DNA of 54,854 bases, counting the filler, from Jimgerdemannia flammicorona (Eukaryota), in the NCBI GenBank assembly GCA_003990765.1. It is 3 parts of 3 records of this genome, joined end to end, with 100 filler letters (N's around TTAATTAATTAA, not from the genome) between each part and the next. Parts side by side here need not be neighbours in the genome. Positions count along the whole stretch, not along the records: positions 18,320 to 36,537 come from RBNJ01002261.1; 2 more parts are not named here. The stretch is one strand, 5' to 3'. The notes under the pieces were generated by a model. That model did no database searches, had not been told where the DNA came from, and worked only from the letters and a program-made list of their open reading frames with translations. Numbering within the stretch: the first letter of the stretch is position 1; the number at the start of each line of letters is the position of its first letter. A program made the translations under genes and the position numbers. This document shows positions 1 through 54,854 of this stretch, one piece after another.

Positions 1-131
1 AAAAAAAAAAAAAAAAAAAAAAAAAAAACAGGTGGGCGATAAAGGAAGATTGGTAGTAATAGTATAGAGGTAAGTTGTGCGTCGGAATAAATATAACTAG
101 AAGTAAGAGAATCAACAAAATAACATCATAC

Positions 132-1341
132 CTTCTCCCACTGAACTTGATCTTGAAGACGAAGACCATCTCCTTTCATCCTCTTGTGGGGCTTTTGGTG
201 GTGGGGCTCTTCCATGTTCAGTAGATCCGACAGAGGAATGAACGGGTGAAGGAGCCACCGGTTCCGCAGATGCCAATGATGATGAGGTACGATGCGAGAC
301 GCCTGAGGATATAGAATCACGGAGCGACGACCTCTTGTAATCTGACGAGACGGAATGCCGTGATTCGTTGTCGCTGTGATCAACTGTGCGTCTCCCTAGT
401 TCTATCGAGCGCCTACGCGGGAAATTTGGATACGCTGGAGCTGGAGCGTCTTCGAAAGAGGAAATACTATGTCGTTTGGGAGTGTATGAAGCTGAGAGCG
501 AAATGTCGTAATTAAAGTTTGATTTCACTGAGGTATCTTGGGCGTCGCTCATGTGTGGGAAGGAGAGTGGCCTAGAGCCAGGAAGCAGCTTGCTGAACTC
601 CTCCTGTTTCAGACTCTGCAGCACCTCAGTGGGTAATCGCATCGGATACGCAGGACTTTCTTTACTTTCCATCGAAATTTTACTTCTCGAGGAACCCCGG
701 CTCTTGGAGGACGTTATCGAAGGGGTTTTTCTCAGTATTGCGTCAGGCGGGATCCCTTGCGGTGGGTGGAACTCGCCCCATTCGTCTGTACTGTCATCGC
801 TCCGGTCTCCTTCGTAGGAATTTTCATCTGCCAATGGCCTTCCATTCTGTGAAGGCATACGACTATGGGTACCGCCGAAGCCAGGCGGAACGTCAGATGC
901 GATAGACCCGTTTATAGGTGTAAGATTCTCTGTGGCTCTGCCTCGAGCACTACTTTGATGACTATCATCCCGTAGTTGTTGTAAAATGTTCATGGAGGGA
1001 CTCGGGCGGTCGTCCGTCAGAGACAGGGACGCAAGATCGTCGGTCCAGTCCTTGCGAGAGCCCCTACTGCCAGAATTCCGAGAGCGACTTGAATTTGAAG
1101 CGGGGGAAGACGTCACCAGCCTGTCGGCCGATGGCAAGACCATGTAGAGGTGATCGGGAAACTGAGGTTGGACGGTTGCGGTCTCGCGGGGGCGCAAATT
1201 TGGCGAGAGTTCGTCGACGATGTGTGCTGGGAAGTTCGGCTCCTCTCGTTCTTTCGACTTGTTGGAGAACCAACTGAACGAAGAGGATTCGGAGGCCACG
1301 GAGCTCACTGAGGGCCTCTTGGTGTGGCCAGTGGTCAACAT
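132..1341 (-). CDS. First coding exon of a Ser/Pro/Arg-rich, probably disordered protein of unknown function; the gene continues beyond the left edge
   Basis: About 400 open codons in GC- and CpG-rich sequence. ATG at 1341. Splice donor AAG|GTATGA at 132/131. No recognisable domain in this exon. Confidence 0.7.
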
Positions 1342-2705
1342 GGTGGTCTCCAAGGGTGGTCTCCAAGGGTAGAAAACACTAAGGGGAGGAGGAAAGGAGG
1401 TAGGGGCTAAGGGGTCGACAGAGCTCTAGGCATAGGCGCCGAATTTTGTTGTAGCGTTCACACCCTCTGCTCCCTTATCGGGGTGAAAACGCTCGTCACA
1501 CATGTGTGCAACCCACTCCCGTGCGCTGGGACCCGTCGATGTGATGCTCTCCCCCCCCTTTGTTGCTCTTCGGGTGTGCAACGGTGCAAGTAAGGGCCCT
1601 GCAGGACTCGTTCTCCTCGTCACCCTGACCTTGTCGCCACATTGGATATCGTAGCCTCTAATGTATGCATATCCGCAGAAATCAAGTGACGTGATGTTTC
1701 TCACTAGAGACACCTCATGCAGACTTGTCCGTTATAGGCACATAGGTAACATGAGGCATGCCGCAACAAAACCAGACAAAGTGAGCATGGCACTGCGGTG
1801 GCTTGGCGATCAGGATGATGTTGCCTTTCACGGATGTGCACATCTTTAATTGTAAACAGCAAACGCTTTGTTATCCTCGCGACTGCAACGTAAATTCTTC
1901 AGGTAAGCCCGCTGGTGTTTTTTTTTTTTTTTTTTTTTTTTCTCCGACTACCCTTTGCCATCGAAGCAGTGATTTCAATTTTGTACCCCGCAATGTTTTT
2001 CTGTCATATTCGGTATAGTCTGGATGGTTTGCAAAATGTATCAAATCTATTTTTCTCTAATAACTTTTCTTTATAATATATTGATTCAATCTTCATCAAT
2101 AGTATAAGTATATATTTTCAAGCTTAATTTATATTAATAAAGTGATATTTGTAATTAAAGCTTATTATTTTATTAAATAAGTATTAGAACAAATAAAGCA
2201 TATTATTTATTTGTTGATAAATAAAAAGATTGTTTAAATTTAGCTTTAATAATTAATATATTCTATAATATTATATTTTATAAAATAAATATAAAATAAA
2301 TAAATATTAAAAATATTAAATAATATTTATTTTATTAATATTTATAATATTTTACTAAAATTATAATTATTTCTTATCTAACTCTGATTTACTTGCATAA
2401 CTTTATTAATGAAGATTTTTGTTTATCAAATATAGAAAAGATTGCATTCATATTGACCAATAAAAATCATTAACTATCATCCAGTTAGAAGTTTATAGCA
2501 CGAAGTTGGGCAACAAGCCAAGCGTACTAAACCGCGCACGTTAAAAACAAACCAATGCAAATTTATACAGATGTGGCAACTTTGAACAGCAAGATACAAT
2601 GGAATCCACGGGAACTATCCCGTTTGGCATGCTGTATGTCATAATCTGCTTTGAGTTTATATCTTTTGTCAAAACATGTACATCGGTCTCAACCAATACC
2701 ACCAG

Positions 2706-5700
2706 TCAGCCCGTCTTTGCCTTTCTTTTCACTTCGGCTATGTCGTACTCGCTGAGGTTGCTCACACTGCTGATGGTCTCTATTTGTGGATATATCGTAG
2801 AGTCCTTTGGATAAGACGGTCCCGGGGCCACACGAAACATTGATCCATCGGTACCCTCCTCCGCACTCTGCATACTTGGGTTCCTAATTGACGAAGTAGA
2901 AGCAAAGGAGACTCCGTTATCTGTTGGTGAAACAAGTGGTGTCGCCACTTCAGGGTCATTTGTATGCGTGGGCGAAGGTGAATTTGTCGGAGATGGTGAA
3001 GGTGAAGGCGAAGGCGAGGGCGAAGACGATTCTGAAACCATTGTCATGGATGTGTTCTGGCGGTGGAAATCCCGCTCCAAATCAGACAGGAAGTCTGATG
3101 GGTCGGGGAGGCCCGAATCCATCTCACTATCCAGCTGGAAAATTGTTCAGTTGTCAATTATTTGTTCAAGTAGTACCGGTTCAGAATGTTTGTTCAACAG
3201 ATTGAATACGACATACATACATGCATGTGCATCCAAGGATGATCCTGCATATTGATTGGGCAAAAGGTTTACAAAAGGGTCCCGGACGAATACCAGCCAA
3301 AAATTCGTCACAATCAAGGAGATTATGAATCAACAGCAATGATCTGATGAAAACAAGTCATACCAGTGCTTCGTCCACAGTGGCGCGCTGACTTGGCTCG
3401 ACGGTGAGCAGCTTCCGAACTAGATCCTGTGCTATTATGAACAGATGGAGACAAATCATAAGCGTTATTAAATAAAATAAAAATAAAAATAAAAATCGGA
3501 GACAGCAATCAAACCCTGTGAATGCAAACCTTCTCTGCTGATATTGTCCCAGTGAGGGCTGGGGAAATCATATCGACCCTGCCGAATCTGATTCTGCATG
3601 CTCGGAGGTGCCAATTCCTCTGAAATATAGGTATCGAGAGCATCAGTTACGGATAAAGTTATTGTATCCGATACTTGTTTCCAACAGGATATATACAGAG
3701 CTCATACCACTGAAAGGGGGAAACCCGCACAAGCATATGTACATCATCACCCCACAACTCCATAAATCCACTGCCTTGTTGTAATTCCGTGACTGGGTGG
3801 GCGACAAAACCTCAGGAGCAACTTCAACAGATATAGAAACGTATATACGCATTAGAGCATGCCGATACAGATCTCTCAGTGTCAGTCTATCACTTGACTC
3901 ATATAAATGATCGCGGAGGGGCTCACCATAACTGGGGGTGCCACAGAGTGATTGCAGGAATGAAGCTTCACCGACGATCTTGGCAAGTCCGAAGTCGCTT
4001 ATTTTAATATGGAGAGTGCGCTTGTTTGCCAACAACACATTCTCAGGCTTCAGATCACGGTGAGCTACACCACGATCATGGAGATACTGGAAAAAAATCG
4101 AACGCATCCGAAAGGTATTTAGCGCCAAAGCATCCACCAGGAAAGCAAGGAAAAAATAGCATTGCCCATACAGAATTTGGGTTGGTAATGCAGTATGCGA
4201 CAGATACCTTAAGTGCTTGGAAAAGTTGGTAGAATACATGACGTGCTTCGAACTCGTCGTATTTGGATTTCGCAACGATGTGTTCAAAAAGTTCGCCATC
4301 TTTGGCACTACATAGAAAATGGAGGTGCTCAATCAGTAGCAAGCAAAGTGGACTGATTCGATGGTAAACGAATGGATTCATCATAGTTATGCCAGAAGTA
4401 CTTACAGCTCCAGGACAAGATATATGTACTTCTTCTCATCGAAAACGGTATGTATGGATATGATACACGGCTATAGGTTTTCAAAGCGGAAGGAGGTTCT
4501 CAGAATGCATCGGTCTCTTGATTTATCAGAAAAGAAGGCACCGTTAAAACACTTACATGGTTAACAGACATGAGAATGCTAATCTCTTGTTCTAGGCTGG
4601 CCGTCATCTTGGGCTTGGCGGCGAATTTACTCTTGTCTACTATCTTGACCGCAAATTTACGACCCGTGGCCTTGTGAATGGCGAGCCTCACTTGGGCGAA
4701 ATTACCGCTAAATATAAATGTTGGTCTTCGGCGTTAGCCACAGCTCTTGGAGAATGCATAAGGCCGAGGCCAAATTTTAAGGTACGCACTAAGAATAAAG
4801 AAGATAGAAACAAAGAATAAACCATATCTTGGCGGGCACGGCAACCCTCCATTAAGGTTCGAATACTTACCACCCAAGTTCATCCGAAAGTACATACTCA
4901 TCCTCGAATGACTATTAACGCACCAAAACAAAATTTGCATCATCTCTTTACATTCTATATTTGGCATAGTGCCTTCAAAAGAAACCAAAAATATGGGAGG
5001 TGGCGAACGATGTACAATACCTTGCCATCACCCTCCTGAGTTGGACGATGTGGCATCTTGAAGATGTAGACTGTTCGAGGTTTGCAAATGTGAACAAAAT
5101 GTTCATGTGAGCCATAAATCATCACGGACACTAGGTTGCGCAAGGCCCAAGCATTACTTTTTCAGATATTCGTAATCTCAGTTCATCAATATCATCCAAC
5201 ACGCTACTCCTGTGATCTTGAACAATCGGTTACAATTAAAATATCCTTACACCTATCATCGAACCGCTCTGAATCTCTCCTCGGATCATATTGTGCAAGT
5301 TGGATTTCGTCCCCGGGTGACAACATAAGCCGCCGGTTCCGGCCGAGCTTTCTCCCATTAATAAAGGTGCCATTGGAACTGGATAGCAGAGATACATGAG
5401 CATATATCGGAAGCTAGCACCGATACCCTAGCAAGAGCAGGATCTCAAATATTAACGGTTTGAAATGAATGGAATGTAATACGCACCTCAAATCCTCCAC
5501 AAATACACATTCTGTGGCGTGCTCCATGCCCGGAAGTATCTTGTATTCCTTGAAGATTAAGCAATGTCTATTGCTAATTTGATGATGTTTGAAGCTAAAA
5601 AAAAAAATTGATAAATCATGGTTAGCAGTCTCATAGGACCTCATCCGAGATATCAAGGGCCAAGTTGGCGAGATGTCTGCGGTTAGACCCATAGGGAAAA

Positions 5701-6146
5701 GGTTTCAACAATCTTCGGTGCGCAAAAACTACACCTCACAAGCTTGAATCCGGTTGCCGCAAGCTTAACCTCCCCTACAGCATTTGTCAGCCCATTAACA
5801 ATAACGAAGCGAGAAGTGGTTTTCAAGCTTACACAACGTCACACTCCTGGTGCCTTCCCATTAGATAGCCACCTCTGCTGCCAGAGTCACCCTCGACGGC
5901 CTGTTTGGTCAGATATAGAGTTTCGTGTTCGCTGCTGAGAGATGCCAGTATCCCCCACACGTTTTTCAAGTCCGGAGTGGCCATTATGTCAGCGGCGGTA
6001 TCGACGCGAGGCAAAGCCGCTTTAGCAGAAGTTGCAGAAGAGTTGACCGATTTCGTGAGTTTCGAGGATTTAGTATTGGGGTTTGAGGGTGAGAGGTCGT
6101 CAATGCGGGACCTCTTGCGTTGCGCCAGGGGAGTTGGGTTCTCCAT
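2706..6146 (-). CDS. FHA-domain Ser/Thr checkpoint kinase (Chk2/Cds1/Dun1 family), about 14 exons
   Basis: Spliced by hand with GT-AG introns. FHA motifs GRHQECD, ISNRHC and DLSSNGTFING. Kinase motifs LGCGNFAQV, AVK, HRDLKPEN, DFGLAK, LCGTPSYVAPE, DLWSCG and HPW. ATG at 6146, stop at 2706. Confidence 0.92.
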
Positions 6147-6375
6147 TTTTGCGAGCTCAGTGACTTTAGGCTGGCTGGCCAGCAACAAAGGTAACAAAAC
6201 TTTGGTGACTTAGATCGACTAACATGGTAGCCAATCATCTTTCCGAACATTATTATTGCTATCATTTTGTTTTGCTTAAGTAGAATTATAAGTTTTATCT
6301 TATTCTTATAATATTTCACTCAGAAGCTTGCCTATAGTAGTTATAATATGGGGCGTGCTGCAACAAAGTGAGCAT

Positions 6376-6385
6376 GTGACGTCAC
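6376..6385. promoter_or_regulatory. CRE/ATF-like palindrome GTGACGTCAC upstream of the kinase gene
   Basis: Perfect 10-bp palindrome about 230 bp upstream of the ATG. An identical site lies upstream of PSMG3. Confidence 0.4.
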
Positions 6386-7349
6386 TCAAGCATCAAGGCT
6401 CGATTTTATTTTTTTTAATAATAAAAAAAGAGATCAGAAAAAGTAGACTATAAACAGCATCAGCTTTGTCATGATTTTGTCTTCTTATTTGCTCATTGTG
6501 ACGAGCAAGTTTAACTTGTTTTTTTGCTTCTTTCTCTTCTTGTTTTGCTCAATATTCTGCCATAGCTTGGACAAAATCTTGATCTTTGAGATTGAAAATA
6601 GTAGTTTTGAGGTGGTAAATATTAGGGGCTAAAAAAAAAAAGTAAATATTAGGGGCTTGGAGGCTTCTATTAATATTATAATCAATTAAAACATAATTCT
6701 TATCATCTTTACTAGAAAATTTCTCATTTGTTTGTTTAATTATACTTTTTTTATTATTAATAAAAATATCAAAATTAGAACAAAGTTCAGTTATTTTTTC
6801 TCATTAATCAAGATCTTATTTTTCTTTTTCATACTTTGTCATTTCAGTTAATTCAAATCTAACTTGAGAAAATTTACCAAAAGTTTTTTCATTATCTAGT
6901 TTATTCTTTAAAATATCTTCTTTATCTTTTAATTATAAATATAAACTTATAACTAATAAATTACTAATCAAATATTTCTTTAAAGCTTATAATAAATCTA
7001 TAGCAATTATACTAGAGAAATTTTAAATCTTTCTTCAACTTTATAAATATTTATAAAATTTACTTCATTTAATATCAATATTACTTTTTATTATTTTTTT
7101 TAATCTTTTTAAGTTTTTAGAAAATATTTTCTCTTTTATTTTCTTTATTCAAAGAAATCAAAATATCTTTTACCTTTCTCCTACTACTTATAGATGATTC
7201 TATAATTGTATTCTTTCAAAATATATTAAAAAACAAGTCAAAGTAAATAGTAGTTTTTGAAAATCTATAAATTATTACTAGTTTTAATGATTGCAAACAA
7301 TTATTCTAATTATAAATTACTTTTAATAGTCTCTCTTTGAGTTTAACTT

Positions 7350-9140
7350 ATTCTTTGATGAAAGTATAAAAGAGAATAAATTTTGTTCTGATTATTTATA
7401 TTTTTAGAGTTTTGATAATATAAATAATTTTATTTATTAAGAATATAGATTAAATTGGTTTTAGATAAGTAATATCTTTGAATTTATCTCAGATAAAGGG
7501 GTAGATATTATGGTAAAGATATTTCTGATATTTCAATTCTATAGAAAGAGATACTAGTATTAGAAATAACAAGATCTTGATTTTTTCTCTAATTTTTAAA
7601 GTCTCAGATTTACTATTTTTTAAGTTTAAATTCTTAAAATAGATTATTTATAACTTCTTGAGTTTTGATCACACTAAAATAATAATGAGTAAAAAGAAAA
7701 TATTGAAACTTTTATATACTATTCAATTTCTTAAAGTAAATCTCTAAACTACTTAAGATATCAAAATATTGAAACTCTTTATTATTATTATAATACTGAT
7801 CTTAATTTAGTCTAATAATATTAGATCTTTTTACTATATCTATGATATGATCTATATAATTTACTATGGTTTTATAATAAAGCCTTTTAATTAGACCAAA
7901 ACTACTATTATATTTGAATTTAGTATGGTCCAGAACTATGAAGTTGAGTTTAATATTTTTAAATTACTAAGTACAGATAAAATCAAAGAGTAGTATTATT
8001 TTTATTTTATTTATCTGCATTATTATATAAGTGATTTTTAAGTACTTTTTACCTTAGTTCAATTACTTAATTTCATTAAAGACTAGACTAAAAGTACTAT
8101 TCAGACCTTTTCTAAGAAGTTTATTCTTATCAAAAATATAATTAATTTGCTCATAGATTACTTTATTTTAGATATTAAATAAGTATATCTTATAGATACT
8201 AAGATAATATATCTTATCAATTTATTAATCTGAATAAAATATATAGACATTTTGAGCTCAGTCATAACTTTAATATATAGTAGCATTAATACTACACTAC
8301 TGAGCCTTAATATTTATTAGTAAATATTAATTGATAAGTTTTCTTTATTCTTTTGCCAACTTAGTGTTTTTGTTATAATAATTTTATTCTAATTTGATTT
8401 TGATAAGATGCTCTTTATATCTTTTTAATAAATCTTGGACCTTTTCCTCTTTGCAAGTTTTGAATTATAAGTCATTCTATAAGTATTAATAAGTATTATA
8501 TAAATTAGTTCAGAGACTCATGATTTGAATTTATAGAGTTAGCTGATGTTATAATTTGTAAAAAAAAAAATCATATTTAAGAGTATACAAAGAACTATTC
8601 TCTTCTGAACTAACTAGAAAGTCATGATGAACAAACTTATAGTTTATTTTACTAACAAAAAGATAATTAATTGAGTTATATGATTAATGTTTCTAACTAA
8701 ACTAGATAATCTATATACTTTAGTATAATTCAAGAGAAAATTCTTTACTATAGTAGCTATATTTATATCAATCACTATCTTAGTTTTTCACTAAGGCATT
8801 TTTTTTATATTACTATAGAGCTATAATAAAAAGGTATTATTTAGCAAATAATTTCTAATATTTTCAAAATAATTATTGCTAATATCAAGTATAGTATAGG
8901 TTTTCTGATAAAGAGGTATATTATAATTCTAGTAATAAATAGTTCTCTTATTGACTTGAGTTCTATTCTTAAAATATCAACTAATATTGATTATTTCTTC
9001 ATCCATGAACTTAAGCTATACTATCAAAAAGATATCTTATTTAATTTTAGTTAGAGCTTAAAAGGCTTTCTACAATTTAGCAAACTCATCTTTAGGTATC
9101 TTAAAGAAGTAACTACAACTATAGCCTAGTTTTAAAAAAT
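7350..9140 (-). pseudogene. Degenerate Sola-like (DDD) DNA-transposase relic
   Basis: Minus-strand reading through stops gives KIPKDEFAKL, IQIMSL.TNLYNTY, KEHLIKIKLE.NYYNKNTK, SYD.AQNV, KGLNSTFSLV and LNFIVLDHTKFKYNSSFGLIK. These match remembered Sola-type motifs (SPRTDLCDTC, YDWAQ, CDN..GQNKN, GHTKF.CD.SFG). Boundaries are approximate. Confidence 0.6.
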
Positions 9141-9899
9141 GGAGAATTTTCTCATATTTATTCATATTTCTATTATTTACTATATAATATATTTTATATA
9201 TAGTTTATCTGGTTTTGTTAAATTTTCTACTATAGTAAAGTAGTCTCTATATAAAAAATACCTACTTATATGAATCTAATTTATATTTGAATTTACTATA
9301 GAAGCTCTTTAAAAATAAATTACTATTGATTCATACTAGTTATTTAGCAATTGCTCCTGAAGAAAACACATTATGAATATTAGTCTATTTTTTTTGGTAG
9401 TATATAAAAATATTCCTATATTAATCTATAAATTCTTATACTTTCTTTTCTTAGTTCTTGAAATAATTCTACCAATGTTCTTTTTCTAACTTTTTCTCAT
9501 AGATTATATTTTTTTAGTCTGATAGCCTGTACTTTTTAGTTTAAAAATATATAAAGCAATCTTTTTGCCTTGCTCTTGCTTTAAAAGAGAATACAAAGTA
9601 CTATAGTTTTTGGGATCTGATATAGATAAGTTTCATATATTTCAATTTTATATATATGAGGATCTCTATAGATTAAGCTATAGTTTTGTACTTCTTTTAT
9701 ATATAATATATTGAATAATTCAAAAACTCTATAGTTTCTAGACAATATAGTCCTTTAAAAAATAGTAATATATAGATTTATACTTAAGTAACTATAATAA
9801 TTCAATATACTAACAGATCTGCTTACAATAATCTATATCCTTTCTGAATGGTCTTGAAATTATCTAAGGCTAAGTGAGTGACTCTGAATAGTAAGTACA

Positions 9900-11960
9900 T
9901 AGCTCCTACTTTCTTTTTAAAATATATAGATTTCTACAAATACTCTCAGATAAATACAGGATGCTTAACTTTTTTAGATTTCTCTGATATTCTCAATATA
10001 TATCTTAGAGATATATTCTCTAGGTAAAGAGAGTAGTGTCTGGTTTGCTTCAAGTGAATGGTACACTGATGACCAGAATAGTGCTTCCAGATTCTTTCTT
10101 GTTTAGTCTACCTATGTCTGGATTAATATACTCTATATTAAATACTAATAATAGATAATTATTTCTATATTTATATTAAATATCCTATCTTTAAGAATAA
10201 GATAATATAGATTGTAGTTGGTATCTATAGTAGATCTGTAGGAGACTACAGGATCTGAAAAGTTGTGATCTGACTAAATTGATAAATATACTTATATAGA
10301 ATATCCATTATATAGATATAGGCTTTTCAATCTGAGATTTTAAAAATTATATCTAATTAAAATATATTTCTCAAATCATCAAGCAAGCTTACCAAATACT
10401 TGTATTTTAAATACTTTCAACTCTTTAAAGATATTTATATTACTATATTCAGCCCTCTTGGCTATAATATTAAGTATATTCTTAAGTCTTTTCTATATCT
10501 TGACTTTGTCTTTATTAAAATACTTAAGATCATTCTCATATAATGGTCTACTAACTTCATATATAATCAACTTCTAACTAAGAAGGAGAGGATTATATCT
10601 GTCTATTAACCAGTCTTTCAGCATATACTGGATTCAACTTTTGCACTAAAATAAAGAGATATCTAGACTAATCTTACTCTATTTTAAGTAGTACTCTCTA
10701 TAGAAGAGATTCTTCAATATTAGTGAGATCACTTCTATGACTTATATTACCTTACTCATATTTTTATCCAAAAGTGGGTTTGGATCTTCAGTCTAGAGAT
10801 CTGCACTATAACTTTCATATTCAGTATATTTGTATTTATAAATATAGTCAGAAATATATAGAAGTTACTTATAAGTTTTAGTAGATTTTATAGATAAATT
10901 GAAGATCTTTTTGAAGGGATAGAGTTACTTTTAAGATATATACAGAAAGCTAATGTAGTTCTTAGTTAATATTCTAAATAGTCTTCTATTATTGTATTGT
11001 ATTAACAGTTGATATATAGAGGCTAGATATGTAGAGAATGAATAACAAAATATAGTTACTTAGTTATCTAGAGTTACTAACCAGTCTTTGACTTCATCAT
11101 CCAGCATAATCATCTTCATGTACACTCTTCTTTATAGTTTCTTCCAGACTGCTGAGAGAAACCAGCTTCTAATAGAATTACTTTATCTCTCCTTACTCAA
11201 GTCTAGAATATTATAAAAGATAGCTCTGTTTAGAATAGCAGCATTATTTGTCAAATAAATACTTTCTAGCTCAAAATATAAAGATATATCAATAATACTA
11301 ACTTATAATTATTTATATCTTTCTGATCAAGCATCTTTGCAGTAATATCAATTCTATTGATAATATGTATAAGAGATATAATCCTATATAAACAAAGAGT
11401 TTAATTGAATTAAATTCTATCATATTTTTTCATCTAGAATATATATCTAATAATAATCAATTATACCACTCTATTAGTCTGCCCTTATATCTTGTTAGTC
11501 TCTATTATTGCAGCTATAAAGTTATCCACCATATCACTGCTAGCATTATCCTTAGTTATGCCTTTAAATTCTCCATCAATATTTGTGGTCTATATATATT
11601 TAATTTATAAGATGTTTAGATTCATATCCTTTCTTTTAGTACTAACAGAACTCAAATTCAATAGGGAATCCAGTTTTATTTTGTTCAGATCTTTATATGC
11701 TTCATTCCCTATAATACTATAATTAAGAGTAAACTGAATCTATAAAATATAAGCAACAAACAGAGTTAATACCAATTTTAGACACCAATGTCCTAATATA
11801 ATATTAGTGAAGAATATGTACAATAGTCTACTCAAACTTCCCCTTCAAAAGCTCATTTTCTGATATAACTTTTCTCAGCATCAACTTCTCTCCAGAACAC
11901 AATTTCACTTCTTCTCTCTGAGCTTAGCACTATATAACAAAATAAATATCAACAATAGAT
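9900..11960 (-). pseudogene. Degenerate intron-containing gene, possibly with a PD-(D/E)xK restriction-endonuclease-like C-terminus
   Basis: Minus strand reads ILDLS..SIRSWF..VW, EVISLILKNLF and IIYEVSRPLYEND.KYFNKDKVKI.KRLKNILN..ELKVFKIQVF. A GTAAGC..CTCAG intron follows, then KAYIYIMD..YQF..F. Boundaries are approximate. Confidence 0.4.
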
Positions 11961-12309
11961 CCAAATTTAGAAATAGTGAAGTGAGTCATCAGAGGCTGTG
12001 AATGAACATTGTTCTTAGTATAGAGACATTGTCTCTAACCTTCATGCAGACTTAAGATGGAGTCCACTGTAGAAGTCTTCATAACTAGCTAATAGTATCA
12101 GACCCTTACTACTTTTGCTATTGAAATTCTTTTGTATACTGCTCTCTTGATTAATATATATATACATATGATATGTATAATATAAACATCTATACAAGAA
12201 GGCCATACAATAGAACTATACAGAGCTACTAAGCTGACTAAGTTCTATTAGATATATGACAAATACAGATATAATTATGTAATCTGTTTCTCACATTACA
12301 GATTCCAAA

Positions 12310-12995
12310 ATAATACTTCTTTCTATCTATTAAGCATCTAAATATCTCAGAGTCTCCTCTAGGACACTTCATCACTGACATGCTCAAGGAAAAATTAAAG
12401 TTTTAAGGATGTTCTTCTTATATCTTCTACTCAAACCTTTACCCAATTACACTCCACCTAACCTCTGGATTAACCTGTGGCTGTATCTATATATATATTT
12501 CAAGCCCAAAACAGTGGCAGGACCTTGAACAATAAAAACAGCATCTCTAGCAGCTTTACTTATCTCATTATATCATTATTAATATCACCAGTAGTATCAA
12601 TTTCAAGAGACCTAGCCTTAAAATTTTACTGAAACTCTTATATCAAGGGTTGCTAATAGAGATGATACTTATCTTCTACTACTTACACACCTATATAAAT
12701 ATAATACTCATATCTCTTTCAACTTGATAGATCATAGTTACTTACTATGATTGACTTTATCACTTTATCTATGATCTCTTCAAATATATCTTTATTCTCA
12801 ATAGTACCAAGATTATCATGGTTCATGTAGAAGATAATATATCAAACTCTACAGCTCAAGAACTATCTGAGGATATCTTTGTGATCAATACTATCTTTAT
12901 CTACTAGATGTAGGATTGAAGAGCAGCAGAAAACTGATAGTACTATAGAGACTAGTAGTAATATATAGCAAGGACAAGAAGAAGATTGGAGTGAG
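12310..12995 (+). pseudogene. tnpA: IS607-type TnpA serine recombinase relic (N-terminal MerR-like HTH + resolvase domain) with a putative 69-nt intron at 12662-12730
   Basis: HTH: LSIY*ASKYLRVSSRTLHH*HAQGKIKVLR. Catalytic region: GCIYIYISSPKQWQDLEQ*KQHL..INITSSINFKRPSLKILL, equivalent to YARVSS..Q..DLERQ..DIASGINF.R.GL, with the Ser codon at 12500. C-terminus: IIVTYYD*LYHF..QELSEDIF.INTIF, equivalent to VVAHRDRLCRF..ELxED. Confidence 0.85.
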
Positions 12996-13580
12996 TTTAA
13001 TGTTTGTGAAAAAGAAGAACAATATATATAGTTTGATAAGAGTGATGAAGATTAAGATATAGAGAGATGGTGAATGAGTTGTACTAGATGAACTAAGTTA
13101 TATAATAGCTATAAAAACTCAAGTTTTTATTATCAATCAGATTCAATCTACTGGTTTTATAAGCTCTGATAGCTAAATGATATATGTTTTCTATAACATA
13201 TCATAGATAAGCTCAAAAAAATAAGCAAATGAATTACATATACTCAGAACTATATATCATTCTTCTTTCTGACTAAGTTAAATAAATAGATCTAAATAAA
13301 AAAAAACTCCTTTAATATTCAATCTATATATCAATAGCATTAATATAAATACTTTTCTATATAATTTTATATATATATCTTATATAACTTTTTGAAGTTT
13401 CTATATACAATTTTATATTGTATTTTTTTTTTTTTATATATTTTATATTATACATATCATACTAGTTTTAATATAAATGATCAAAATAGAGAAAATGATA
13501 TATTTGAGATTATATAAATTGGTAATAATATCATGAGCTTTATATAAATTGACCATATTTCCTAAGATTGGTATTCTAAT

Positions 13581-14204
13581 ATAACAGTAGACCCTAAGTG
13601 CCTATATATTTCTGATATAATACTCTCTCACCTATAGTTATAGTAAGATAGATATAAAAAATATATAAAAACTTATTTATCTCTATCTTGCTCTTAATGA
13701 TCTTATCTCTCAGACTACTAAAGCTCTACTTGAAAGTACAATTCTATATACTGTGCCCAGACTCACATGCAGCAGTAGATCTACAACCTCATCAATAAGT
13801 ACTACTATAAGACTATACTTTGGCTTATCTATACCTTTGATATCATTATCATTTCTCTTTTCAATAATAGTTAGATAGCTATAAGGCACCATCAAAAGAT
13901 CACCAGCAGGACAGTCCATTTGATGATGATATGGTCACATAAAAGGTTCAGAGAGAGGTTTTCATCAAAAGCTGAAAAGTATGACAAATAAATATATATA
14001 GTCTCAGAGATATATACAAGTAAGACCTATAATTGATATGAGTAGATCAATCATAAGCTAGGTGGGAAGAAGGTATTCTGTTATTATGAGTGTGGCTTGA
14101 ATATTGATAGAGACATCAATGATGTATGCAGGATCTTTCTTCAGGTTTTATTGAATAGTTGCATAGAAGATAAGATATTCACATTTGACAAATTGATAAT
14201 GTAA
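13581..14204 (+). pseudogene. tnpB: TnpB/Fanzor2 RNA-guided nuclease relic (RuvC + zinc ribbon); the N-terminal half is not readable
   Basis: RuvC-I ITVDP/SAYIFLI*YS (DPGVRTFLTWYS; Asp at 13590). Then IYNLINKYYYKT..FDIII, ITSRTVHLMMIWSHKRFRER..KA, VSEIYTSKTYN*YE (E at 14007; TSKTCxxCG) and KLGGKKVFCYYECGLNIDRDIN (DRD at 14106-14114). Confidence 0.9.
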
Positions 14205-14288
14205 GAAGGTTTTAGATAGCTTTTTGCAAAGTTAAATCTAATGATGCCTTTATTTTTCTACATTACATATGTATTAGGGATCTAACAG
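14170..14288 (+). ncRNA. Candidate omegaRNA (right-end RNA) scaffold of the Fanzor2 element
   Basis: Long imperfect hairpin at 14198-14264 (AATGTAAGAA/TTCTACATT, AAGG/CCTT, TTAGAT/ATCTAA, AGCTTT/AAAGTT). It lies between the tnpB end and the element terminus, the canonical position. Confidence 0.5.
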
Positions 14289-14585
14289 AAAACATAGCTG
14301 CGATGACAATGGCAACAGCACCAGGGTGGGGGGGGCAAATGCGCGCCTGTGAGTTTGCCAGGCTTTGTTGGGTGGGACTGTCCTTAAGAGCACCAGTTGG
14401 GCGTGAACAGACAGTGTTGGCTAGTAATGGCCAATGTTGTCTATCAGTGTCCGACTCAATCCATCCGATAGGCGTTGAGTTCGTGTCTGACTGATCAAAA
14501 GTATCCATTACTGAGTGAAACAGGGGAGAGAAAGAAGCATTGAACGCAACGCGAAAAAAAAAACATACTCGCCAAGCCATCATGC

Positions 14586-14595
14586 GTGACGTCAC
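14586..14595. promoter_or_regulatory. CRE/ATF-like palindrome GTGACGTCAC upstream of PSMG3
   Basis: Perfect palindrome about 100 bp upstream of ATG 14693, followed by a TATTAAATA element. Confidence 0.4.
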
Positions 14596-14692
14596 ACTGT
14601 TCACTTTGTCTATTAAATATAATTACATAATAATTTTCAAACACCAAGAAATAGTGACAAAGTCTCGTGTACGCTCCCGAAAACACACCACA

Positions 14693-15203
14693 ATGGCCGA
14701 TGTCGCGTCCTTTCCCGTCCAGAACCGCCAGCTCGCCCGTTCTATCGACGGCGTGCACACCGACGTCCTCGTCTCCGCCTTTGCCGACAGGATTCTCGTC
14801 GTCGCGACTCAGTATCGCAAAATCGGAAGCCTGGTGAGTCTCGAGCGGTTCGAACTTCCCCAATCGTACTCCCCTCCGTCTAATCCGCGCCTCCCACACC
14901 TTCGTAAACCCTTCCTTCACTCAGCTCCATACAACACTAGACACTACTTCACAGTTCTCTTCCACGCCCTCGACCGTCCCCACAACCACCCACTTCCTCC
15001 TTGGCTCCTCGACCACCATACAGAGCGGAGGTCATCTCTTGTATGCCTCGCATATCTCACAAACCATTGCTGCTATGAACCCAAGCGAGAAGCGACCCGT
15101 GCTCTTGGGTATCGCACTCAAGGACCTTGGTGACGACAACCTTGCGCGAAAGCGCGTGTTTGAACAATTAATGGAGATGATCAAAGAATGCAGAGTGTGG
15201 TGA
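14693..15203 (+). CDS. PSMG3: Proteasome assembly chaperone 3 (PAC3), 2 exons (14693-14833, 14925-15203)
   Basis: MADVASFPV..IDGVHTDVLVSAFADRILVVATQYRKIGSL | ..FLLG..RPVLLGIALKD..IKECRVW*. Intron GTGAGT..CAG. Confidence 0.88.
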
Positions 15204-15414
15204 TGTGTAAGGTTTGTATGGTATTTGTACGTGTTGGTAATTGGTACAAATGATGACGAGCCGGTTGAGCCAGCAATTGCATTGATATGATTGATATGCT
15301 GCCAAAGGCGAGTCATAATAAACCCAAAAAAATACATTCCCCTCTCACGAATATTCGGGGGGTTTCTTTAATTGCCCTACTGCGAATGAAGTATTCTATG
15401 TATCTGTAATTACA

Positions 15415-17460
<2,046 letters not shown>

Positions 17461-18219
17461 GTTTTTTGTCCGCAGAGAATTGAGAAATGTTTCTAGTATT
17501 TCAGTATTTCATTAACATTCGATACGGCCACGTGATGTTTGTGCTACTATGGAAAAGGGGCATCTGCTCGATAATAATCATCGACATCCCGAATTCCCCT
17601 TTCCCCTCGCCACGCTATCAATGTACAACTCAGTGATTCCAAGAAGGAAAGACAGGTAATAGGAATGCAATATTCCATGAAAGAGCAAGAAAACAAAAAA
17701 AAACAAAAAACAAAAAAACAAAAAAATTATAAGGAACAGACGCGAAAGATAATGATACAATTTGTACAAGGCAACTCCACTGGCGTGCAGAAAATTGGGA
17801 AAGAAGTGCAGCCAATACGTTCATTCGTTTCGAGTAAAGAAGCAGATAAGACGGTAGGCTAGAGTTATAAGATGAGTGTCCCCTTTTCCAAGCCAGTCAC
17901 TTCTTCCCGCCACGATATCGGAGGTTGTGGAGTCTATCTAAAATGGGCGAAGCAAATAAAGGAGGTAAAACTTAAAAACCGACAATAAGCGAAAAGGCTA
18001 TGTATATATAATGCGTGTGGATGGATTGTACGTGTTGTGTGAAATGTATGCGAAGAGGGTGGTGTAAATGTCCGGGAAATTCGGTGAATGGAGTAATTCG
18101 GATAAAGCAATAAAAGTGGTGGGCAAAGCGGGGACAAACAGCTCAAAAAATCCAGCAAATCACGCATCCATGCCACCCTGCCGCGACCACCGACCACTTG
18201 TAACCAAAAACACACAAAA

Positions 18220-18319
18220 NNNNNNNNNNNNNNNNNNNNNNNNNNNNNNNNNNNNNNNNNNNNTTAATTAATTAANNNNNNNNNNNNNNNNNNNNNNNNN
18301 NNNNNNNNNNNNNNNNNNN
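18220..18319. other. Assembly gap / contig linker
   Basis: N-run containing TTAATTAATTAA (18264-18275), which has stops in all six frames. Confidence 0.95.
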
Positions 18320-20339
18320 TTTTTTTAAAAAATAAATCTTCCATCATCTGAAACAGTTGCTTCAGCCGACCAAAGAAAAAAAGGATGCATACCATAGCAA
18401 ACTCCAGTGCACACTGGATCATTGCAAATATTGAGTTCCAATGTGTACAGACATCCAATATAAGCTCTTTCGGGGCTAAACTGATTGCCCTACAATGTGC
18501 AGCAAATTTGTCTCATCATTGTGGAGATGATCAGACCGATACAACTAGTTTGCACAGCTTGGAAATTATACTCAGGGCCCCTCCTCTCTCGGATGTTTTG
18601 TCTATGTGCGTAAGATAGTCCTGAACAGCAAGGTTCAGTATGTGGGCCTGGCATCACACATGGCAGCTTTCTGCACTGAAGGCCACATTTTCCTGTTTGA
18701 GGCTGGCCGCTAAACCTTGGAAAAATGTTGAGTTGTTTGTGGCATTATCCGTCATAATGGCCAAAATCTGTACTTGAAATATTTGGTTGACAAATTTATG
18801 TGAAAATAAGTAACCAATAAAATCTGGTTTGATTTAGGACCTCCCTCAAAATGCCGACCTGATGGCAAGCCCCCCTTTTTTACCTTGGTGGTGATCCCAA
18901 GCTCCCGGATACAACTAATAAAAGCATCTGTGATGTTGTCTCCAGAATGAGGGCCAGCAAGTTTGACAAAGTCAAGGGTGAGAGATTTAAGCTGCCAATC
19001 GAGATCAATCTAATGACCGGTAATGCCCAGAAACGAAATTGCATTGAGGGATGTCCATGTGTCAATTGTAAACGAAATTTGCCTGCTGAATTCTGCTTAT
19101 TGAATGTGAGGTTAAATTGGTGAGCTCTTTTATACAATTCAGCTTGCAAAGGTCATGGTGCTGCCCTTATTTTACCTGAAGTGTCTGGTGGAGATTGTCA
19201 TGCTCCTTCCTATAGGCCTCCAGGACATCTTTGTGAATAGTATCAGCACTTGGCAAATATGAATCATACTTGAGGAGGGCAAAGATACTATGCCATTGAT
19301 CACTCTTGATAGTTGTGAATGGCTGGTCTGTGCACACAATCCAGTGAATGAGCCAATTTCGAAATTCTGCTGAAGAGTATGGCTAAATATTTTTGATTAA
19401 ATGGCATTGTTGGTACAGAAATGGTCAGGCAATCGGATGAATGTACCCACCACAGCTTGGATGTCGATTTTATTTGTCTCTGTGTTCTTTTTGATTTTGT
19501 CAGAGTGCTTGTCTTTTATGTGTCGATTCATGTTCGAAGTTGTACCCCTAAGCATTATGAACTTCTGGCTGGTGCAGTTCATGGGGGTGAATGAAACAAT
19601 ATCATATGTGTCAAAACAATATCTTATGTGTGTCAAAACAAAGTGTCAATAGGTGTGCCTTAATTTTTTACCTGCAATAATTACAAACAACATCATCTTC
19701 TATCTTAGCACAATGTTGCCAGATTTCGGAGCAAGGATTGCATAGAAGGTGTGGAACTATCAGAGATGTTTGACTTGAAGCATCATTGGTACTGTGAACT
19801 GTTGAAGACTGATCTGTCAATATGTGTGTTTGTGTGTTTGCATGTGCATGTGTATGTGTGTGTGTGTATGCGTGTGTATGTGTTGTGTTGTGGATGCATC
19901 CGGCATATGAGTCATGTGGAGGATTTGGATTGGAGGATTCGGTTGAAGGATTCAGATGAGGATTCGGATTGAAGGATTCGAATTGGAGGATTCAAATTAG
20001 AGGATTTGAATTGGAGGATTCAAATTGAGTGATTCGGATTGAGTGATTCAGATTGAGTGATTCGGATTGAGTGATTCAGATTGGGGTGGTTCAGATGGGT
20101 GATTCGGATGGGTGATTCGGATGGGGCAATTCGGATGGAGCGATTTGGATTGAGTGATTCGGATTGAGTGATTCAGATTGGGGTGGTTCAGATGGATGAT
20201 TTGGATGGGGTGATTCAGATGGGGCAATTTGGATTAAATCTGAGTTGATTCAGATGGCTTCGGATTTGAGATTCGAATCAAACCATCATGTGATGAATCA
20301 AATCCAGATTTGATTCGAATTGACTCATTCGGAGCACTA
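18320..20339 (-). mobile_element. hAT (Ac/Restless-like) DNA transposon, 5' part, cut by the gap
   Basis: Terminus TAGTGCTCCGAA on the minus strand from 20339. BED-finger-like GTTSNMNRHIKDKH. Transposase motifs WIVCTDQPFTTI, PSADTI, IMTDNATNN, CQAHILNLAVQD and LILDVCTHWNS. Confidence 0.85.
19925..20330. repeat. Subterminal tandem repeats of the hAT element (GATTCGGATTGAGT-like, 13-14 bp units)
   Basis: Many degenerate copies directly inside the TIR. A (GT)n microsatellite lies at about 19822-19890. Confidence 0.85.
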
Positions 20340-20550
20340 ACAAGAAGCTAATGCCCTCTCTATAACCAACTTTCTGCACTGAGAAAATCATCTGCTGCTA
20401 CAAGATACCAAAGCAAATCACAACAGACTGCAGCACAGAATTTGTCAATGGATTCTATGAGATAATATATCAGAAATACAAGATCCAGCACATCAAGAAC
20501 ACTGCATACCACTCTCAAGGAAATGGACAGACAGAGAGAACCAACAAGAC

Positions 20551-21288
20551 AAGCTTAATATTGGAGATGGAATGGAGTGTCAGCAGGGTCTTGGCCTGGA
20601 TCTTTGGCCAAGTGGCTGGCAGGCAGCAGGGATTGGCAAGGAGTAGGACTGGGCAGATATCTAGTCATGGAGTGCTGAGGTGCAGAGGTGGCTTCCTTCC
20701 AAATTCTGGGTGGTATGGTAGTGAATGCTGTGGAGGAATATCATGTTGAATTACTGTACTGGACATATAGTGGATGGTGACCATTTAGATTGTGAGGAGT
20801 GCTACAATGTTGGGCAAGCTGGGAGTCTTGTACAGATGCCAGAATACTGGCTGGGAGAGTGTGAGGTTTTGGGGGACTTTTGGGTAGAAATAGGGAATAG
20901 GCAGGGTGTGGAGCATAGGCCAGTGGGGGCAGGAGGCCACTGGGAGGACTTGAGATCTTGGCTAGTGGGTGGTATAGGTGATAGTTGGTTCACTGTAGGA
21001 TGGGTGTTAGCAGTGTGGGTGAGACTGACTGGACATTTGCTTTTTGTATTTGAGGAGGGGAGGCAGATAGGGCTACAGGAGAAGGTACTATAGTAGGAGG
21101 AGTTGATCATGGCTTGATAGTGAGGATCTGTGAACAGAGTGGTGGGAGGGTAGAGATAGTGTTGGATAGAGTGGCCTTTTGTCAGATAGGAGTAGAGAGG
21201 GGGGGCCCTCCAAGGGGGATCAGTTAGAAGGCAGGTTCACTATATTTATATGGGATAGATGACATAATAAAGGAAGAAAGTCCAAGTG

Positions 21289-21337
<49 letters not shown>
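20551..21337 (+). mobile_element. 5'-truncated L1/Tx1-like LINE 3' end inserted in the integrase
   Basis: Poly(A) at 21295-21337. TSD GAGAGAACCAACAAGAC at 20534-20550 and 21338-21354. Degenerate C-terminal zinc finger CEEC..PE(H>Y)WLGEC. Confidence 0.8.
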
Positions 21338-21340
<3 letters not shown>

Positions 21341-22512
21341 AGAACCAACAAGACTCTCAAGAACATTCTGGCAAAAATCTCAGAGACATATGAGAATTGG
21401 GATAACTATCTCCCAACTGCCCTCTCTATCCTATGAGATATATAGTCACAGAGCATACACTTTACCCCAAGGGAGCTGCTCTTTGGAGTAGAAGATTCTG
21501 ATGGAACCTCAGCCACAAATCTAGACCTAACTTGGAGATGGGTTGATGCAAAAATCCAGAGACTATACCAAATCAGGAAGAAGGCTGAAAATTACATCAC
21601 CAAGTTACAAGCACTGATAAGGAAGAATGTGGAAAAGAATCACAAGACTCTAGAATCCTACTGTATCAAAATATAGTAGAAGCCTCATGGTTATGAAAAC
21701 TGGAGCCCAAATGGGAAGGATCCTTCTATGTGCAAGATATCAAGGGAACTACCTTCTGGCTTAGAAAAATCTCAGGGACCATACTGTCTACTATAGTACA
21801 TAGGAACAGACTCAAGAAGTACCATGAACCTATACAAGAAAAGCAAAACATGATGACTGCCTGTGAGGTTCTAGTCCACAAATTGTAACAGAATGTCCCA
21901 TGACCAGCAGGCTATCTGTCTGGACCATTCTCTAAGAGATACAGCACCAGTAACTACTCATCCATATGACTTTTGAAGTCAGAGGAGTTCAAACCATCAA
22001 CTGATTAGTCAAGATCAGATCAGGCCCTTGCTCTATATAAAGGAAGCAACCCTTCACCATCACACCAAAATACAAAGGGATGATGCCAGCCCATAAATAC
22101 TACTTTTTGACCCCTTGCTAGAGGTTATGGGATCAGCAAATTTTTTAGAACTGGACCAATGAATAAGGATGCTCGACAAGATCCTTATTCAGGAAGAAGA
22201 TGTAATAGTGACCCCAAAATGATGACATCAGCACAGAAGACAGTCTTTCCTTGTAAGTCACCAGACCAGAGCACAAGAAGATCATATGGCATATGAGATG
22301 AGCAATGATGACCAACTATGAGTCATTGTGACCACAGTATGGTATCTTGAGGAATATAAAAGAAGAATTAAGGAACTGCAGTAGCAGCAACCAACAAGAC
22401 TTATTAATCCCAAAATAGCTCAAAGACTTACCACAAACAAAATACCTGCTACTCGCCAAACCTCAAGATCAAGGAACCACCAAGGTATCTCAGTCAAAGA
22501 AAGAATGTTGGG

Positions 22513-23694
22513 CCCTTTCTCTGCTACCTTACTGGTCACAATGATTTGGTAGGCAACCTTCTGAGTCTACTTTCTACAATCATTACTCCCTCTACCTTGA
22601 GTTGGTTTGCTGTACCTATTGCAGGGTAGTGGGAGGGAGGCAATGGTGACAAGTTGCCCCTTTATCAGTATCAGATTAGTGTCTTCTCTACTTTTTTGTA
22701 GTTTCTAGTGCCTTCAGCTGTATCTGGAGTATATCTGTTTTGGTGCAGTACTTTCTTCCTTTCGTCATCACCAATAAGGTGCTGTCTCAGTATGTCTTGG
22801 GCTACATAGAGAGTCAGCTGACCTTGGGTGTCAAGTGCTCAGTATAGGTTACCTGCAGATCCTCAGTGTCTGTGGTGGGGCCCTCTGACTTTGGTGAGCT
22901 TTCTGGTGAGCACAGTTCTGGCATAGGTGACTGTTTTTCAGATGTTATCAGGATGGGAGGGGAGATGGCTGTCACAGATAGAAGGAAGGGTGATAATAGT
23001 GAACCAGTGGGGTACTAGGCTGGGGGCAGTCATCAGGGCTAGGGTGGACAATATTTCGGTGGGGCCTTTTGATTGACTGGTAGAGGGTGGGGTAGTGCAG
23101 GGGCCAGCATCCTGGCTGTACCCAACTGGAACCGGGAGCTGATACAGCAATGCAATTGAGGCCTGCAGGCTTGTGGAGTGGGGCCTTCCTCATTTGGCAG
23201 TACCCAACTGGAACTGGGAGCTGACATGGCAATATGATTGAGGCCCGCAGGCTCAGGGAGTGGGAGTTGGGTCTTTTCTGACCCTAGCCCATATGTAAGT
23301 CCTTTGCAGAAGGTTCTGCATATAAGTTCTTTACTCACTCACTTTAAATCCACTTTGCTCTCTGTTGTTGATTGGGGGATTTTTTCTTTACCTTGGGCTT
23401 TCTTTTGGGGTTCAGGGGGCTATTCTTTATTCAGTCCTGGCACTGCTAGATCTAATACATAGGTGTGCTCTTACATGTAAACAATGATCCAGTCCTGTTG
23501 AGCAGACAAGTCTGGTCTATATTATGGGGGTCAATATAGCCAGTGTTTGACAGGTATAGCTGGAGCAGTGGGACTGCTGGATAATATAGTAGCCTAGGTT
23601 AATGGGGGGATATTATTCAGTAGGTAGTGGGGGAGGGTTTTGGCCTATATAATCTAGGTTCTCTTCTAATAAAAATCCATGGGACTATGAGTCC

Positions 23695-23731
<37 letters not shown>
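22513..23731 (+). mobile_element. About 1.2-kb poly(A)-tailed non-autonomous retroposon, copy 1
   Basis: Starts CCCTTTCTC and ends with AATAAA..poly(A) at 23698-23731. End-to-end homologous to 39395-40555 in the opposite orientation. Confidence 0.75.
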
Positions 23732-23733
<2 letters not shown>

Positions 23734-24139
23734 ATTCCAAGACATCAGAAGAGCCATGAGGACCTGTTCAAGAAGGACTCCTAGTGTCAACCTGGGTACT
23801 GGTGACCCTTATCACTATATTCTCTACTGCCATGAAATGGAAACAAGGATCACCATTGTTACCAAATGCCTCCAAATGTGGCAGGAATACAAAATAAGAA
23901 ATCTCCTCTGCTGGGAGTTCCCATAGGCCAGCACTCAAGAGCTACAAGATGCCACTCCCATGAATATATATGAGGCAAGAACAGCTAAGAAGATCCATCA
24001 GATCTTCAGGCATGCACCATGGTTGATCCCCAACTTGGAGTATATTAGAGTCTCAGATTTCAGAGACCTGTTATCCTGCCATATCAATGTACTAGAAGCC
24101 AGAGTGGCTACAGAAGCCCAGTCCACTATCACCCTCAAT

Positions 24140-24563
24140 TGGTGCTCCCAATGAATCAAATCGAATCGAATTTGGCCCAAACTTGATTCAATTCAATCAA
24201 ATCAAGGGTCCAATTCAATTCAATTCGAATCAAATCAAAGGTCCAATTCAATTCAAAGTTCAATTCGAACCTTAATTTTCAAAATGTAATAACTCGACGA
24301 AAACTCATCTAAATTTAACATATTTTAGCCTGTTAGATTCACTGTATTAATGTGATTCTAACAAGCTAAAGTACGTTAGATTTGGATGAGTTTATGCTGA
24401 GTTATTGCATTTTTAAAATTAGGGTTCAAATTAGACCCTCAATTTGATTTGACTTTTGATTCAATTCGAATTAATTCGAATTGAAAAATCCCCAATTCGA
24501 TTTGACTTGTTTAACTCTCAATTCAATTCCATTCAAATTGATTTGACTTGTTTGGGAGCACTA
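24140..24563. mobile_element. hAT-family MITE (424 bp)
   Basis: TIR TGGTGCTCCCAA / TTGGGAGCACTA. 8-bp TSD CCCTCAAT at 24132-24139 and 24564-24571. AATTC(G/A) subterminal repeats. Confidence 0.9.
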
Positions 24564-25342
24564 CCCTCAATAGTGATAAAGTAGAAGACTTCTGGTATCT
24601 CATCCTTCAGGACAACCCAGACCAATTCCTACAAGGATTGATCTCAGTATTCCAAGGCCCAAGTATCTAAGTTAGATCTCCCCAAGACCCTACATTTGTT
24701 CCTTATTCTGTAGAAGAGAACTTCATAGATTGAAGAGCTCCTGATTTCTCCACTGCTGAACATGATGATGTCATCAGCAATGATGTCATCCCACATGACT
24801 TTGGAGTATGCAAAATGTGCGACATATATGAGACATGTGACCTATGCAATGACAACAATGATGACAACAAATTCATAGACCTCATCTCCTTTGAAGATAT
24901 TCTGACCTCTAAGAATGAGGATGAAGTCCCCATGGTCCTAAACTTTCTGCTCTAAGTTCCCTGTAATACTGAATAATGCCAGCACTGGCATTCTGAGGTA
25001 ACACAAGATTGTTCCAGCACTGGTATTCTGATGTGATACTGAATTATATCAGTATTCTGAACCTGTACAACCATCAGTACTGACCCTGGAACTTAGCAGT
25101 TTTTTCTGTCCTAGCATTTTATTTTGGTTATTGGAATTTATATTTAGCTTTATATCTTAGCAACTATTGAATTATATTTTGTATAAATACTCCTCTTATT
25201 TTCTCTGAAATAAAGTCAGTTCTGGTTCACTTACACACACTTCCTTGCAAGCAATCTAAAAGATAACAAGACAGTTAAAGATAAGAAGTTTGAGGACTAT
25301 AAGACCTTGGGAAGGCACTCCAATAAGAACTTACTTGTTACA

Positions 25343-26160
25343 AAATTGAGTTAGTCTAAAAGATATACCTTGAAGAGAATCTGGTATATTTGAAGGACTC
25401 AGTGAATACTATATGACAATACTCATCAAGTCTGCCAACCCATTCTCATCTCTCCAGTATTGGACATATGATCTCAGAAATCCAAAGATATAGCAGACAT
25501 ATGAGAATAACCATACTTTTATGAATAATAACAAAACAGAGTACTAACTAATCTGGTTGTCTCTGGTAAAATAACAGCTCATTGTTATTACTGCTAATAT
25601 AACTACTGAACTGAGTCTTATCAATGGGCTATGGCCCATATTGTTGCTGTCATTCAACATCTTGATAACAAAATAGATGTTGAAGTATTAGCTAGTTCAC
25701 ATCATCTAATTCAATTAAACTGACCTCTGGTATATACTTATCAATCTCCTTCATTGTGAGATATATCATAATTAGCTATATGGTCTTAAATCTAATATTG
25801 TCTCTATCTTCCCTATCACCTATAATGTTTTCCTTACTAGAATAGGCAGCTTTGCTCAGATACAACTTCCTCTTATTCTGGTCTATACTATTATAGATTT
25901 CAAAGTATAGGGAAAGATGTATAAAGATAGATTGATAGTAGACCTCACTAAGTCTCCAACTAGCTACTATAATATATAAAGCTCTTATATCCTTCTATCC
26001 TATATCAAAAAATTACAAGATCTCATAATATTATATTCTTTTGACTATAGTATTCTGAACAATCCACAGGACCCAAATCTGCTTATTCTAGAAGACTGTC
26101 TTGAAGCCCTGGCCAAAGAAATCAAAAGACAGTACTCTCTCATATCTAGCATATTGTAAT
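25343..26160 (+). pseudogene. Helitron Pif1-like helicase C-terminal relic
   Basis: NNKTE..LVK*QLIVITANITTELSLING; QIQLPLILVYTIIDFKV*GKM..LIVDL..YILLSYIKKLQDLIILYSF. These match helicase motifs RQ.P..AYA.T..K.QG.T and YV.LSR. Confidence 0.7.
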
Positions 26161-26836
26161 GAGTGAACAAAATCTGTACATCTAAAATCCACATATCTGA
26201 AATAAATGATTATTAATTTAGCACTAGCTAATTATCCACTATATCTAAGTTATACTATTAGCTAGTTCCTGTCTTATTTATCCTACCATACTTATTGCTC
26301 TGAACACTCTGTTCAACTTCAAACAAGTAACCTTTGTATCATATCCTATTTCTATAATTATCCCCAGTATAGTTTGGCCACAATAACCCAACTTGTTTAT
26401 ATAAATATACCTCAATTCAAATAGTGTAAAAAAGCAGAGTCCAAAACAGCTCAATAATATCTGAGAAATCAGTTAAATGATGCACCTTTATAGTAAAGTC
26501 AAGTTAATGAATATACCTTCATAGTTCTGCATTACAAAATTGATATATAATCTCCCATGTATCTCTATCTTCAACATCTCCATCTCCAGTATCTCTATAT
26601 ATATCTATCTCTAACATTTCTATCTTCAGTATCTCCATGTATATCTATCTCCAACATCTCCAGTATCTTACAATAATATACAGAAGTCTGAGCAGTTCAA
26701 TAATTCTTTCAACTCAGTTATTGAATCCTAAATCATCATGTCAGGATACTGACAGTTTCCTATATCCATGTCACTGTAATTTGACATTTATGCAGATATA
26801 GGTTTAACTGCTCCAGATAGGCTTGGACTACTTTTC

Positions 26837-28061
26837 GGGTGGCTTGGATGACTTGATTTGGTGGCAAACCAAATCCAGATTTCGCTATATTCTGATTTCC
26901 TTGTTAGAAAAAGAGGCAGCATGAAATTTCTAAGAGATAGAGCTATCTTCTTGAAACATGGTGTGGAGATAGCCTCAAATTACTAGAAAATCATTATCCC
27001 AATCTCTGTTTCTTGAAATATCTCTTGATTGTGGAGATATTTGGACTTGAAGTTTTGATTAGGATTTTAGAAGAACTTGAATAACTTGTCAATGGATTGG
27101 AGAATGGTCATCAGCTTTGGATATATTGTTGCTGATATCCCTGGCGATTTTAGGAGATGTTTGCTCTCAGGGATCCTTTGTGGTTCTCCAGATATAGGCT
27201 AGTTTCTCATGGTAGTGTATTTTGAGGTATCTCCTGGACGTTTTGGTGTACATCTCTGCGAAGAGAGGTTATAATCTCGTTAATTTCGGTGGTAATGTTT
27301 TTAAATATCTTGGAAAGCTCTGTTCCAAAGGGGAGGTCCATGGGGTTCGTATTGAGCTCGAACAATTCAATCAAAGCATGGGAACCAGTCTCCGGTTTTG
27401 ACTTGATTTTACTGGGGTAAGGAATTTGGGTCAACTGAGACTGGAATGTTTACTGAATTCAGTATGTGGATCTTTACTGGGGTCATTCTGACTGGGAATT
27501 CTGGTGTATAGGTCTTCCTGTAATTTGCTCAACTGGGAACTAGGAATGAATCTTGTTCAACTGGGAAATGTTCTAGGTGGCTTGAATGGCTTGATTTGGT
27601 GGCAAACCAAATCCAGATTTCTCTATACTGACTGATTTCCTTGTTATGGAAAGAGGCAGCATGAAATTTCTAAGAAATAGAGCTATCTTCTTAAAACTTC
27701 ATGTGGAGATAGCCTCAAATTACAAGAAAATTATCCTGATCTCTGTTTCTTAAAATATCTCTTAGTTGTAAACTTGAAGTTTTGATCAGAGTTTTGGGAG
27801 AACTTGAATAACTTGTCAATGGATTGGGAAATGGTCTTCAGCTTTGAATTAGTTGTTGCTGAGGTCTCTGGAAATTTTTGAGAAGTGTTTGCTCTTGGGA
27901 ATCCTTGGTAGTTCTCTAGATATGGGCTAGTTTCTCACAGTAGCATATTTTGAGGTATCTCCTTGACATTTTTGTGTATATCTCTGCAGAAAAGAGTCAT
28001 AATCTCATTAAACTTAGTGAGAATATATTTAAGGATGTTGGCAAGCTCTGTTCTAAAGAGA
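26837..28061. repeat. About 490-bp direct duplication (26837-27334 and 27575-28061) separated by CAACTGGG-type minirepeats
   Basis: Co-linear copies visible by eye (GGTGGCTTG..GGCAAACCAAATCCAGATTTC..AAGCTCTGTTC). The second copy is cut by the Penelope-like insertion. Confidence 0.8.
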
Positions 28062-31000
28062 AGTGGAAGAAGAGGGTCCAGCAGGAGCTATGGGAGCAAA
28101 CCCAGAGCCAGTGTCAAAGTGAACAGAAGATATGTAGAAGAGTATATATAAGGGGGATAAACAAAGAACATAACTGAAAATACATCAGCTGTTTATTGCT
28201 ATGTAAAAATGTGGTCCTTATATACAAAATATGATATCCCAAAAGGGAGGATGTGCCACAACTTGGGGTGAACCAAATTAGGCACCAAATGACTACTAGA
28301 GATAAGTAGAGATAAAGAGAGAGCCAATTCCAGTTGCAGGATAAAAATCACAAATAAATACAAACAAAACAAATTCAAATTAAGATTAAAAAATATCTGC
28401 AGACCCTGGAGGGGTGAGCATAAGTGAGGGGTGAGGCCAAATGGAGAAAGCTGCAGTGAGCCCAAGTGAAGTGAGAGGCTGAAGATAGTAGAGGGGAGCA
28501 GAGTGAAGGCTGAGACCCCAGAGTGAGTGCAAGACCCCAGAGGGGGTAAGGATGTTTTTTAATCCTCTCTGGAAGAACCAGAGGCATCAAAAGATAATGA
28601 AAATGCAAAATAAGAGTAATGGAATAGAGAAGAAACAGAAGGAAGATGCAAATGAGCAATAAGAGAGTGTTGAGAAAGAGATGAAAGTCTATGGTGGGAA
28701 AGTGAAGAGTGCAGGACAGTGTCAGGGCATTGTGTAACCCAGAAAGCACAATCAAATGGTACAATAAGAATTGGGGGAGGGAAAGAAGAGGGGGTTCAGA
28801 ATGGGTAAGGGGGGGAGGGAGGAGAGAAAAGAGGGGTAAAGAGAAGAGAGGAGGGAAGAGCAAACAACAGACCATTCAACAGAAAAATTGGGTAGACACA
28901 ATGATGGACCATGAAGTTGCCAAGAACTCAAACAGCAGACACTCAGTCAGAATGACAGGAGCAGCATAATGTAAGACAACAAATCTAATCTCAAATACAT
29001 TCAAGAAGAGTGCGACAAGGGTGATTAGAATAGAAGTCAAGGAACTGTTGGGAGTATGGGAAGTGATAATAAACAATAGTTCAGAAGGAAGAAAGAGAAA
29101 TAGAAAGATCCAAAAAGGGGATACTAGTAGTACTATATACCTAGGTAATAGAATAATGGAGAGGGTAGATGTTATGAAATATAATAGAAATATCAATACC
29201 AGTAATAATGAGAATAATAAAGTCATCAATATATCAGCAAAAGAAGATATCCCCAGTCCAGAACACAATTTAAAGAGGTGAAGAAGGATCATATATCACA
29301 TGAAGTTCATGGGCCAGGCCAATTAGGATAGTAAGAGTAGGGGTATAATTCATTTCTATAGTAATACCAAAAGTCTGATGAAAGGAGCCAAGGGCCAACT
29401 TAAAGTAGTTGAAGTCACACACAAGGAGGGTGAGCTCAATGATAGAAGCCAATGAGACTGGGGAATTCAGAGGGAAGACAATGGAACCCAAGAAGTAGAG
29501 ACAATCATTAATCTTATTAAAGCAAATTATAGTATAGAAAGAGGAGAAATCACTAAAGATCAGATGGGAAAAATGGTGAACAGACATAATGGTGGAGCAA
29601 AAGAGGGCGAGCTCCTGAGTATCATGAAGAATAGTGTACTCAGGCCCAAGATGGTGTTGAAGTAAAGCCATCCAACAGAGAAAGAAGTGGGATACCCACT
29701 TTGAAATCTCAGTGGTCAGTGAATTATATATAGCTATAATGGGACACCAAGCCAAAACGAGCTTGTGGACTTTTGGAAGAGTATAAAAAACTGGAAGATG
29801 AATGTCTGGAGAGGACAAAGAGTCCTGGAAGATGTTAAAAATAGGGTTTGTAAAAGGAGAATTCAAAAGCAATCTGGTATGAGTCAGAGAAACCCAGAGA
29901 AGAGTAAGAATCTCATCTAATTTAAGAGCACTAGACTCATAAGCCACAGCTTGAAGGAGGGCAGAAAGGCCATCAAGATAGAGCAATTTAAGAATAAGTG
30001 CAAAACTCTAATTCTTATTAGTGACTGTAAGCAAATGCAAAGACAATTGCTTGACTGATTTAAGTGCAGTATGCATGGTATAGTCCAAAACTAAGCAAGA
30101 GTGAGCATGTCCAGAAATGGACAGTGAGCAAGCCATGTTGAGAAATATGTAGTATAAAGAGACATTGGGAGGGGGGACCCAATCACTGGAGATATAATAG
30201 CAAGAGGGCATCTCACTATGATCCTCAAAAAAGATAGCAAGGTCAAGAGTATGATGAAAACATATAAGATGAGCTGGATTGGTGAGAGAGAATTGTGAGG
30301 GAGTTGCAGGGAAAACAAAACAAGGCCCCAGGGAAAGGGCAAAGACTTGAAGAGAAGAAAGAGAGCAGTCAGCTAAAGAAAAAGGAGGAGACAAAAGTAT
30401 GCTAAGAGAAGAATAAACCTAAAAATTTAGGACAAGCAACTAGGAAAGGTGAAGGGGGGGTAGTATGAGGAATCACTCAGAGTGTACTAGAAGCAATGAT
30501 GGAATCCAAGAAGGAACAGAGACACTGGAAGAGAACCAAGCTAGGGGGAAGTTTAAGAGCAAGAGGTCTTCTCTTTCCCTCTGACTTTTTTTGAAGGCAG
30601 TGAGTCTGACAAGCAGAAATATACCCCATCAGAGTACCAGATCTTACAGCCACAGACTTTTGTACAGCCCTTACATTTAGAAGCACAGAGAGAGAAGGCA
30701 GAGGAGGAGCCAACAGAGGAGTCAGAGGGAGAGTGAGCAACCAAAGGAGCAGCAGTGCAAGGGACACTACCATAGGAGCAGACAGATTTGGCTGGATGCC
30801 AATAGGCATGGTGGAGGTGACCAGAGCAGACAGTATAGAGCTAAGCTCCAATGGAGCAAGAATTAAGTTGGCAGCCACACTTAGAAGCAGGGGGAACAGA
30901 GGAGGCCTGGCAGGAGAGAGGGATCAGGAAGAAGCTGATGAAGCCTTATTGGGCTTGGCAGGGATCTTAGCAGGGGCCTTGGTGGTAGCAGTAGCAAAGG

Positions 31001-32495
31001 AACAAACCTCAACATGAGCAACAGTATGAGCTTCAGCATAAATGGCCTTAGAGACCAAAACTTCAGAGGAGGCAGATAGGGGAGCAGTAGTGGTGGTATA
31101 AGCAGAAGTGACAGCATATAATGATTTCTACTCATAAAGTCAAGTGACAAAAGAGATACTAGTGAGAAGAAAATGACAAATAGCATCAATGTCAGCAGCA
31201 GTAAAGAGAATGTCTTGGATGGCAAAGCTACAGAAAGGAGCAGTGTCTGCAAAATGGGAAGAGGTAAGAGCCACAAAAGAGACATAGATATGGTAGAAAG
31301 AAGTAGAGGTAGCAGCAGTAGTAGTGGCAGCAGTATTGGTGGTAGTAAGCTTGGCAGCAGCAGTGGCAGCACAACCTCTTCAGAGAGGGCTTGGTGGTGG
31401 GCCTTGGGGAGAATAGAGTAATGGATGGTGGGTGGAGCAACAATGTTGACATTATGGCAGAGATGAGTCTCTTTGGCAGAGAGGGCAAGAACTGACTGGA
31501 ACTGAGTGAGGAGTGGATGACCAGATGGACAAAGGTCCAAAGAGAGGAAAAGGATAGCAGATAAGATATAGATCTTGAATGAGACAGTGGTAGGGATAAA
31601 AGCAGGGGGAAGGAGAGGAGGAAGAACCTTGTCCATAACCTTGTCAACAGCAATAGAGGCCCCAAGAGCAGATGGTATAGTAGTGGAAGAAGAGGGCCCA
31701 GCAGGAGCCATGAGAGCAAACCCAGAGCCAGTATTAAAGTAAATAAAAAATATGTAAAAGAGCATATATAAGGGAGATGAATAAAGAATGTAACTAAAAA
31801 TGTATCAGCCATTTATTGCTAGATAAAAACACAGTCCTTATATACAAAATACAATATCCCAAAAGAGAGGATGTGCCACAACTTAGAGTGAACTGAATTA
31901 GAAACCACATGACTGCTGGAGATAAGTAGAGATAAAGAGGGGGCCAATCCCAGTTGCAGGATAAAAATCACAAACAAATACAAATAAAACAAATCTAAAT
32001 CGAGATTAAAAAACATCCACAGACCCTGGAGGGGTGAGCATGAGCAAGGGGTGAGGCCAAATGGAGTGAGCTGTAGCAAGTTCAAGCAAAGTAAGGGGCT
32101 GAAGGCAGTAGAGGGGAGCAGAGTGAAGGCCAAGACTCTAGAGTGAGCATGTGACCCCAGAGGGAGCAAGGATGTTTTTTAATCTTGATTTGGATTTGTT
32201 TTGTTTGTATTTGTTTATGATTTTTATCCTGCAACTAAGATTGGCTCCCTCTTTATCTCTACTTATCTGTGGTTTCTAATTTGGTTTGCCCTAAGTTATG
32301 GTACATTTTCTCTTTTGGGACATCATATTTGTATATAAGGACTACATTTCTACATAGCAATAAACAGCTGATGTATTTTTGGTTATGTTCTTTATTCATC
32401 TCCCTTATATATACTCTTCTACATATCTTTCATTTGCTTTAACATTAGCTCTGGGTTTGCTCCCATAGCTCCCACTGGGCCCTCTTCTTTCACTA
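28062..32495 (-). mobile_element. Penelope-like retroelement with pseudo-LTRs; no GIY-YIG endonuclease visible
   Basis: Direct pLTRs at 28062-28564 and 31682-32184, plus an inverted partial copy at about 32170-32495. ORF1 from ATG 31711 (MAPAGPSSS). RT motifs FYTLPKVHK..CPII, DFSSFYTI, NYF..HQTFGITIE and YIDD (29222-29233). Confidence 0.8.
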
Positions 32496-32843
32496 TTGAA
32501 TCTTACTCAACTGGAAACATTCTGGTGCTGAGTCCTGCTCAACTGAGAACTCTGATACTACAGCTATACCTTTCACTACCACACCTTTTACTGCTATACC
32601 CTTCATGTCCACACCCATTACATACTTCTATTTTGTTACTCTAATATTCTTATCTTCTCCAAGAGCTTGATATATCTCTTCTCTTTCCTCATCTCATGAG
32701 CCTTCAATGAGCATCTTTCTTTTGGGAGCATGTTGTAGCAGAAATATCACAGTATGGGATAGAAATAAACCACTGCTGTTTATTGAATAGAATGTAAATA
32801 AATTACTTCAAAATAATTTCTGTAAATATTAACTGAATCTGTC

Positions 32844-34892
32844 TGTAAGTGCACAACCTCCAAGCCACCAAAATTACACATCACCCTCTGAACAAGTCAC
32901 TGAAATCACACATGACCTCTGAACAAATCTGGAAATTACCTACTTGATCACGAAGCTAAGTCAAACCAAAGTCACAGCACATAAAGCTGAGTCAATACAA
33001 AGTCACAGAACACAAGATTTATACCTACAGAATCTTACCAATCAGGATCAAATGCATATATACCGAGCACCGAGATGCATCGAATCAGAGAACCAAAACA
33101 AACAACAACCATAACTTCCAAACACACAAACATGACCACCAAGATCTATACCCATATCCACACTGACATTTGGAATGCCATTGTCAATGGAGCCACATCC
33201 CCTCTGCCCCTCATGAATATTCATAGCCTAGCACCCCTCTACTTCATAGAAGCCCGATGGAATGCTCTGAACATGCTTGGTGAGGCCTACCGAATTGGAC
33301 AAATCTCAAGCTACTACTAGATCGGCCATCTCCTGGAAGACATGATCGAACACCACCATGATACAGACATTACCCAGATGTCCCAACACCAGAAGCTCAT
33401 CACCCGCAAACATCAAGAACTCTTCTACAAGTACAGTACCATTATACCCCGCCTCTGAGTTACTACAGCTGAAATGGTTGCTACCCTGTCCTATGGCCAA
33501 ATTGATGACATGATACAAGAACTCAACCACAAGTACCTCGAGTATGTCAAAACCACAGACAGAACCTTCCCACACCCCAATGATCATATCCTACAAATGC
33601 CTCAAGTTGGATATGCCATGAAGGACATTTATGATATAATCTACTTCAATGAAGATGAAGCAGAAGACAATGATCCCTCTGATGCCGACATGACCTCTAG
33701 CCAAGGATCCTTGCCAACCCTGATCACATTGCCAACCTTGCCAATGAACTTACAACAATTCATAACAGCCTATGAGACTTATTGGGACAATGACCACTGG
33801 TATGAATACCAACCCGCTTTTACCCCTGATTACTTCAACTATAATGAAGAGACCGGAGAACACAACCTGTACCTCCAGACAACCCTTGAGATTGAACCAA
33901 CCACTCCACCACCTGAGTACAAGTGATATAAACCACAGCCACCAGCCTACTACAACTCTAAGACTCATAGTGCTGTAACCTATAGAAGGTATACAGATAG
34001 TGAAACCAATGAAAGTGAAGATGATGCACCCCTCCTTCACCCACCAATACTTTATCCAGCATATGAGACAGACAATGCTATCTTGTGGGATAGAGACAAA
34101 GTTCCAATGTATTATTACCTCAGCGAACAAGGAGAAGTAATCCGCAAACCACTTTTCCTGGATAACTACTTCATCAGAGATAATGCAATTGATAGTGATG
34201 TTATTGAGAACTACCCAGACAGTACCTAAACCATAAATAGCCTAGTAGTCATAGTATAGTTAGAGTAGCCTTGTATGATATGACTGTGAACTGACTCAGC
34301 ACAGACAATCTCTTGATATGTCAGATCACACTTGTACTATGTGACTGTATTTCGACTCAGCAAAGCACTTAGTGCTACATCCATATTCAGCATAGTTAAG
34401 ATAGCCCCTCACTAGTATAAATATCCCCTCCCCCAGTCCTCAGAATCTCAGACTCGAATACACAAGAACATTCCCTATAATATCTCTTTACACAACTACT
34501 CCTAGTATAGCAATATCATGAATAGCAAATAAACCCATTCAAATAACCCACAAACCACCCTTAAGTAAATCCACTCCCCATTAGGTCCTACTCCTAACCC
34601 CATTACGAAATTTCCTAATTGGGTATTGTCTGCAGCAATATGCTGATTCAACTAAGCTGGTCTTAGTTTCTTGAACTTCCTGAAATATGGAAAATCCTGA
34701 ACATCCAGAACTAGTCCAAAAGAGGACTTTGGTTGAGACGTCAATCCAAACTTGAAATCAATAAGCATAGAGGACATACTCCATACAAAATTGATCTTGA
34801 CCATAAGAAAACGGTCTTCTAGAACATCCAGAACTTCCAGAAAACCCTTCCAGAACTATATAACGGTTACTCTAAAAAGCAACCCTCTTACA
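32844..34892 (+). mobile_element. 2049-bp solo LTR
   Basis: Ends TGTAAG...CTTACA. 5-bp TSD CTGTC at 32839-32843 and 34893-34897. TATA-like GTATAAATA at about 34415 and AATAAA at about 34528. No gag or pol. Confidence 0.85.
33132..34229 (+). pseudogene. LTR-embedded unknown ORF, copy B (365 codons, 3 internal stops, no frameshift)
   Basis: One frame joins the tracked ORFs 33075-33320 and 33474-33926 and runs on to TAA 34227-34229. The internal stops are TAG/TGA, each one C>T change from CAG/CGA. Confidence 0.75.
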
Positions 34893-35868
34893 CTGTCATA
34901 ATGATAGTAGAGGTATAAGTTCTAAAAGAATAAAAACAAGTAAAGCAGATGTACATTGATACAGTATTTGTTTTTATTTTGGTGTCAATCCATAACAACC
35001 TCACATTACTTATATACCTGAATTCTGAAGTACTGTGTTTTCTTGAAACATATCTATGAATACAGAATCACTAAGCCACAATCAATATCTCTCTGTAAAA
35101 TATAGAATCACTAAGCTACAATCAATACCTCTGACATCACATAGAACTAGCCTGTCATTATGAACTCACTCATAGTAATGTTACATATCAAAAATATTAG
35201 TATATATATATATTTATAAAATAATATATATACATAAAGAATATATAATACAGTAAATAAATAAATACTACTGAATAAGAAAATATATTAGAATATTTAT
35301 ATATAGAAGATAGAAAAATATATAAATATCCAAAATATACAAAAATGTTTAAATGTTTAAAGAGTATATATCAGAGACTATATGTTGTTTAGTTATTAGT
35401 ATTTTTCTACTACAATTATACATATTCTAGTTGCCATTTTCTCTATTTTTCTACCTCTCTTTATTTTTATATTACCTATATACCATATAAAGTCCAATAC
35501 TAGCTCTGTGGTTTCACTCTTATCTATCTTCAACTACATACTGATGAGGGTACCCTTGTGAGCTTTTTTATTATCCCTAGGCAAAATATTGATAAGCAAA
35601 TTATTACAGTCTATTGCTAGATATATACATATATAAGGATTTCTCTATAAAAATAATCTAATAAAGAAATGAAAATAAAAGAAGAATATAAGATCAGAAT
35701 TTTTTCCAAATCTTGCTAAGTTAACAATAATTCTAAAAACAATAAACACCTAATAACAGATATAGAGGTACTAGATATCATATCTTATAATATCTCATGA
35801 CTCTACAAATATACTTATGATAAAACAGAGATGCTCTCTTAGTAGCATCCAGAGTTCAGTATATATAT

Positions 35869-36537
35869 TGTGACGTCTACAATTGACCCTATCCAAATTC
35901 GGAGTACCCTGTGACCACAAGATCAGATGACATTATGGTGCAATAACTGGTGACCAGCCCAATCTGTCAAGTGATTTCACCAAAAGAAGACAAGATGACC
36001 CGAGCCAAAATGAAGACCACATTATTTAAGGAACCCTACTCCGCCTCGAGGATCGGCACCAAAGAACCAAGTACCCACCACACAATGCCTCCTATTCGCC
36101 AAACCAACCAGACCTCCCGCCGCTCTATCCCTTTGCCTGGCCCAAAGACCCTGATCTTTGAAGCTATCAAGAAGGCCATCTGGCGCCCAGATACTTCCGA
36201 ACACTTGAACTTCTACACTGAGGACCTTGGACACTTCATCAACTACCGGTATATAATGACCCAATAGCTCAAAGACACTACCGAACGAATGACCCTCTGG
36301 CATGACTACGAAATTGGACACCGCCTTCGCAATGAGACTCAAGAAGGCGACCAGGAAGACCTCATTGCCGAAATGTTAACCACCAGCCGGCTAATCAAGA
36401 GAGCCCTCCATGTCCATCAAATCTTCCACCATATTCCCTGGGCTATAGCACACTTGCAAGGAGTAACAGCTGGTAGCCTCTCCCGCCTATCAACCGAAGA
36501 TGCTGACTGGATAGAATCCGAAGTAGCCAATGCTATT
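35869..36537 (+). mobile_element. Start of a third long LTR (TGTGACG...) carrying LTR-embedded ORF copy C from ATG 36085, cut by the gap
   Basis: Abrupt compositional change at a TG. ORF MPPIRQTNQTSRR..LIFEAIKKAI..LWHDYEIGHRL..RALHVHQIFHHIPWAIAHLQG is homologous to copy A. The LTR call is by analogy only. Confidence 0.6.
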
Positions 36538-36637
36538 NNNNNNNNNNNNNNNNNNNNNNNNNNNNNNNNNNNNNNNNNNNNTTAATTAATTAANNNNNNN
36601 NNNNNNNNNNNNNNNNNNNNNNNNNNNNNNNNNNNNN
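36538..36637. other. Assembly gap / contig linker
   Basis: N-run containing TTAATTAATTAA (36582-36593). Confidence 0.95.
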
Positions 36638-36669
36638 GTATAAAAAAAAAAAAAAAAAATCCGCCGCAG

Positions 36670-38358
36670 CTATGATGACTTCCGCGTCTTCGACACAAGT
36701 AACCGTCTGTGGGAAACCCCGACCCTGGCCATCGGCAGCACCAAACCGCTTGCACGCATTGGACACACTGCCACCCTACTCCAAGACGACCGCATGATTA
36801 TTCTGGGCGGCAGCACCGCCCAGCTCAGCAATGTCGGTTTCTGGGAGCTTCAGCCGACCTCCATGGCGGATGTGCTGATTTTTGACATGACTAACCGAAT
36901 CTGGTTGAATGTCAACGCCAATGGAGTCGTGCCGCGGAACATGAGCGGTCATAGCGCAGTTCTGGGTATGTATATGTGTATTTTGTACATAATTATTTTT
37001 TTGGTGTCGAGGATCCCATTCAGGCGGAGATTCTGTGTGAATGGTCCTAATGTCGTTGAATCTCCCTTTGGATACTCTGCAGCGTTGGACGGGAAAATCG
37101 TAGTCTTTGGCGGTGAGGTGGCAGATGGGATTTCCAACGAGGTGTTCCTCCTGGACACGTCGACCTTCACATGGTCAAAACCGTCCATTACAGGACTCCC
37201 GCCGGTGGCGAGGAAGGAACATTCGGGTGGGTGTTGATCGTCGAAGGGACGTTTTTTTCGCTTATTTTGGTTTATTGTATTTGCATTTGATACAAAAGAT
37301 CCAAACCATCCTTTCAATTCGTCCTCTCGCCACCCACAGCCGTTTTCTATAAGAGTCAAATGCTCGTTCTCTTTGGCCGGTCCAGCAACTCTTCTGTACT
37401 CAACGAGGTCTCCATCCTCGACACTGTCCGCTGGCGCTGGACTCCAGGATTCTTTGCCTCTGGCTCTCCCAGTTTGACCTCAGCCTTCGCTGCCGCCTCC
37501 GTCGCTCGAACCCAAACTCCAAATGCAGAAACCAGCATTCACCTAAGCAACGACACTCTGAATGCCGTCGGTGGGCCCGGTGGCCTCACCGGCATTATTA
37601 TCGGCTCCCTCGTCTGCATTGCCCTCGTTGCCTTCCTCTTTGTTCGCAAGCCCTGGCGCAACACCACCCCGGCGCTCATCTACCTCCCCCAATCCAACAA
37701 CGCGGGCCCCGGCTACTCCGCCATTCCCGCCAACACGGGCACCGTCCGCTCCGCGGTACACGGTGCAGCGTACCTCCTCCCAGGTGCTGTCGCCGAGGCT
37801 GAGGCCGCTGCCGGGACAACACAGCCACTTATTGGCGGTGCGCTCGAAGCACAGGAGGCTCACGAATCCCGGCAGCTCAACTCCCGCCATCGCTCGGGCC
37901 ATACCCGTCCCCCGCTGCCGTCCGGCTTCAACGCCCCACCGCCACCGCCCATCCCGCCCCCGCACCTTTACAACGCTCCGCTCGATCCCCCGCCGTCCTC
38001 ATTTGGTTTGCCCGGCTTCAATGCCTCATTGCCACCGCCCAACTATCACAACGCTCCGCCTGATCCCCCGCCACAGCAGGCGAGCTACATGGCGACCGCC
38101 TCACACCATAATTCGCTTGTGTCCACGAATTCCACCCCAGCCCCTGGGATGCGGCAGTTTGACGCGGAGGACGCGAAGTGGATCGAAGCTGAGGATGACG
38201 AGGACGAGGAGGTTGTGATCGGAGGCGGCGGGCCAACGCCGCATGGGTCGAGACCGGCGAGCGGGATTATCGGAGGGCCGTCGAGGTCCTCATCGGGGCC
38301 GGATAACTTTCTGATGACCGCGGAGAGACAGGAGGAATTGGCGCGAGCGATGTCATGA
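36670..38358 (+). CDS. Kelch/galactose-oxidase beta-propeller single-pass membrane protein (5' end lost in the gap)
   Basis: Kelch blades RIGHTATLL..MIILGG, MSGHSAVL..IVVFGG and RKEHSAV..MLVLFG. TM helix LTGIIIGSLVCIALVAFLFV followed by RK. Pro-rich cytoplasmic tail. Two GT-AG introns. Confidence 0.85.
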
Positions 38359-39190
38359 TACTGCGAAGAATTGGCTGGCGAGTAGGGTGAGGCATGTAAT
38401 GGTTCATGTGGTAGCATGGTTCTGGTGTCGTTATGGTATAATGCTTGCGACTCGGCGGCGGCGATAGATTACTCCCTCGCGTAAAGAGTTGTTTTTTTCA
38501 GCTGACCTCCCTTGTCTTTCTTATTATTTATGCATTCTCGAACCGAGACTGTGCAATGTACAAAATTCGCATCCCCAAAACGTTTGTTATTAAAAAAAAA
38601 AAAAAAATGGTCGGGAGGGGAGGGGCGTAAGACTATATACCAACGCCTCCGTAACAATGTACGATATTATTATTTAATGCCGGTGTGTGGACCTTATATC
38701 TATATAAGGTTTAATGTTAAGATATCGTATCCTTTCGTTGGTATTAAAATGCAGCCAAATTTGGCAAATTTAGCTGCAATACTGAGCGTATAAATTTATG
38801 TTCCACCGTTCGAGGCTTGGTCAATTGTGTACGACCAACTGATCTTTGCAACCGATATCATAGCATAAATATTACTATGATTCCGCTTTTTTTTTTTTTT
38901 TTTGGTTTTGTTTTGTTTGTTTTGTTTTGTTTTTTGTTTTTCTTTTCCCACGGGTTCGCCGGCCTCCAAAGTTATGACGCGACCACGTGTCTTGGGGTGG
39001 CTTTTTTCGAGATAGGCAAATCCAGCTTCTAGATATGGTTTCGGGCTATTTGCGCGGTGGCGCGCGCTCCGCCTCTTACGAAGACGATGGGTGCTTGGTC
39101 ACTGGACCAACAATACGGTCTTATGCCAAAATGGGCCTGATGGGCCCGAAAATTATTATTAAGGAATCAAAGGATCACACGACCCAGGCT

Positions 39191-39292
39191 AAAAAAGGCT
39201 CCGTCTGAAATAACGAATGGTCTTAAAAAAGACCTCGTCTGAAATAACGAATGGTCTTAAAAAAGACCCCGTCTGAAATAACGAATGGCCTT
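39191..39292. repeat. Three tandem 34-bp repeats
   Basis: AAAAAAG(N)3CGTCTGAAATAACGAATGGYCTT x3 with no spacers. Confidence 0.9.
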
Positions 39293-39394
39293 ATCGAGAA
39301 AATTCGGATTCGAAATAATGCTTTTGGAATATGCTGCGAGCATTATTATAAGATGATTGTTGAAATTTGACCAACAATATAAATATTAGCTACT

Positions 39395-40555
39395 TTTTTT
39401 TTTTTTTAATGGACTCATGTCCCGCGGAATTTTATTGGAAGGGAACCTAGACTATATAGGCCAAAAACCTCCTCCACCACCCACCAAGCACTGCCCCCCC
39501 ATTAACCTAGGCTAGCTATTGTCCAGCAGCTCAACCATGCCAGACGCAGCAGGGCCTATGTTGGCCCGCACCTCATTCTGCACACCATGCTCTCCCTACC
39601 ACCAGGGGAAACCCAACCATACGTCAATGACCAAAAGCGCATGCCTGAGAACCCAACATATGTACAAGACCACGCCCGAGCCGAATAGAATAGCCCCTAC
39701 CACCCTAAAGAGAATGACAGGCAAATAAAAAACCCTCATCAAAGTACAACATGGTGGGTAGGGCCTGGTTCTCCCAGTTGAGGTGAGTAAAGGACTTACA
39801 TGTGAGGTGGGAGGAAAACCCCCAATACCCCACTACTCAAGCCTGTGGGCCTTGATCACATTGCCGTGTCAGCTCCCAGTTCTAGTTGAGTGTAGCCAAG
39901 ATGTCTGAAATGGGTAGTCTTGGGCCCCTGACTCCCTGCTGACTGCCAAAAGAAGCCAATAGTGACACCTACCACCTAACCACGCCGCACCAATCAAAAG
40001 GCCCCACCAAAGCAGCACCTGCCCCAGCCCCAATGACCGCCCCCAGCCTGGCACCCTACTGGTTTACCATAATCGCCCTTCTGCCTATCTGTGACGGCCA
40101 TCTCCCCTCCCATCCTGACAACACCCGAAAAGCAGTCACCTATGCCAGAACTACACTCGCTGGGAAGCTCGCTAAAGCCAGAGGGCCCCACCACAGGCAC
40201 CGAAGACCTGCAGGTAACCTACACTGAGCACTTGATGCTCAAGGTCAGCTGACTCCCTATATAGCCTGAGACATACCAAGACAACACCTTGTTGGAGACG
40301 GCAAAAGGAAGAAGGTGCTGCACCAAAACGAGTACACCCCAGATGTAGCCGAAGGCATCAGAATCCGTGAAAAAGTAGAGGAAGCACCAATCTGACACCG
40401 ATAAAGGGGCAACTCATCATCATTGCCCTCCTCCCACCATGCCCCTGTAGGCATAATAAACCAACCCGAGATAGAGGGGGTAATAATAGGGGAAAGAGGA
40501 CTTAGAAGGTCGCCTACCAAACCTTGTGACCGGTAAGGTAGCGGAGAAAGGGTGA
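39395..40555 (-). mobile_element. About 1.2-kb poly(A)-tailed non-autonomous retroposon, copy 2 (younger, CpGs retained)
   Basis: Poly(T) at 39394-39407. TSD AAATATTAGCTACT at 39381-39394 and 40556-40569. Same 5' start CCCTTTCTC as copy 1. Confidence 0.85.
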
Positions 40556-41098
40556 AAATATTAGCTACTATTAAGATATAATTACTTATTGACTATTTAT
40601 AATAATTACTCTACTATTTTTCTTTTAAAGTTATGAAAGTAAAATGCTGCTAATATTTTCTGAAGGTTAACTTTGTTAATATTATCTTATTATAATAATA
40701 TAAAATATTTTTAGTATATATTTAATATAGTAAATTTATAAAATTATTATTATTATTATATATTAATTTTTTTTTTTATTATTTTTTTTTAATAAATTTA
40801 GCTTTAAAATATTATAGAATAAAAAATATATAATTAAAACCTTTAGTTATAATGATAATGATAATAATAAACAAATTATTTTATTTTATTTTATTTTATT
40901 TTTATAATTTTATAATAAATTATTAAATATATAATATTATTAATAATAATATAACTTTAATATATATATATATTACTAATTCTAATAATTTTTAAACTCA
41001 GATAATAAGACTATATTATTTAAAAACTCTTAAACTATCTAAGTATCTCTATTATCTCATTTTATATAATAATAATATATATTATAAATTACTAAAAT

Positions 41099-44000
41099 TA
41101 TAACAATTTTACAATTATATTTAGTTTTAGTACATTTTTGTATCTTTTAGTTAGTCTTTTCTTGTCATTTCTTGAATATTCTACTATGTTCTGCCACCTT
41201 CTACTTACTTAGAAACTTTCTCTTGATACTCAGACACTATTAGAACATTCTTATCTTTTCTTAGTACTAAGTATCTTATCTTAGCTAGTTATGAAACCTT
41301 TCAGAATATTGTAGAACAGTATTAGTCAGCTTTGCTGAGAACCTATTTCTTGGTATTTCTCTTCCTTTCCAAGATCCTTTCAGATCTTTCTTTTAGATTA
41401 TATATAAATATTCTTATTTTTTATCTAAATAAAGCTCAGAATATTTTCTCTCAAAAATCCTTTAAGAATACTTGAACCTTTAAGTATCTCTTTGAGCTAC
41501 TTTAGACCAACTAGAACCTCTAGATTTAGCTGCTTCCTCTTAAAGAAACTAGAACTATTATATTTAGTAGCAGCAGTATTGTTATATCTTACCTTATTAA
41601 GAAACCTCACACAAATTCAGAAACCAGTCACAACTAGTCACACAAATCTGAAATGAGCTGCAAAGAGTCAGTCTATCAGCCAGACCTCTCTGGAGAAGCA
41701 AGAGAACCACAAGCCAATATAGAGGATATGATCAATGCTATGGCCCACTAAATCCAAGAACTTTAAGCATAACTAGAATAGCAGAAAATAAGAACTGTGA
41801 GTATATCATATTCTACGATAGTACTAGTCAGTTTTAAGCCACTTAAATATCTTTAATAGTCATTAAGGAGAACTATCTACAGATGCATAGACCTTCTAGT
41901 TGGACCAATACTTTGAGCTTATAAGAATAGAGGAAGACATATGTATAAGTCCAATTTGCTGCAATACTTCTTTGAGAGAATGCAGCTATTTGATAACACA
42001 ATTACATCATGACTACATCTATATACTCATATATATAAATTAGGAATTGGGAAGTCTTCAAGAGAGTCCTTCACAAGTAGTTCAAGCCTGCTAATATTAT
42101 CAAGCTAGTCAGAGATAAGCTAGCAAACATCAAGTAACTCAAGTCTGTTTAAAGCTATAATATATAATTTCTGTCAATTCTACTTGAACTACCAGTGATA
42201 GCAGAGGACAAAAAGATAGACTACTATGTCTGAGGCCTGAAAGAAAACACACTAGTCAAGGTTGAGCTAGAAGAGCCACAAAGTCTTAATGAAGCTATGA
42301 GGATTGCTGATAGATTTGATGTCATCACCTTTAGTAATCACTTTAAACCAGAATACTATAAGAAGAACCACTTTGAGAACCACCACAAGAACTAACTAAG
42401 AACAGTTGGCCCAGTATCAATGGACTTAAACACCATGAATAAAAAGAACACCAAGCTTACCTCTGAAGAAAAGAACTATCTGAAGAAATCCAAAGTTTGT
42501 TTCTTCTGTTGCCAAATAGAATATATAGCAACCAAATGTTCTAAGAAGACTAGCAAACTCTCAAGACCAGTCACTATGTTGTCCAAGGATACATCTGTCA
42601 ACTCCACCACCAGTCAATCTGAGCTCAAGGTCAAGAAGCTTTATCTGAAGGCCCAGACTCCTCAATATCAAACAGAAGGAGCTATCAGTCTTGACCTACA
42701 CTCAGTCAAATAAGTCACTATTCTAGCCAAGGGCCAAACTCTGGTGCCTACTAGAATTGTAGTTCAATGTCCTAAAGGACATTATGCTAGAATTGTACCA
42801 TGATCAAGACTCAGTATCAAATATTATTTAGATATAGATACTAATATCATTGACTCAGACTTTCAAGGACAAGTTTAAGTTCTGCTTATTAACCAGAAGG
42901 ATCAAGACTATACAGTCAAAGAAGAAGACTGAGTTGCACAAATGATCCTAGAAAAAGCCTGTCAACTCAAGATTACAGAAGTCCAAGAACTCTCTGAAAC
43001 TAAACAAGATCAAAAAGATTTTGGTAGTACTGATCAAGCAGTAAGTCTTAGTGAAAATCGAGCTCAAGCTATACTCATTTTTAAAGACCTAGTCAAAGAA
43101 AAAGAAGTTCAAGTACTTATAGATAACAGAGCTGTAGGAAACTTCATCAATCAGAACCTCATTGAAAGCCTCAAGATCCTTACCAAGCTTGTACCCAAGA
43201 ATAATAATATAGTCACTACAGATAGTACTCTACATCCCATCAAGTCAATTGCCACCAAACTACCCATCAAGATCCAGAAATATTGGAAACAAGTAGACTT
43301 TGAGGTTGCATCACTAGAAGATTATGACCTGATCTTAGGAAAACTCTGGCTTATGAAACACAACTCAGATATTAATTGGTACAAGAATGAAGTCACTTTA
43401 CTTCAAGATGAAGCCAACATTACTATCAAGACAGACAAGACTACAAGTAAGACCCAGATTGCAATACTGTCAGCTATATAGTATAAGAGAGCACTCAAGA
43501 AGGCAATACATATCTTTATTGTAATAGTCTATTCTAAGAAAAAAGACAAGAGACTATCAGTCAATGAAAGCATCAAGTTACTGCTAGAAGAATTCAAGGA
43601 TGTCTTTCCAGACAAGCTACCTGGTCTACTACCTATATATGAAGTTGATCATGAAATTGAACTGACCCCAGGAGCTGTACCATCCAAGAAACATATATAC
43701 TACATATCACTACTTGAAATTGAAGCAGTCAAGAAGGAACTAGAAGAACTACTTATACAAGAAGCCATCCAGCCAAGCAAATCTTCTTATGGCTCACCAG
43801 TCTTATTCATCAAGAAGAAGGATAGTACCCTGTAAATATGCATAGACTATCATGTACTCAACAAACTCACTGTCAAGAACTGCTATCCACTACTCTTGAT
43901 TGATCAAATCTTTGATGCTCTCAAGAATACCAAGTACTTCACCAAGTTGGATCTCATGTCAAGATATCACCAGATTTTAATCAAGCCAGAAGATATTTCC

Positions 44001-47000
44001 AAGACTATATTCATGACTCCCTTTAGACTCTATAAATTCCTGGTCTTAGCATTTGGTCTCACCAATATACCTGCCATATTCCAGACCCTGATGAATAAGA
44101 TATTCAAGGACCAACTATTTATTTTTCTATTAGTATATCTTGATGACATCCTGATCTTTAGTGCAACTAAAGAAGAACACCTCAAACACATTTGAATAGT
44201 CCTAGAGATCCTACGAAAACACAAGCTTTATGCCAAGCTCAAGAAGTGTGAATTTTTCAAGAAATAAGTCAAATACCTTAGCCACATTGTCTCTATACAA
44301 GAAATTCAAGTAGACTTACACAAGATAGAAGCAATTGAAGAATGGCTCATTCTGTTGAACCTCACAGAACTCTGATCCTTCCTTGGTCTAGCTGGCTACT
44401 ACTGCTGCTTTGTTAGAAACTTCTCAGGCATTGCTGAGCTACTGACTAACCTCATAAGGAAGGCCCTACACACAGACTACTATATACCCTATACCTGGGA
44501 TCTCTTCTGTCAACAAGCTTTTCAAGAACTCAAAAACCACCTGATCTATACTCTAGTCCTATATAATGCAGATCAAGGTCTAAAATTCATAGTCACTACT
44601 GATGTATCAAATTTTTCCATTAGAGCAGTTCTGTTACAAGATGATGATAAAAGACATCATCCTATTGCTTTCAAGTCCCACAAGTTGGCTCCAGCTGAAC
44701 AAAAGCTAGCCACTCATGAGAAGAAACTACTGGCAATAATATATGCACTAGACTACTAGCAATACTATCTAGAAGGTATTGAGTTTGATGTTATCACTAA
44801 TTACTAATCCTTCAAGTATATTAATACCCAATCTACTCTGTCATATCTACAAGCCAAGTAGAGCCTCAAACTTCAAACCTTCAACCCAATGATTATCTAC
44901 AAGCCTGGCAAGATACTTGTAATACCAGATATCTTATCAAGATGTCCAGACCTTACCACAATCATGCAGGTCACCTTGGCATCAGAATTCCTAGACCAAA
45001 TCAGACAAGCTTATAAAGAAGATATAGTTGCCACTAGAGTTTTCTCAAATGAGCTCAGGGATATATATACTATTGAGGACAACCTGATCTATTATCAAGA
45101 TCAAGTCTACCTATCTGAAAACATGAACCTATGCTACAAGGTTTTGCAAGAACACCATAACTCACCTCTTGCCAGTTACCTGGGAATTGAGAAGACTATT
45201 AAGAACATTCAATGCCAATACTATTGGCCAAGCATGGTCAAGGAAATTAAGAACTATGTTACCAGCTGGTTTGCTACAACTACTGCCAATTCCCATCAAG
45301 AAATTCAAGCAAGTTACTATGGACTTTATAACTCAACTACCATGAACTCAATCTGGTGCTAATGCTATCATTATATTCATTGACTGCCTGACCAAAACCA
45401 TGGTTGCTGAACCAACCACTACTAATGGTACTATATCTAAGATTGCAAGAATCTTCTTTAAGTCTATCTTCCATCACTATGGTCTACTATGAGTAATTAT
45501 CAGTAATCATAACCCTAAGTTTACCAGTCACTTCTGGCAAACTCTCTTCAAGACCCTGGGAACTCAATTGGCTATGTCTACTGCTTTTTATCTACAAACT
45601 GATAGACAAACTGAGCACATGAACAGAACTCTAGAACAAATGCTTAGAAACTATGTTTCTTATGAGCAAGATGATTGGGACCACTATCTGACTTATGCAG
45701 AGTTTGCATATAACAATGCTGTTCAATCATCTACTGGTCTTTTCTCTTTCTAGTTACTCCATGATCAAGATCCTAAGACTCCTGCAAGTCTATTCCCTTT
45801 TAAGAAAAGCAGTTAAATACAAGTCTCTACTACCAAGAACCTCACAGACAAAATAGACAAACTACTCAAGATTGCCACTATGAATCTTCAGAAGACTCAA
45901 CAGCATTAAGCCAAGTATGCTATAAGAAATGCTATAATATTACTTATACTATTGGAGATCAAGTCCTACTATCTACTGAGAATCTCAAGATATAATCTCA
46001 AGTTAACTGCTCTTTGAACAAGTTCCAATCCAAGTATATTAGATCTTTTGAGATCACTGAATAAGTCTTTGCATCCTCCTACCACCTTAAGCTATCTGAA
46101 ACTATGAGAGTACATTCAGTCTTTTATGTATCATACCTCAAGACCTGGAACTAGTCACCACCCTGCCCTGGTTAAATTTCTAAGCCTTCTGCTCTTGTAA
46201 TTATTGAAGACCATATTAAGTATGAAGCTGAGAAAATTCTTGACAAATGAATCTACTACCACTATCCTAAATACCTAGTCAAGTAGATAGATTATCCTGA
46301 ATATGATACTATCTGGGAACCACTGGTCAATCTCAAGAACTCTCAAGATCTATTTTAAGACTTTAAGACAAAACACATTACTCAATCCCTATAGTGACTT
46401 TCTTGGATTATCAATGACCTACAGTAATGACCAGTGCCTTATATATTGGAAGTTTACTTTGGAACCCTAGAACCAGCAGAACATTTAATGAACAAAAAGT
46501 CCACCAAAATAAAGCTACTAGCTAGATTCAAACCTCTCCTAGTTGATTAGTCTGATAATAAGCCCTCTGCCCTATATAAGGATGGCCAATTCCCACCAAT
46601 ATACCAATATAAGTTTGAGAAATTTTGATTAAGTATATCTAGTCTTGTGTTACCTAAGAACTCAATGAGGATATTGGTTCTTAAGAAGAGAGAAATGTAA
46701 CAATTTCACAGTTATATTTAGTCTTAATACATTTTTACATCTTTTAGTTAGTCTTTTCTTATCATTTCTTAAATATTCTACTATGTTTCACCATCTTCTA
46801 CTTGCTTAGAAACCTTCTCTTGGTATCTAGATACTACTAGAACATTCTTGTCTTTTCTTGGTACTGAGTATCTTGTCTTAGCTAGTCATAGAACCTTTCA
46901 GAACATTGTAGAACAGTATTAGTCAGCTTTACCAAAAATCTATTTCTTGGCATTTCTCTTCCTTTCCAAGATCCTTCTAGATCTTTCTTTCAGATCATAT

Positions 47001-47159
47001 ATAAATATCCTTATTCTCTACCTAAATAAAGCTCAGAATATTTTCTCTCAGAAATTCTTTAAGAATACTTAAACCTTTAAGTATCTCTTCAAGCTACTTT
47101 AGGCCAACTAGAACCTCCAGATTTAGCCACTTCCTCTTAAAGAAACTAGAACTATTATA
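41099..47159 (+). mobile_element. Full-length degenerate Ty3/Gypsy chromovirus: LTR-gag-dUTPase-PR-RT-RNaseH-IN-chromodomain-LTR
   Basis: 464-bp LTRs at 41099-41562 and 46696-47159. TSD AAAAT at 41094-41098 and 47160-47164. PBS-like T(G>A)GTAGCAGC. PPT at 46683-46695. Zinc knuckle CFFC..(H>Y)IATKC, PR LIDNRA(DSGA), RT YLDD, IN QTDRQTEHMNR, chromodomain YEAEKILD..YLVK..WEP at 46221-46368. Confidence 0.95.
42621..43034 (+). pseudogene. dut: dUTPase domain inside the retrotransposon polyprotein
   Basis: All five trimeric dUTPase motifs in order: ISLDL (AGxDL), P*SRL (PRSGL), NIIDSDFQG (GVIDxDYRG), ED*VAQMI (GDRIAQ) and QDQKDFGST (RGxxGFGST). Same frame as the zinc knuckle and protease. Confidence 0.9.
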
Positions 47160-47472
47160 AAAATACTTACTACTTTATTTCTTTATTAAGACTAAAGATC
47201 TATACTTTTCAAACTATTAAGATAACTTACTATTGTTCTAATACTACTAAGTATCTAAACTTTATACTTAAGATCTAAAATACTTTATTAATTATTACTA
47301 TATTATAATATAATAACTTAAAGATAGCTTTATATATTTACTTATATAGCTCTTTAATATAAATATAAATTTAACTATAAACTCTATAATAAAACTCAAG
47401 ATTAAAACTATTAAGATTTTATAATAAAATAATTACTCACTATATATTTTATAAATTATTATATATTTGTAA

Positions 47473-49030
47473 TTTTTTTTTTTTTTTTTTTTATAAGCAC
47501 TAGGTCTCTTTATTAACTAATCTATAAAAAACATATAGTCCTCATATTATACCAATAGCCTCAACCTGATCTTACTTTACTCTATCCTAATATACTCTCT
47601 TTTCCTTACTCTTTTTTCCTTAAAAATAACTAAATCATTAACTATCTCAATCTGATTACTATTTTTTTTTTATAAATTTCTTTCTCTAAATATTTACAGT
47701 GACTCTCTTGAGAGCTTCATTCCCTCTACCAGTCTGATAGAATATTTACCAATAATCCTTTCTACCTTGCTATCTTTTCTCTCAAAGCTATCTATTTCCT
47801 ATCTTTGAATATATATTGCTAATATCTAGTTAACTCTACTTATATTACTAACACCTACTTAACTATGAGCTACTCATTACCAATATAACCCACTAACTAC
47901 TTTTTCAAGATATTTCATCTCTCTCTCTCTCTTCTTACTATTTTGCTACTCTATCTCTATATGATTCTCAACTATTATCCAAAAGTCTCTAAGTATTTTA
48001 TATATACTCTCCTAACCAATATTCTAGTATCTATATAGTCTCTCCCTCTTGTCCAATGTTATAACAATCCTTATGCTCAAAAACACTGTCTTCTACCAAG
48101 TGTCCCAATCTAAAGTTTAGTATAACATTTCTTCTCAAAAGACATTATCACACTATCTAGAACTTTAAAGAAAGCTACTACTATATCTCAATACTCTAGA
48201 ACCAGACCTTAGTCCAGTCTCACATCTCAGCACTTCAGGACCAGATCTCAGTCTAGTTTTACATCTCACTAATACCCATCAACTACCAGTCTACTAACTA
48301 TAAAGCTTATTCTATCTTCTATTAATACTCAATACTAGTACTTATATCAAAGTCTAATACTGAAAAACCACTCAATAAAAGTCTGTCTCACCTCTATATT
48401 ATAGATCTCCATTATATCTCTCTCTTATTATCTTATCAATATATGTAGCCTAATATAGTAAACTCTCTCTATCACCTCTTACTAAAAACCTCTATACTAT
48501 AAGTATCTACTATCTCTTAGTCTAACTATAACCAATAGATCTTCAGAAGATTCTTTAAAAGAAAACTATACCTCTCAGATCTTCTATATCAGAGAGACCT
48601 ACTTTTCACTCTATAACTTAATAGCTCATTTTATCCAATAGACTCAAAGACAATATAATCTCTTTGGAAAATCTACCAGACCTAAATCTTCTCTATTTAT
48701 CAGAGCTGCCAAGATCTCTCAATATATCTGGCTCTATCTCTTAGCCCAAATCCAGTTCTTAGTTATCTTCAATAATCTCTTTACTACTTATATCAAAAAG
48801 TTTAAGTGATATATTAGATATCACAACTTTAGCAATCAGTAGATATTGAGAATCAATATCTATCTAATAAGAGAAATATAATATTCCCTTCAACTCTACA
48901 GTACCTTTTCCCATTTCATCACCTTTCTCTTCTGCCAAACTCTGGGCAGAACTGATCCATATACTGACAAGAAAATATTCAGACATCTTTCTCTAGTAAT
49001 ATTCAGATTATATAATCTTTGGTAATACTT
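47473..49030 (-). mobile_element. Degenerate L1/Tx1-like LINE 3' fragment
   Basis: Poly(T) at about 47473-47492. The minus-strand sequence near 48800-49010 is co-linear with the post-RT region of the plus-strand LINE at about 53410-53600. Confidence 0.65.
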
Positions 49031-49039
49031 ATATGTAAC

Positions 49040-52000
49040 TCAGTTTTTGGAGAATAGAGTATAGCAATATAGCAACCAATATATGTTCTAAGGTACATAC
49101 TGGGCAGAGTGGCCCTAGCACATTCAACTGGTAGTATGTGGAGAGGGACCCTGACTTGGGGGGGAGTATGAGGGGTCTGCTGGCAGAAGGATATAGACAG
49201 AGAGAGAGCAGAGTTGGAGGGTAGGGGATAGAGAGGACAAGTTTCGCAGATGTAGTAAAAGGAGGACAGCTGGCATCAGGGCTGGAGGGCTGGCTAAGAA
49301 AGGGTAAGGAGATAGTAAAGATGACCAGGTATGAGAGAGCAGCCCTTAGTGGTAGAGGCTGTGGAGCTAGGGGAGTAGTGGCTGGAGTGAGTATGATGGC
49401 TGATGACAACAGAACTGTCAATCTGGAAAAAAATCCAGATATAATTGCTGATAGTAGAGCTGAGAGATTGGGGCTTGGACAGATGAGAGACCTGATAGAT
49501 GGTGTAATAGGTCTAATGGTGGCTCCATTACTCAAGAAGTCAATCTCAGAGTTTGTAGTTACTTTGTACTTCAGAGGCTTAGTAATAATAACAAGAATGG
49601 TGCTGGGGCTAATTGCTAAGTAGGTGGCTGGAGCTGTATCTGTGAAGTTCCTGAAGAGATTAGAAAGAGTGGAGGTTGGCTTTGAGGAGGTTGGGCCATT
49701 AGAGGAAGTGCTGAAGGCAGGGCTGACTGTTGGGGAGGTATGTGTTCCAATGACACACTGCTTGAGATGAGACCCCAGAGTGGTATAGTTACTGATGAAA
49801 GAAGTATCTACAGTAACTACTGAGGAGATGAGGAGGAGAGTCAAGAAAGTCATAGCAGAGTATGGAGAGGTAGTTGATGTTGGGTTCTGGGTCTAAGAGA
49901 GGATCTCATTCCAGACTGGAGATGTTGATATTAGGATTTAGTTGATAGGGAAGGAGGCTACCAGGAAGGCTAGGGACTAGTCTTCAGTGATAGTTTGGGG
50001 GACTTTCTTATATAAGGTGATAAGAGTGAAGAGGAGTGAGGAGGAGGAAGAGAATTTGTTGGAGACATTGGAGGAGTTGAGTGGTGCTGTAGAGCAGAGG
50101 ACAAAGGCTTGGAAGATATATATGTACATATCAAGTCAATATATTTGGAAGTGGTGGATGGAAAGAGGATTCATGTGGATAAGGGGCTGTGAGAAAGGTC
50201 TCAAGGATACAAGAGACAGAGAGAGCTGTTGGTGAACCTGGAGAGTAGAGTGAAGAAGAATGCTAGTGATATTGAAATCATGAGGGAAGCCAAGGAGAGT
50301 GTCTGGGCTGGCAAAGATAGAGAAAATGCAGGGAAGGAGCCAGAAGTAGACAAGGAGGCAACTGGGTATAACTCTTATACAGATGGTACTTTTGAGGTCT
50401 GGAAAGACTCCCCAACCTCTACATCTCTTATTAGATGAGGTCTGGCTTCAAGGGGCAGGGTAGTGGAGGATGTACCTATATAGAGAGTCCAGTGATTATA
50501 CTTTGGAGTTCCTGAGGTGGTGAAGAGGGGGTAGGTGGTGACAGCTAGTGAGGATGAACTGGTAGATGTCCAAGAGGAGGAGTAGGATAAGGCTGTGAGT
50601 GCAGAAGCTGATATCTTGATGCTGGATGGAGGGAGGCCAGTAACTCTCAGGAGGAAGGAGATGGGAAATCTTCTGTGGATGTGCAAGATGATGAATAACT
50701 TTGTGGTAAAGGAGCTGAGAGAGGTAGACCTATAAGTGATAAGTGAAGAGTATTAGGCATGTATCCTATGTAGTGAGGGAGTGGTGGAGGCACTGAAGGC
50801 AGAGATTCTTACAGTTTTTCTGGAGAAGAAAGGGTATAAGATTGATAAGGAGAGAGAGGCTGAGCTGGTAGTTACTGCTGGTGAGTGGACTACTTTCTGT
50901 TGGGCAGAGCAGTATGAATTACAGCTCTGGCAAGAGGCCTGTCCAGAATATCATAAGGATTTTAAAAAGAAGGAGAATGGAAAGCTTGTAGAACTTCTGG
51001 TTAGATTAGAGGCTAAGAAGACTGAAGAAGAGGTGGTGGCTACTGAATACAATCTGGACTTAGCTCAGGAGGAGATGAACATAGAGCAGTAGAGGATATA
51101 TTTATTATTTTACATTATTCCTTATGAATAGTATAACCAATATTTTTTCTTTGAATGTGAATAGGCTATGGGATTCATTTTGATGATGGAATATTTTTGC
51201 TTAGCTGAAGAGATTGGAGGCTGATCTTTTTTTTTTTACAGGATATCAGATGTAAGAATGATTTGGATAAACTGAAATGGATAAAGAAATAGAGAGGGGA
51301 GGCAGTTTGGAAGGGCAAGATTGGGATTCTGGTCTGGAGGAGTAGAGGAAAGATATGAGATATACAGAACTAGAAAGACAGGCTGGTTTGGAGAGAGTGG
51401 ATTCACACTAGTCAGGAGTCAGTTATAGTGGAATCCTGCTACTGCCCTGCTATATGGGGTGAGTATATAGAATGAGTGAAGGGTCTCCAGAAGGGAGGGG
51501 CCCTGGCAGAGACTGGAGTGGATGTGCTTAGTGGGGACTTTAATATGGTTAGAGATATATTGTTGGATAAAACTGATGGAGGGTGGGGGGCAGAGGGTAG
51601 GAGTGGAGGTTTGGAGGCATGAGTGGTTGAGTGCTTTGTTGGATACTGGCAGGGGGTTTTGGGGTAATAGGAGGATATATATACATTGGGTGAGTGGTCT
51701 GAGAACAAGGATTGACTGAATCTTGATGGCAGACTACTGGGGTCTGGATGTTTGAAGGTCACTAGAGGCTAAATAGTATTCATAGTCTGATTATTGGGGA
51801 TTACTGAAACAGGGTCATTTTGGGGAGAGTGGGGATGAACTAAAACATTGGTGTCTCAACTTCTCCTTGTTAGATAATAAGGTGCTGTGGGATAGGTGGG
51901 CTGAGGATATTCAGCAGAGAGTGGAGGGGTGGATATAGGAAGGTGCTCCAGTTGGAGTTAGGTAGATGAGGCTGAAAGAGGCTGCTAGGGTCTATTGGAG

Positions 52001-54849
52001 GGAGGCTGGTAAGGTGGCTGATAGACAGAGGAGGAAGAGGATGTTGTGGACATCTGTTAGACTGATGAGGCTGCTGGAGGATTGGGCAGGTTTGTTGGAC
52101 CTGGAGGGAGTGGAGAATTGGAGATTATTATGGGTGAAAAAGGAGATTGTTGAGTTGTAACAGATATTGCAGGAGGAGGAGGAAGTACAGGTGTAGAGTT
52201 TGGCAGTATGACTACATTGATAGAGGCTGGAGGAAGGAGAGAGGCCCTCTAAGTTTCTCACAAGAGCCCTTCAGACAAGGAGAGTTCAGCAGAGGTGGGA
52301 GGGAGTTCTTGACTCTGAGGAGCTATTGGTGCCTAGTATACAAGATATTCTCAGGTCATTGAAGAAGAGGTGGAGTGGTTTGTGGAGTAAGGAGGAGAGT
52401 GGGACTGATGCTGCCATCATTGATCATGTCTTGGAGAATTGGCACCCACCATAGGTGGAAGAACTGAGTGATCTAGTATTGCCGGTGCAGGAGGAGGAGA
52501 TTCACTAGGTTCTTGCCATGACTAAGCTGAGTATAGTACTAGGAGAGAATAGTCTGCCCTGGGATTTCTGAAAGAAGATAGTGGGTGTACCCAGTATACT
52601 AGGAGAGCTGAGGGCACTTTGTAACTTAGTACTATAGTCTGGAAGATAGATAGAGAAGCAGTATTTGGAACTGATAGCACTGCTATATAAGAATAAGGGC
52701 AGAAGAGAGGACTGGAAGAACTGGAGGCTGATCATACTACTGGACATAGACAGAAAGTTGATTACTAAGGTGGTAGTAGTGAGGCTGCAGAAGGTGGCCT
52801 AATAGGTCTTGAGGGAGGAGCAGTAGGGCTTTATTGGGGGCCAGCTCATTCAGGATAGCACAGCTTAAGTACATGGCATTATTGAAGAGATATGAGCCTG
52901 TGGACTGGATGGATGCCTGGTCTTCTTGGATCAGGAAAAAGCATATGACTGTATTTAGTAAATCTGGCTGACAAAGATATTAGATCAGATTGATGTCCCT
53001 CAATAGTTCTGAGCAGCAATAGTCAGCCTATAAGAAGGGAGCAGAGCTGCACTCATGTGTAATGGGCATCAAGAGGTGGCTTTCTCTCTGGGTAGGGGTG
53101 TTCCCCAGGGAGACCTGCTGTCCTTCATTCTATATATGCTCTTCTTAGAGTCTTTAATAGATAGGATTTAGTGGAGAATAAGAGAGCTTTCAGTATTTGG
53201 TATTGGGTGGAAGGTTGGTGCCTTTGCAGATAATATGGTGGTTGGCCTGAGCTCTATCACCAATATTGAGAAACTCAAAGAGACTATGGAGTGGTATGAG
53301 ATGTACTCTGGGGCTAAACTCAATTGGCATAAGTATGAAACAATGGTACTGGGTAATGGTCTGATAGAGAGAGATGTCATCAGAACAATTGTCTCTGCTG
53401 GGGAGGCAGTGAAGTACTTGGGCATTTATCTCTCAGTATATGGGTCAGTTCTACCAAGACTCTGGTAGGAGCAGTGGGTTGTTATCTAGAGAGAGGCCCT
53501 GTAGAGTTAAGGAGGCTGCTACTTTTCTCTAGTAGGGTATATTTCTATCTTGAATGTTTACTGGCTGCCAAAGTTGTAGTATTTGGCTTATCATCTGGAC
53601 TTCTTGGCCTGGGTGGTGAAGAGACTACTAAAACTGACCAAGGGGTGGATTTAGACTGAGAGGAGGAGTCAGATTAGCTGGGAAATTCTGTCTTTACTGG
53701 TGACTAGAGGGGGTCTCAGGCTGGTAGACTTTCCAAAGAGGTTATACTATCTGAGAGTATGGTGGCTGAAGAGAGCTGTAGAGCTGAGGGGTGGCAGCTG
53801 GATTCCCCTGATGAAGAAGGTCTGGGAGATGAGGTCTTCACTGAGAGGCTCCACAGGAGATCTACTGTCTTTGATTGGGCTTCAGAATAATAGGTATATG
53901 CAGTTTCAGGGCTTCTGGTAGGGAGTCACAGATGGGGCACACCACATTAGCATTCATTGGCAGAGAGATGAAGAAGAGATACTATAGGGCTCAGTGATGT
54001 GAAAATAGGACTGAGTGTTGCTGGGGGGCATTCCCCTTAGTGACTTTGATATTGGTGATGGGGTTGAGCACCAGAGGGGATTGGGGCAGGATCTGTGGCC
54101 TAGCAGATGGCAGTTGGTAGGTATCAGAGAAGAGTGGGACTGAAATAGAGTCTGGGCCTAGAGTGCTGAGGTTAGGTAGTAGCTGCTATCAAAGTATTGA
54201 GTGGTCTGGTGATATATGTTAAAGAGGAATATATGCTCAATTTTCACTTTGGCCACCTTGTGGAAGGGGGAAACTTTGACTATGAGGAGTACTACAATAT
54301 TGAACAGGAAGGGGGCTTTATACAGATGTCTGAACATTGACTAGAGGAATATAAGGTACTTAGCAACTTCTGAATAGTAGTTGGAAAGCAACTGGATATC
54401 ATATAGAGGAGAGATGGTGTGTGGGGTTGGTGGGAGGATTTGCAGGATAGATTGATGAGAGAGGTTAAGAAGGAGTAGCTTACTTTAGATTGGGTGTTGG
54501 CTGCATAGGTGGGGTTAGTAGATCACTGGTTGTTTGTTTTTAAGAAAGTGAGATATCTAGACTTAGGGGTACAACTGATATAATGGGAAGAGTTAATGGA
54601 GGATACTCTGATAGGCTGATGGCTTGGTTGGGGTCTGCAGAGTGGTCAGCAGTATTGTTTGGTAGAGAGAATCTGTAGACAGAGTGGAGAGAGAGTTGGG
54701 GTAGTGGGGGATAGGGTGATTTTCAAGTATAGAGAGGTCGGGAGAAGGGGTTTCCCTATGGAGATTGGGTAGTGGGAGAAGATAATGTAATACTATGTAT
54801 AGACTGATAATAAATGGCAGAGTTTGAGTAACTATAAAAAAAAAAAAAA
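49040..54849 (+). mobile_element. Near full-length degenerate L1/Tx1-clade LINE (ORF1; ORF2 = APE endonuclease + RT)
   Basis: ORF2 from ATG 51124 (FSLNVNRL..ADLFFLQ, GDFN, RID, SD). RT motifs NWRLIILLDIDRK, LDQEKAYD, GVPQGDLLS, AFADN and KYLG. Poly(A) at 54836-54849. The 5' boundary is approximate. Confidence 0.85.
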
Positions 54850-54854
54850 GACAA

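Follow-up and report, generated by a model that had tools for sequence, protein, structure and literature searches.

IS607 elements are mobilized by TnpA, a serine recombinase with an N-terminal helix-turn-helix (HTH). It cuts out and integrates the element as double-stranded DNA, and neither terminal inverted repeats nor target duplications are involved. TnpB or Fanzor2 binds a guide RNA of about 200 nt derived from the 3′ end of the element, the guide extending into the flank, and uses a RuvC site made up of Asp, a relocated Glu and Asp to cut guide-matching DNA beside a short motif; in bacteria, such guided cutting aids the persistence of the element. Fungi, for their part, produce C:G to T:A hypermutation by repeat-induced point mutation (RIP), which is triggered by duplication within the genome and is classically diagnosed by a TpA/ApT ratio of at least 0.89 and a (CpA+TpG)/(ApC+GpT) ratio of at most 1.03.

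Fanzor2 nucleases are known from IS607-like elements, both in eukaryotes and in giant viruses (Bao & Jurka 2013, PMC3627910). In the portions of Yoon et al. (PMC10711439) and of the ApmFz2 structure paper (PMC11832414) drawn upon here, Fanzor and pro-Fanzor proteins are defined by a DPG motif together with a RuvC-II Glu relocated to six residues ahead of the first CxxC, the canonical site having none. We analysed a 54,854-nucleotide stretch of DNA (the window), one part of which we read, with a probability of about 0.85, as a single defunct IS607-family transposon belonging to the eukaryotic Fanzor2 type. Its features are as follows; P numbers designate relatives.

12310–12408, + strand: tnpA N-terminal MerR-like HTH, in the frame of 12247; 19/33 residues identical to P0370 residues 1–33
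12479–12661, + strand: first part of the tnpA catalytic domain, in the frame of 12245; matched by the TnpA profile and NF033518
12662–12730, + strand: tnpA insert of 23 codons (69 nt), at a site shared with the P0370 insert
12731–12964, + strand: second part of the tnpA catalytic domain and C-terminus (QELSEDI..RAAEN); matched by the TnpA profile and P0328
12965–13589, + strand: unrecognisable AT-rich DNA of about 620 bp, in the expected place of the WED/REC half of the nuclease
13590–13725, + strand: RuvC-I, with Asp-Pro (DPG remnant) at 13590–13595; after a one-base shift, in the frame of 12247 (about 13597–13725)
13734–14168, + strand: RuvC-II/III and zinc ribbon, in the frame of 12246; matched by PF07282, NF040570, P0182 and 9B0L
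14169–14297, + strand: hypermutated 3′ non-coding stretch, with a composition change point at 14297
14298–14475, + strand: nearly unmutated 3′ part, GC 48–66%, homologous to relatives, with a 15-bp hairpin at 14409–14442

The tnpA and nuclease genes

When stops are read through, 12310–12964 yields an IS607-type TnpA in which the serine recombinase comes after a MerR-like HTH, and 13590–14168 yields the C-terminal half, with RuvC and zinc ribbon, of a Fanzor2-type TnpB. Profile searches of the window place tnpB directly 3′ of tnpA on the same strand, which is the IS607 gene order. Such a pair had been proposed in a first-pass annotation of this DNA, and every direct test bore it out, both reconstructed proteins matching their family profiles (NF033518 and PF07282; see below). 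Its remark that the element is invisible to the ORF track holds as well, in that no ORF of at least 150 aa lies between 4332 and 14540. The contig also bears split kinase, Kelch and FAD-monooxygenase genes together with broken Ty3/Gypsy pol pieces, and it is because of these that we regard the setting as eukaryotic. Residence in eukaryotic or eukaryotic-virus DNA and association with an IS607 TnpA, the two marks of Fanzor2, are represented here by the eukaryotic contig and the adjacent tnpA. The data support an IS607-type TnpA adjoining a Fanzor2-type TnpB in eukaryotic DNA, the pair having been inactivated by transitions. The host is likely a fungus, as suggested by the mutation pattern and by a weak Atlas lead (scores 0.87–0.88).

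In tnpA, the HTH precedes the catalytic domain (12479–12964), as expected of the HTH-first serine recombinase read earlier. The similarity of the HTH to the N-terminus of P0370 has an E-value of 2.9e-6 in a database of 120 proteins, and 29 of 31 aligned residues are compatible once T is allowed to derive from C and A from G (T<-C, A<-G); the Pfam MerR profile gave only E 0.067. The start codon was probably at 12310, now ATA, with the ATG at 12256 as an alternative. A one-base frame change separates the HTH from the catalytic domain, where a purpose-built TnpA profile matched 12485–12667 with its positions 3–63 (E 4.4e-12) and 12719–12931 with its positions 58–125 (E 3.1e-8); the first catalytic part was also aligned with P0370, P0328 and P0316. 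At the catalytic serine motif the window reads YIYISS (Ser-Ser at 12500–12505), against IYARVSS in P0370 and P0328, and by codon reading the conversion of Ala-Arg-Val to Ile-Tyr-Ile needs transitions only. With transitions allowed, 109 of the 127 residues aligned with P0328 are compatible (controls, 74 and 76).

The segment 12470–12964 contains 13 stops in 165 codons. It matched NCBIfam NF033518 (transpos_IS607) with E 3.1e-10 and 39.9 bits, short of the curated cut-off of 110, a score that reflects the decay of a stop-riddled fragment and not non-membership. The TnpA piece matched all 120 of 120 IS607-type TnpA relatives, P0177 with E 1.2e-17, and also the ISC1926 TnpA in the PDB (E 8.8e-5); its closest relatives, P0370 and P0328, carry both MerR and Resolvase domains.

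The 69-nt insert interrupts a spacer that is fixed at 16 residues in 101 of the 102 relatives with both anchor motifs. The only insert at the same site among these 102 is that of P0370, which is 33 residues long and has Val (GTN) as its first and Gln (CAR) as its last residue. The window insert now reads AT...TAG, and GT...YAG is possible before G>A changes; possibly, therefore, it is the remnant of a phase-0 spliceosomal intron, which suggests that the tnpA of this lineage gained an intron. Because of this intron-like insert, we infer that the lineage had already spent some time in eukaryotes. Tandem duplication was rejected as the origin of the insert, the nucleotide-level score being equalled by 462 of 1000 shuffles.

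The C-terminal half of the nuclease matched PF07282 over its cut-off (E 4.7e-9), NF040570 with E 9.4e-6 (25.1 bits against a curated cut-off of 100), and a purpose-built profile of 46 relatives with 136.8 bits. A search of 1.84 billion representative proteins returned 2613 at E<=1e-3, the best at 5.3e-28. RuvC-I (13609–13725) is identical to P0287 residues 197–235 at 18 of 39 positions and transition-compatible at 36 of 39 (controls, 18 and 20), and its Asp lies exactly 48 codons ahead of the start of the C-half alignment, as in P0004. The DPG motif is represented by GAC CCT at 13590–13595 and a third codon AAG, or AGT after the one-base shift, either of which a G>A change could have produced from a Gly codon.

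The catalytic residues D, E and D assigned in the first pass are encoded by GAC at 13590, GAG at 14007 and GAC at 14112, the last within the DRD at 14106–14114. The first D and the E are 139 codons apart, against 139–141 in nine relatives. At the canonical RuvC-II Glu site, the Ser that was suspected to be an original Pro aligns with the Pro of relatives (IIIPPFN), Pro>Ser being a C>T change. The Glu at 14007 stands six residues ahead of the first CxxC position (14028), in agreement with the Fanzor/IS607-TnpB signature recognised in the first pass; 197 of 244 relatives of at least 300 aa match the published Fanzor/pro-Fanzor pattern. Among the zinc-ribbon positions, 14028, 14037 and 14082 are TAT and 14091 is TGT, three of the four Cys thus being Tyr now (TGY>TAY); the CxxC...CxxC spacing is kept, with 14 residues between the pairs, and the ribbon is accompanied by the RuvC-III Asp. 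Five stops occur in the 145 codons of this half.

The earlier description of a RuvC protein with a zinc ribbon stands from the DPG onward, including the ribbon spacing, and fails for the N-terminal half, which is undetectable. Homology to nuclease relatives stops within a few codons upstream of the RuvC-I Asp, and GC falls to 6–18% at 13300–13550. Positions 1–180 of the nuclease profile built from 46 relatives found no match, nor did tblastn with the N-terminal half. Transition-aware, frameshift-tolerant alignments of P0287 residues 1–191, P0295 and P0300 scored within about 1 sd of shuffles, whereas the positive control of this method scored 137 vs 22.6 +/- 2.9; transition-aware alignment found the N-terminal half nowhere else in the window on either strand. 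Because WED and REC are undetectable with either the family profile or the closest relatives, the nuclease gene of this copy, judged from its sequence, is partial. The distance of about 625 bp from tnpA to the DPG suits a full-length gene, yet N-terminal homology was not found there; loss, replacement and scrambling are indistinguishable as causes. The element would once have been autonomous; this copy of it has no recognisable N-terminal nuclease half.

Hypermutation and the limits of the element

The closest intact relative of the nuclease, P0182, is identical to the window at 75 of 145 residues, a number that rises to 122 of 145 when T<-C and A<-G are allowed and to only 82–83 in transversion controls. 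These two changes explain 47 of the 70 mismatches, against 7–8 for the transversion controls and 2 for the reverse direction, in line with the transition-induced stops of the first-pass annotation. The same pattern was obtained with four other nuclease relatives and with P0177, P0328 and P0370. On these comparisons, the damage to the element is C:G>T:A hypermutation. Both the dominance of C:G>T:A and the CpA preference of RIP are seen: 60 of 112 inferred mutated sites are now TpA, vs 247 of 636 (39%) in the background, with about 46% lying outside the TpA context. Of the two RIP indices, the element passes TpA/ApT (0.99) and fails (CpA+TpG)/(ApC+GpT) (1.27); we call the process RIP-like because the second composite index fails. 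The element also contains three frame changes. From the RIP-like pattern we infer that this genome at one time contained a duplicate of all or most of the element. No second copy was found in the window by blastn or by six-frame profile search.

The AT-rich block runs unbroken from 6668 to 14297, and at this sharp boundary GC climbs from 26% to 66% in the space of 50 bp. Its left part, read in six frames through stops, contains 0 Pfam families. The mutated zone and the element do not coincide: the zone extends 5.6 kb further left, and on the other side it gives out about 175 bp before the right end proposed below.

IS607 elements have neither terminal inverted repeats nor target-site duplications, according to the part of PMC6188088 that treats them. 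The imperfect terminal inverted repeats claimed in the first pass did not survive comparison with shuffles, 310 of 1000 of which scored equally well, and a purine/pyrimidine-collapsed alphabet gave the same outcome; the lack of a significant inverted repeat in the window is consistent with IS607, and the element ends are not base-defined. A direct repeat of the motif TTTCTnACATTACAnAT (copy 1 at 12287–12304, copy 2 at 14255–14271) is marginal, as 43 of 1000 shuffles were as good. Equally marginal is the 8-mer ACATTACA, found near both ends and at only these 2 places in the window, for which 2.5 occurrences are expected by chance. The limits formerly drawn at 12245 and 14288 are not element ends; homology to relatives runs past 14288 into unmutated DNA. 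The structured right end reported with them was not upheld: the fold of 14120–14295 has z +0.89 and is equalled by 167 of 200 shuffles.

Past the conserved nuclease end, the reading frame first meets a stop at 14202. In P0182, P0288 and P0287, the ORFs run through the relatives' own 3′ non-coding DNA, and the ORF tails match window 14328–14480 at 32/46, 31/42 and 20/28 residues, the last in another frame. This match ends at 14468–14480 while the ORFs continue. P0182 and P0288 are identical at 343 of 355 residues, yet both residues after QSIR differ between them, and nothing downstream in the window matches the final 32 residues of P0287 (126 of 200 shuffles as good). A continuation of the P0287 tail past 14473 was considered and discarded as not significant, its five-residue HCxLC match being at chance level. 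The true right end is probably at about 14468–14480, some 180 bp to the right of the previous limit, and 14298–14475 is probably the guide-RNA (omega/fRNA) scaffold. The conserved 3′ non-coding length of the relatives, estimated from alignment gaps, is about 220 nt. For 14298–14500, folding was not significant (z -1.17), and Rfam gave 0 matches at E<=1 on 11500–15000.

Relatives and alternative explanations

Intact relatives of the nuclease (P0182, P0287 and P0288) exist in public collections. The only solved structure matched by the C-half piece was ApmFz2 (PDB 9B0L, E 7.4e-7), which is matched more strongly by the intact relatives P0004 (9.7e-24) and P0287 (1.3e-21); the similarity of P0004 to ISDra2 TnpB was only 4.4e-3. 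Of the loci of relatives, 67 of 79 in bacteria and 45 of 78 in giant viruses (112/157) have a tnpA immediately 5′ of the nuclease gene and in the same orientation, as the first-pass annotation had stated of IS607 elements, and a metagenome scan with P0004 found only four distant loci, all without tnpA (0/4). The family is common in giant-virus contigs, where 249 of 284 candidate stretches proved to belong to it. In a low-resolution tree of 96 C-terminal segments, from which the P0182 cluster was left out, the window nuclease falls into an unresolved basal polytomy beside P0004 and P0005, in no starred clade, and separate from the clade (support 92) to which 24 of the 30 bacterial rows belong.

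That the resemblance arose by chance from reading AT-rich DNA through its stops, a notion with nothing but the low complexity of the region to recommend it, is virtually inconceivable. E-values reach 5.3e-28 against 1.84 billion proteins; two distinct families appear in the expected order on the expected strand; and neither the control frames nor the neighbouring AT-rich block gave a match. The database E-values, the six-frame profile search of the whole window, in which the best other match was no better than E 1.4, and the matches of the TnpA relatives refute it. We also consider it very improbable that the element came in as cargo, carried by a giant-virus fragment that integrated or by some other transferred block, rather than as a free fungal transposon. 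The frequency of the family in giant-virus contigs, nearly three-fifths of whose loci carry tnpA, and 5.6 kb on the left without recognisable identity could be so explained, but this flanking block has no recognisable viral domain, and the window nests in no viral or bacterial clade of the low-resolution tree lacking the P0182 cluster. Moreover, the closest relatives include the chytrid protein P0180 and, as we read a single supplementary row, an FZ2 entry of Diversispora eburnea, and the closest tnpA relative has an intron-like insert.

Two further alternatives leave the identity of the element intact. One, which we judge doubtful though worth serious attention, is that it was never amplified here, a single inherited or transferred copy having been hit by RIP spilling over from the left repeat block (6668–12245). 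The unbroken AT-rich block, the incongruence of the mutated zone with the element at both ends and the single copy in the window agree with this, as does the fact that the 7–11 kb part satisfies both classic RIP indices and the element one. A leak would, as an expectation only, fade with distance, whereas GC stays at 24–46% throughout the nuclease half before the sharp rise at 14297; in addition, four family members seem to differ in their right flanks, which suggests that the family was mobile. The other, somewhat less credible still, sets the right end at the limit of mutation, about 14297, with P0182, P0287 and P0288 coming from the same chromosomal site of related strains or species and 14298–14475 being a shared host flank. 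A mutation boundary at the element end is what one would expect if the element itself was the repeat, and the folding of the region beyond is not significant. Against this stand the halt of the match to all three relatives at 14468–14480 though their ORFs go on, the final P0287 residues that match nothing downstream, and the divergence of the nearly identical P0182 and P0288 immediately past the shared end. The 3′ length of the relatives also fits the ApmFz2 guide scaffold, put at about 205 nt in the relevant part of PMC11832414.

Our preferred reading, a dead IS607/Fanzor2 copy extending beyond 14297, would have the following history. The element would have been duplicated in the genome. RIP-like hypermutation has broken both genes, with stops in the tnpA catalytic piece (13) and the nuclease C-half (5) and the loss of three of four zinc Cys. 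The element would reach about 14470, and its final stretch of some 175 bp, which likely holds the guide-RNA scaffold, would have been spared. More tentatively, and with the odds against it, an IS607/Fanzor2 lineage that carried an intron and had adapted to fungal nuclei may have transposed in a RIP-competent fungus, probably a filamentous ascomycete, with its closest catalogued kin in early-diverging soil fungi, and have then been silenced by RIP, the spared segment representing the native guide-RNA scaffold and right end. If this were true, the scaffold and intact P0287-type relatives would make a ready-made fungal Fanzor2 system, and the locus would document the killing of an RNA-guided transposon by genome defence.

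Significance and comparison with known systems

Protein-based censuses of RNA-guided nucleases overlook copies scrambled by fungal genome defence, and stop read-through recovers such copies. The range of IS607/Fanzor2 is extended here to an apparently RIP-competent fungus, of which we found no report in the literature searched. Public data contain close intact relatives, one of them full length (492 aa), and the window would retain an unmutated candidate guide-RNA scaffold. What is known of Fanzor2 action is unchanged; the value of the copy lies in distribution, in the interplay with RIP and in the lead to another testable Fanzor2.

Literature searches linking Fanzor with repeat-induced point mutation found nothing; for IS607 in Pezizomycotina, the sole match, as far as its available part goes, concerns yeasts, and for Fanzor in Ascomycota the term was met in a reference list only. 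Among eight names looked up in supplementary file 3 of Saito et al. (Fusarium, Aspergillus, Tuber, Morchella, Neurospora, Colletotrichum, Penicillium and Trichoderma), none is present as a fungus. Rows for Penicillium, Aspergillus, Trichoderma and Leotiomycetes among the pattern matches of Yoon et al. look, in the part of that source consulted, like unrelated proteins and were set aside.

The window copy shares with Fanzor2/IS607-like elements, exemplified by ApmFz2 of mimivirus (9B0L), an upstream tnpA on the same strand, DPG, the relocated Glu, DRD and a long conserved 3′ non-coding part (PMC11832414, PMC3627910); the lack of a significant terminal inverted repeat is consistent with such elements. 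Unlike ApmFz2, it is dead (stops, frame changes, three of four zinc Cys lost), its N-terminal half is undetectable and its tnpA has an intron-like insert; its intact relatives share only low identity with ApmFz2. Bacterial IS607 elements with a pro-Fanzor TnpB (Yoon et al. 2023, PMC10711439, in the portions used) have the same gene order and the same DPG and relocated-Glu site, but the present copy differs from them in its eukaryotic setting, its intron-like tnpA insert and a nuclease outside the main bacterial clade.

Prokaryote-type IS607 in fungal chromosomes is also represented by the IS607-like sequences of yeasts and Ustilago hordei, which the sections of Gilbert & Cordaux (2013, PMC3673617) that deal with them describe as patchily distributed and often fragmentary. 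In the same sections, the survey has matches in six of 177 ascomycete genomes, all six named being yeasts and none described there as RIP-mutated. The Fanzor2 proteins of early-diverging fungi (FZ2 branch; Saito et al. 2023, PMC10432273, supplementary file 3; P0180) belong to the same sub-family as the window copy. P0180 (KAJ3297308.1, from the chytrid Borealophlyctis nickersoniae) is 48% identical to P0004 and 43% to the mutated C-half of the window, and comparison by eye of the Diversispora eburnea FZ2 row with P0287 revealed shared strings including VCSLDPGVR and LDDLISRT (PMC10432273). Those FZ2 are intact predicted proteins in fungi without known RIP, whereas the window has RIP-like blocks and unmutated DNA of 45–50% GC, which would suggest a different host, probably an ascomycete. 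The occurrence of Fanzor2 and IS607 in fungi is known already, and this copy adds one member.

An IS607 transposase and a Fanzor2 nuclease

The element that the first-pass annotation placed at 12245..14288 is a real, dead IS607/Fanzor2 transposon, as that annotation had proposed, and the profile matches it had called for were obtained with both reconstructed proteins. All frames were read through stop codons, with TAA, TAG and TGA translated as X. The nuclease piece at 13734-14168 (frame of 12246) matched PF07282 over the cut-off (E 4.7e-9) and NF040570 (E 9.4e-6). It had 2613 matches at E<=1e-3 among 1.84 billion representative proteins (best, 5.3e-28), and scored 136.8 bits against our own profile of 46 full-length relatives, spanning profile positions 224-365 of 375. 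The only solved structure matching it was 9B0L (E 7.4e-7), a mimivirus Fanzor2 with the triad D324, E467 and D501 and a relocated Glu (PMC11832414). The three catalytic residues lie exactly where they had been predicted.

Catalytic residues of the nuclease
13590, + strand, RuvC Asp (codon GAC)
14007, + strand, relocated RuvC-II Glu (codon GAG)
14112, + strand, RuvC-III Asp (codon GAC)

The Glu is six residues ahead of the first zinc-ribbon position, and the distance from the first Asp to it is 139 codons, as compared with 139-141 in nine relatives. The canonical RuvC-II Glu site carries Ser in the window, as had been noticed, and Pro in the relatives. The zinc ribbon is recognizable in decayed form, three of its four Cys codons now being TAT. 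From the DP at 13590 up to 13734, the frame slips by one base and then returns; the shifted segment (13609-13725) is identical at 18 of 39 positions to P0287, a full-length relative, and transition-compatible at 36.

The catalytic piece of tnpA (12470-12964, frame of 12245) matched NCBIfam transpos_IS607 with E 3.1e-10 and 39.9 bits, a score under the curated cut-off of 110 bits. In this frame the relative P0177 matched with E 1.2e-17; the piece also matched solved IS607-family catalytic domains (best E 8.8e-5) and 120 of 120 MerR-plus-Resolvase relatives. Our own profile, made from the tnpA segments of 112 relatives, gave two matching blocks, 12485-12667 and 12719-12931. The HTH lies upstream of the catalytic domain in a different frame, with a weak Pfam MerR match (E 0.067) and 19 of 33 aligned residues identical to residues 1-33 of P0370, in keeping with the HTH-first serine recombinase described at first pass. 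From the P0370 alignment, the likely start of tnpA is 12310 (now ATA), not the ATG at 12256.

Between the two catalytic blocks are 23 extra codons (69 nt, in frame, 12662-12730), for which an origin by duplication was ruled out by a duplication test. The spacer at this site is a constant 16 residues in 101 of the 102 relatives having both anchor motifs. P0370 alone, a member of the closest pair of relatives, departs from this: its insert at that position has 33 residues, starts with Val (GTN) and ends with Gln (CAR). As a lead, the insert may be a phase-0 spliceosomal intron that is mutated in the window; in P0370 the gene caller may have translated through it.

Of the RuvC protein reported downstream of tnpA, the C-terminal half with RuvC and zinc ribbon is present and the N-terminal half was not found. 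Our own profile gave no match of positions 1-180 in 12965-13589. In a transition-aware, frameshift-tolerant alignment, N-terminal halves taken from P0287, P0295 and P0300 scored within ~1 sd of shuffles; residues 190-240 of P0287, aligned with 13560-13760 as positive control, scored 137 versus 22.6 +/- 2.9 in shuffles. The N-terminal half is likewise absent elsewhere in the whole window, on both strands. Since the C-terminal half may, prior to mutation, have shared as much as 82-84% identity with P0287 and P0182, the N-terminal half, if present, would be expected to show. The gap between tnpA and the nuclease (~625 bp) nevertheless has the right size for it, part being only 6-18% GC; the half may have been lost, replaced or scrambled. 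The N-terminus common to P0182 and P0288 diverges from that of P0287, the full-length protein, ahead of about 'QQPQRDHPRRK', so that some relatives may be 5'-altered copies as well.

Directional mutation and genomic setting

For each mismatch we asked whether the relative's residue was reachable if T had been C and A had been G. Agreement with P0182 rose from 75 to 122 of 145, as against 82 and 83 for two transversion controls and 77 for the reverse direction; the direction agrees with the transition-induced stops postulated earlier. An equal pattern was obtained with four further nuclease relatives and P0177, and the tnpA relatives P0328 and P0370 rose from 65 to 109 of 127 and from 70 to 115 of 146. 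The sites necessarily changed number 112 (74 G>A and 38 C>T on this strand), of which 60 are now in TpA, versus a background of 247/636. Of the two classic RIP (repeat-induced point mutation) indices, the TpA/ApT value of the element (0.99) lies beyond the usual threshold and the substrate index (1.27) does not, and in a block at 7-11 kb, left of the element, both do. Since only one index of the two points to RIP in the element, we call the process RIP-like. RIP is known only from fungi, which is the chief ground for regarding the host as probably fungal; a host ORF queried in the Atlas gave weak leads to fungi (scores 0.87-0.88).

An AT-rich block extends between composition change points at 6668 and 14297, and the element lies at its right-hand side. 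As the first-pass annotation had remarked, the ORF track misses it: no ORF of at least 150 aa lies between 4332 and 14540. The window also holds split eukaryotic genes (protein kinase, Kelch protein, FAD monooxygenase) and Ty3/Gypsy pol pieces broken by stops; such remnants at 42933-45359 (+), in a second low-GC block, include protease, reverse transcriptase, RNase H and an integrase zinc domain. To the left of the element, the 5.6-kb AT-rich block 6668-12245 (18-28% GC) gave no Pfam family in six stop-read frames. In two regions elsewhere the strands differ strongly in base composition: GC skew is +0.25 to +0.35 at 27000-32200, with AT skew of +0.33 to +0.39 at 28-32 kb, and a minus-strand ORF chain without Pfam matches underlies this region; at 47-49 kb it ranges from -0.48 to -0.56 for GC and reverses to +0.31 to +0.54 at 49-54 kb. 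A run of 176 N bases from 18220 onward was read as an assembly gap.

The ends of the element

Neither the imperfect terminal inverted repeats nor the structured right end at 14288 that had been described withstood testing: 310 of 1000 shuffles gave repeats as good, and the folding z was +0.89. A 17-nt direct repeat, TTTCTnACATTACAnAT, at 12287-12304 and 14255-14271, is marginal (43 of 1000 shuffles as good); one copy lies shortly before the likely tnpA start and the other in the 3' non-coding part. The repeat may mark a binding site of the transposase or have arisen by chance.

With P0004 as seed, a search found the closest nuclease relatives, P0182 (369 aa), P0288 (355 aa) and P0287 (492 aa, full length), whose predicted ORFs overrun the conserved protein end by 85-107 residues. 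The last part of the tail is in one frame in P0182 and P0288 and in another in P0287, and the tail is therefore non-coding DNA, read through. These tails match window 14328-14480, past the mutation boundary (32/46, 31/42 and, in the other frame, 20/28), and the DNA at 14298-14480 is almost unmutated. Homology continues beyond 14288, the right end first assigned, and the true end probably lies ~180 bp to the right of it, within DNA that escaped mutation. On the alternative view, which we consider less likely, the three relatives come from orthologous loci and the element ends at the composition boundary, 14297: the match ends at 14468-14480 in each of them, the final 32 residues of P0287 are without a match downstream in the window (126 of 200 shuffles as good), and P0182 and P0288, identical at 343 of 355 residues, yet differ in both residues after the shared end. 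A common right end near 14470, with different flanks in the relatives, is probable from these alignments. The unmutated part contains a 15-bp hairpin (14409-14442); folding of this part as a whole is not significant (z -1.17), and no Rfam family matched the 3' region. The stretch 14298-14480 is a candidate for both the guide-RNA scaffold and the true end on the right.

Relatives and known systems

A scan that used 12 aligned relatives as query yielded 78 giant-virus and 79 bacterial loci, the latter mostly from cyanobacteria, Chloroflexota and Thiomargarita. An IS607 tnpA lay just upstream on the same strand at 45/78 viral and 67/79 bacterial loci, counts that include loci cut by contig ends, and at 0/4 distant metagenome loci. 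A tree of 96 C-terminal segments, which does not contain the P0182 cluster, was poorly resolved; the window fell in a basal polytomy together with P0004 and P0005 and not within a clade (support 92) with 24 of the 30 bacterial rows. Named kin include the chytrid protein KAJ3297308.1 of Borealophlyctis nickersoniae and, by eye from one supplementary row, an entry for Diversispora eburnea that Saito et al. (PMC10432273) place in their FZ2 branch.

The kind is already known, and the element adds one further member. IS607-like elements with Fanzor2 were described in 2013, four ascomycete yeasts being among the hosts (PMC3627910); PMC3673617 reports IS607-like sequences in 14 eukaryotes and in only 6 of 177 ascomycete genomes, all six named being yeasts, and Fz2 is 'found broadly in fungi' (Saito et al., PMC10432273). 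In the literature searched, we found no paper linking Fanzor with RIP or IS607 with filamentous ascomycetes, and none of eight Pezizomycotina genera tried was a true hit in the searchable supplementary tables of Yoon et al. and Saito et al. Like the IS607 family, which PMC6188088 describes as being without terminal inverted repeats, the element has no significant ones. With a right end near 14470, the conserved non-coding 3' part of its relatives would be ~220 nt, as estimated from alignment gaps, near in length to the scaffold of ApmFz2, the mimivirus Fanzor2, given as roughly 205 nt in PMC11832414.

Follow-up and report, generated by a model that had tools for sequence, protein, structure and literature searches.

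An open reading frame family associated with long terminal repeats in Jimgerdemannia flammicorona is a candidate retrotransposon accessory gene

LTR retrotransposons are usually described as a gag-pol region placed between non-coding long terminal repeats (LTRs), and protein-coding genes within the LTR itself are generally known only from a few retroviruses. A stretch of DNA from Jimgerdemannia flammicorona (the window; 54,854 nucleotides analysed as a whole, filler included) raises the question of whether a Ty3/Gypsy element may carry such a gene as well, and what the gene would encode. The first-pass annotation of this DNA had proposed that three unrelated LTRs, referred to here as A, B and C, share an embedded open reading frame (ORF) family, and the strings that it quoted from the three copies are all present at their positions.

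Sequence comparison shows that copies A and C, though decayed, belong to the same genuine protein family. The two align without gaps at 28 identical residues out of 108 (BLASTP, E 4e-11) and match each other within the window by tblastn (E 5e-8). A family profile built from nine database members only, and scanned over all six frames of the window, recovers C at E 3.9e-63 and A at 5.8e-58 and 1.9e-26. The two reading frames are:

22442-24955, plus strand: copy A ORF, decayed, with coding pieces at 22442-c.22500, 23732-24139 and 24563-24955
36085-36537, plus strand: copy C ORF, first 151 codons with one TAG stop, 79% identical to the intact relative P0019 (325 aa) over 151 aa

All three copies in the window are pseudogenes. 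In copy A, ATA replaces the ATG and the frame has acquired three stops and two insertions; it is interrupted by a poly(A) retroposon at 22513-23731 (80% alike to 39394-40552 on the minus strand) and by a MITE of c. 420 bp at 24141-24562 with an 8-bp duplication, CCCTCAAT. Matches of copy A to the intact relative P0008 reach 83% over 136 aa and 62% over 135 aa (tblastn). The decay of copy C consists of its one TAG stop. This copy had been described as running to the gap; it does, but the gap is a scaffold linker (N44-TTAATTAATTAA-N44), and C is truncated by the end of the scaffold, not in the genome. The C>T decay reported for this DNA is real, since the TAG stops of A and C align with Q of intact relatives, and it is uninformative on the role of the protein.

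Intact relatives of 246-342 aa sit on short metagenome contigs. A phmmer search with copy C against 1.84 billion representatives returned 10 matches at E ≤ 0.001, of which we took seven as family and three as repeat-rich chance matches. The intact ORFs include P0019 (325 aa), P0007 (342 aa), P0008 and P0015 (247 aa each), P0016 (246 aa) and a metagenome copy, L001 (291 aa). The 291-codon frame of L001 is open, and none of 20000 shuffles is. Pairwise identity among family members is only 26-56%, and the preservation of open frames across lineages this far apart bears out the earlier suggestion of selection; judged from these sequences, the ORF family is real and under selection. A search for fused or long forms among 5974 candidates of 600-2000 aa gave none, which is weak evidence. 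A pattern search for related DNA yielded one locus from 220 pattern matches in metagenome contigs, and none in viral contigs (0/156) or genome contigs (0/47).

The family protein begins with a basic N-terminus (MPP.R...), followed by a helical domain of ~130 aa that carries the conserved motifs W.EYEIGH.L and AKK.HQIFRH.P. A further motif, DNPDQ.LQ.L...FEGPPI, is present, and the tail is disordered and acidic with short hydrophobic motifs; acidic tails are seen in A and B, as the first-pass annotation had noted. The structure prediction that it proposed gives a helical domain of middling confidence (mean pLDDT 57.6) without a fold match. Foldseek against the PDB found nothing at E ≤ 0.001 among 365 matches with E ≤ 10, VIA-align placed none of 48161 chains at Z ≥ 5 (best Z 4.0), the BFVD fold search gave nothing at E ≤ 0.001, and the ESM Atlas returned no usable match for P0019. 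At the sequence level, six of seven family members scanned match no Pfam family at E ≤ 1, the seventh giving two chance matches (E 0.04); 110 stop-free ORFs of the window (38 + 72) gave no Pfam match on A, B or C. The concern that the domain might be a known Gag or Pol fragment was not borne out, in that the seven members match no Pfam gag family and the family profile matches no PDB sequence, each at E ≤ 1. The idea of a nucleic-acid-binding domain acting as a transactivator or anti-silencing factor drew no support from the helical model. With neither a recognised domain nor a recognised fold in the protein, any activity would be new information.

The clearest evidence for an ORF within an LTR comes from copy B, whose features are:

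32839-32843, no strand: target-site duplication CTGTC, left copy, perfect 5 bp
32844-34892, plus strand: solo LTR B, 2049 bp, TGTAAGTG...CTCTTACA, terminal inverted repeat at 7 of 8 bases
33132-34229, plus strand: copy B ORF, 365 codons with 3 stops
34893-34897, no strand: target-site duplication CTGTC, right copy, perfect 5 bp

The coordinates first given for B describe the extent of the ORF; the LTR itself is the longer unit, which runs TGTAAG...CTTACA. It contains a first TATA-like box at 33057, a second TATAAA at 34416 and AATAAA at 34528. The termini and the target-site duplication together place the copy B ORF inside an LTR. The ends were first indicated independently by contigs from soil runs that break off or are joined precisely at 32844 (one contig of X4, with 174 letters, and two of X5) and at 34892 (three X4 records); these joints have 82% likeness at depth 2 and may derive from other organisms or repeats, and X4 may be an RNA run. 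In one soil contig, the letters immediately ahead of position 32844 form a purine-rich stretch, AAAGCAGAAGATAAT.

The soil contigs give no or almost no cover at 32500-32769 and 34930-35874, which is uninformative by the method. Their depth over 34255-34929 exceeds that over the B ORF, and depth cannot rank these parts.

Copy B is a probable but borderline member of the ORF family, going by the weak profile fit of its N-terminal 140 aa; it has no BLAST match to A or C within the window. Only the hits on C and A outrank it in the six-frame profile scan, where it stands fourth (33144-33521, E 0.014; next match 0.068). Its first 140 residues score 13.2 bits in hmmsearch, a value reached by none of 3000 shuffles (maximum 10.2), and hhalign against the family gives E 6.6e-4 at a probability of 27% and E 0.0019 at a probability of 14%. 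Alternative hhalign alignments did not extend the homology beyond the N-domain, and the C-terminal two thirds of copy B have a separate intact relative, P0021.

The A and C ORFs likely also lie inside LTRs. Their surroundings are:

20366-21887, plus strand: pol 3' end (integrase remnant) of the copy A element, from weak profile and tblastn matches
22191-22200, plus strand: polypurine tract AGGAAGAAGA, directly before the TG that opens LTR A
22201-25342, plus strand: putative 3' LTR A, TGTAATAG...TGTTACA, with a well-placed start and an end set from the TTACA terminus only
35869-36537, plus strand: 5' part of LTR C, starting TGTGACG, with TATTTAA at 36023, cut by the scaffold end

A 777-bp poly(A) retroposon at 20561-21337, with a target duplication of 17 bp, interrupts the integrase remnant. 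The Pfam rve match of the remnant is below the cut-off (E 0.041). Among PDB sequences it comes closest to retroviral integrases (E 0.007-0.025), with Ty3 Gag-Pol at E 0.29, and tblastn finds collinear matches to the Gypsy integrase at 45496-45699 (E 0.002 and 0.076). The copy A ORF begins 241 bp past the purine tract and TG (22191-22202). Of the 3' LTR context first described for copy A, a purine tract and TG after a weakly matched integrase remnant are seen, and a second TGTAATA follows the ORF. LTR A has TATAAA at 22355 and 25182 and AATAAA at 25209; the 5' part of this element is missing, and no second LTR of it occurs in the window. In C, the ORF begins 216 bp after the TG, and soil contigs align to the LTR from 35875 onward. 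Only short words mark where LTR A ends and where LTR C begins. Termini of the Gypsy LTR type, TG...CA with a short inverted repeat, were thus found in B (7 of 8 bases), in A as TGTAA/TTACA with the end inferred, and in C as the TGTGACG start only; the 4-6 bp target-site duplication was found for B, with CTGTC on both sides.

The three copies have a common layout. TATA-like boxes precede the ORF start by 87 (A), 75 (B) and 62 (C) bp, in agreement with the first reading of the sequence, and the ORFs of A and B are each followed by TATAAA and AATAAA. A 30-nt leader before the ATG is common to A and L001 (0 of 200 shuffles). The LTRs had been called unrelated, and their non-coding DNA is indeed unalignable, but the shared A/L001 leader and the layout common to all copies make descent within one diverged clade simpler than repeated capture. 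An LTR-ORF-LTR mini-element was considered for A and B and rejected: the ORF flanks are dissimilar, with 36 of 200 (A) and 42 of 200 (B) shuffles reaching the score. The flanks of the L001 ORF have only a 28-nt motif in common.

We favour, with moderate confidence, the reading that A, C and probably B represent an accessory gene that one diverged clade of Ty3/Gypsy elements carries in U3 of its LTRs. The gene would lie upstream of the main LTR promoter and be lineage-specific, present here in decayed copies. The proposed order runs from the TG start through ~150-215 bp to a first TATA box and an A/C-rich leader of 60-90 nt, followed by an ORF of ~250-340 codons, a second TATA box, AATAAA and the ...TTACA end. 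From the first TATA box, a monocistronic mRNA of ~1.2-1.5 kb would extend to the LTR's own poly(A) signal, so that each LTR, whatever its position (5', 3' or solo), would form an expression unit complete in itself, and genomic RNA would start from the second TATA box. The window shows neither a full element with the ORF in both LTRs nor a primer-binding site behind an LTR of this kind. The protein would serve the element in trans, either as an adaptor or as a regulator, with LTR transcription and host silencing as examples of what it may regulate; this is a guess, and any one named activity would be rather improbable.

The arrangement downstream of the ORF suggests another placement, in which the ORF is an internal extra gene that takes the place of env, with pol on one side and, on the other, a short 3' LTR starting at the post-ORF TGTAATA; the upstream tract and TG in A would then be a look-alike. 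L001 has a 12-nt purine tract and TGTAATAAG directly after the stop of its intact ORF, TGTAATACTGA recurs in copy A 8 nt past the stop as a word nearly identical to the LTR start, and the post-ORF DNA of A and B (TATAAA, AATAAA, ..TTACA) holds the full needs of a compact LTR. Internal extra ORFs of LTR retrotransposons are also well known, as the descriptions of brtn (PMC8365987) and ORF0 (PMC3485330) indicate. The B unit, ORF included, is bounded by TG..CA and flanked by a perfect 5-bp duplication, features that an internal fragment joined to a 3' LTR cannot gain by integration, and other copies break exactly at 32844; the post-ORF word of A and B, moreover, has no purine tract before it. We consider this placement unlikely, though the second TGTAATA start that directly follows the ORF in A and L001 speaks for it.

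The nature of the protein could also be read differently. A structural role as a diverged Gag-like protein, encoded by a small non-autonomous element of the LTR-ORF-LTR type, in place of an accessory role would fit its predicted helical domain, an ORF that begins soon after an LTR-like start, and the purine tract and TG at the end of the L001 ORF. We regard this as very improbable: the flanks of the A and B ORFs are not repeats of each other and those of L001 share the 28-nt motif only, no gag family was matched, the family sequences lack a zinc knuckle, and no capsid is among the fold matches of the middling-confidence model. A captured host gene or role-less passenger, conserved merely by riding along, would agree with a function still without assignment and with ORF capture by LTR retrotransposons as described, for example, in bdelloid rotifers (PMC5408684). 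Homologues, however, were found only on short TE-like contigs among the 1.84 billion representatives and 5.8 billion clusters, and the open frames in diverged lineages, with TATA box and leader kept, would be hard to explain for a neutral passenger, which makes this origin improbable.

Among known systems, the closest parallel to the favoured U3 gene is sag, the superantigen ORF that mouse mammary tumour virus (MMTV) has in U3 of its LTR. Like sag, the present ORF would sit within the LTR, past the purine tract, and hence in every LTR copy. MMTV is a mammalian retrovirus, whereas the present ORF has its own TATA box and belongs to a fungal-type Ty3/Gypsy element without env, and the absence of PDB sequence matches to the family profile extends to sag. 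The non-autonomous TR-GAG elements of plants have an LTR-ORF-LTR organization. Retrotransposon Gag and capsid proteins (Pfam Retrotrans_gag and relatives) are likewise small, helical and encoded beside an LTR, but the present family lacks their Pfam match, capsid fold and zinc knuckle. Published accounts describe brtn as an extra ORF of Botrytis cinerea BcGypsy1/Boty (PMC8365987), ORF0 of rice Retrosat2/RIRE3/RIRE8 as lying upstream of gag-pol in the internal region, with unusually long Retrosat2 LTRs of >3.2 kb (PMC3485330), and captured ORFs in LTR elements of bdelloid rotifers (PMC5408684). In these descriptions the ORFs resemble ours as lineage-specific, function-unassigned additions to gag-pol that show conservation within their clade and rapid divergence; they differ in being described as internal, whereas here at least copy B lies within the LTR. 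Our literature search, of partial coverage, found no description of such an LTR-borne ORF.

A gene carried in the LTR makes a solo LTR a possible gene, not a mere promoter scar. A further proposal, possible but doubtful, is that the gene acts in trans, with every LTR, also the solo LTRs that remain after element deletion, as an autonomous gene supplying the family, and that the post-ORF purine tract and TGTAATA are an alternative plus-strand priming site. If so, alternative priming would yield short, gene-less LTRs, and the element could switch between long and short LTR forms. The ORF is also a compact candidate for an accessory factor of fungal retrotransposons, and one that lends itself to testing.

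The middle scaffold (18320–36537), densely packed with nested transposable elements, carries all three decayed open reading frames (ORFs), A, B and C. Linkers of the form N44-TTAATTAATTAA-N44 at 18220–18319 and 36538–36637 mark artificial joins of three scaffolds, and features across a linker are therefore not genomic neighbours.

ORF copies and the elements upstream of or inside copy A (positions in the window)
20366–21887: 3' end of pol, upstream of A, a candidate integrase
20561–21337: poly(A)-tailed retroposon inside the integrase remnant, with a 17-bp target duplication
22442–24955: ORF A, within a putative LTR (22201–25342, end inferred)
22513–23731: poly(A)-tailed retroposon inside ORF A, 80% alike to 39394–40552 (-) on the third scaffold
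24141–24562: MITE of ~420 bp inside ORF A, with an 8-bp duplication, CCCTCAAT
33132–34229: ORF B, within a solo LTR (32844–34892)
36085–36537: ORF C, within the 5' part of a putative LTR (35869–36537)

The peptide strings on which the first-pass annotation based an ORF family are present in the window sequence. On sequence comparison A and C are homologous: BLASTP aligns them without gaps at 28 of 108 identical residues (E 4e-11), and tblastn inside the window gives E 5e-8. A phmmer search with C, its one TAG read through as X, matched 10 proteins among 1.84 billion representatives at E ≤ 0.001. Seven (P0004–P0009 and P0011) were taken as family, and P0010, P0012 and P0013 were set aside as chance matches, given their repeat-rich sequences and the numerous short segments over which they align. 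P0014–P0017, P0019 and P0020 joined the family through cluster look-ups and a profile search. All of these relatives lie on short ENA or JGI contigs (0.6–4.8 kb) and are annotated at most as ‘hypothetical protein’; relatives of B and C are also present in contigs of soil-metagenome runs. Several are intact. Over 151 aa, C has 79% identity to P0019 (325 aa); P0008 and P0015 (247 aa) match the two halves of A at 83% and 62% identity; and P0007 and P0016 have 342 and 246 aa. In a related metagenome contig, L001, the ORF is open over 291 codons, a length reached by none of 20000 shuffles. The stops in A and C are TAG codons at positions where the intact relatives have Q, and the start codon of A reads ATA. 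The copies in the window are thus pseudogenes, decayed by transitions, of a family with intact members elsewhere. The ORF family is real and is new to the databases searched.

BLAST detected no relation between B and either A or C. A profile built from nine database members alone and scanned against all six frames of the window recovered C (3.9e-63), A (5.8e-58 and 1.9e-26) and B (33144–33521; 0.014), the next match being noise at 0.068. The first 140 residues of B score 13.2 bits, which none of 3000 shuffles reached (highest 10.2). The same collinear stretch of B is aligned to the family by hhalign, with a probability of only 27% and 14%, and its alternative alignments add nothing outside the N-domain. 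B also has an intact relative of its own, P0021 (247 aa), with 61% identity to its C-terminal two thirds. Given this relative together with the scan, shuffle and hhalign results, B is a real conserved ORF, and a relationship to A and C is likely rather than proven.

Pfam at E ≤ 1 returned nothing for six of seven members and two chance matches (E 0.04) for the seventh, and a PDB sequence search gave zero matches at E ≤ 1. An AlphaFold model of P0019 built from 11 aligned sequences (mean pLDDT 57.6) predicts a helical domain at residues 20–151, with pLDDT of 53–91, mostly 78–91, in 10-residue blocks, and a disordered acidic tail. Foldseek found zero matches to this model in PDB and BFVD at E ≤ 0.001, and the top VIA-align Z among 48161 chains was 4.0, under the level meaningful for helical models. 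As Pfam, PDB sequences and folds gave no match, the protein is not a recognisable Gag/Pol fragment, nor does it belong to a known host family. The proposal of a single family with profile support, distinct from Gag/Pol and host genes, thus holds for A and C and is half borne out for B. No longer or fused forms were found, which is weak evidence. With its modelled helical domain and an acidic tail that bears hydrophobic motifs, the protein may be an adaptor or regulator; the ‘transactivator’ and ‘anti-silencing’ roles advanced in the first-pass annotation are guesses.

The B unit (32844–34892) runs from TGTAAGTG to CTCTTACA over 2049 bp and is flanked on each side by CTGTC, as read from the window itself. 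By this signature it is a solo LTR, and the ORF lies inside it. Contigs of four public runs were aligned to 32500–36537 (joints at 82% likeness, depth 2). At 32844, one contig of run X4 breaks with 174 unmatched letters upstream, and two contigs of run X5 jump back to this position, one with a purine-rich 29-mer immediately before it; the break at 34892 is seen in three X4 records. Upstream of A, 20366–21887 matches Pfam rve (E 0.041), has retroviral integrases as its best PDB matches (E 0.007–0.025) and aligns collinearly with the integrase of a Gypsy element at 45496–45699, weak but consistent similarities that point to an integrase. The pol end is followed by ~300 bp, a purine tract (AGGAAGAAGA) and then TGTAATAG at 22201, with TATAAA at 22355 and the ORF start at 22442. 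C has TGTGACG at its start (35869), followed by TATTTAA at 36023 and the start of the ORF at 36085, and is truncated by the scaffold end. The non-coding DNA of the three LTRs cannot be aligned, as had been noted from the sequence, and A and L001 have a 30-nt leader before the ATG in common (0/200 shuffles reach the score). The layout is alike in all copies. A TATA-like box lies 62–87 bp before the ORF start, and in A and B a second TATA box and AATAAA lie 3' of the ORF within the same LTR. The LTR position of the ORF is established for B and likely for A and C.

Alternatively, the ORF could be internal, in the env position, and be followed by a short LTR. In favour of this, L001 carries a 12-nt purine tract and TGTAATAAG directly 3' of its ORF, and in A TGTAATACTGA, nearly the LTR-start word, occurs again 8 nt past the stop; TATAAA, AATAAA and a ..TTACA end are all present farther 3' in both A and B. 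An internal ORF does not, however, explain the duplication-flanked B unit, and the stretches flanking the ORF in A and B are not repeats of each other; for these reasons we rank it below the LTR-borne ORF. LTR-ORF-LTR mini-elements were ruled out, the likeness of the flanks being reached by shuffles (36/200 for A, 42/200 for B). More speculatively, two alternative plus-strand priming sites could yield long and short LTR forms, which would reconcile the LTR-borne and internal readings. L001 also contains a 28-nt motif at 170–197, 5' of its ORF, and again at 1481–1508, 3' of the post-ORF TGTAATAAG (0/200 shuffles reach the score).

The middle scaffold opens with a hAT-like DNA transposon remnant (18320–20335 (-)) that has 14-bp subterminal tandem repeats at 19917–20255 and a weak zf-BED hint at 19400–19645 (-) (E 0.044). 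The MITE inside ORF A has a terminal repeat similar to the end of this remnant. No Pfam-matching ORF was seen in the poly(A)-tailed retroposons, including the 39394–40552 (-) copy. At 28059–32494 there are direct repeats of 506 bp, 84% alike and spaced 3620 bp, with an inverted copy at 32171–32494; the minus-strand ORFs of 245 and 307 aa between them have no Pfam match, and this is a repeat element without class assignment. Tandem units of ~490 bp, 82% alike, adjoin it at 26838–28058. On the third scaffold, a complete-looking Ty3/Gypsy element (41101–47159) has 462-bp LTRs that are 89% alike and protease, RT, RNase H and integrase matches; it has no additional ORF and shows no likeness to the family of A, B and C. 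The outer scaffolds carry host-type genes, namely a PAC3 proteasome chaperone, an FAD-binding fragment and a Kelch-repeat protein (spans 14838–15203 (+), 15415–16008 (-) and 36644–38358 (+)). For one host ORF the closest Atlas clusters are fungal, at scores of 0.87–0.88, which is under the threshold for a lead.

The nearest analogue by position of an LTR-borne ORF is sag of mouse mammary tumour virus, which lies in the U3 region of the LTR. A literature search of incomplete coverage turned up no protein gene carried within the LTR of a retrotransposon. Extra ORFs of LTR retrotransposons include brtn of Botrytis BcGypsy1 (PMC8365987), ORF0 of rice Retrosat2 and its relatives (PMC3485330) and captured ORFs of bdelloid rotifer elements (PMC5408684), but these are described as internal, not LTR-borne. 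We class the A/B/C ORF with the accessory ORFs of LTR retroelements, a kind already known. We propose that the first TATA box would drive a short mRNA for the protein, terminated by the poly(A) signal of the LTR itself, and that genomic RNA would begin from the second TATA box. Each LTR, solo LTRs included, would then be a gene. The contigs of five relatives (1.0–2.4 kb), which may be RNA or DNA, would fit the size of such an mRNA.

Follow-up and report, generated by a model that had tools for sequence, protein, structure and literature searches.

A decayed 365-codon gene within the putative U3 of a probable solo LTR from Jimgerdemannia flammicorona

The window analysed here (the whole stretch of 54,854 nucleotides, or 54.9 kb, of joined Jimgerdemannia flammicorona sequence) contains, on its plus strand at 32844-34892, a unit of 2049 bp that opens with TGTAAG and closes with CTTACA, a 6-bp inverted terminus of the TG..CA type. 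The unit is directly abutted on both sides by the 5-bp duplication CTGTC, whose left copy (32839-32843) and right copy (34893-34897) are identical and whose length falls within the 4-6 bp expected for LTRs. The insertion is genuine, and the TG..CA ends and perfect target-site duplication of the preliminary description are confirmed at these positions. The absence of gag and pol held as well: Pfam searches on 16 frames placed the nearest retro-element domains at 42933-45362, within a different element, of the Gypsy type. We call the 2049-bp unit solo, since CTGTC directly borders it on either side and retro-element domains are absent next to it. No second copy of it, and no diverged copy of its protein, occurs in the window, and neither terminal inverted repeats longer than 6 bp at its ends nor a transposase domain (Pfam) were found.

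Elsewhere in the window, the Gypsy element is a chromodomain element with its own LTRs and a dUTPase between gag and protease, and it shows a purine tract followed by TGTAAC, an order met again in a contig relative of the 2049-bp unit. Chromoviruses bearing a dUTPase are described from basidiomycetes and Tuber (PMC2864245). The window also contains a kinase exon of the Chk2/Rad53 type, for which an Atlas search gave matches from mixed phyla, and a Kelch gene resembling KLHDC2; Rfam and tRNA scans gave no matches. These features hint at a fungal host.

Several regulatory motifs punctuate the unit, all on the plus strand unless stated. The TATA-like motif placed by the preliminary description at about 33054 is present as GCATATATA at 33054-33062, a candidate ORF promoter 70 bases before the ATG, and the LTR signals that it placed downstream of this motif were found as a TATA-like TATAAATA at 34416-34423 (candidate LTR promoter) and AATAAA at 34528-34533 (candidate polyadenylation signal that could serve both LTR and ORF transcripts), each of them a motif match. 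The latter two stand in this order in the last quarter of the unit, and motifs alone would set U3 at about 32844-34450, R at about 34450-34560 and U5 at about 34560-34892. The 5' part of this putative U3 carries 31-bp tandem repeats (32885-33014) in two pairs, at 32885-32929 and 32953-33014; their number differs between copies of the unit, with joints that skip 31 bases at 32884/32886 in two sequencing runs. Two inverted copies (minus strand, 34270-34300 and 34331-34361) follow downstream of the ORF, and this inverted pair is 77% complementary to 32986-33016. Alignment brings out a core common to four of the 31-bp copies, and the second tandem pair bears the GCTGAGTCA core, both exact matches to which in the 54.9-kb window lie inside the element, as do 5 of the 11 matches with at most one mismatch. 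The TGAGTCA of the repeats is what we take to be an AP-1/Gcn4-type site. The pair at 32953-33014 sits 40-100 bases upstream of GCATATATA, and the inverted pair at 34270-34361 sits 55-150 bases upstream of TATAAATA. Two promoter-like modules built on the same repeat would thus flank the gene, an arrangement that supports the idea of a self-contained cassette.

The reading frame itself spans 33132-34229 (365 codons, plus strand), inside the unit bounded by the duplication and upstream of the LTR TATA at 34416, that is, in the putative U3. It had been described as a single frameshift-free ORF; freedom from frameshifts stands, but the frame is not open throughout, being interrupted by a TAG at codon 63 (33318-33320), a TGA at codon 109 (33456-33458) and a second TGA at codon 265 (33924-33926). 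The first two of these are sense codons in one relative (P0003, below) and the third is a sense codon in another (P0002). With three in-frame stops the window copy is dead, and it is annotated here as a pseudogene of a gene for an orphan acidic protein, on the strength of the frame, the two relatives and the coding signals. The proposal that a solo LTR leaves behind a potentially expressible gene is thereby divided: the gene itself is genuine, as argued below, whereas the copy at 33132-34229 carries three nonsense codons. Counting the terminal one, the frame has 4 stops, whereas the two remaining frames of the plus strand have 15 and 40, and G content by codon position is 25% at the first, 10% at the second and 13% at the third. 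The exact antisense frame is equally open, also with 4 stops; the plus frame is favoured over it because of the excess of differences at third positions described below.

Evolutionarily, the encoded protein (P0001) is nearly alone. Searches of about 5.8 billion clustered proteins and of 1.84 billion representatives yielded no more than two relatives, P0002 and P0003, which come from different sources and each lie on a contig of about 1 kb. P0003 (128 aa) has the ATG in common and matches residues 1-128 with 83% identity; it is open through the sites of stops 1 and 2 and continues past Met115, so that a single frame takes in both the N-terminal third and the remainder in that copy, and it is probably cut off at the end of its contig. 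P0002 (247 aa, intact) aligns with residues 115-364 (61% identical, 81% positive), broken only by two gaps of 2 residues each, and uses the same stop. Since it starts at Met115, the N-terminal third may fall outside the gene in the lineage of P0002. P0001 and P0002 share several strictly conserved blocks, a pattern that speaks for binding or folding units and not for disorder alone. No longer or fused form was present among 797 candidates, and P0003 was the sole shorter form found. A further candidate, P0004 (E = 5e-6), was rejected as a relative: it is a 68-residue tandem-repeat protein in which one 38-residue match recurs six times and so inflates the score, and it also drew many spurious Pfam matches. 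No free-standing host homologue turned up, the three matches among the 1.84 billion representatives being two copies of the gene and one spurious repeat protein.

Two kinds of comparison bear on coding constraint. In the first, the window's codons were mutated with a substitution spectrum derived from related contigs until 61% identity was reached, in 1000 neutral runs. Positives in these runs averaged 72.5% and reached at most 77.7%, against the 81% observed, and no stop was gained in 15 of the 1000, or in 83 of the 1000 if half the path is charged to the lineage of P0002. The second drew on the 40 best-supported differences between the window and the contigs (558 more exist besides), 24 of which fall inside the ORF. 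Of these listed ORF differences, 14 are synonymous against 33% expected (p = 0.008) and 13 occupy third codon positions (p = 0.03), figures that describe 24 of about 600 differences, selected by the tool as best supported and assessed without a codon alignment. All tests agree, if indirectly, in pointing to purifying selection on the plus-strand frame 33132-34229. We take the frame to be a genuine gene, conserved across the family, and not a chance opening.

The product resembles no described family. The window protein has a pI of 4.6, with 55 Asp and Glu against 22 Lys and Arg, 27 Pro, 33 Tyr and no Cys, and its C-terminal 195 residues have a pI of 4.05. Pfam, PHROGs and NCBIfam hold no family for it, and Pfam is likewise blank for P0002 and P0003. 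The structure prediction put forward in the preliminary description gave no confident fold: AlphaFold2, run on the three-sequence alignment, returned a mean pLDDT of 33, with helices over residues 2-142 followed by short strands and coil; the ESM Atlas model of P0002 has a pLDDT of 0.39 and a TM of at most 0.30; and a profile search of the PDB gave nothing below E = 0.39. The helical N-terminus and the acidic, Pro-rich tail proposed earlier nevertheless fit both the composition and the low-confidence AlphaFold model. Having neither a zinc knuckle nor an enzyme domain, the protein is not Gag or Pol. Most plausibly, it would be an accessory protein on the element's side, of a regulatory or adaptor type.

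Copies related to the unit are present in contigs of runs labelled soil metagenome. Twelve public sequencing runs share sampled words of the element (share at most 0.14); 10 of the 12 are labelled soil metagenome, and none is recorded as RNA. Contigs from four of them were aligned to 31800-35900 at a likeness of at least 80%, which brought 3079 contigs from run X1, 408 from X2, 264 from X5 and 379 from X3 onto the stretch. The likeness of the aligned contigs ranges over 80-99%, mostly 90-99%, with transitions making up most of the differences. Between 32759 and 34950 all bins are covered by three or more of the four runs; in the bins immediately outside (32622-32758 and 34951-35087) depth is zero in all four, and one X5 contig has a loose end exactly at 32844. 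Cover is confined to 32844-34892, which makes the unit a high-copy repeat family that begins and ends at the TG and the CA; we infer that its source is a very abundant family of LTR retrotransposons in a soil eukaryote. Depth is uneven along the unit, the segment 34403-34813 (the putative R-U5) being 2-5x deeper than the ORF in DNA runs, so that relatives sharing R-U5 may lack the ORF-bearing U3; alternatively, R-U5 may be better conserved than U3. X5 is high over 34403-34813 too, and its RNA status is a guess, so depth was excluded as evidence of transcription.

This depth profile bears on an unlikely alternative, in which the gene merely rides along: host or foreign DNA captured into U3 of a single successful lineage, seemingly conserved through copy-and-paste, of no use to the element and decaying copy by copy. 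Relatives that have R-U5 and not the ORF-bearing U3 would fit this history, as do the decayed state of the window copy and the orphan nature of a protein with neither family nor confident fold. It accords poorly with P0002, which at 61% identity keeps 247 codons open with in-frame gaps only and whose replacements are more conservative than in any of the 1000 neutral simulations, with the excess of synonymous and third-position differences, and with the absence of a free-standing host homologue among 1.84 billion representatives.

That the unit at 32844-34892 is an LTR is very likely, although the identification is indirect because no paired copy around gag-pol was reached. The case is built on the terminal sequences, the 5-bp duplication, a high-copy family sharing both boundaries, a polypurine tract ahead of the start in another copy, and the order of the TATA and poly(A) motifs. 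In a full element, a polypurine tract is expected immediately upstream of the 3' LTR, and one X3 contig has the purine tract AGAAGGGGAGAG, then a T, directly before the element's first 17 bases; this 12-purine tract comes from a single contig, one of the two 5' flanks listed, with 248 further loose ends besides. In the reachable contig collections neither paired LTRs around gag-pol nor a primer-binding site after 34892 was found; protein-pattern scans for other copies gave no match in metagenome, viral or genome contigs, and exact DNA patterns of the element gave none in viral or genome contigs. The lack of any copy adjoining gag-pol in these data, together with promoter-like and poly(A)-like motifs around a single gene, lends some colour to a different reading, in which the unit is no LTR but a self-contained, non-autonomous, one-gene mobile element inserted by an integrase of retroviral type supplied in trans, to which the TG..CA ends and the 5-bp duplication would be due. 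We consider this improbable in view of the polypurine tract directly before the element start in one contig, a terminal inverted repeat of only 6 bp, and a protein devoid of integrase or transposase domains; moreover, a TATA followed by AATAAA in the 3' quarter, combined with 31-bp repeats of variable number at the 5' end, would match the U3-R-U5 layout of an LTR.

For the gene to belong to the LTR, it should also be joined to it in other copies, and as far as short contigs show, it is continuous with the LTR on both sides. Contigs run from the promoter region into the ORF at 32983-33226 and 33027-33197 (both X2) and at 33124-33394 (X5), and from the ORF end into the downstream LTR at 34104-34275 (X3) and 34233-34421 (X5). 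No ORF-less form appears among the six joints listed for the four runs, for which 32 of 4136 contig pieces were listed. These data weigh against the notion, highly improbable in our judgement, that a second transposon brought the ORF into an ordinary LTR, with the inverted 31-bp repeats (32953-33016 and 34270-34361) as its ends. The ORF is indeed bracketed by inverted repeats whose arms are 77% complementary, but these come as tandem pairs of variable copy number where a transposon would have single terminal repeats, and a TATA motif follows each pair 40-150 bases downstream; none of the six listed joints shows an LTR from which the bracketed segment is missing, and X1 depth over the ORF (about 400-1270) is near that of the 5' end of U3 (625-760). 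The remaining possibility, a chance open frame without a gene in C/A-rich, G-poor DNA, can be set aside as hardly credible, since, for all that the exact antisense frame is equally open and C/T-rich DNA nearby yields long spurious frames, only 1 of 5000 first-order Markov simulations had 4 or fewer stops in any of its six frames, two independently predicted proteins align collinearly with it, start and stop included, and the codon-position signals likewise speak against chance.

Taken together, we consider it reasonably probable that the unit is a solo LTR of an abundant soil-eukaryote family with a genuine 365-codon accessory gene within its U3. Mechanistically, the two LTRs of an integrated element would have recombined to a solo LTR that kept the 5-bp target duplication. 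The U3 of the family, about 1.6 kb long, would contain the protein-coding gene of 365 codons, and because reverse transcription copies U3 to both ends in each round, the gene would be found in both LTRs and in every solo LTR. A promoter internal to U3 would consist of two 31-bp repeats with the TGAGTCA core, the TATA-like box at 33054 and, 70 bases on, the ATG, and the AATAAA of the LTR itself, at 34528, could terminate a transcript begun after 33062. The same repeat, inverted, precedes the main TATA of the LTR, so both promoters would answer one factor. The product would be an accessory protein selected for the element's benefit, with a helical N-terminal part and an acidic, Tyr/Pro-rich C-terminal part. 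A bolder extension, which we regard as doubtful, would make each LTR a self-contained cassette whose acidic, aromatic-rich product is a Tas-like feedback activator acting on the 31-bp TGAGTCA modules before both promoters.

Retrotransposon LTRs are usually regarded as control regions that encode no protein, and a solo LTR is credited at most with promoter or enhancer activity. A conserved gene borne by an LTR would be present twice per element, would outlast the recombination by which the remainder of the element is lost, and would be spread genome-wide in very many copies, a rich source of new host genes or of a dose-dependent factor of the element. It would also add a family of orphan proteins that routine transposon annotation would hide under the label 'LTR'. 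Were the cassette and its feedback real, a retrovirus-style U3 regulatory gene would exist in an LTR retrotransposon that is not a vertebrate retrovirus, and expressible copies would be dispersed over the host genome in thousands of solo LTRs.

Extra ORFs are familiar in plant LTR retrotransposons, Ogre ORF1 being an example. In rice, the elements Retrosat2, RIRE3 and RIRE8 carry an ORF0 between the 5' LTR and gag-pol, and the LTRs of Retrosat2 exceed 3 kb (PMC3485330). The plant cases resemble ours in their long LTRs and in an orphan, fast-evolving ORF that is kept within the family and to which no function can be assigned. They differ in position: the ORF at 33132-34229 is inside the LTR unit and not between the 5' LTR and gag, whereas ORF0 lies outside the LTR, so that solo LTRs do not keep it (PMC3485330). 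Cassandra TRIM elements have 5S rRNA-like sequences inside their LTRs (10.1101/2023.07.14.548913, PMC10886601). There too a gene-like unit with its own promoter sits in both LTRs, but the carrier is a non-autonomous plant element and the unit is a fragment, about 120 bases long, of an RNA gene transcribed by pol III, against a protein gene of 1.1 kb here. The U3 of crapaud from Podospora is given as variable and shorter than 200 bp, with no ORF mentioned in the accessible part of its description (PMC10787394).

In the searchable full-text literature, LTR-internal protein ORFs were found for mouse mammary tumour virus (MMTV) only; most subscription journals and Repbase-type libraries fall outside this scope, so an earlier description of a gene internal to a retrotransposon LTR is possible. 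A protein gene within an LTR is otherwise known mainly from a few retroviruses, and sag, the 'LTR ORF' in the U3 of MMTV, is the clearest parallel: a gene of about 320-365 codons wholly inside U3 and so duplicated in both LTRs. MMTV differs in being an env-bearing betaretrovirus of vertebrates, and its Sag protein in being a type II membrane glycoprotein, whereas the protein encoded at 33132-34229 is acidic, without Cys and without a Pfam family, and its carrier is a repeat present in many copies in a soil eukaryote's genome. Lentiviral nef and foamy-virus tas/bet are accessory genes at the 3' end that reach into U3; they overlap it and begin in the element interior, whereas here the whole gene and its candidate promoter are inside the LTR. 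Foamy viruses also have a second, internal promoter that answers the same activator as the LTR promoter, and the duplicated 31-bp modules before both TATA motifs of 32844-34892 recall this dual arrangement; a transactivator role here would be pure conjecture. Homology to Sag, Nef, Tas or Bet was found neither by Pfam on P0001, P0002 and P0003 nor by the profile search of the PDB, and the two structural models are of too low a quality to support a fold comparison. A conserved LTR-borne gene of this kind would thus give a counterpart outside the vertebrates to the U3 genes of retroviruses (sag, nef, bel).

The antisense frame that exactly opposes the LTR gene (33132-34229, minus strand) is interrupted by 4 stops in 366 codons, the same number as the sense frame, and is poor in stops because TTA, CTA and TCA are almost absent among the sense codons. 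Depth along the solo LTR was uneven: in the two DNA runs, summed contig depth over its final quarter (34403-34813, the putative R-U5) was 2-5x that of the ORF part, and the excess over the ORF part was far larger in X5, a public run that we only presume to be RNA. This excess suggests either related LTR families with a common R-U5 and different U3 regions, or an R-U5 that is more conserved. Additionally, one contig from the public run X2 joins 31994 to 35340, skipping 3345 bases. The sequences on either side of the solo LTR may thus be parts of a single older repeat, which later insertions, that of the solo LTR among them, would have broken up.

Further downstream, at 41096-47050, we identified a decayed Ty3/Gypsy chromovirus. 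Its LTRs are at least 300 bp long and 87% alike, with a purine tract and then TGTAAC preceding the 3′ LTR, and the element contains numerous stops. The domain series comprises, in order, Ty3 capsid/gag, dUTPase, RVP_2, reverse transcriptase, RNase H, an integrase zinc domain, a Tf2-type SH3 and a chromodomain (a weak match), which places the dUTPase between gag and protease. Chromoviruses with a dUTPase have been reported in some fungi (PMC2864245).

Three stretches (2700-6200, 7000-14000 and 36644-38358) bear on base composition and host genes: a 7-kb block with 18-31% GC is flanked by gene-like regions with 45-59% GC, and the host genes include a minus-strand Chk2/Rad53-type kinase, with short in-frame gaps between its exons, and a KLHDC2-like Kelch-repeat gene. 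Two copies of a ~1.1 kb repeat, inverted relative to each other and 79-83% alike (22545-23731 and 39394-40521), each have an extended poly(A)/poly(T) tract at one end, and an additional poly(A) run of 47 bases is present at 21294-21340. The appearance of these features is that of retroposon copies with poly(A) tails. An imperfect tandem array of ~20 copies of a 14-bp unit (19956-20233) has surroundings with a strong G skew.

Upstream of the solo LTR, a cluster at 28059-32495 contains a repeat of ~330-430 bp as a direct pair (28059-28397 and 31679-32018, 85% alike) and a third, inverted copy (32170-32495, 85-93% alike), the copies enclosing an interior of 3.3 kb. Long minus-strand "ORFs" across the cluster are rich in Leu, Ser, Pro and Phe and resemble the artefacts that a C/T-rich strand would produce, and a Pfam search returned no match. 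The stretch YTLPKVHK in the 29270-30007 frame may resemble a reverse-transcriptase motif, and the layout of direct and inverted repeats may resemble that of Penelope-like elements.
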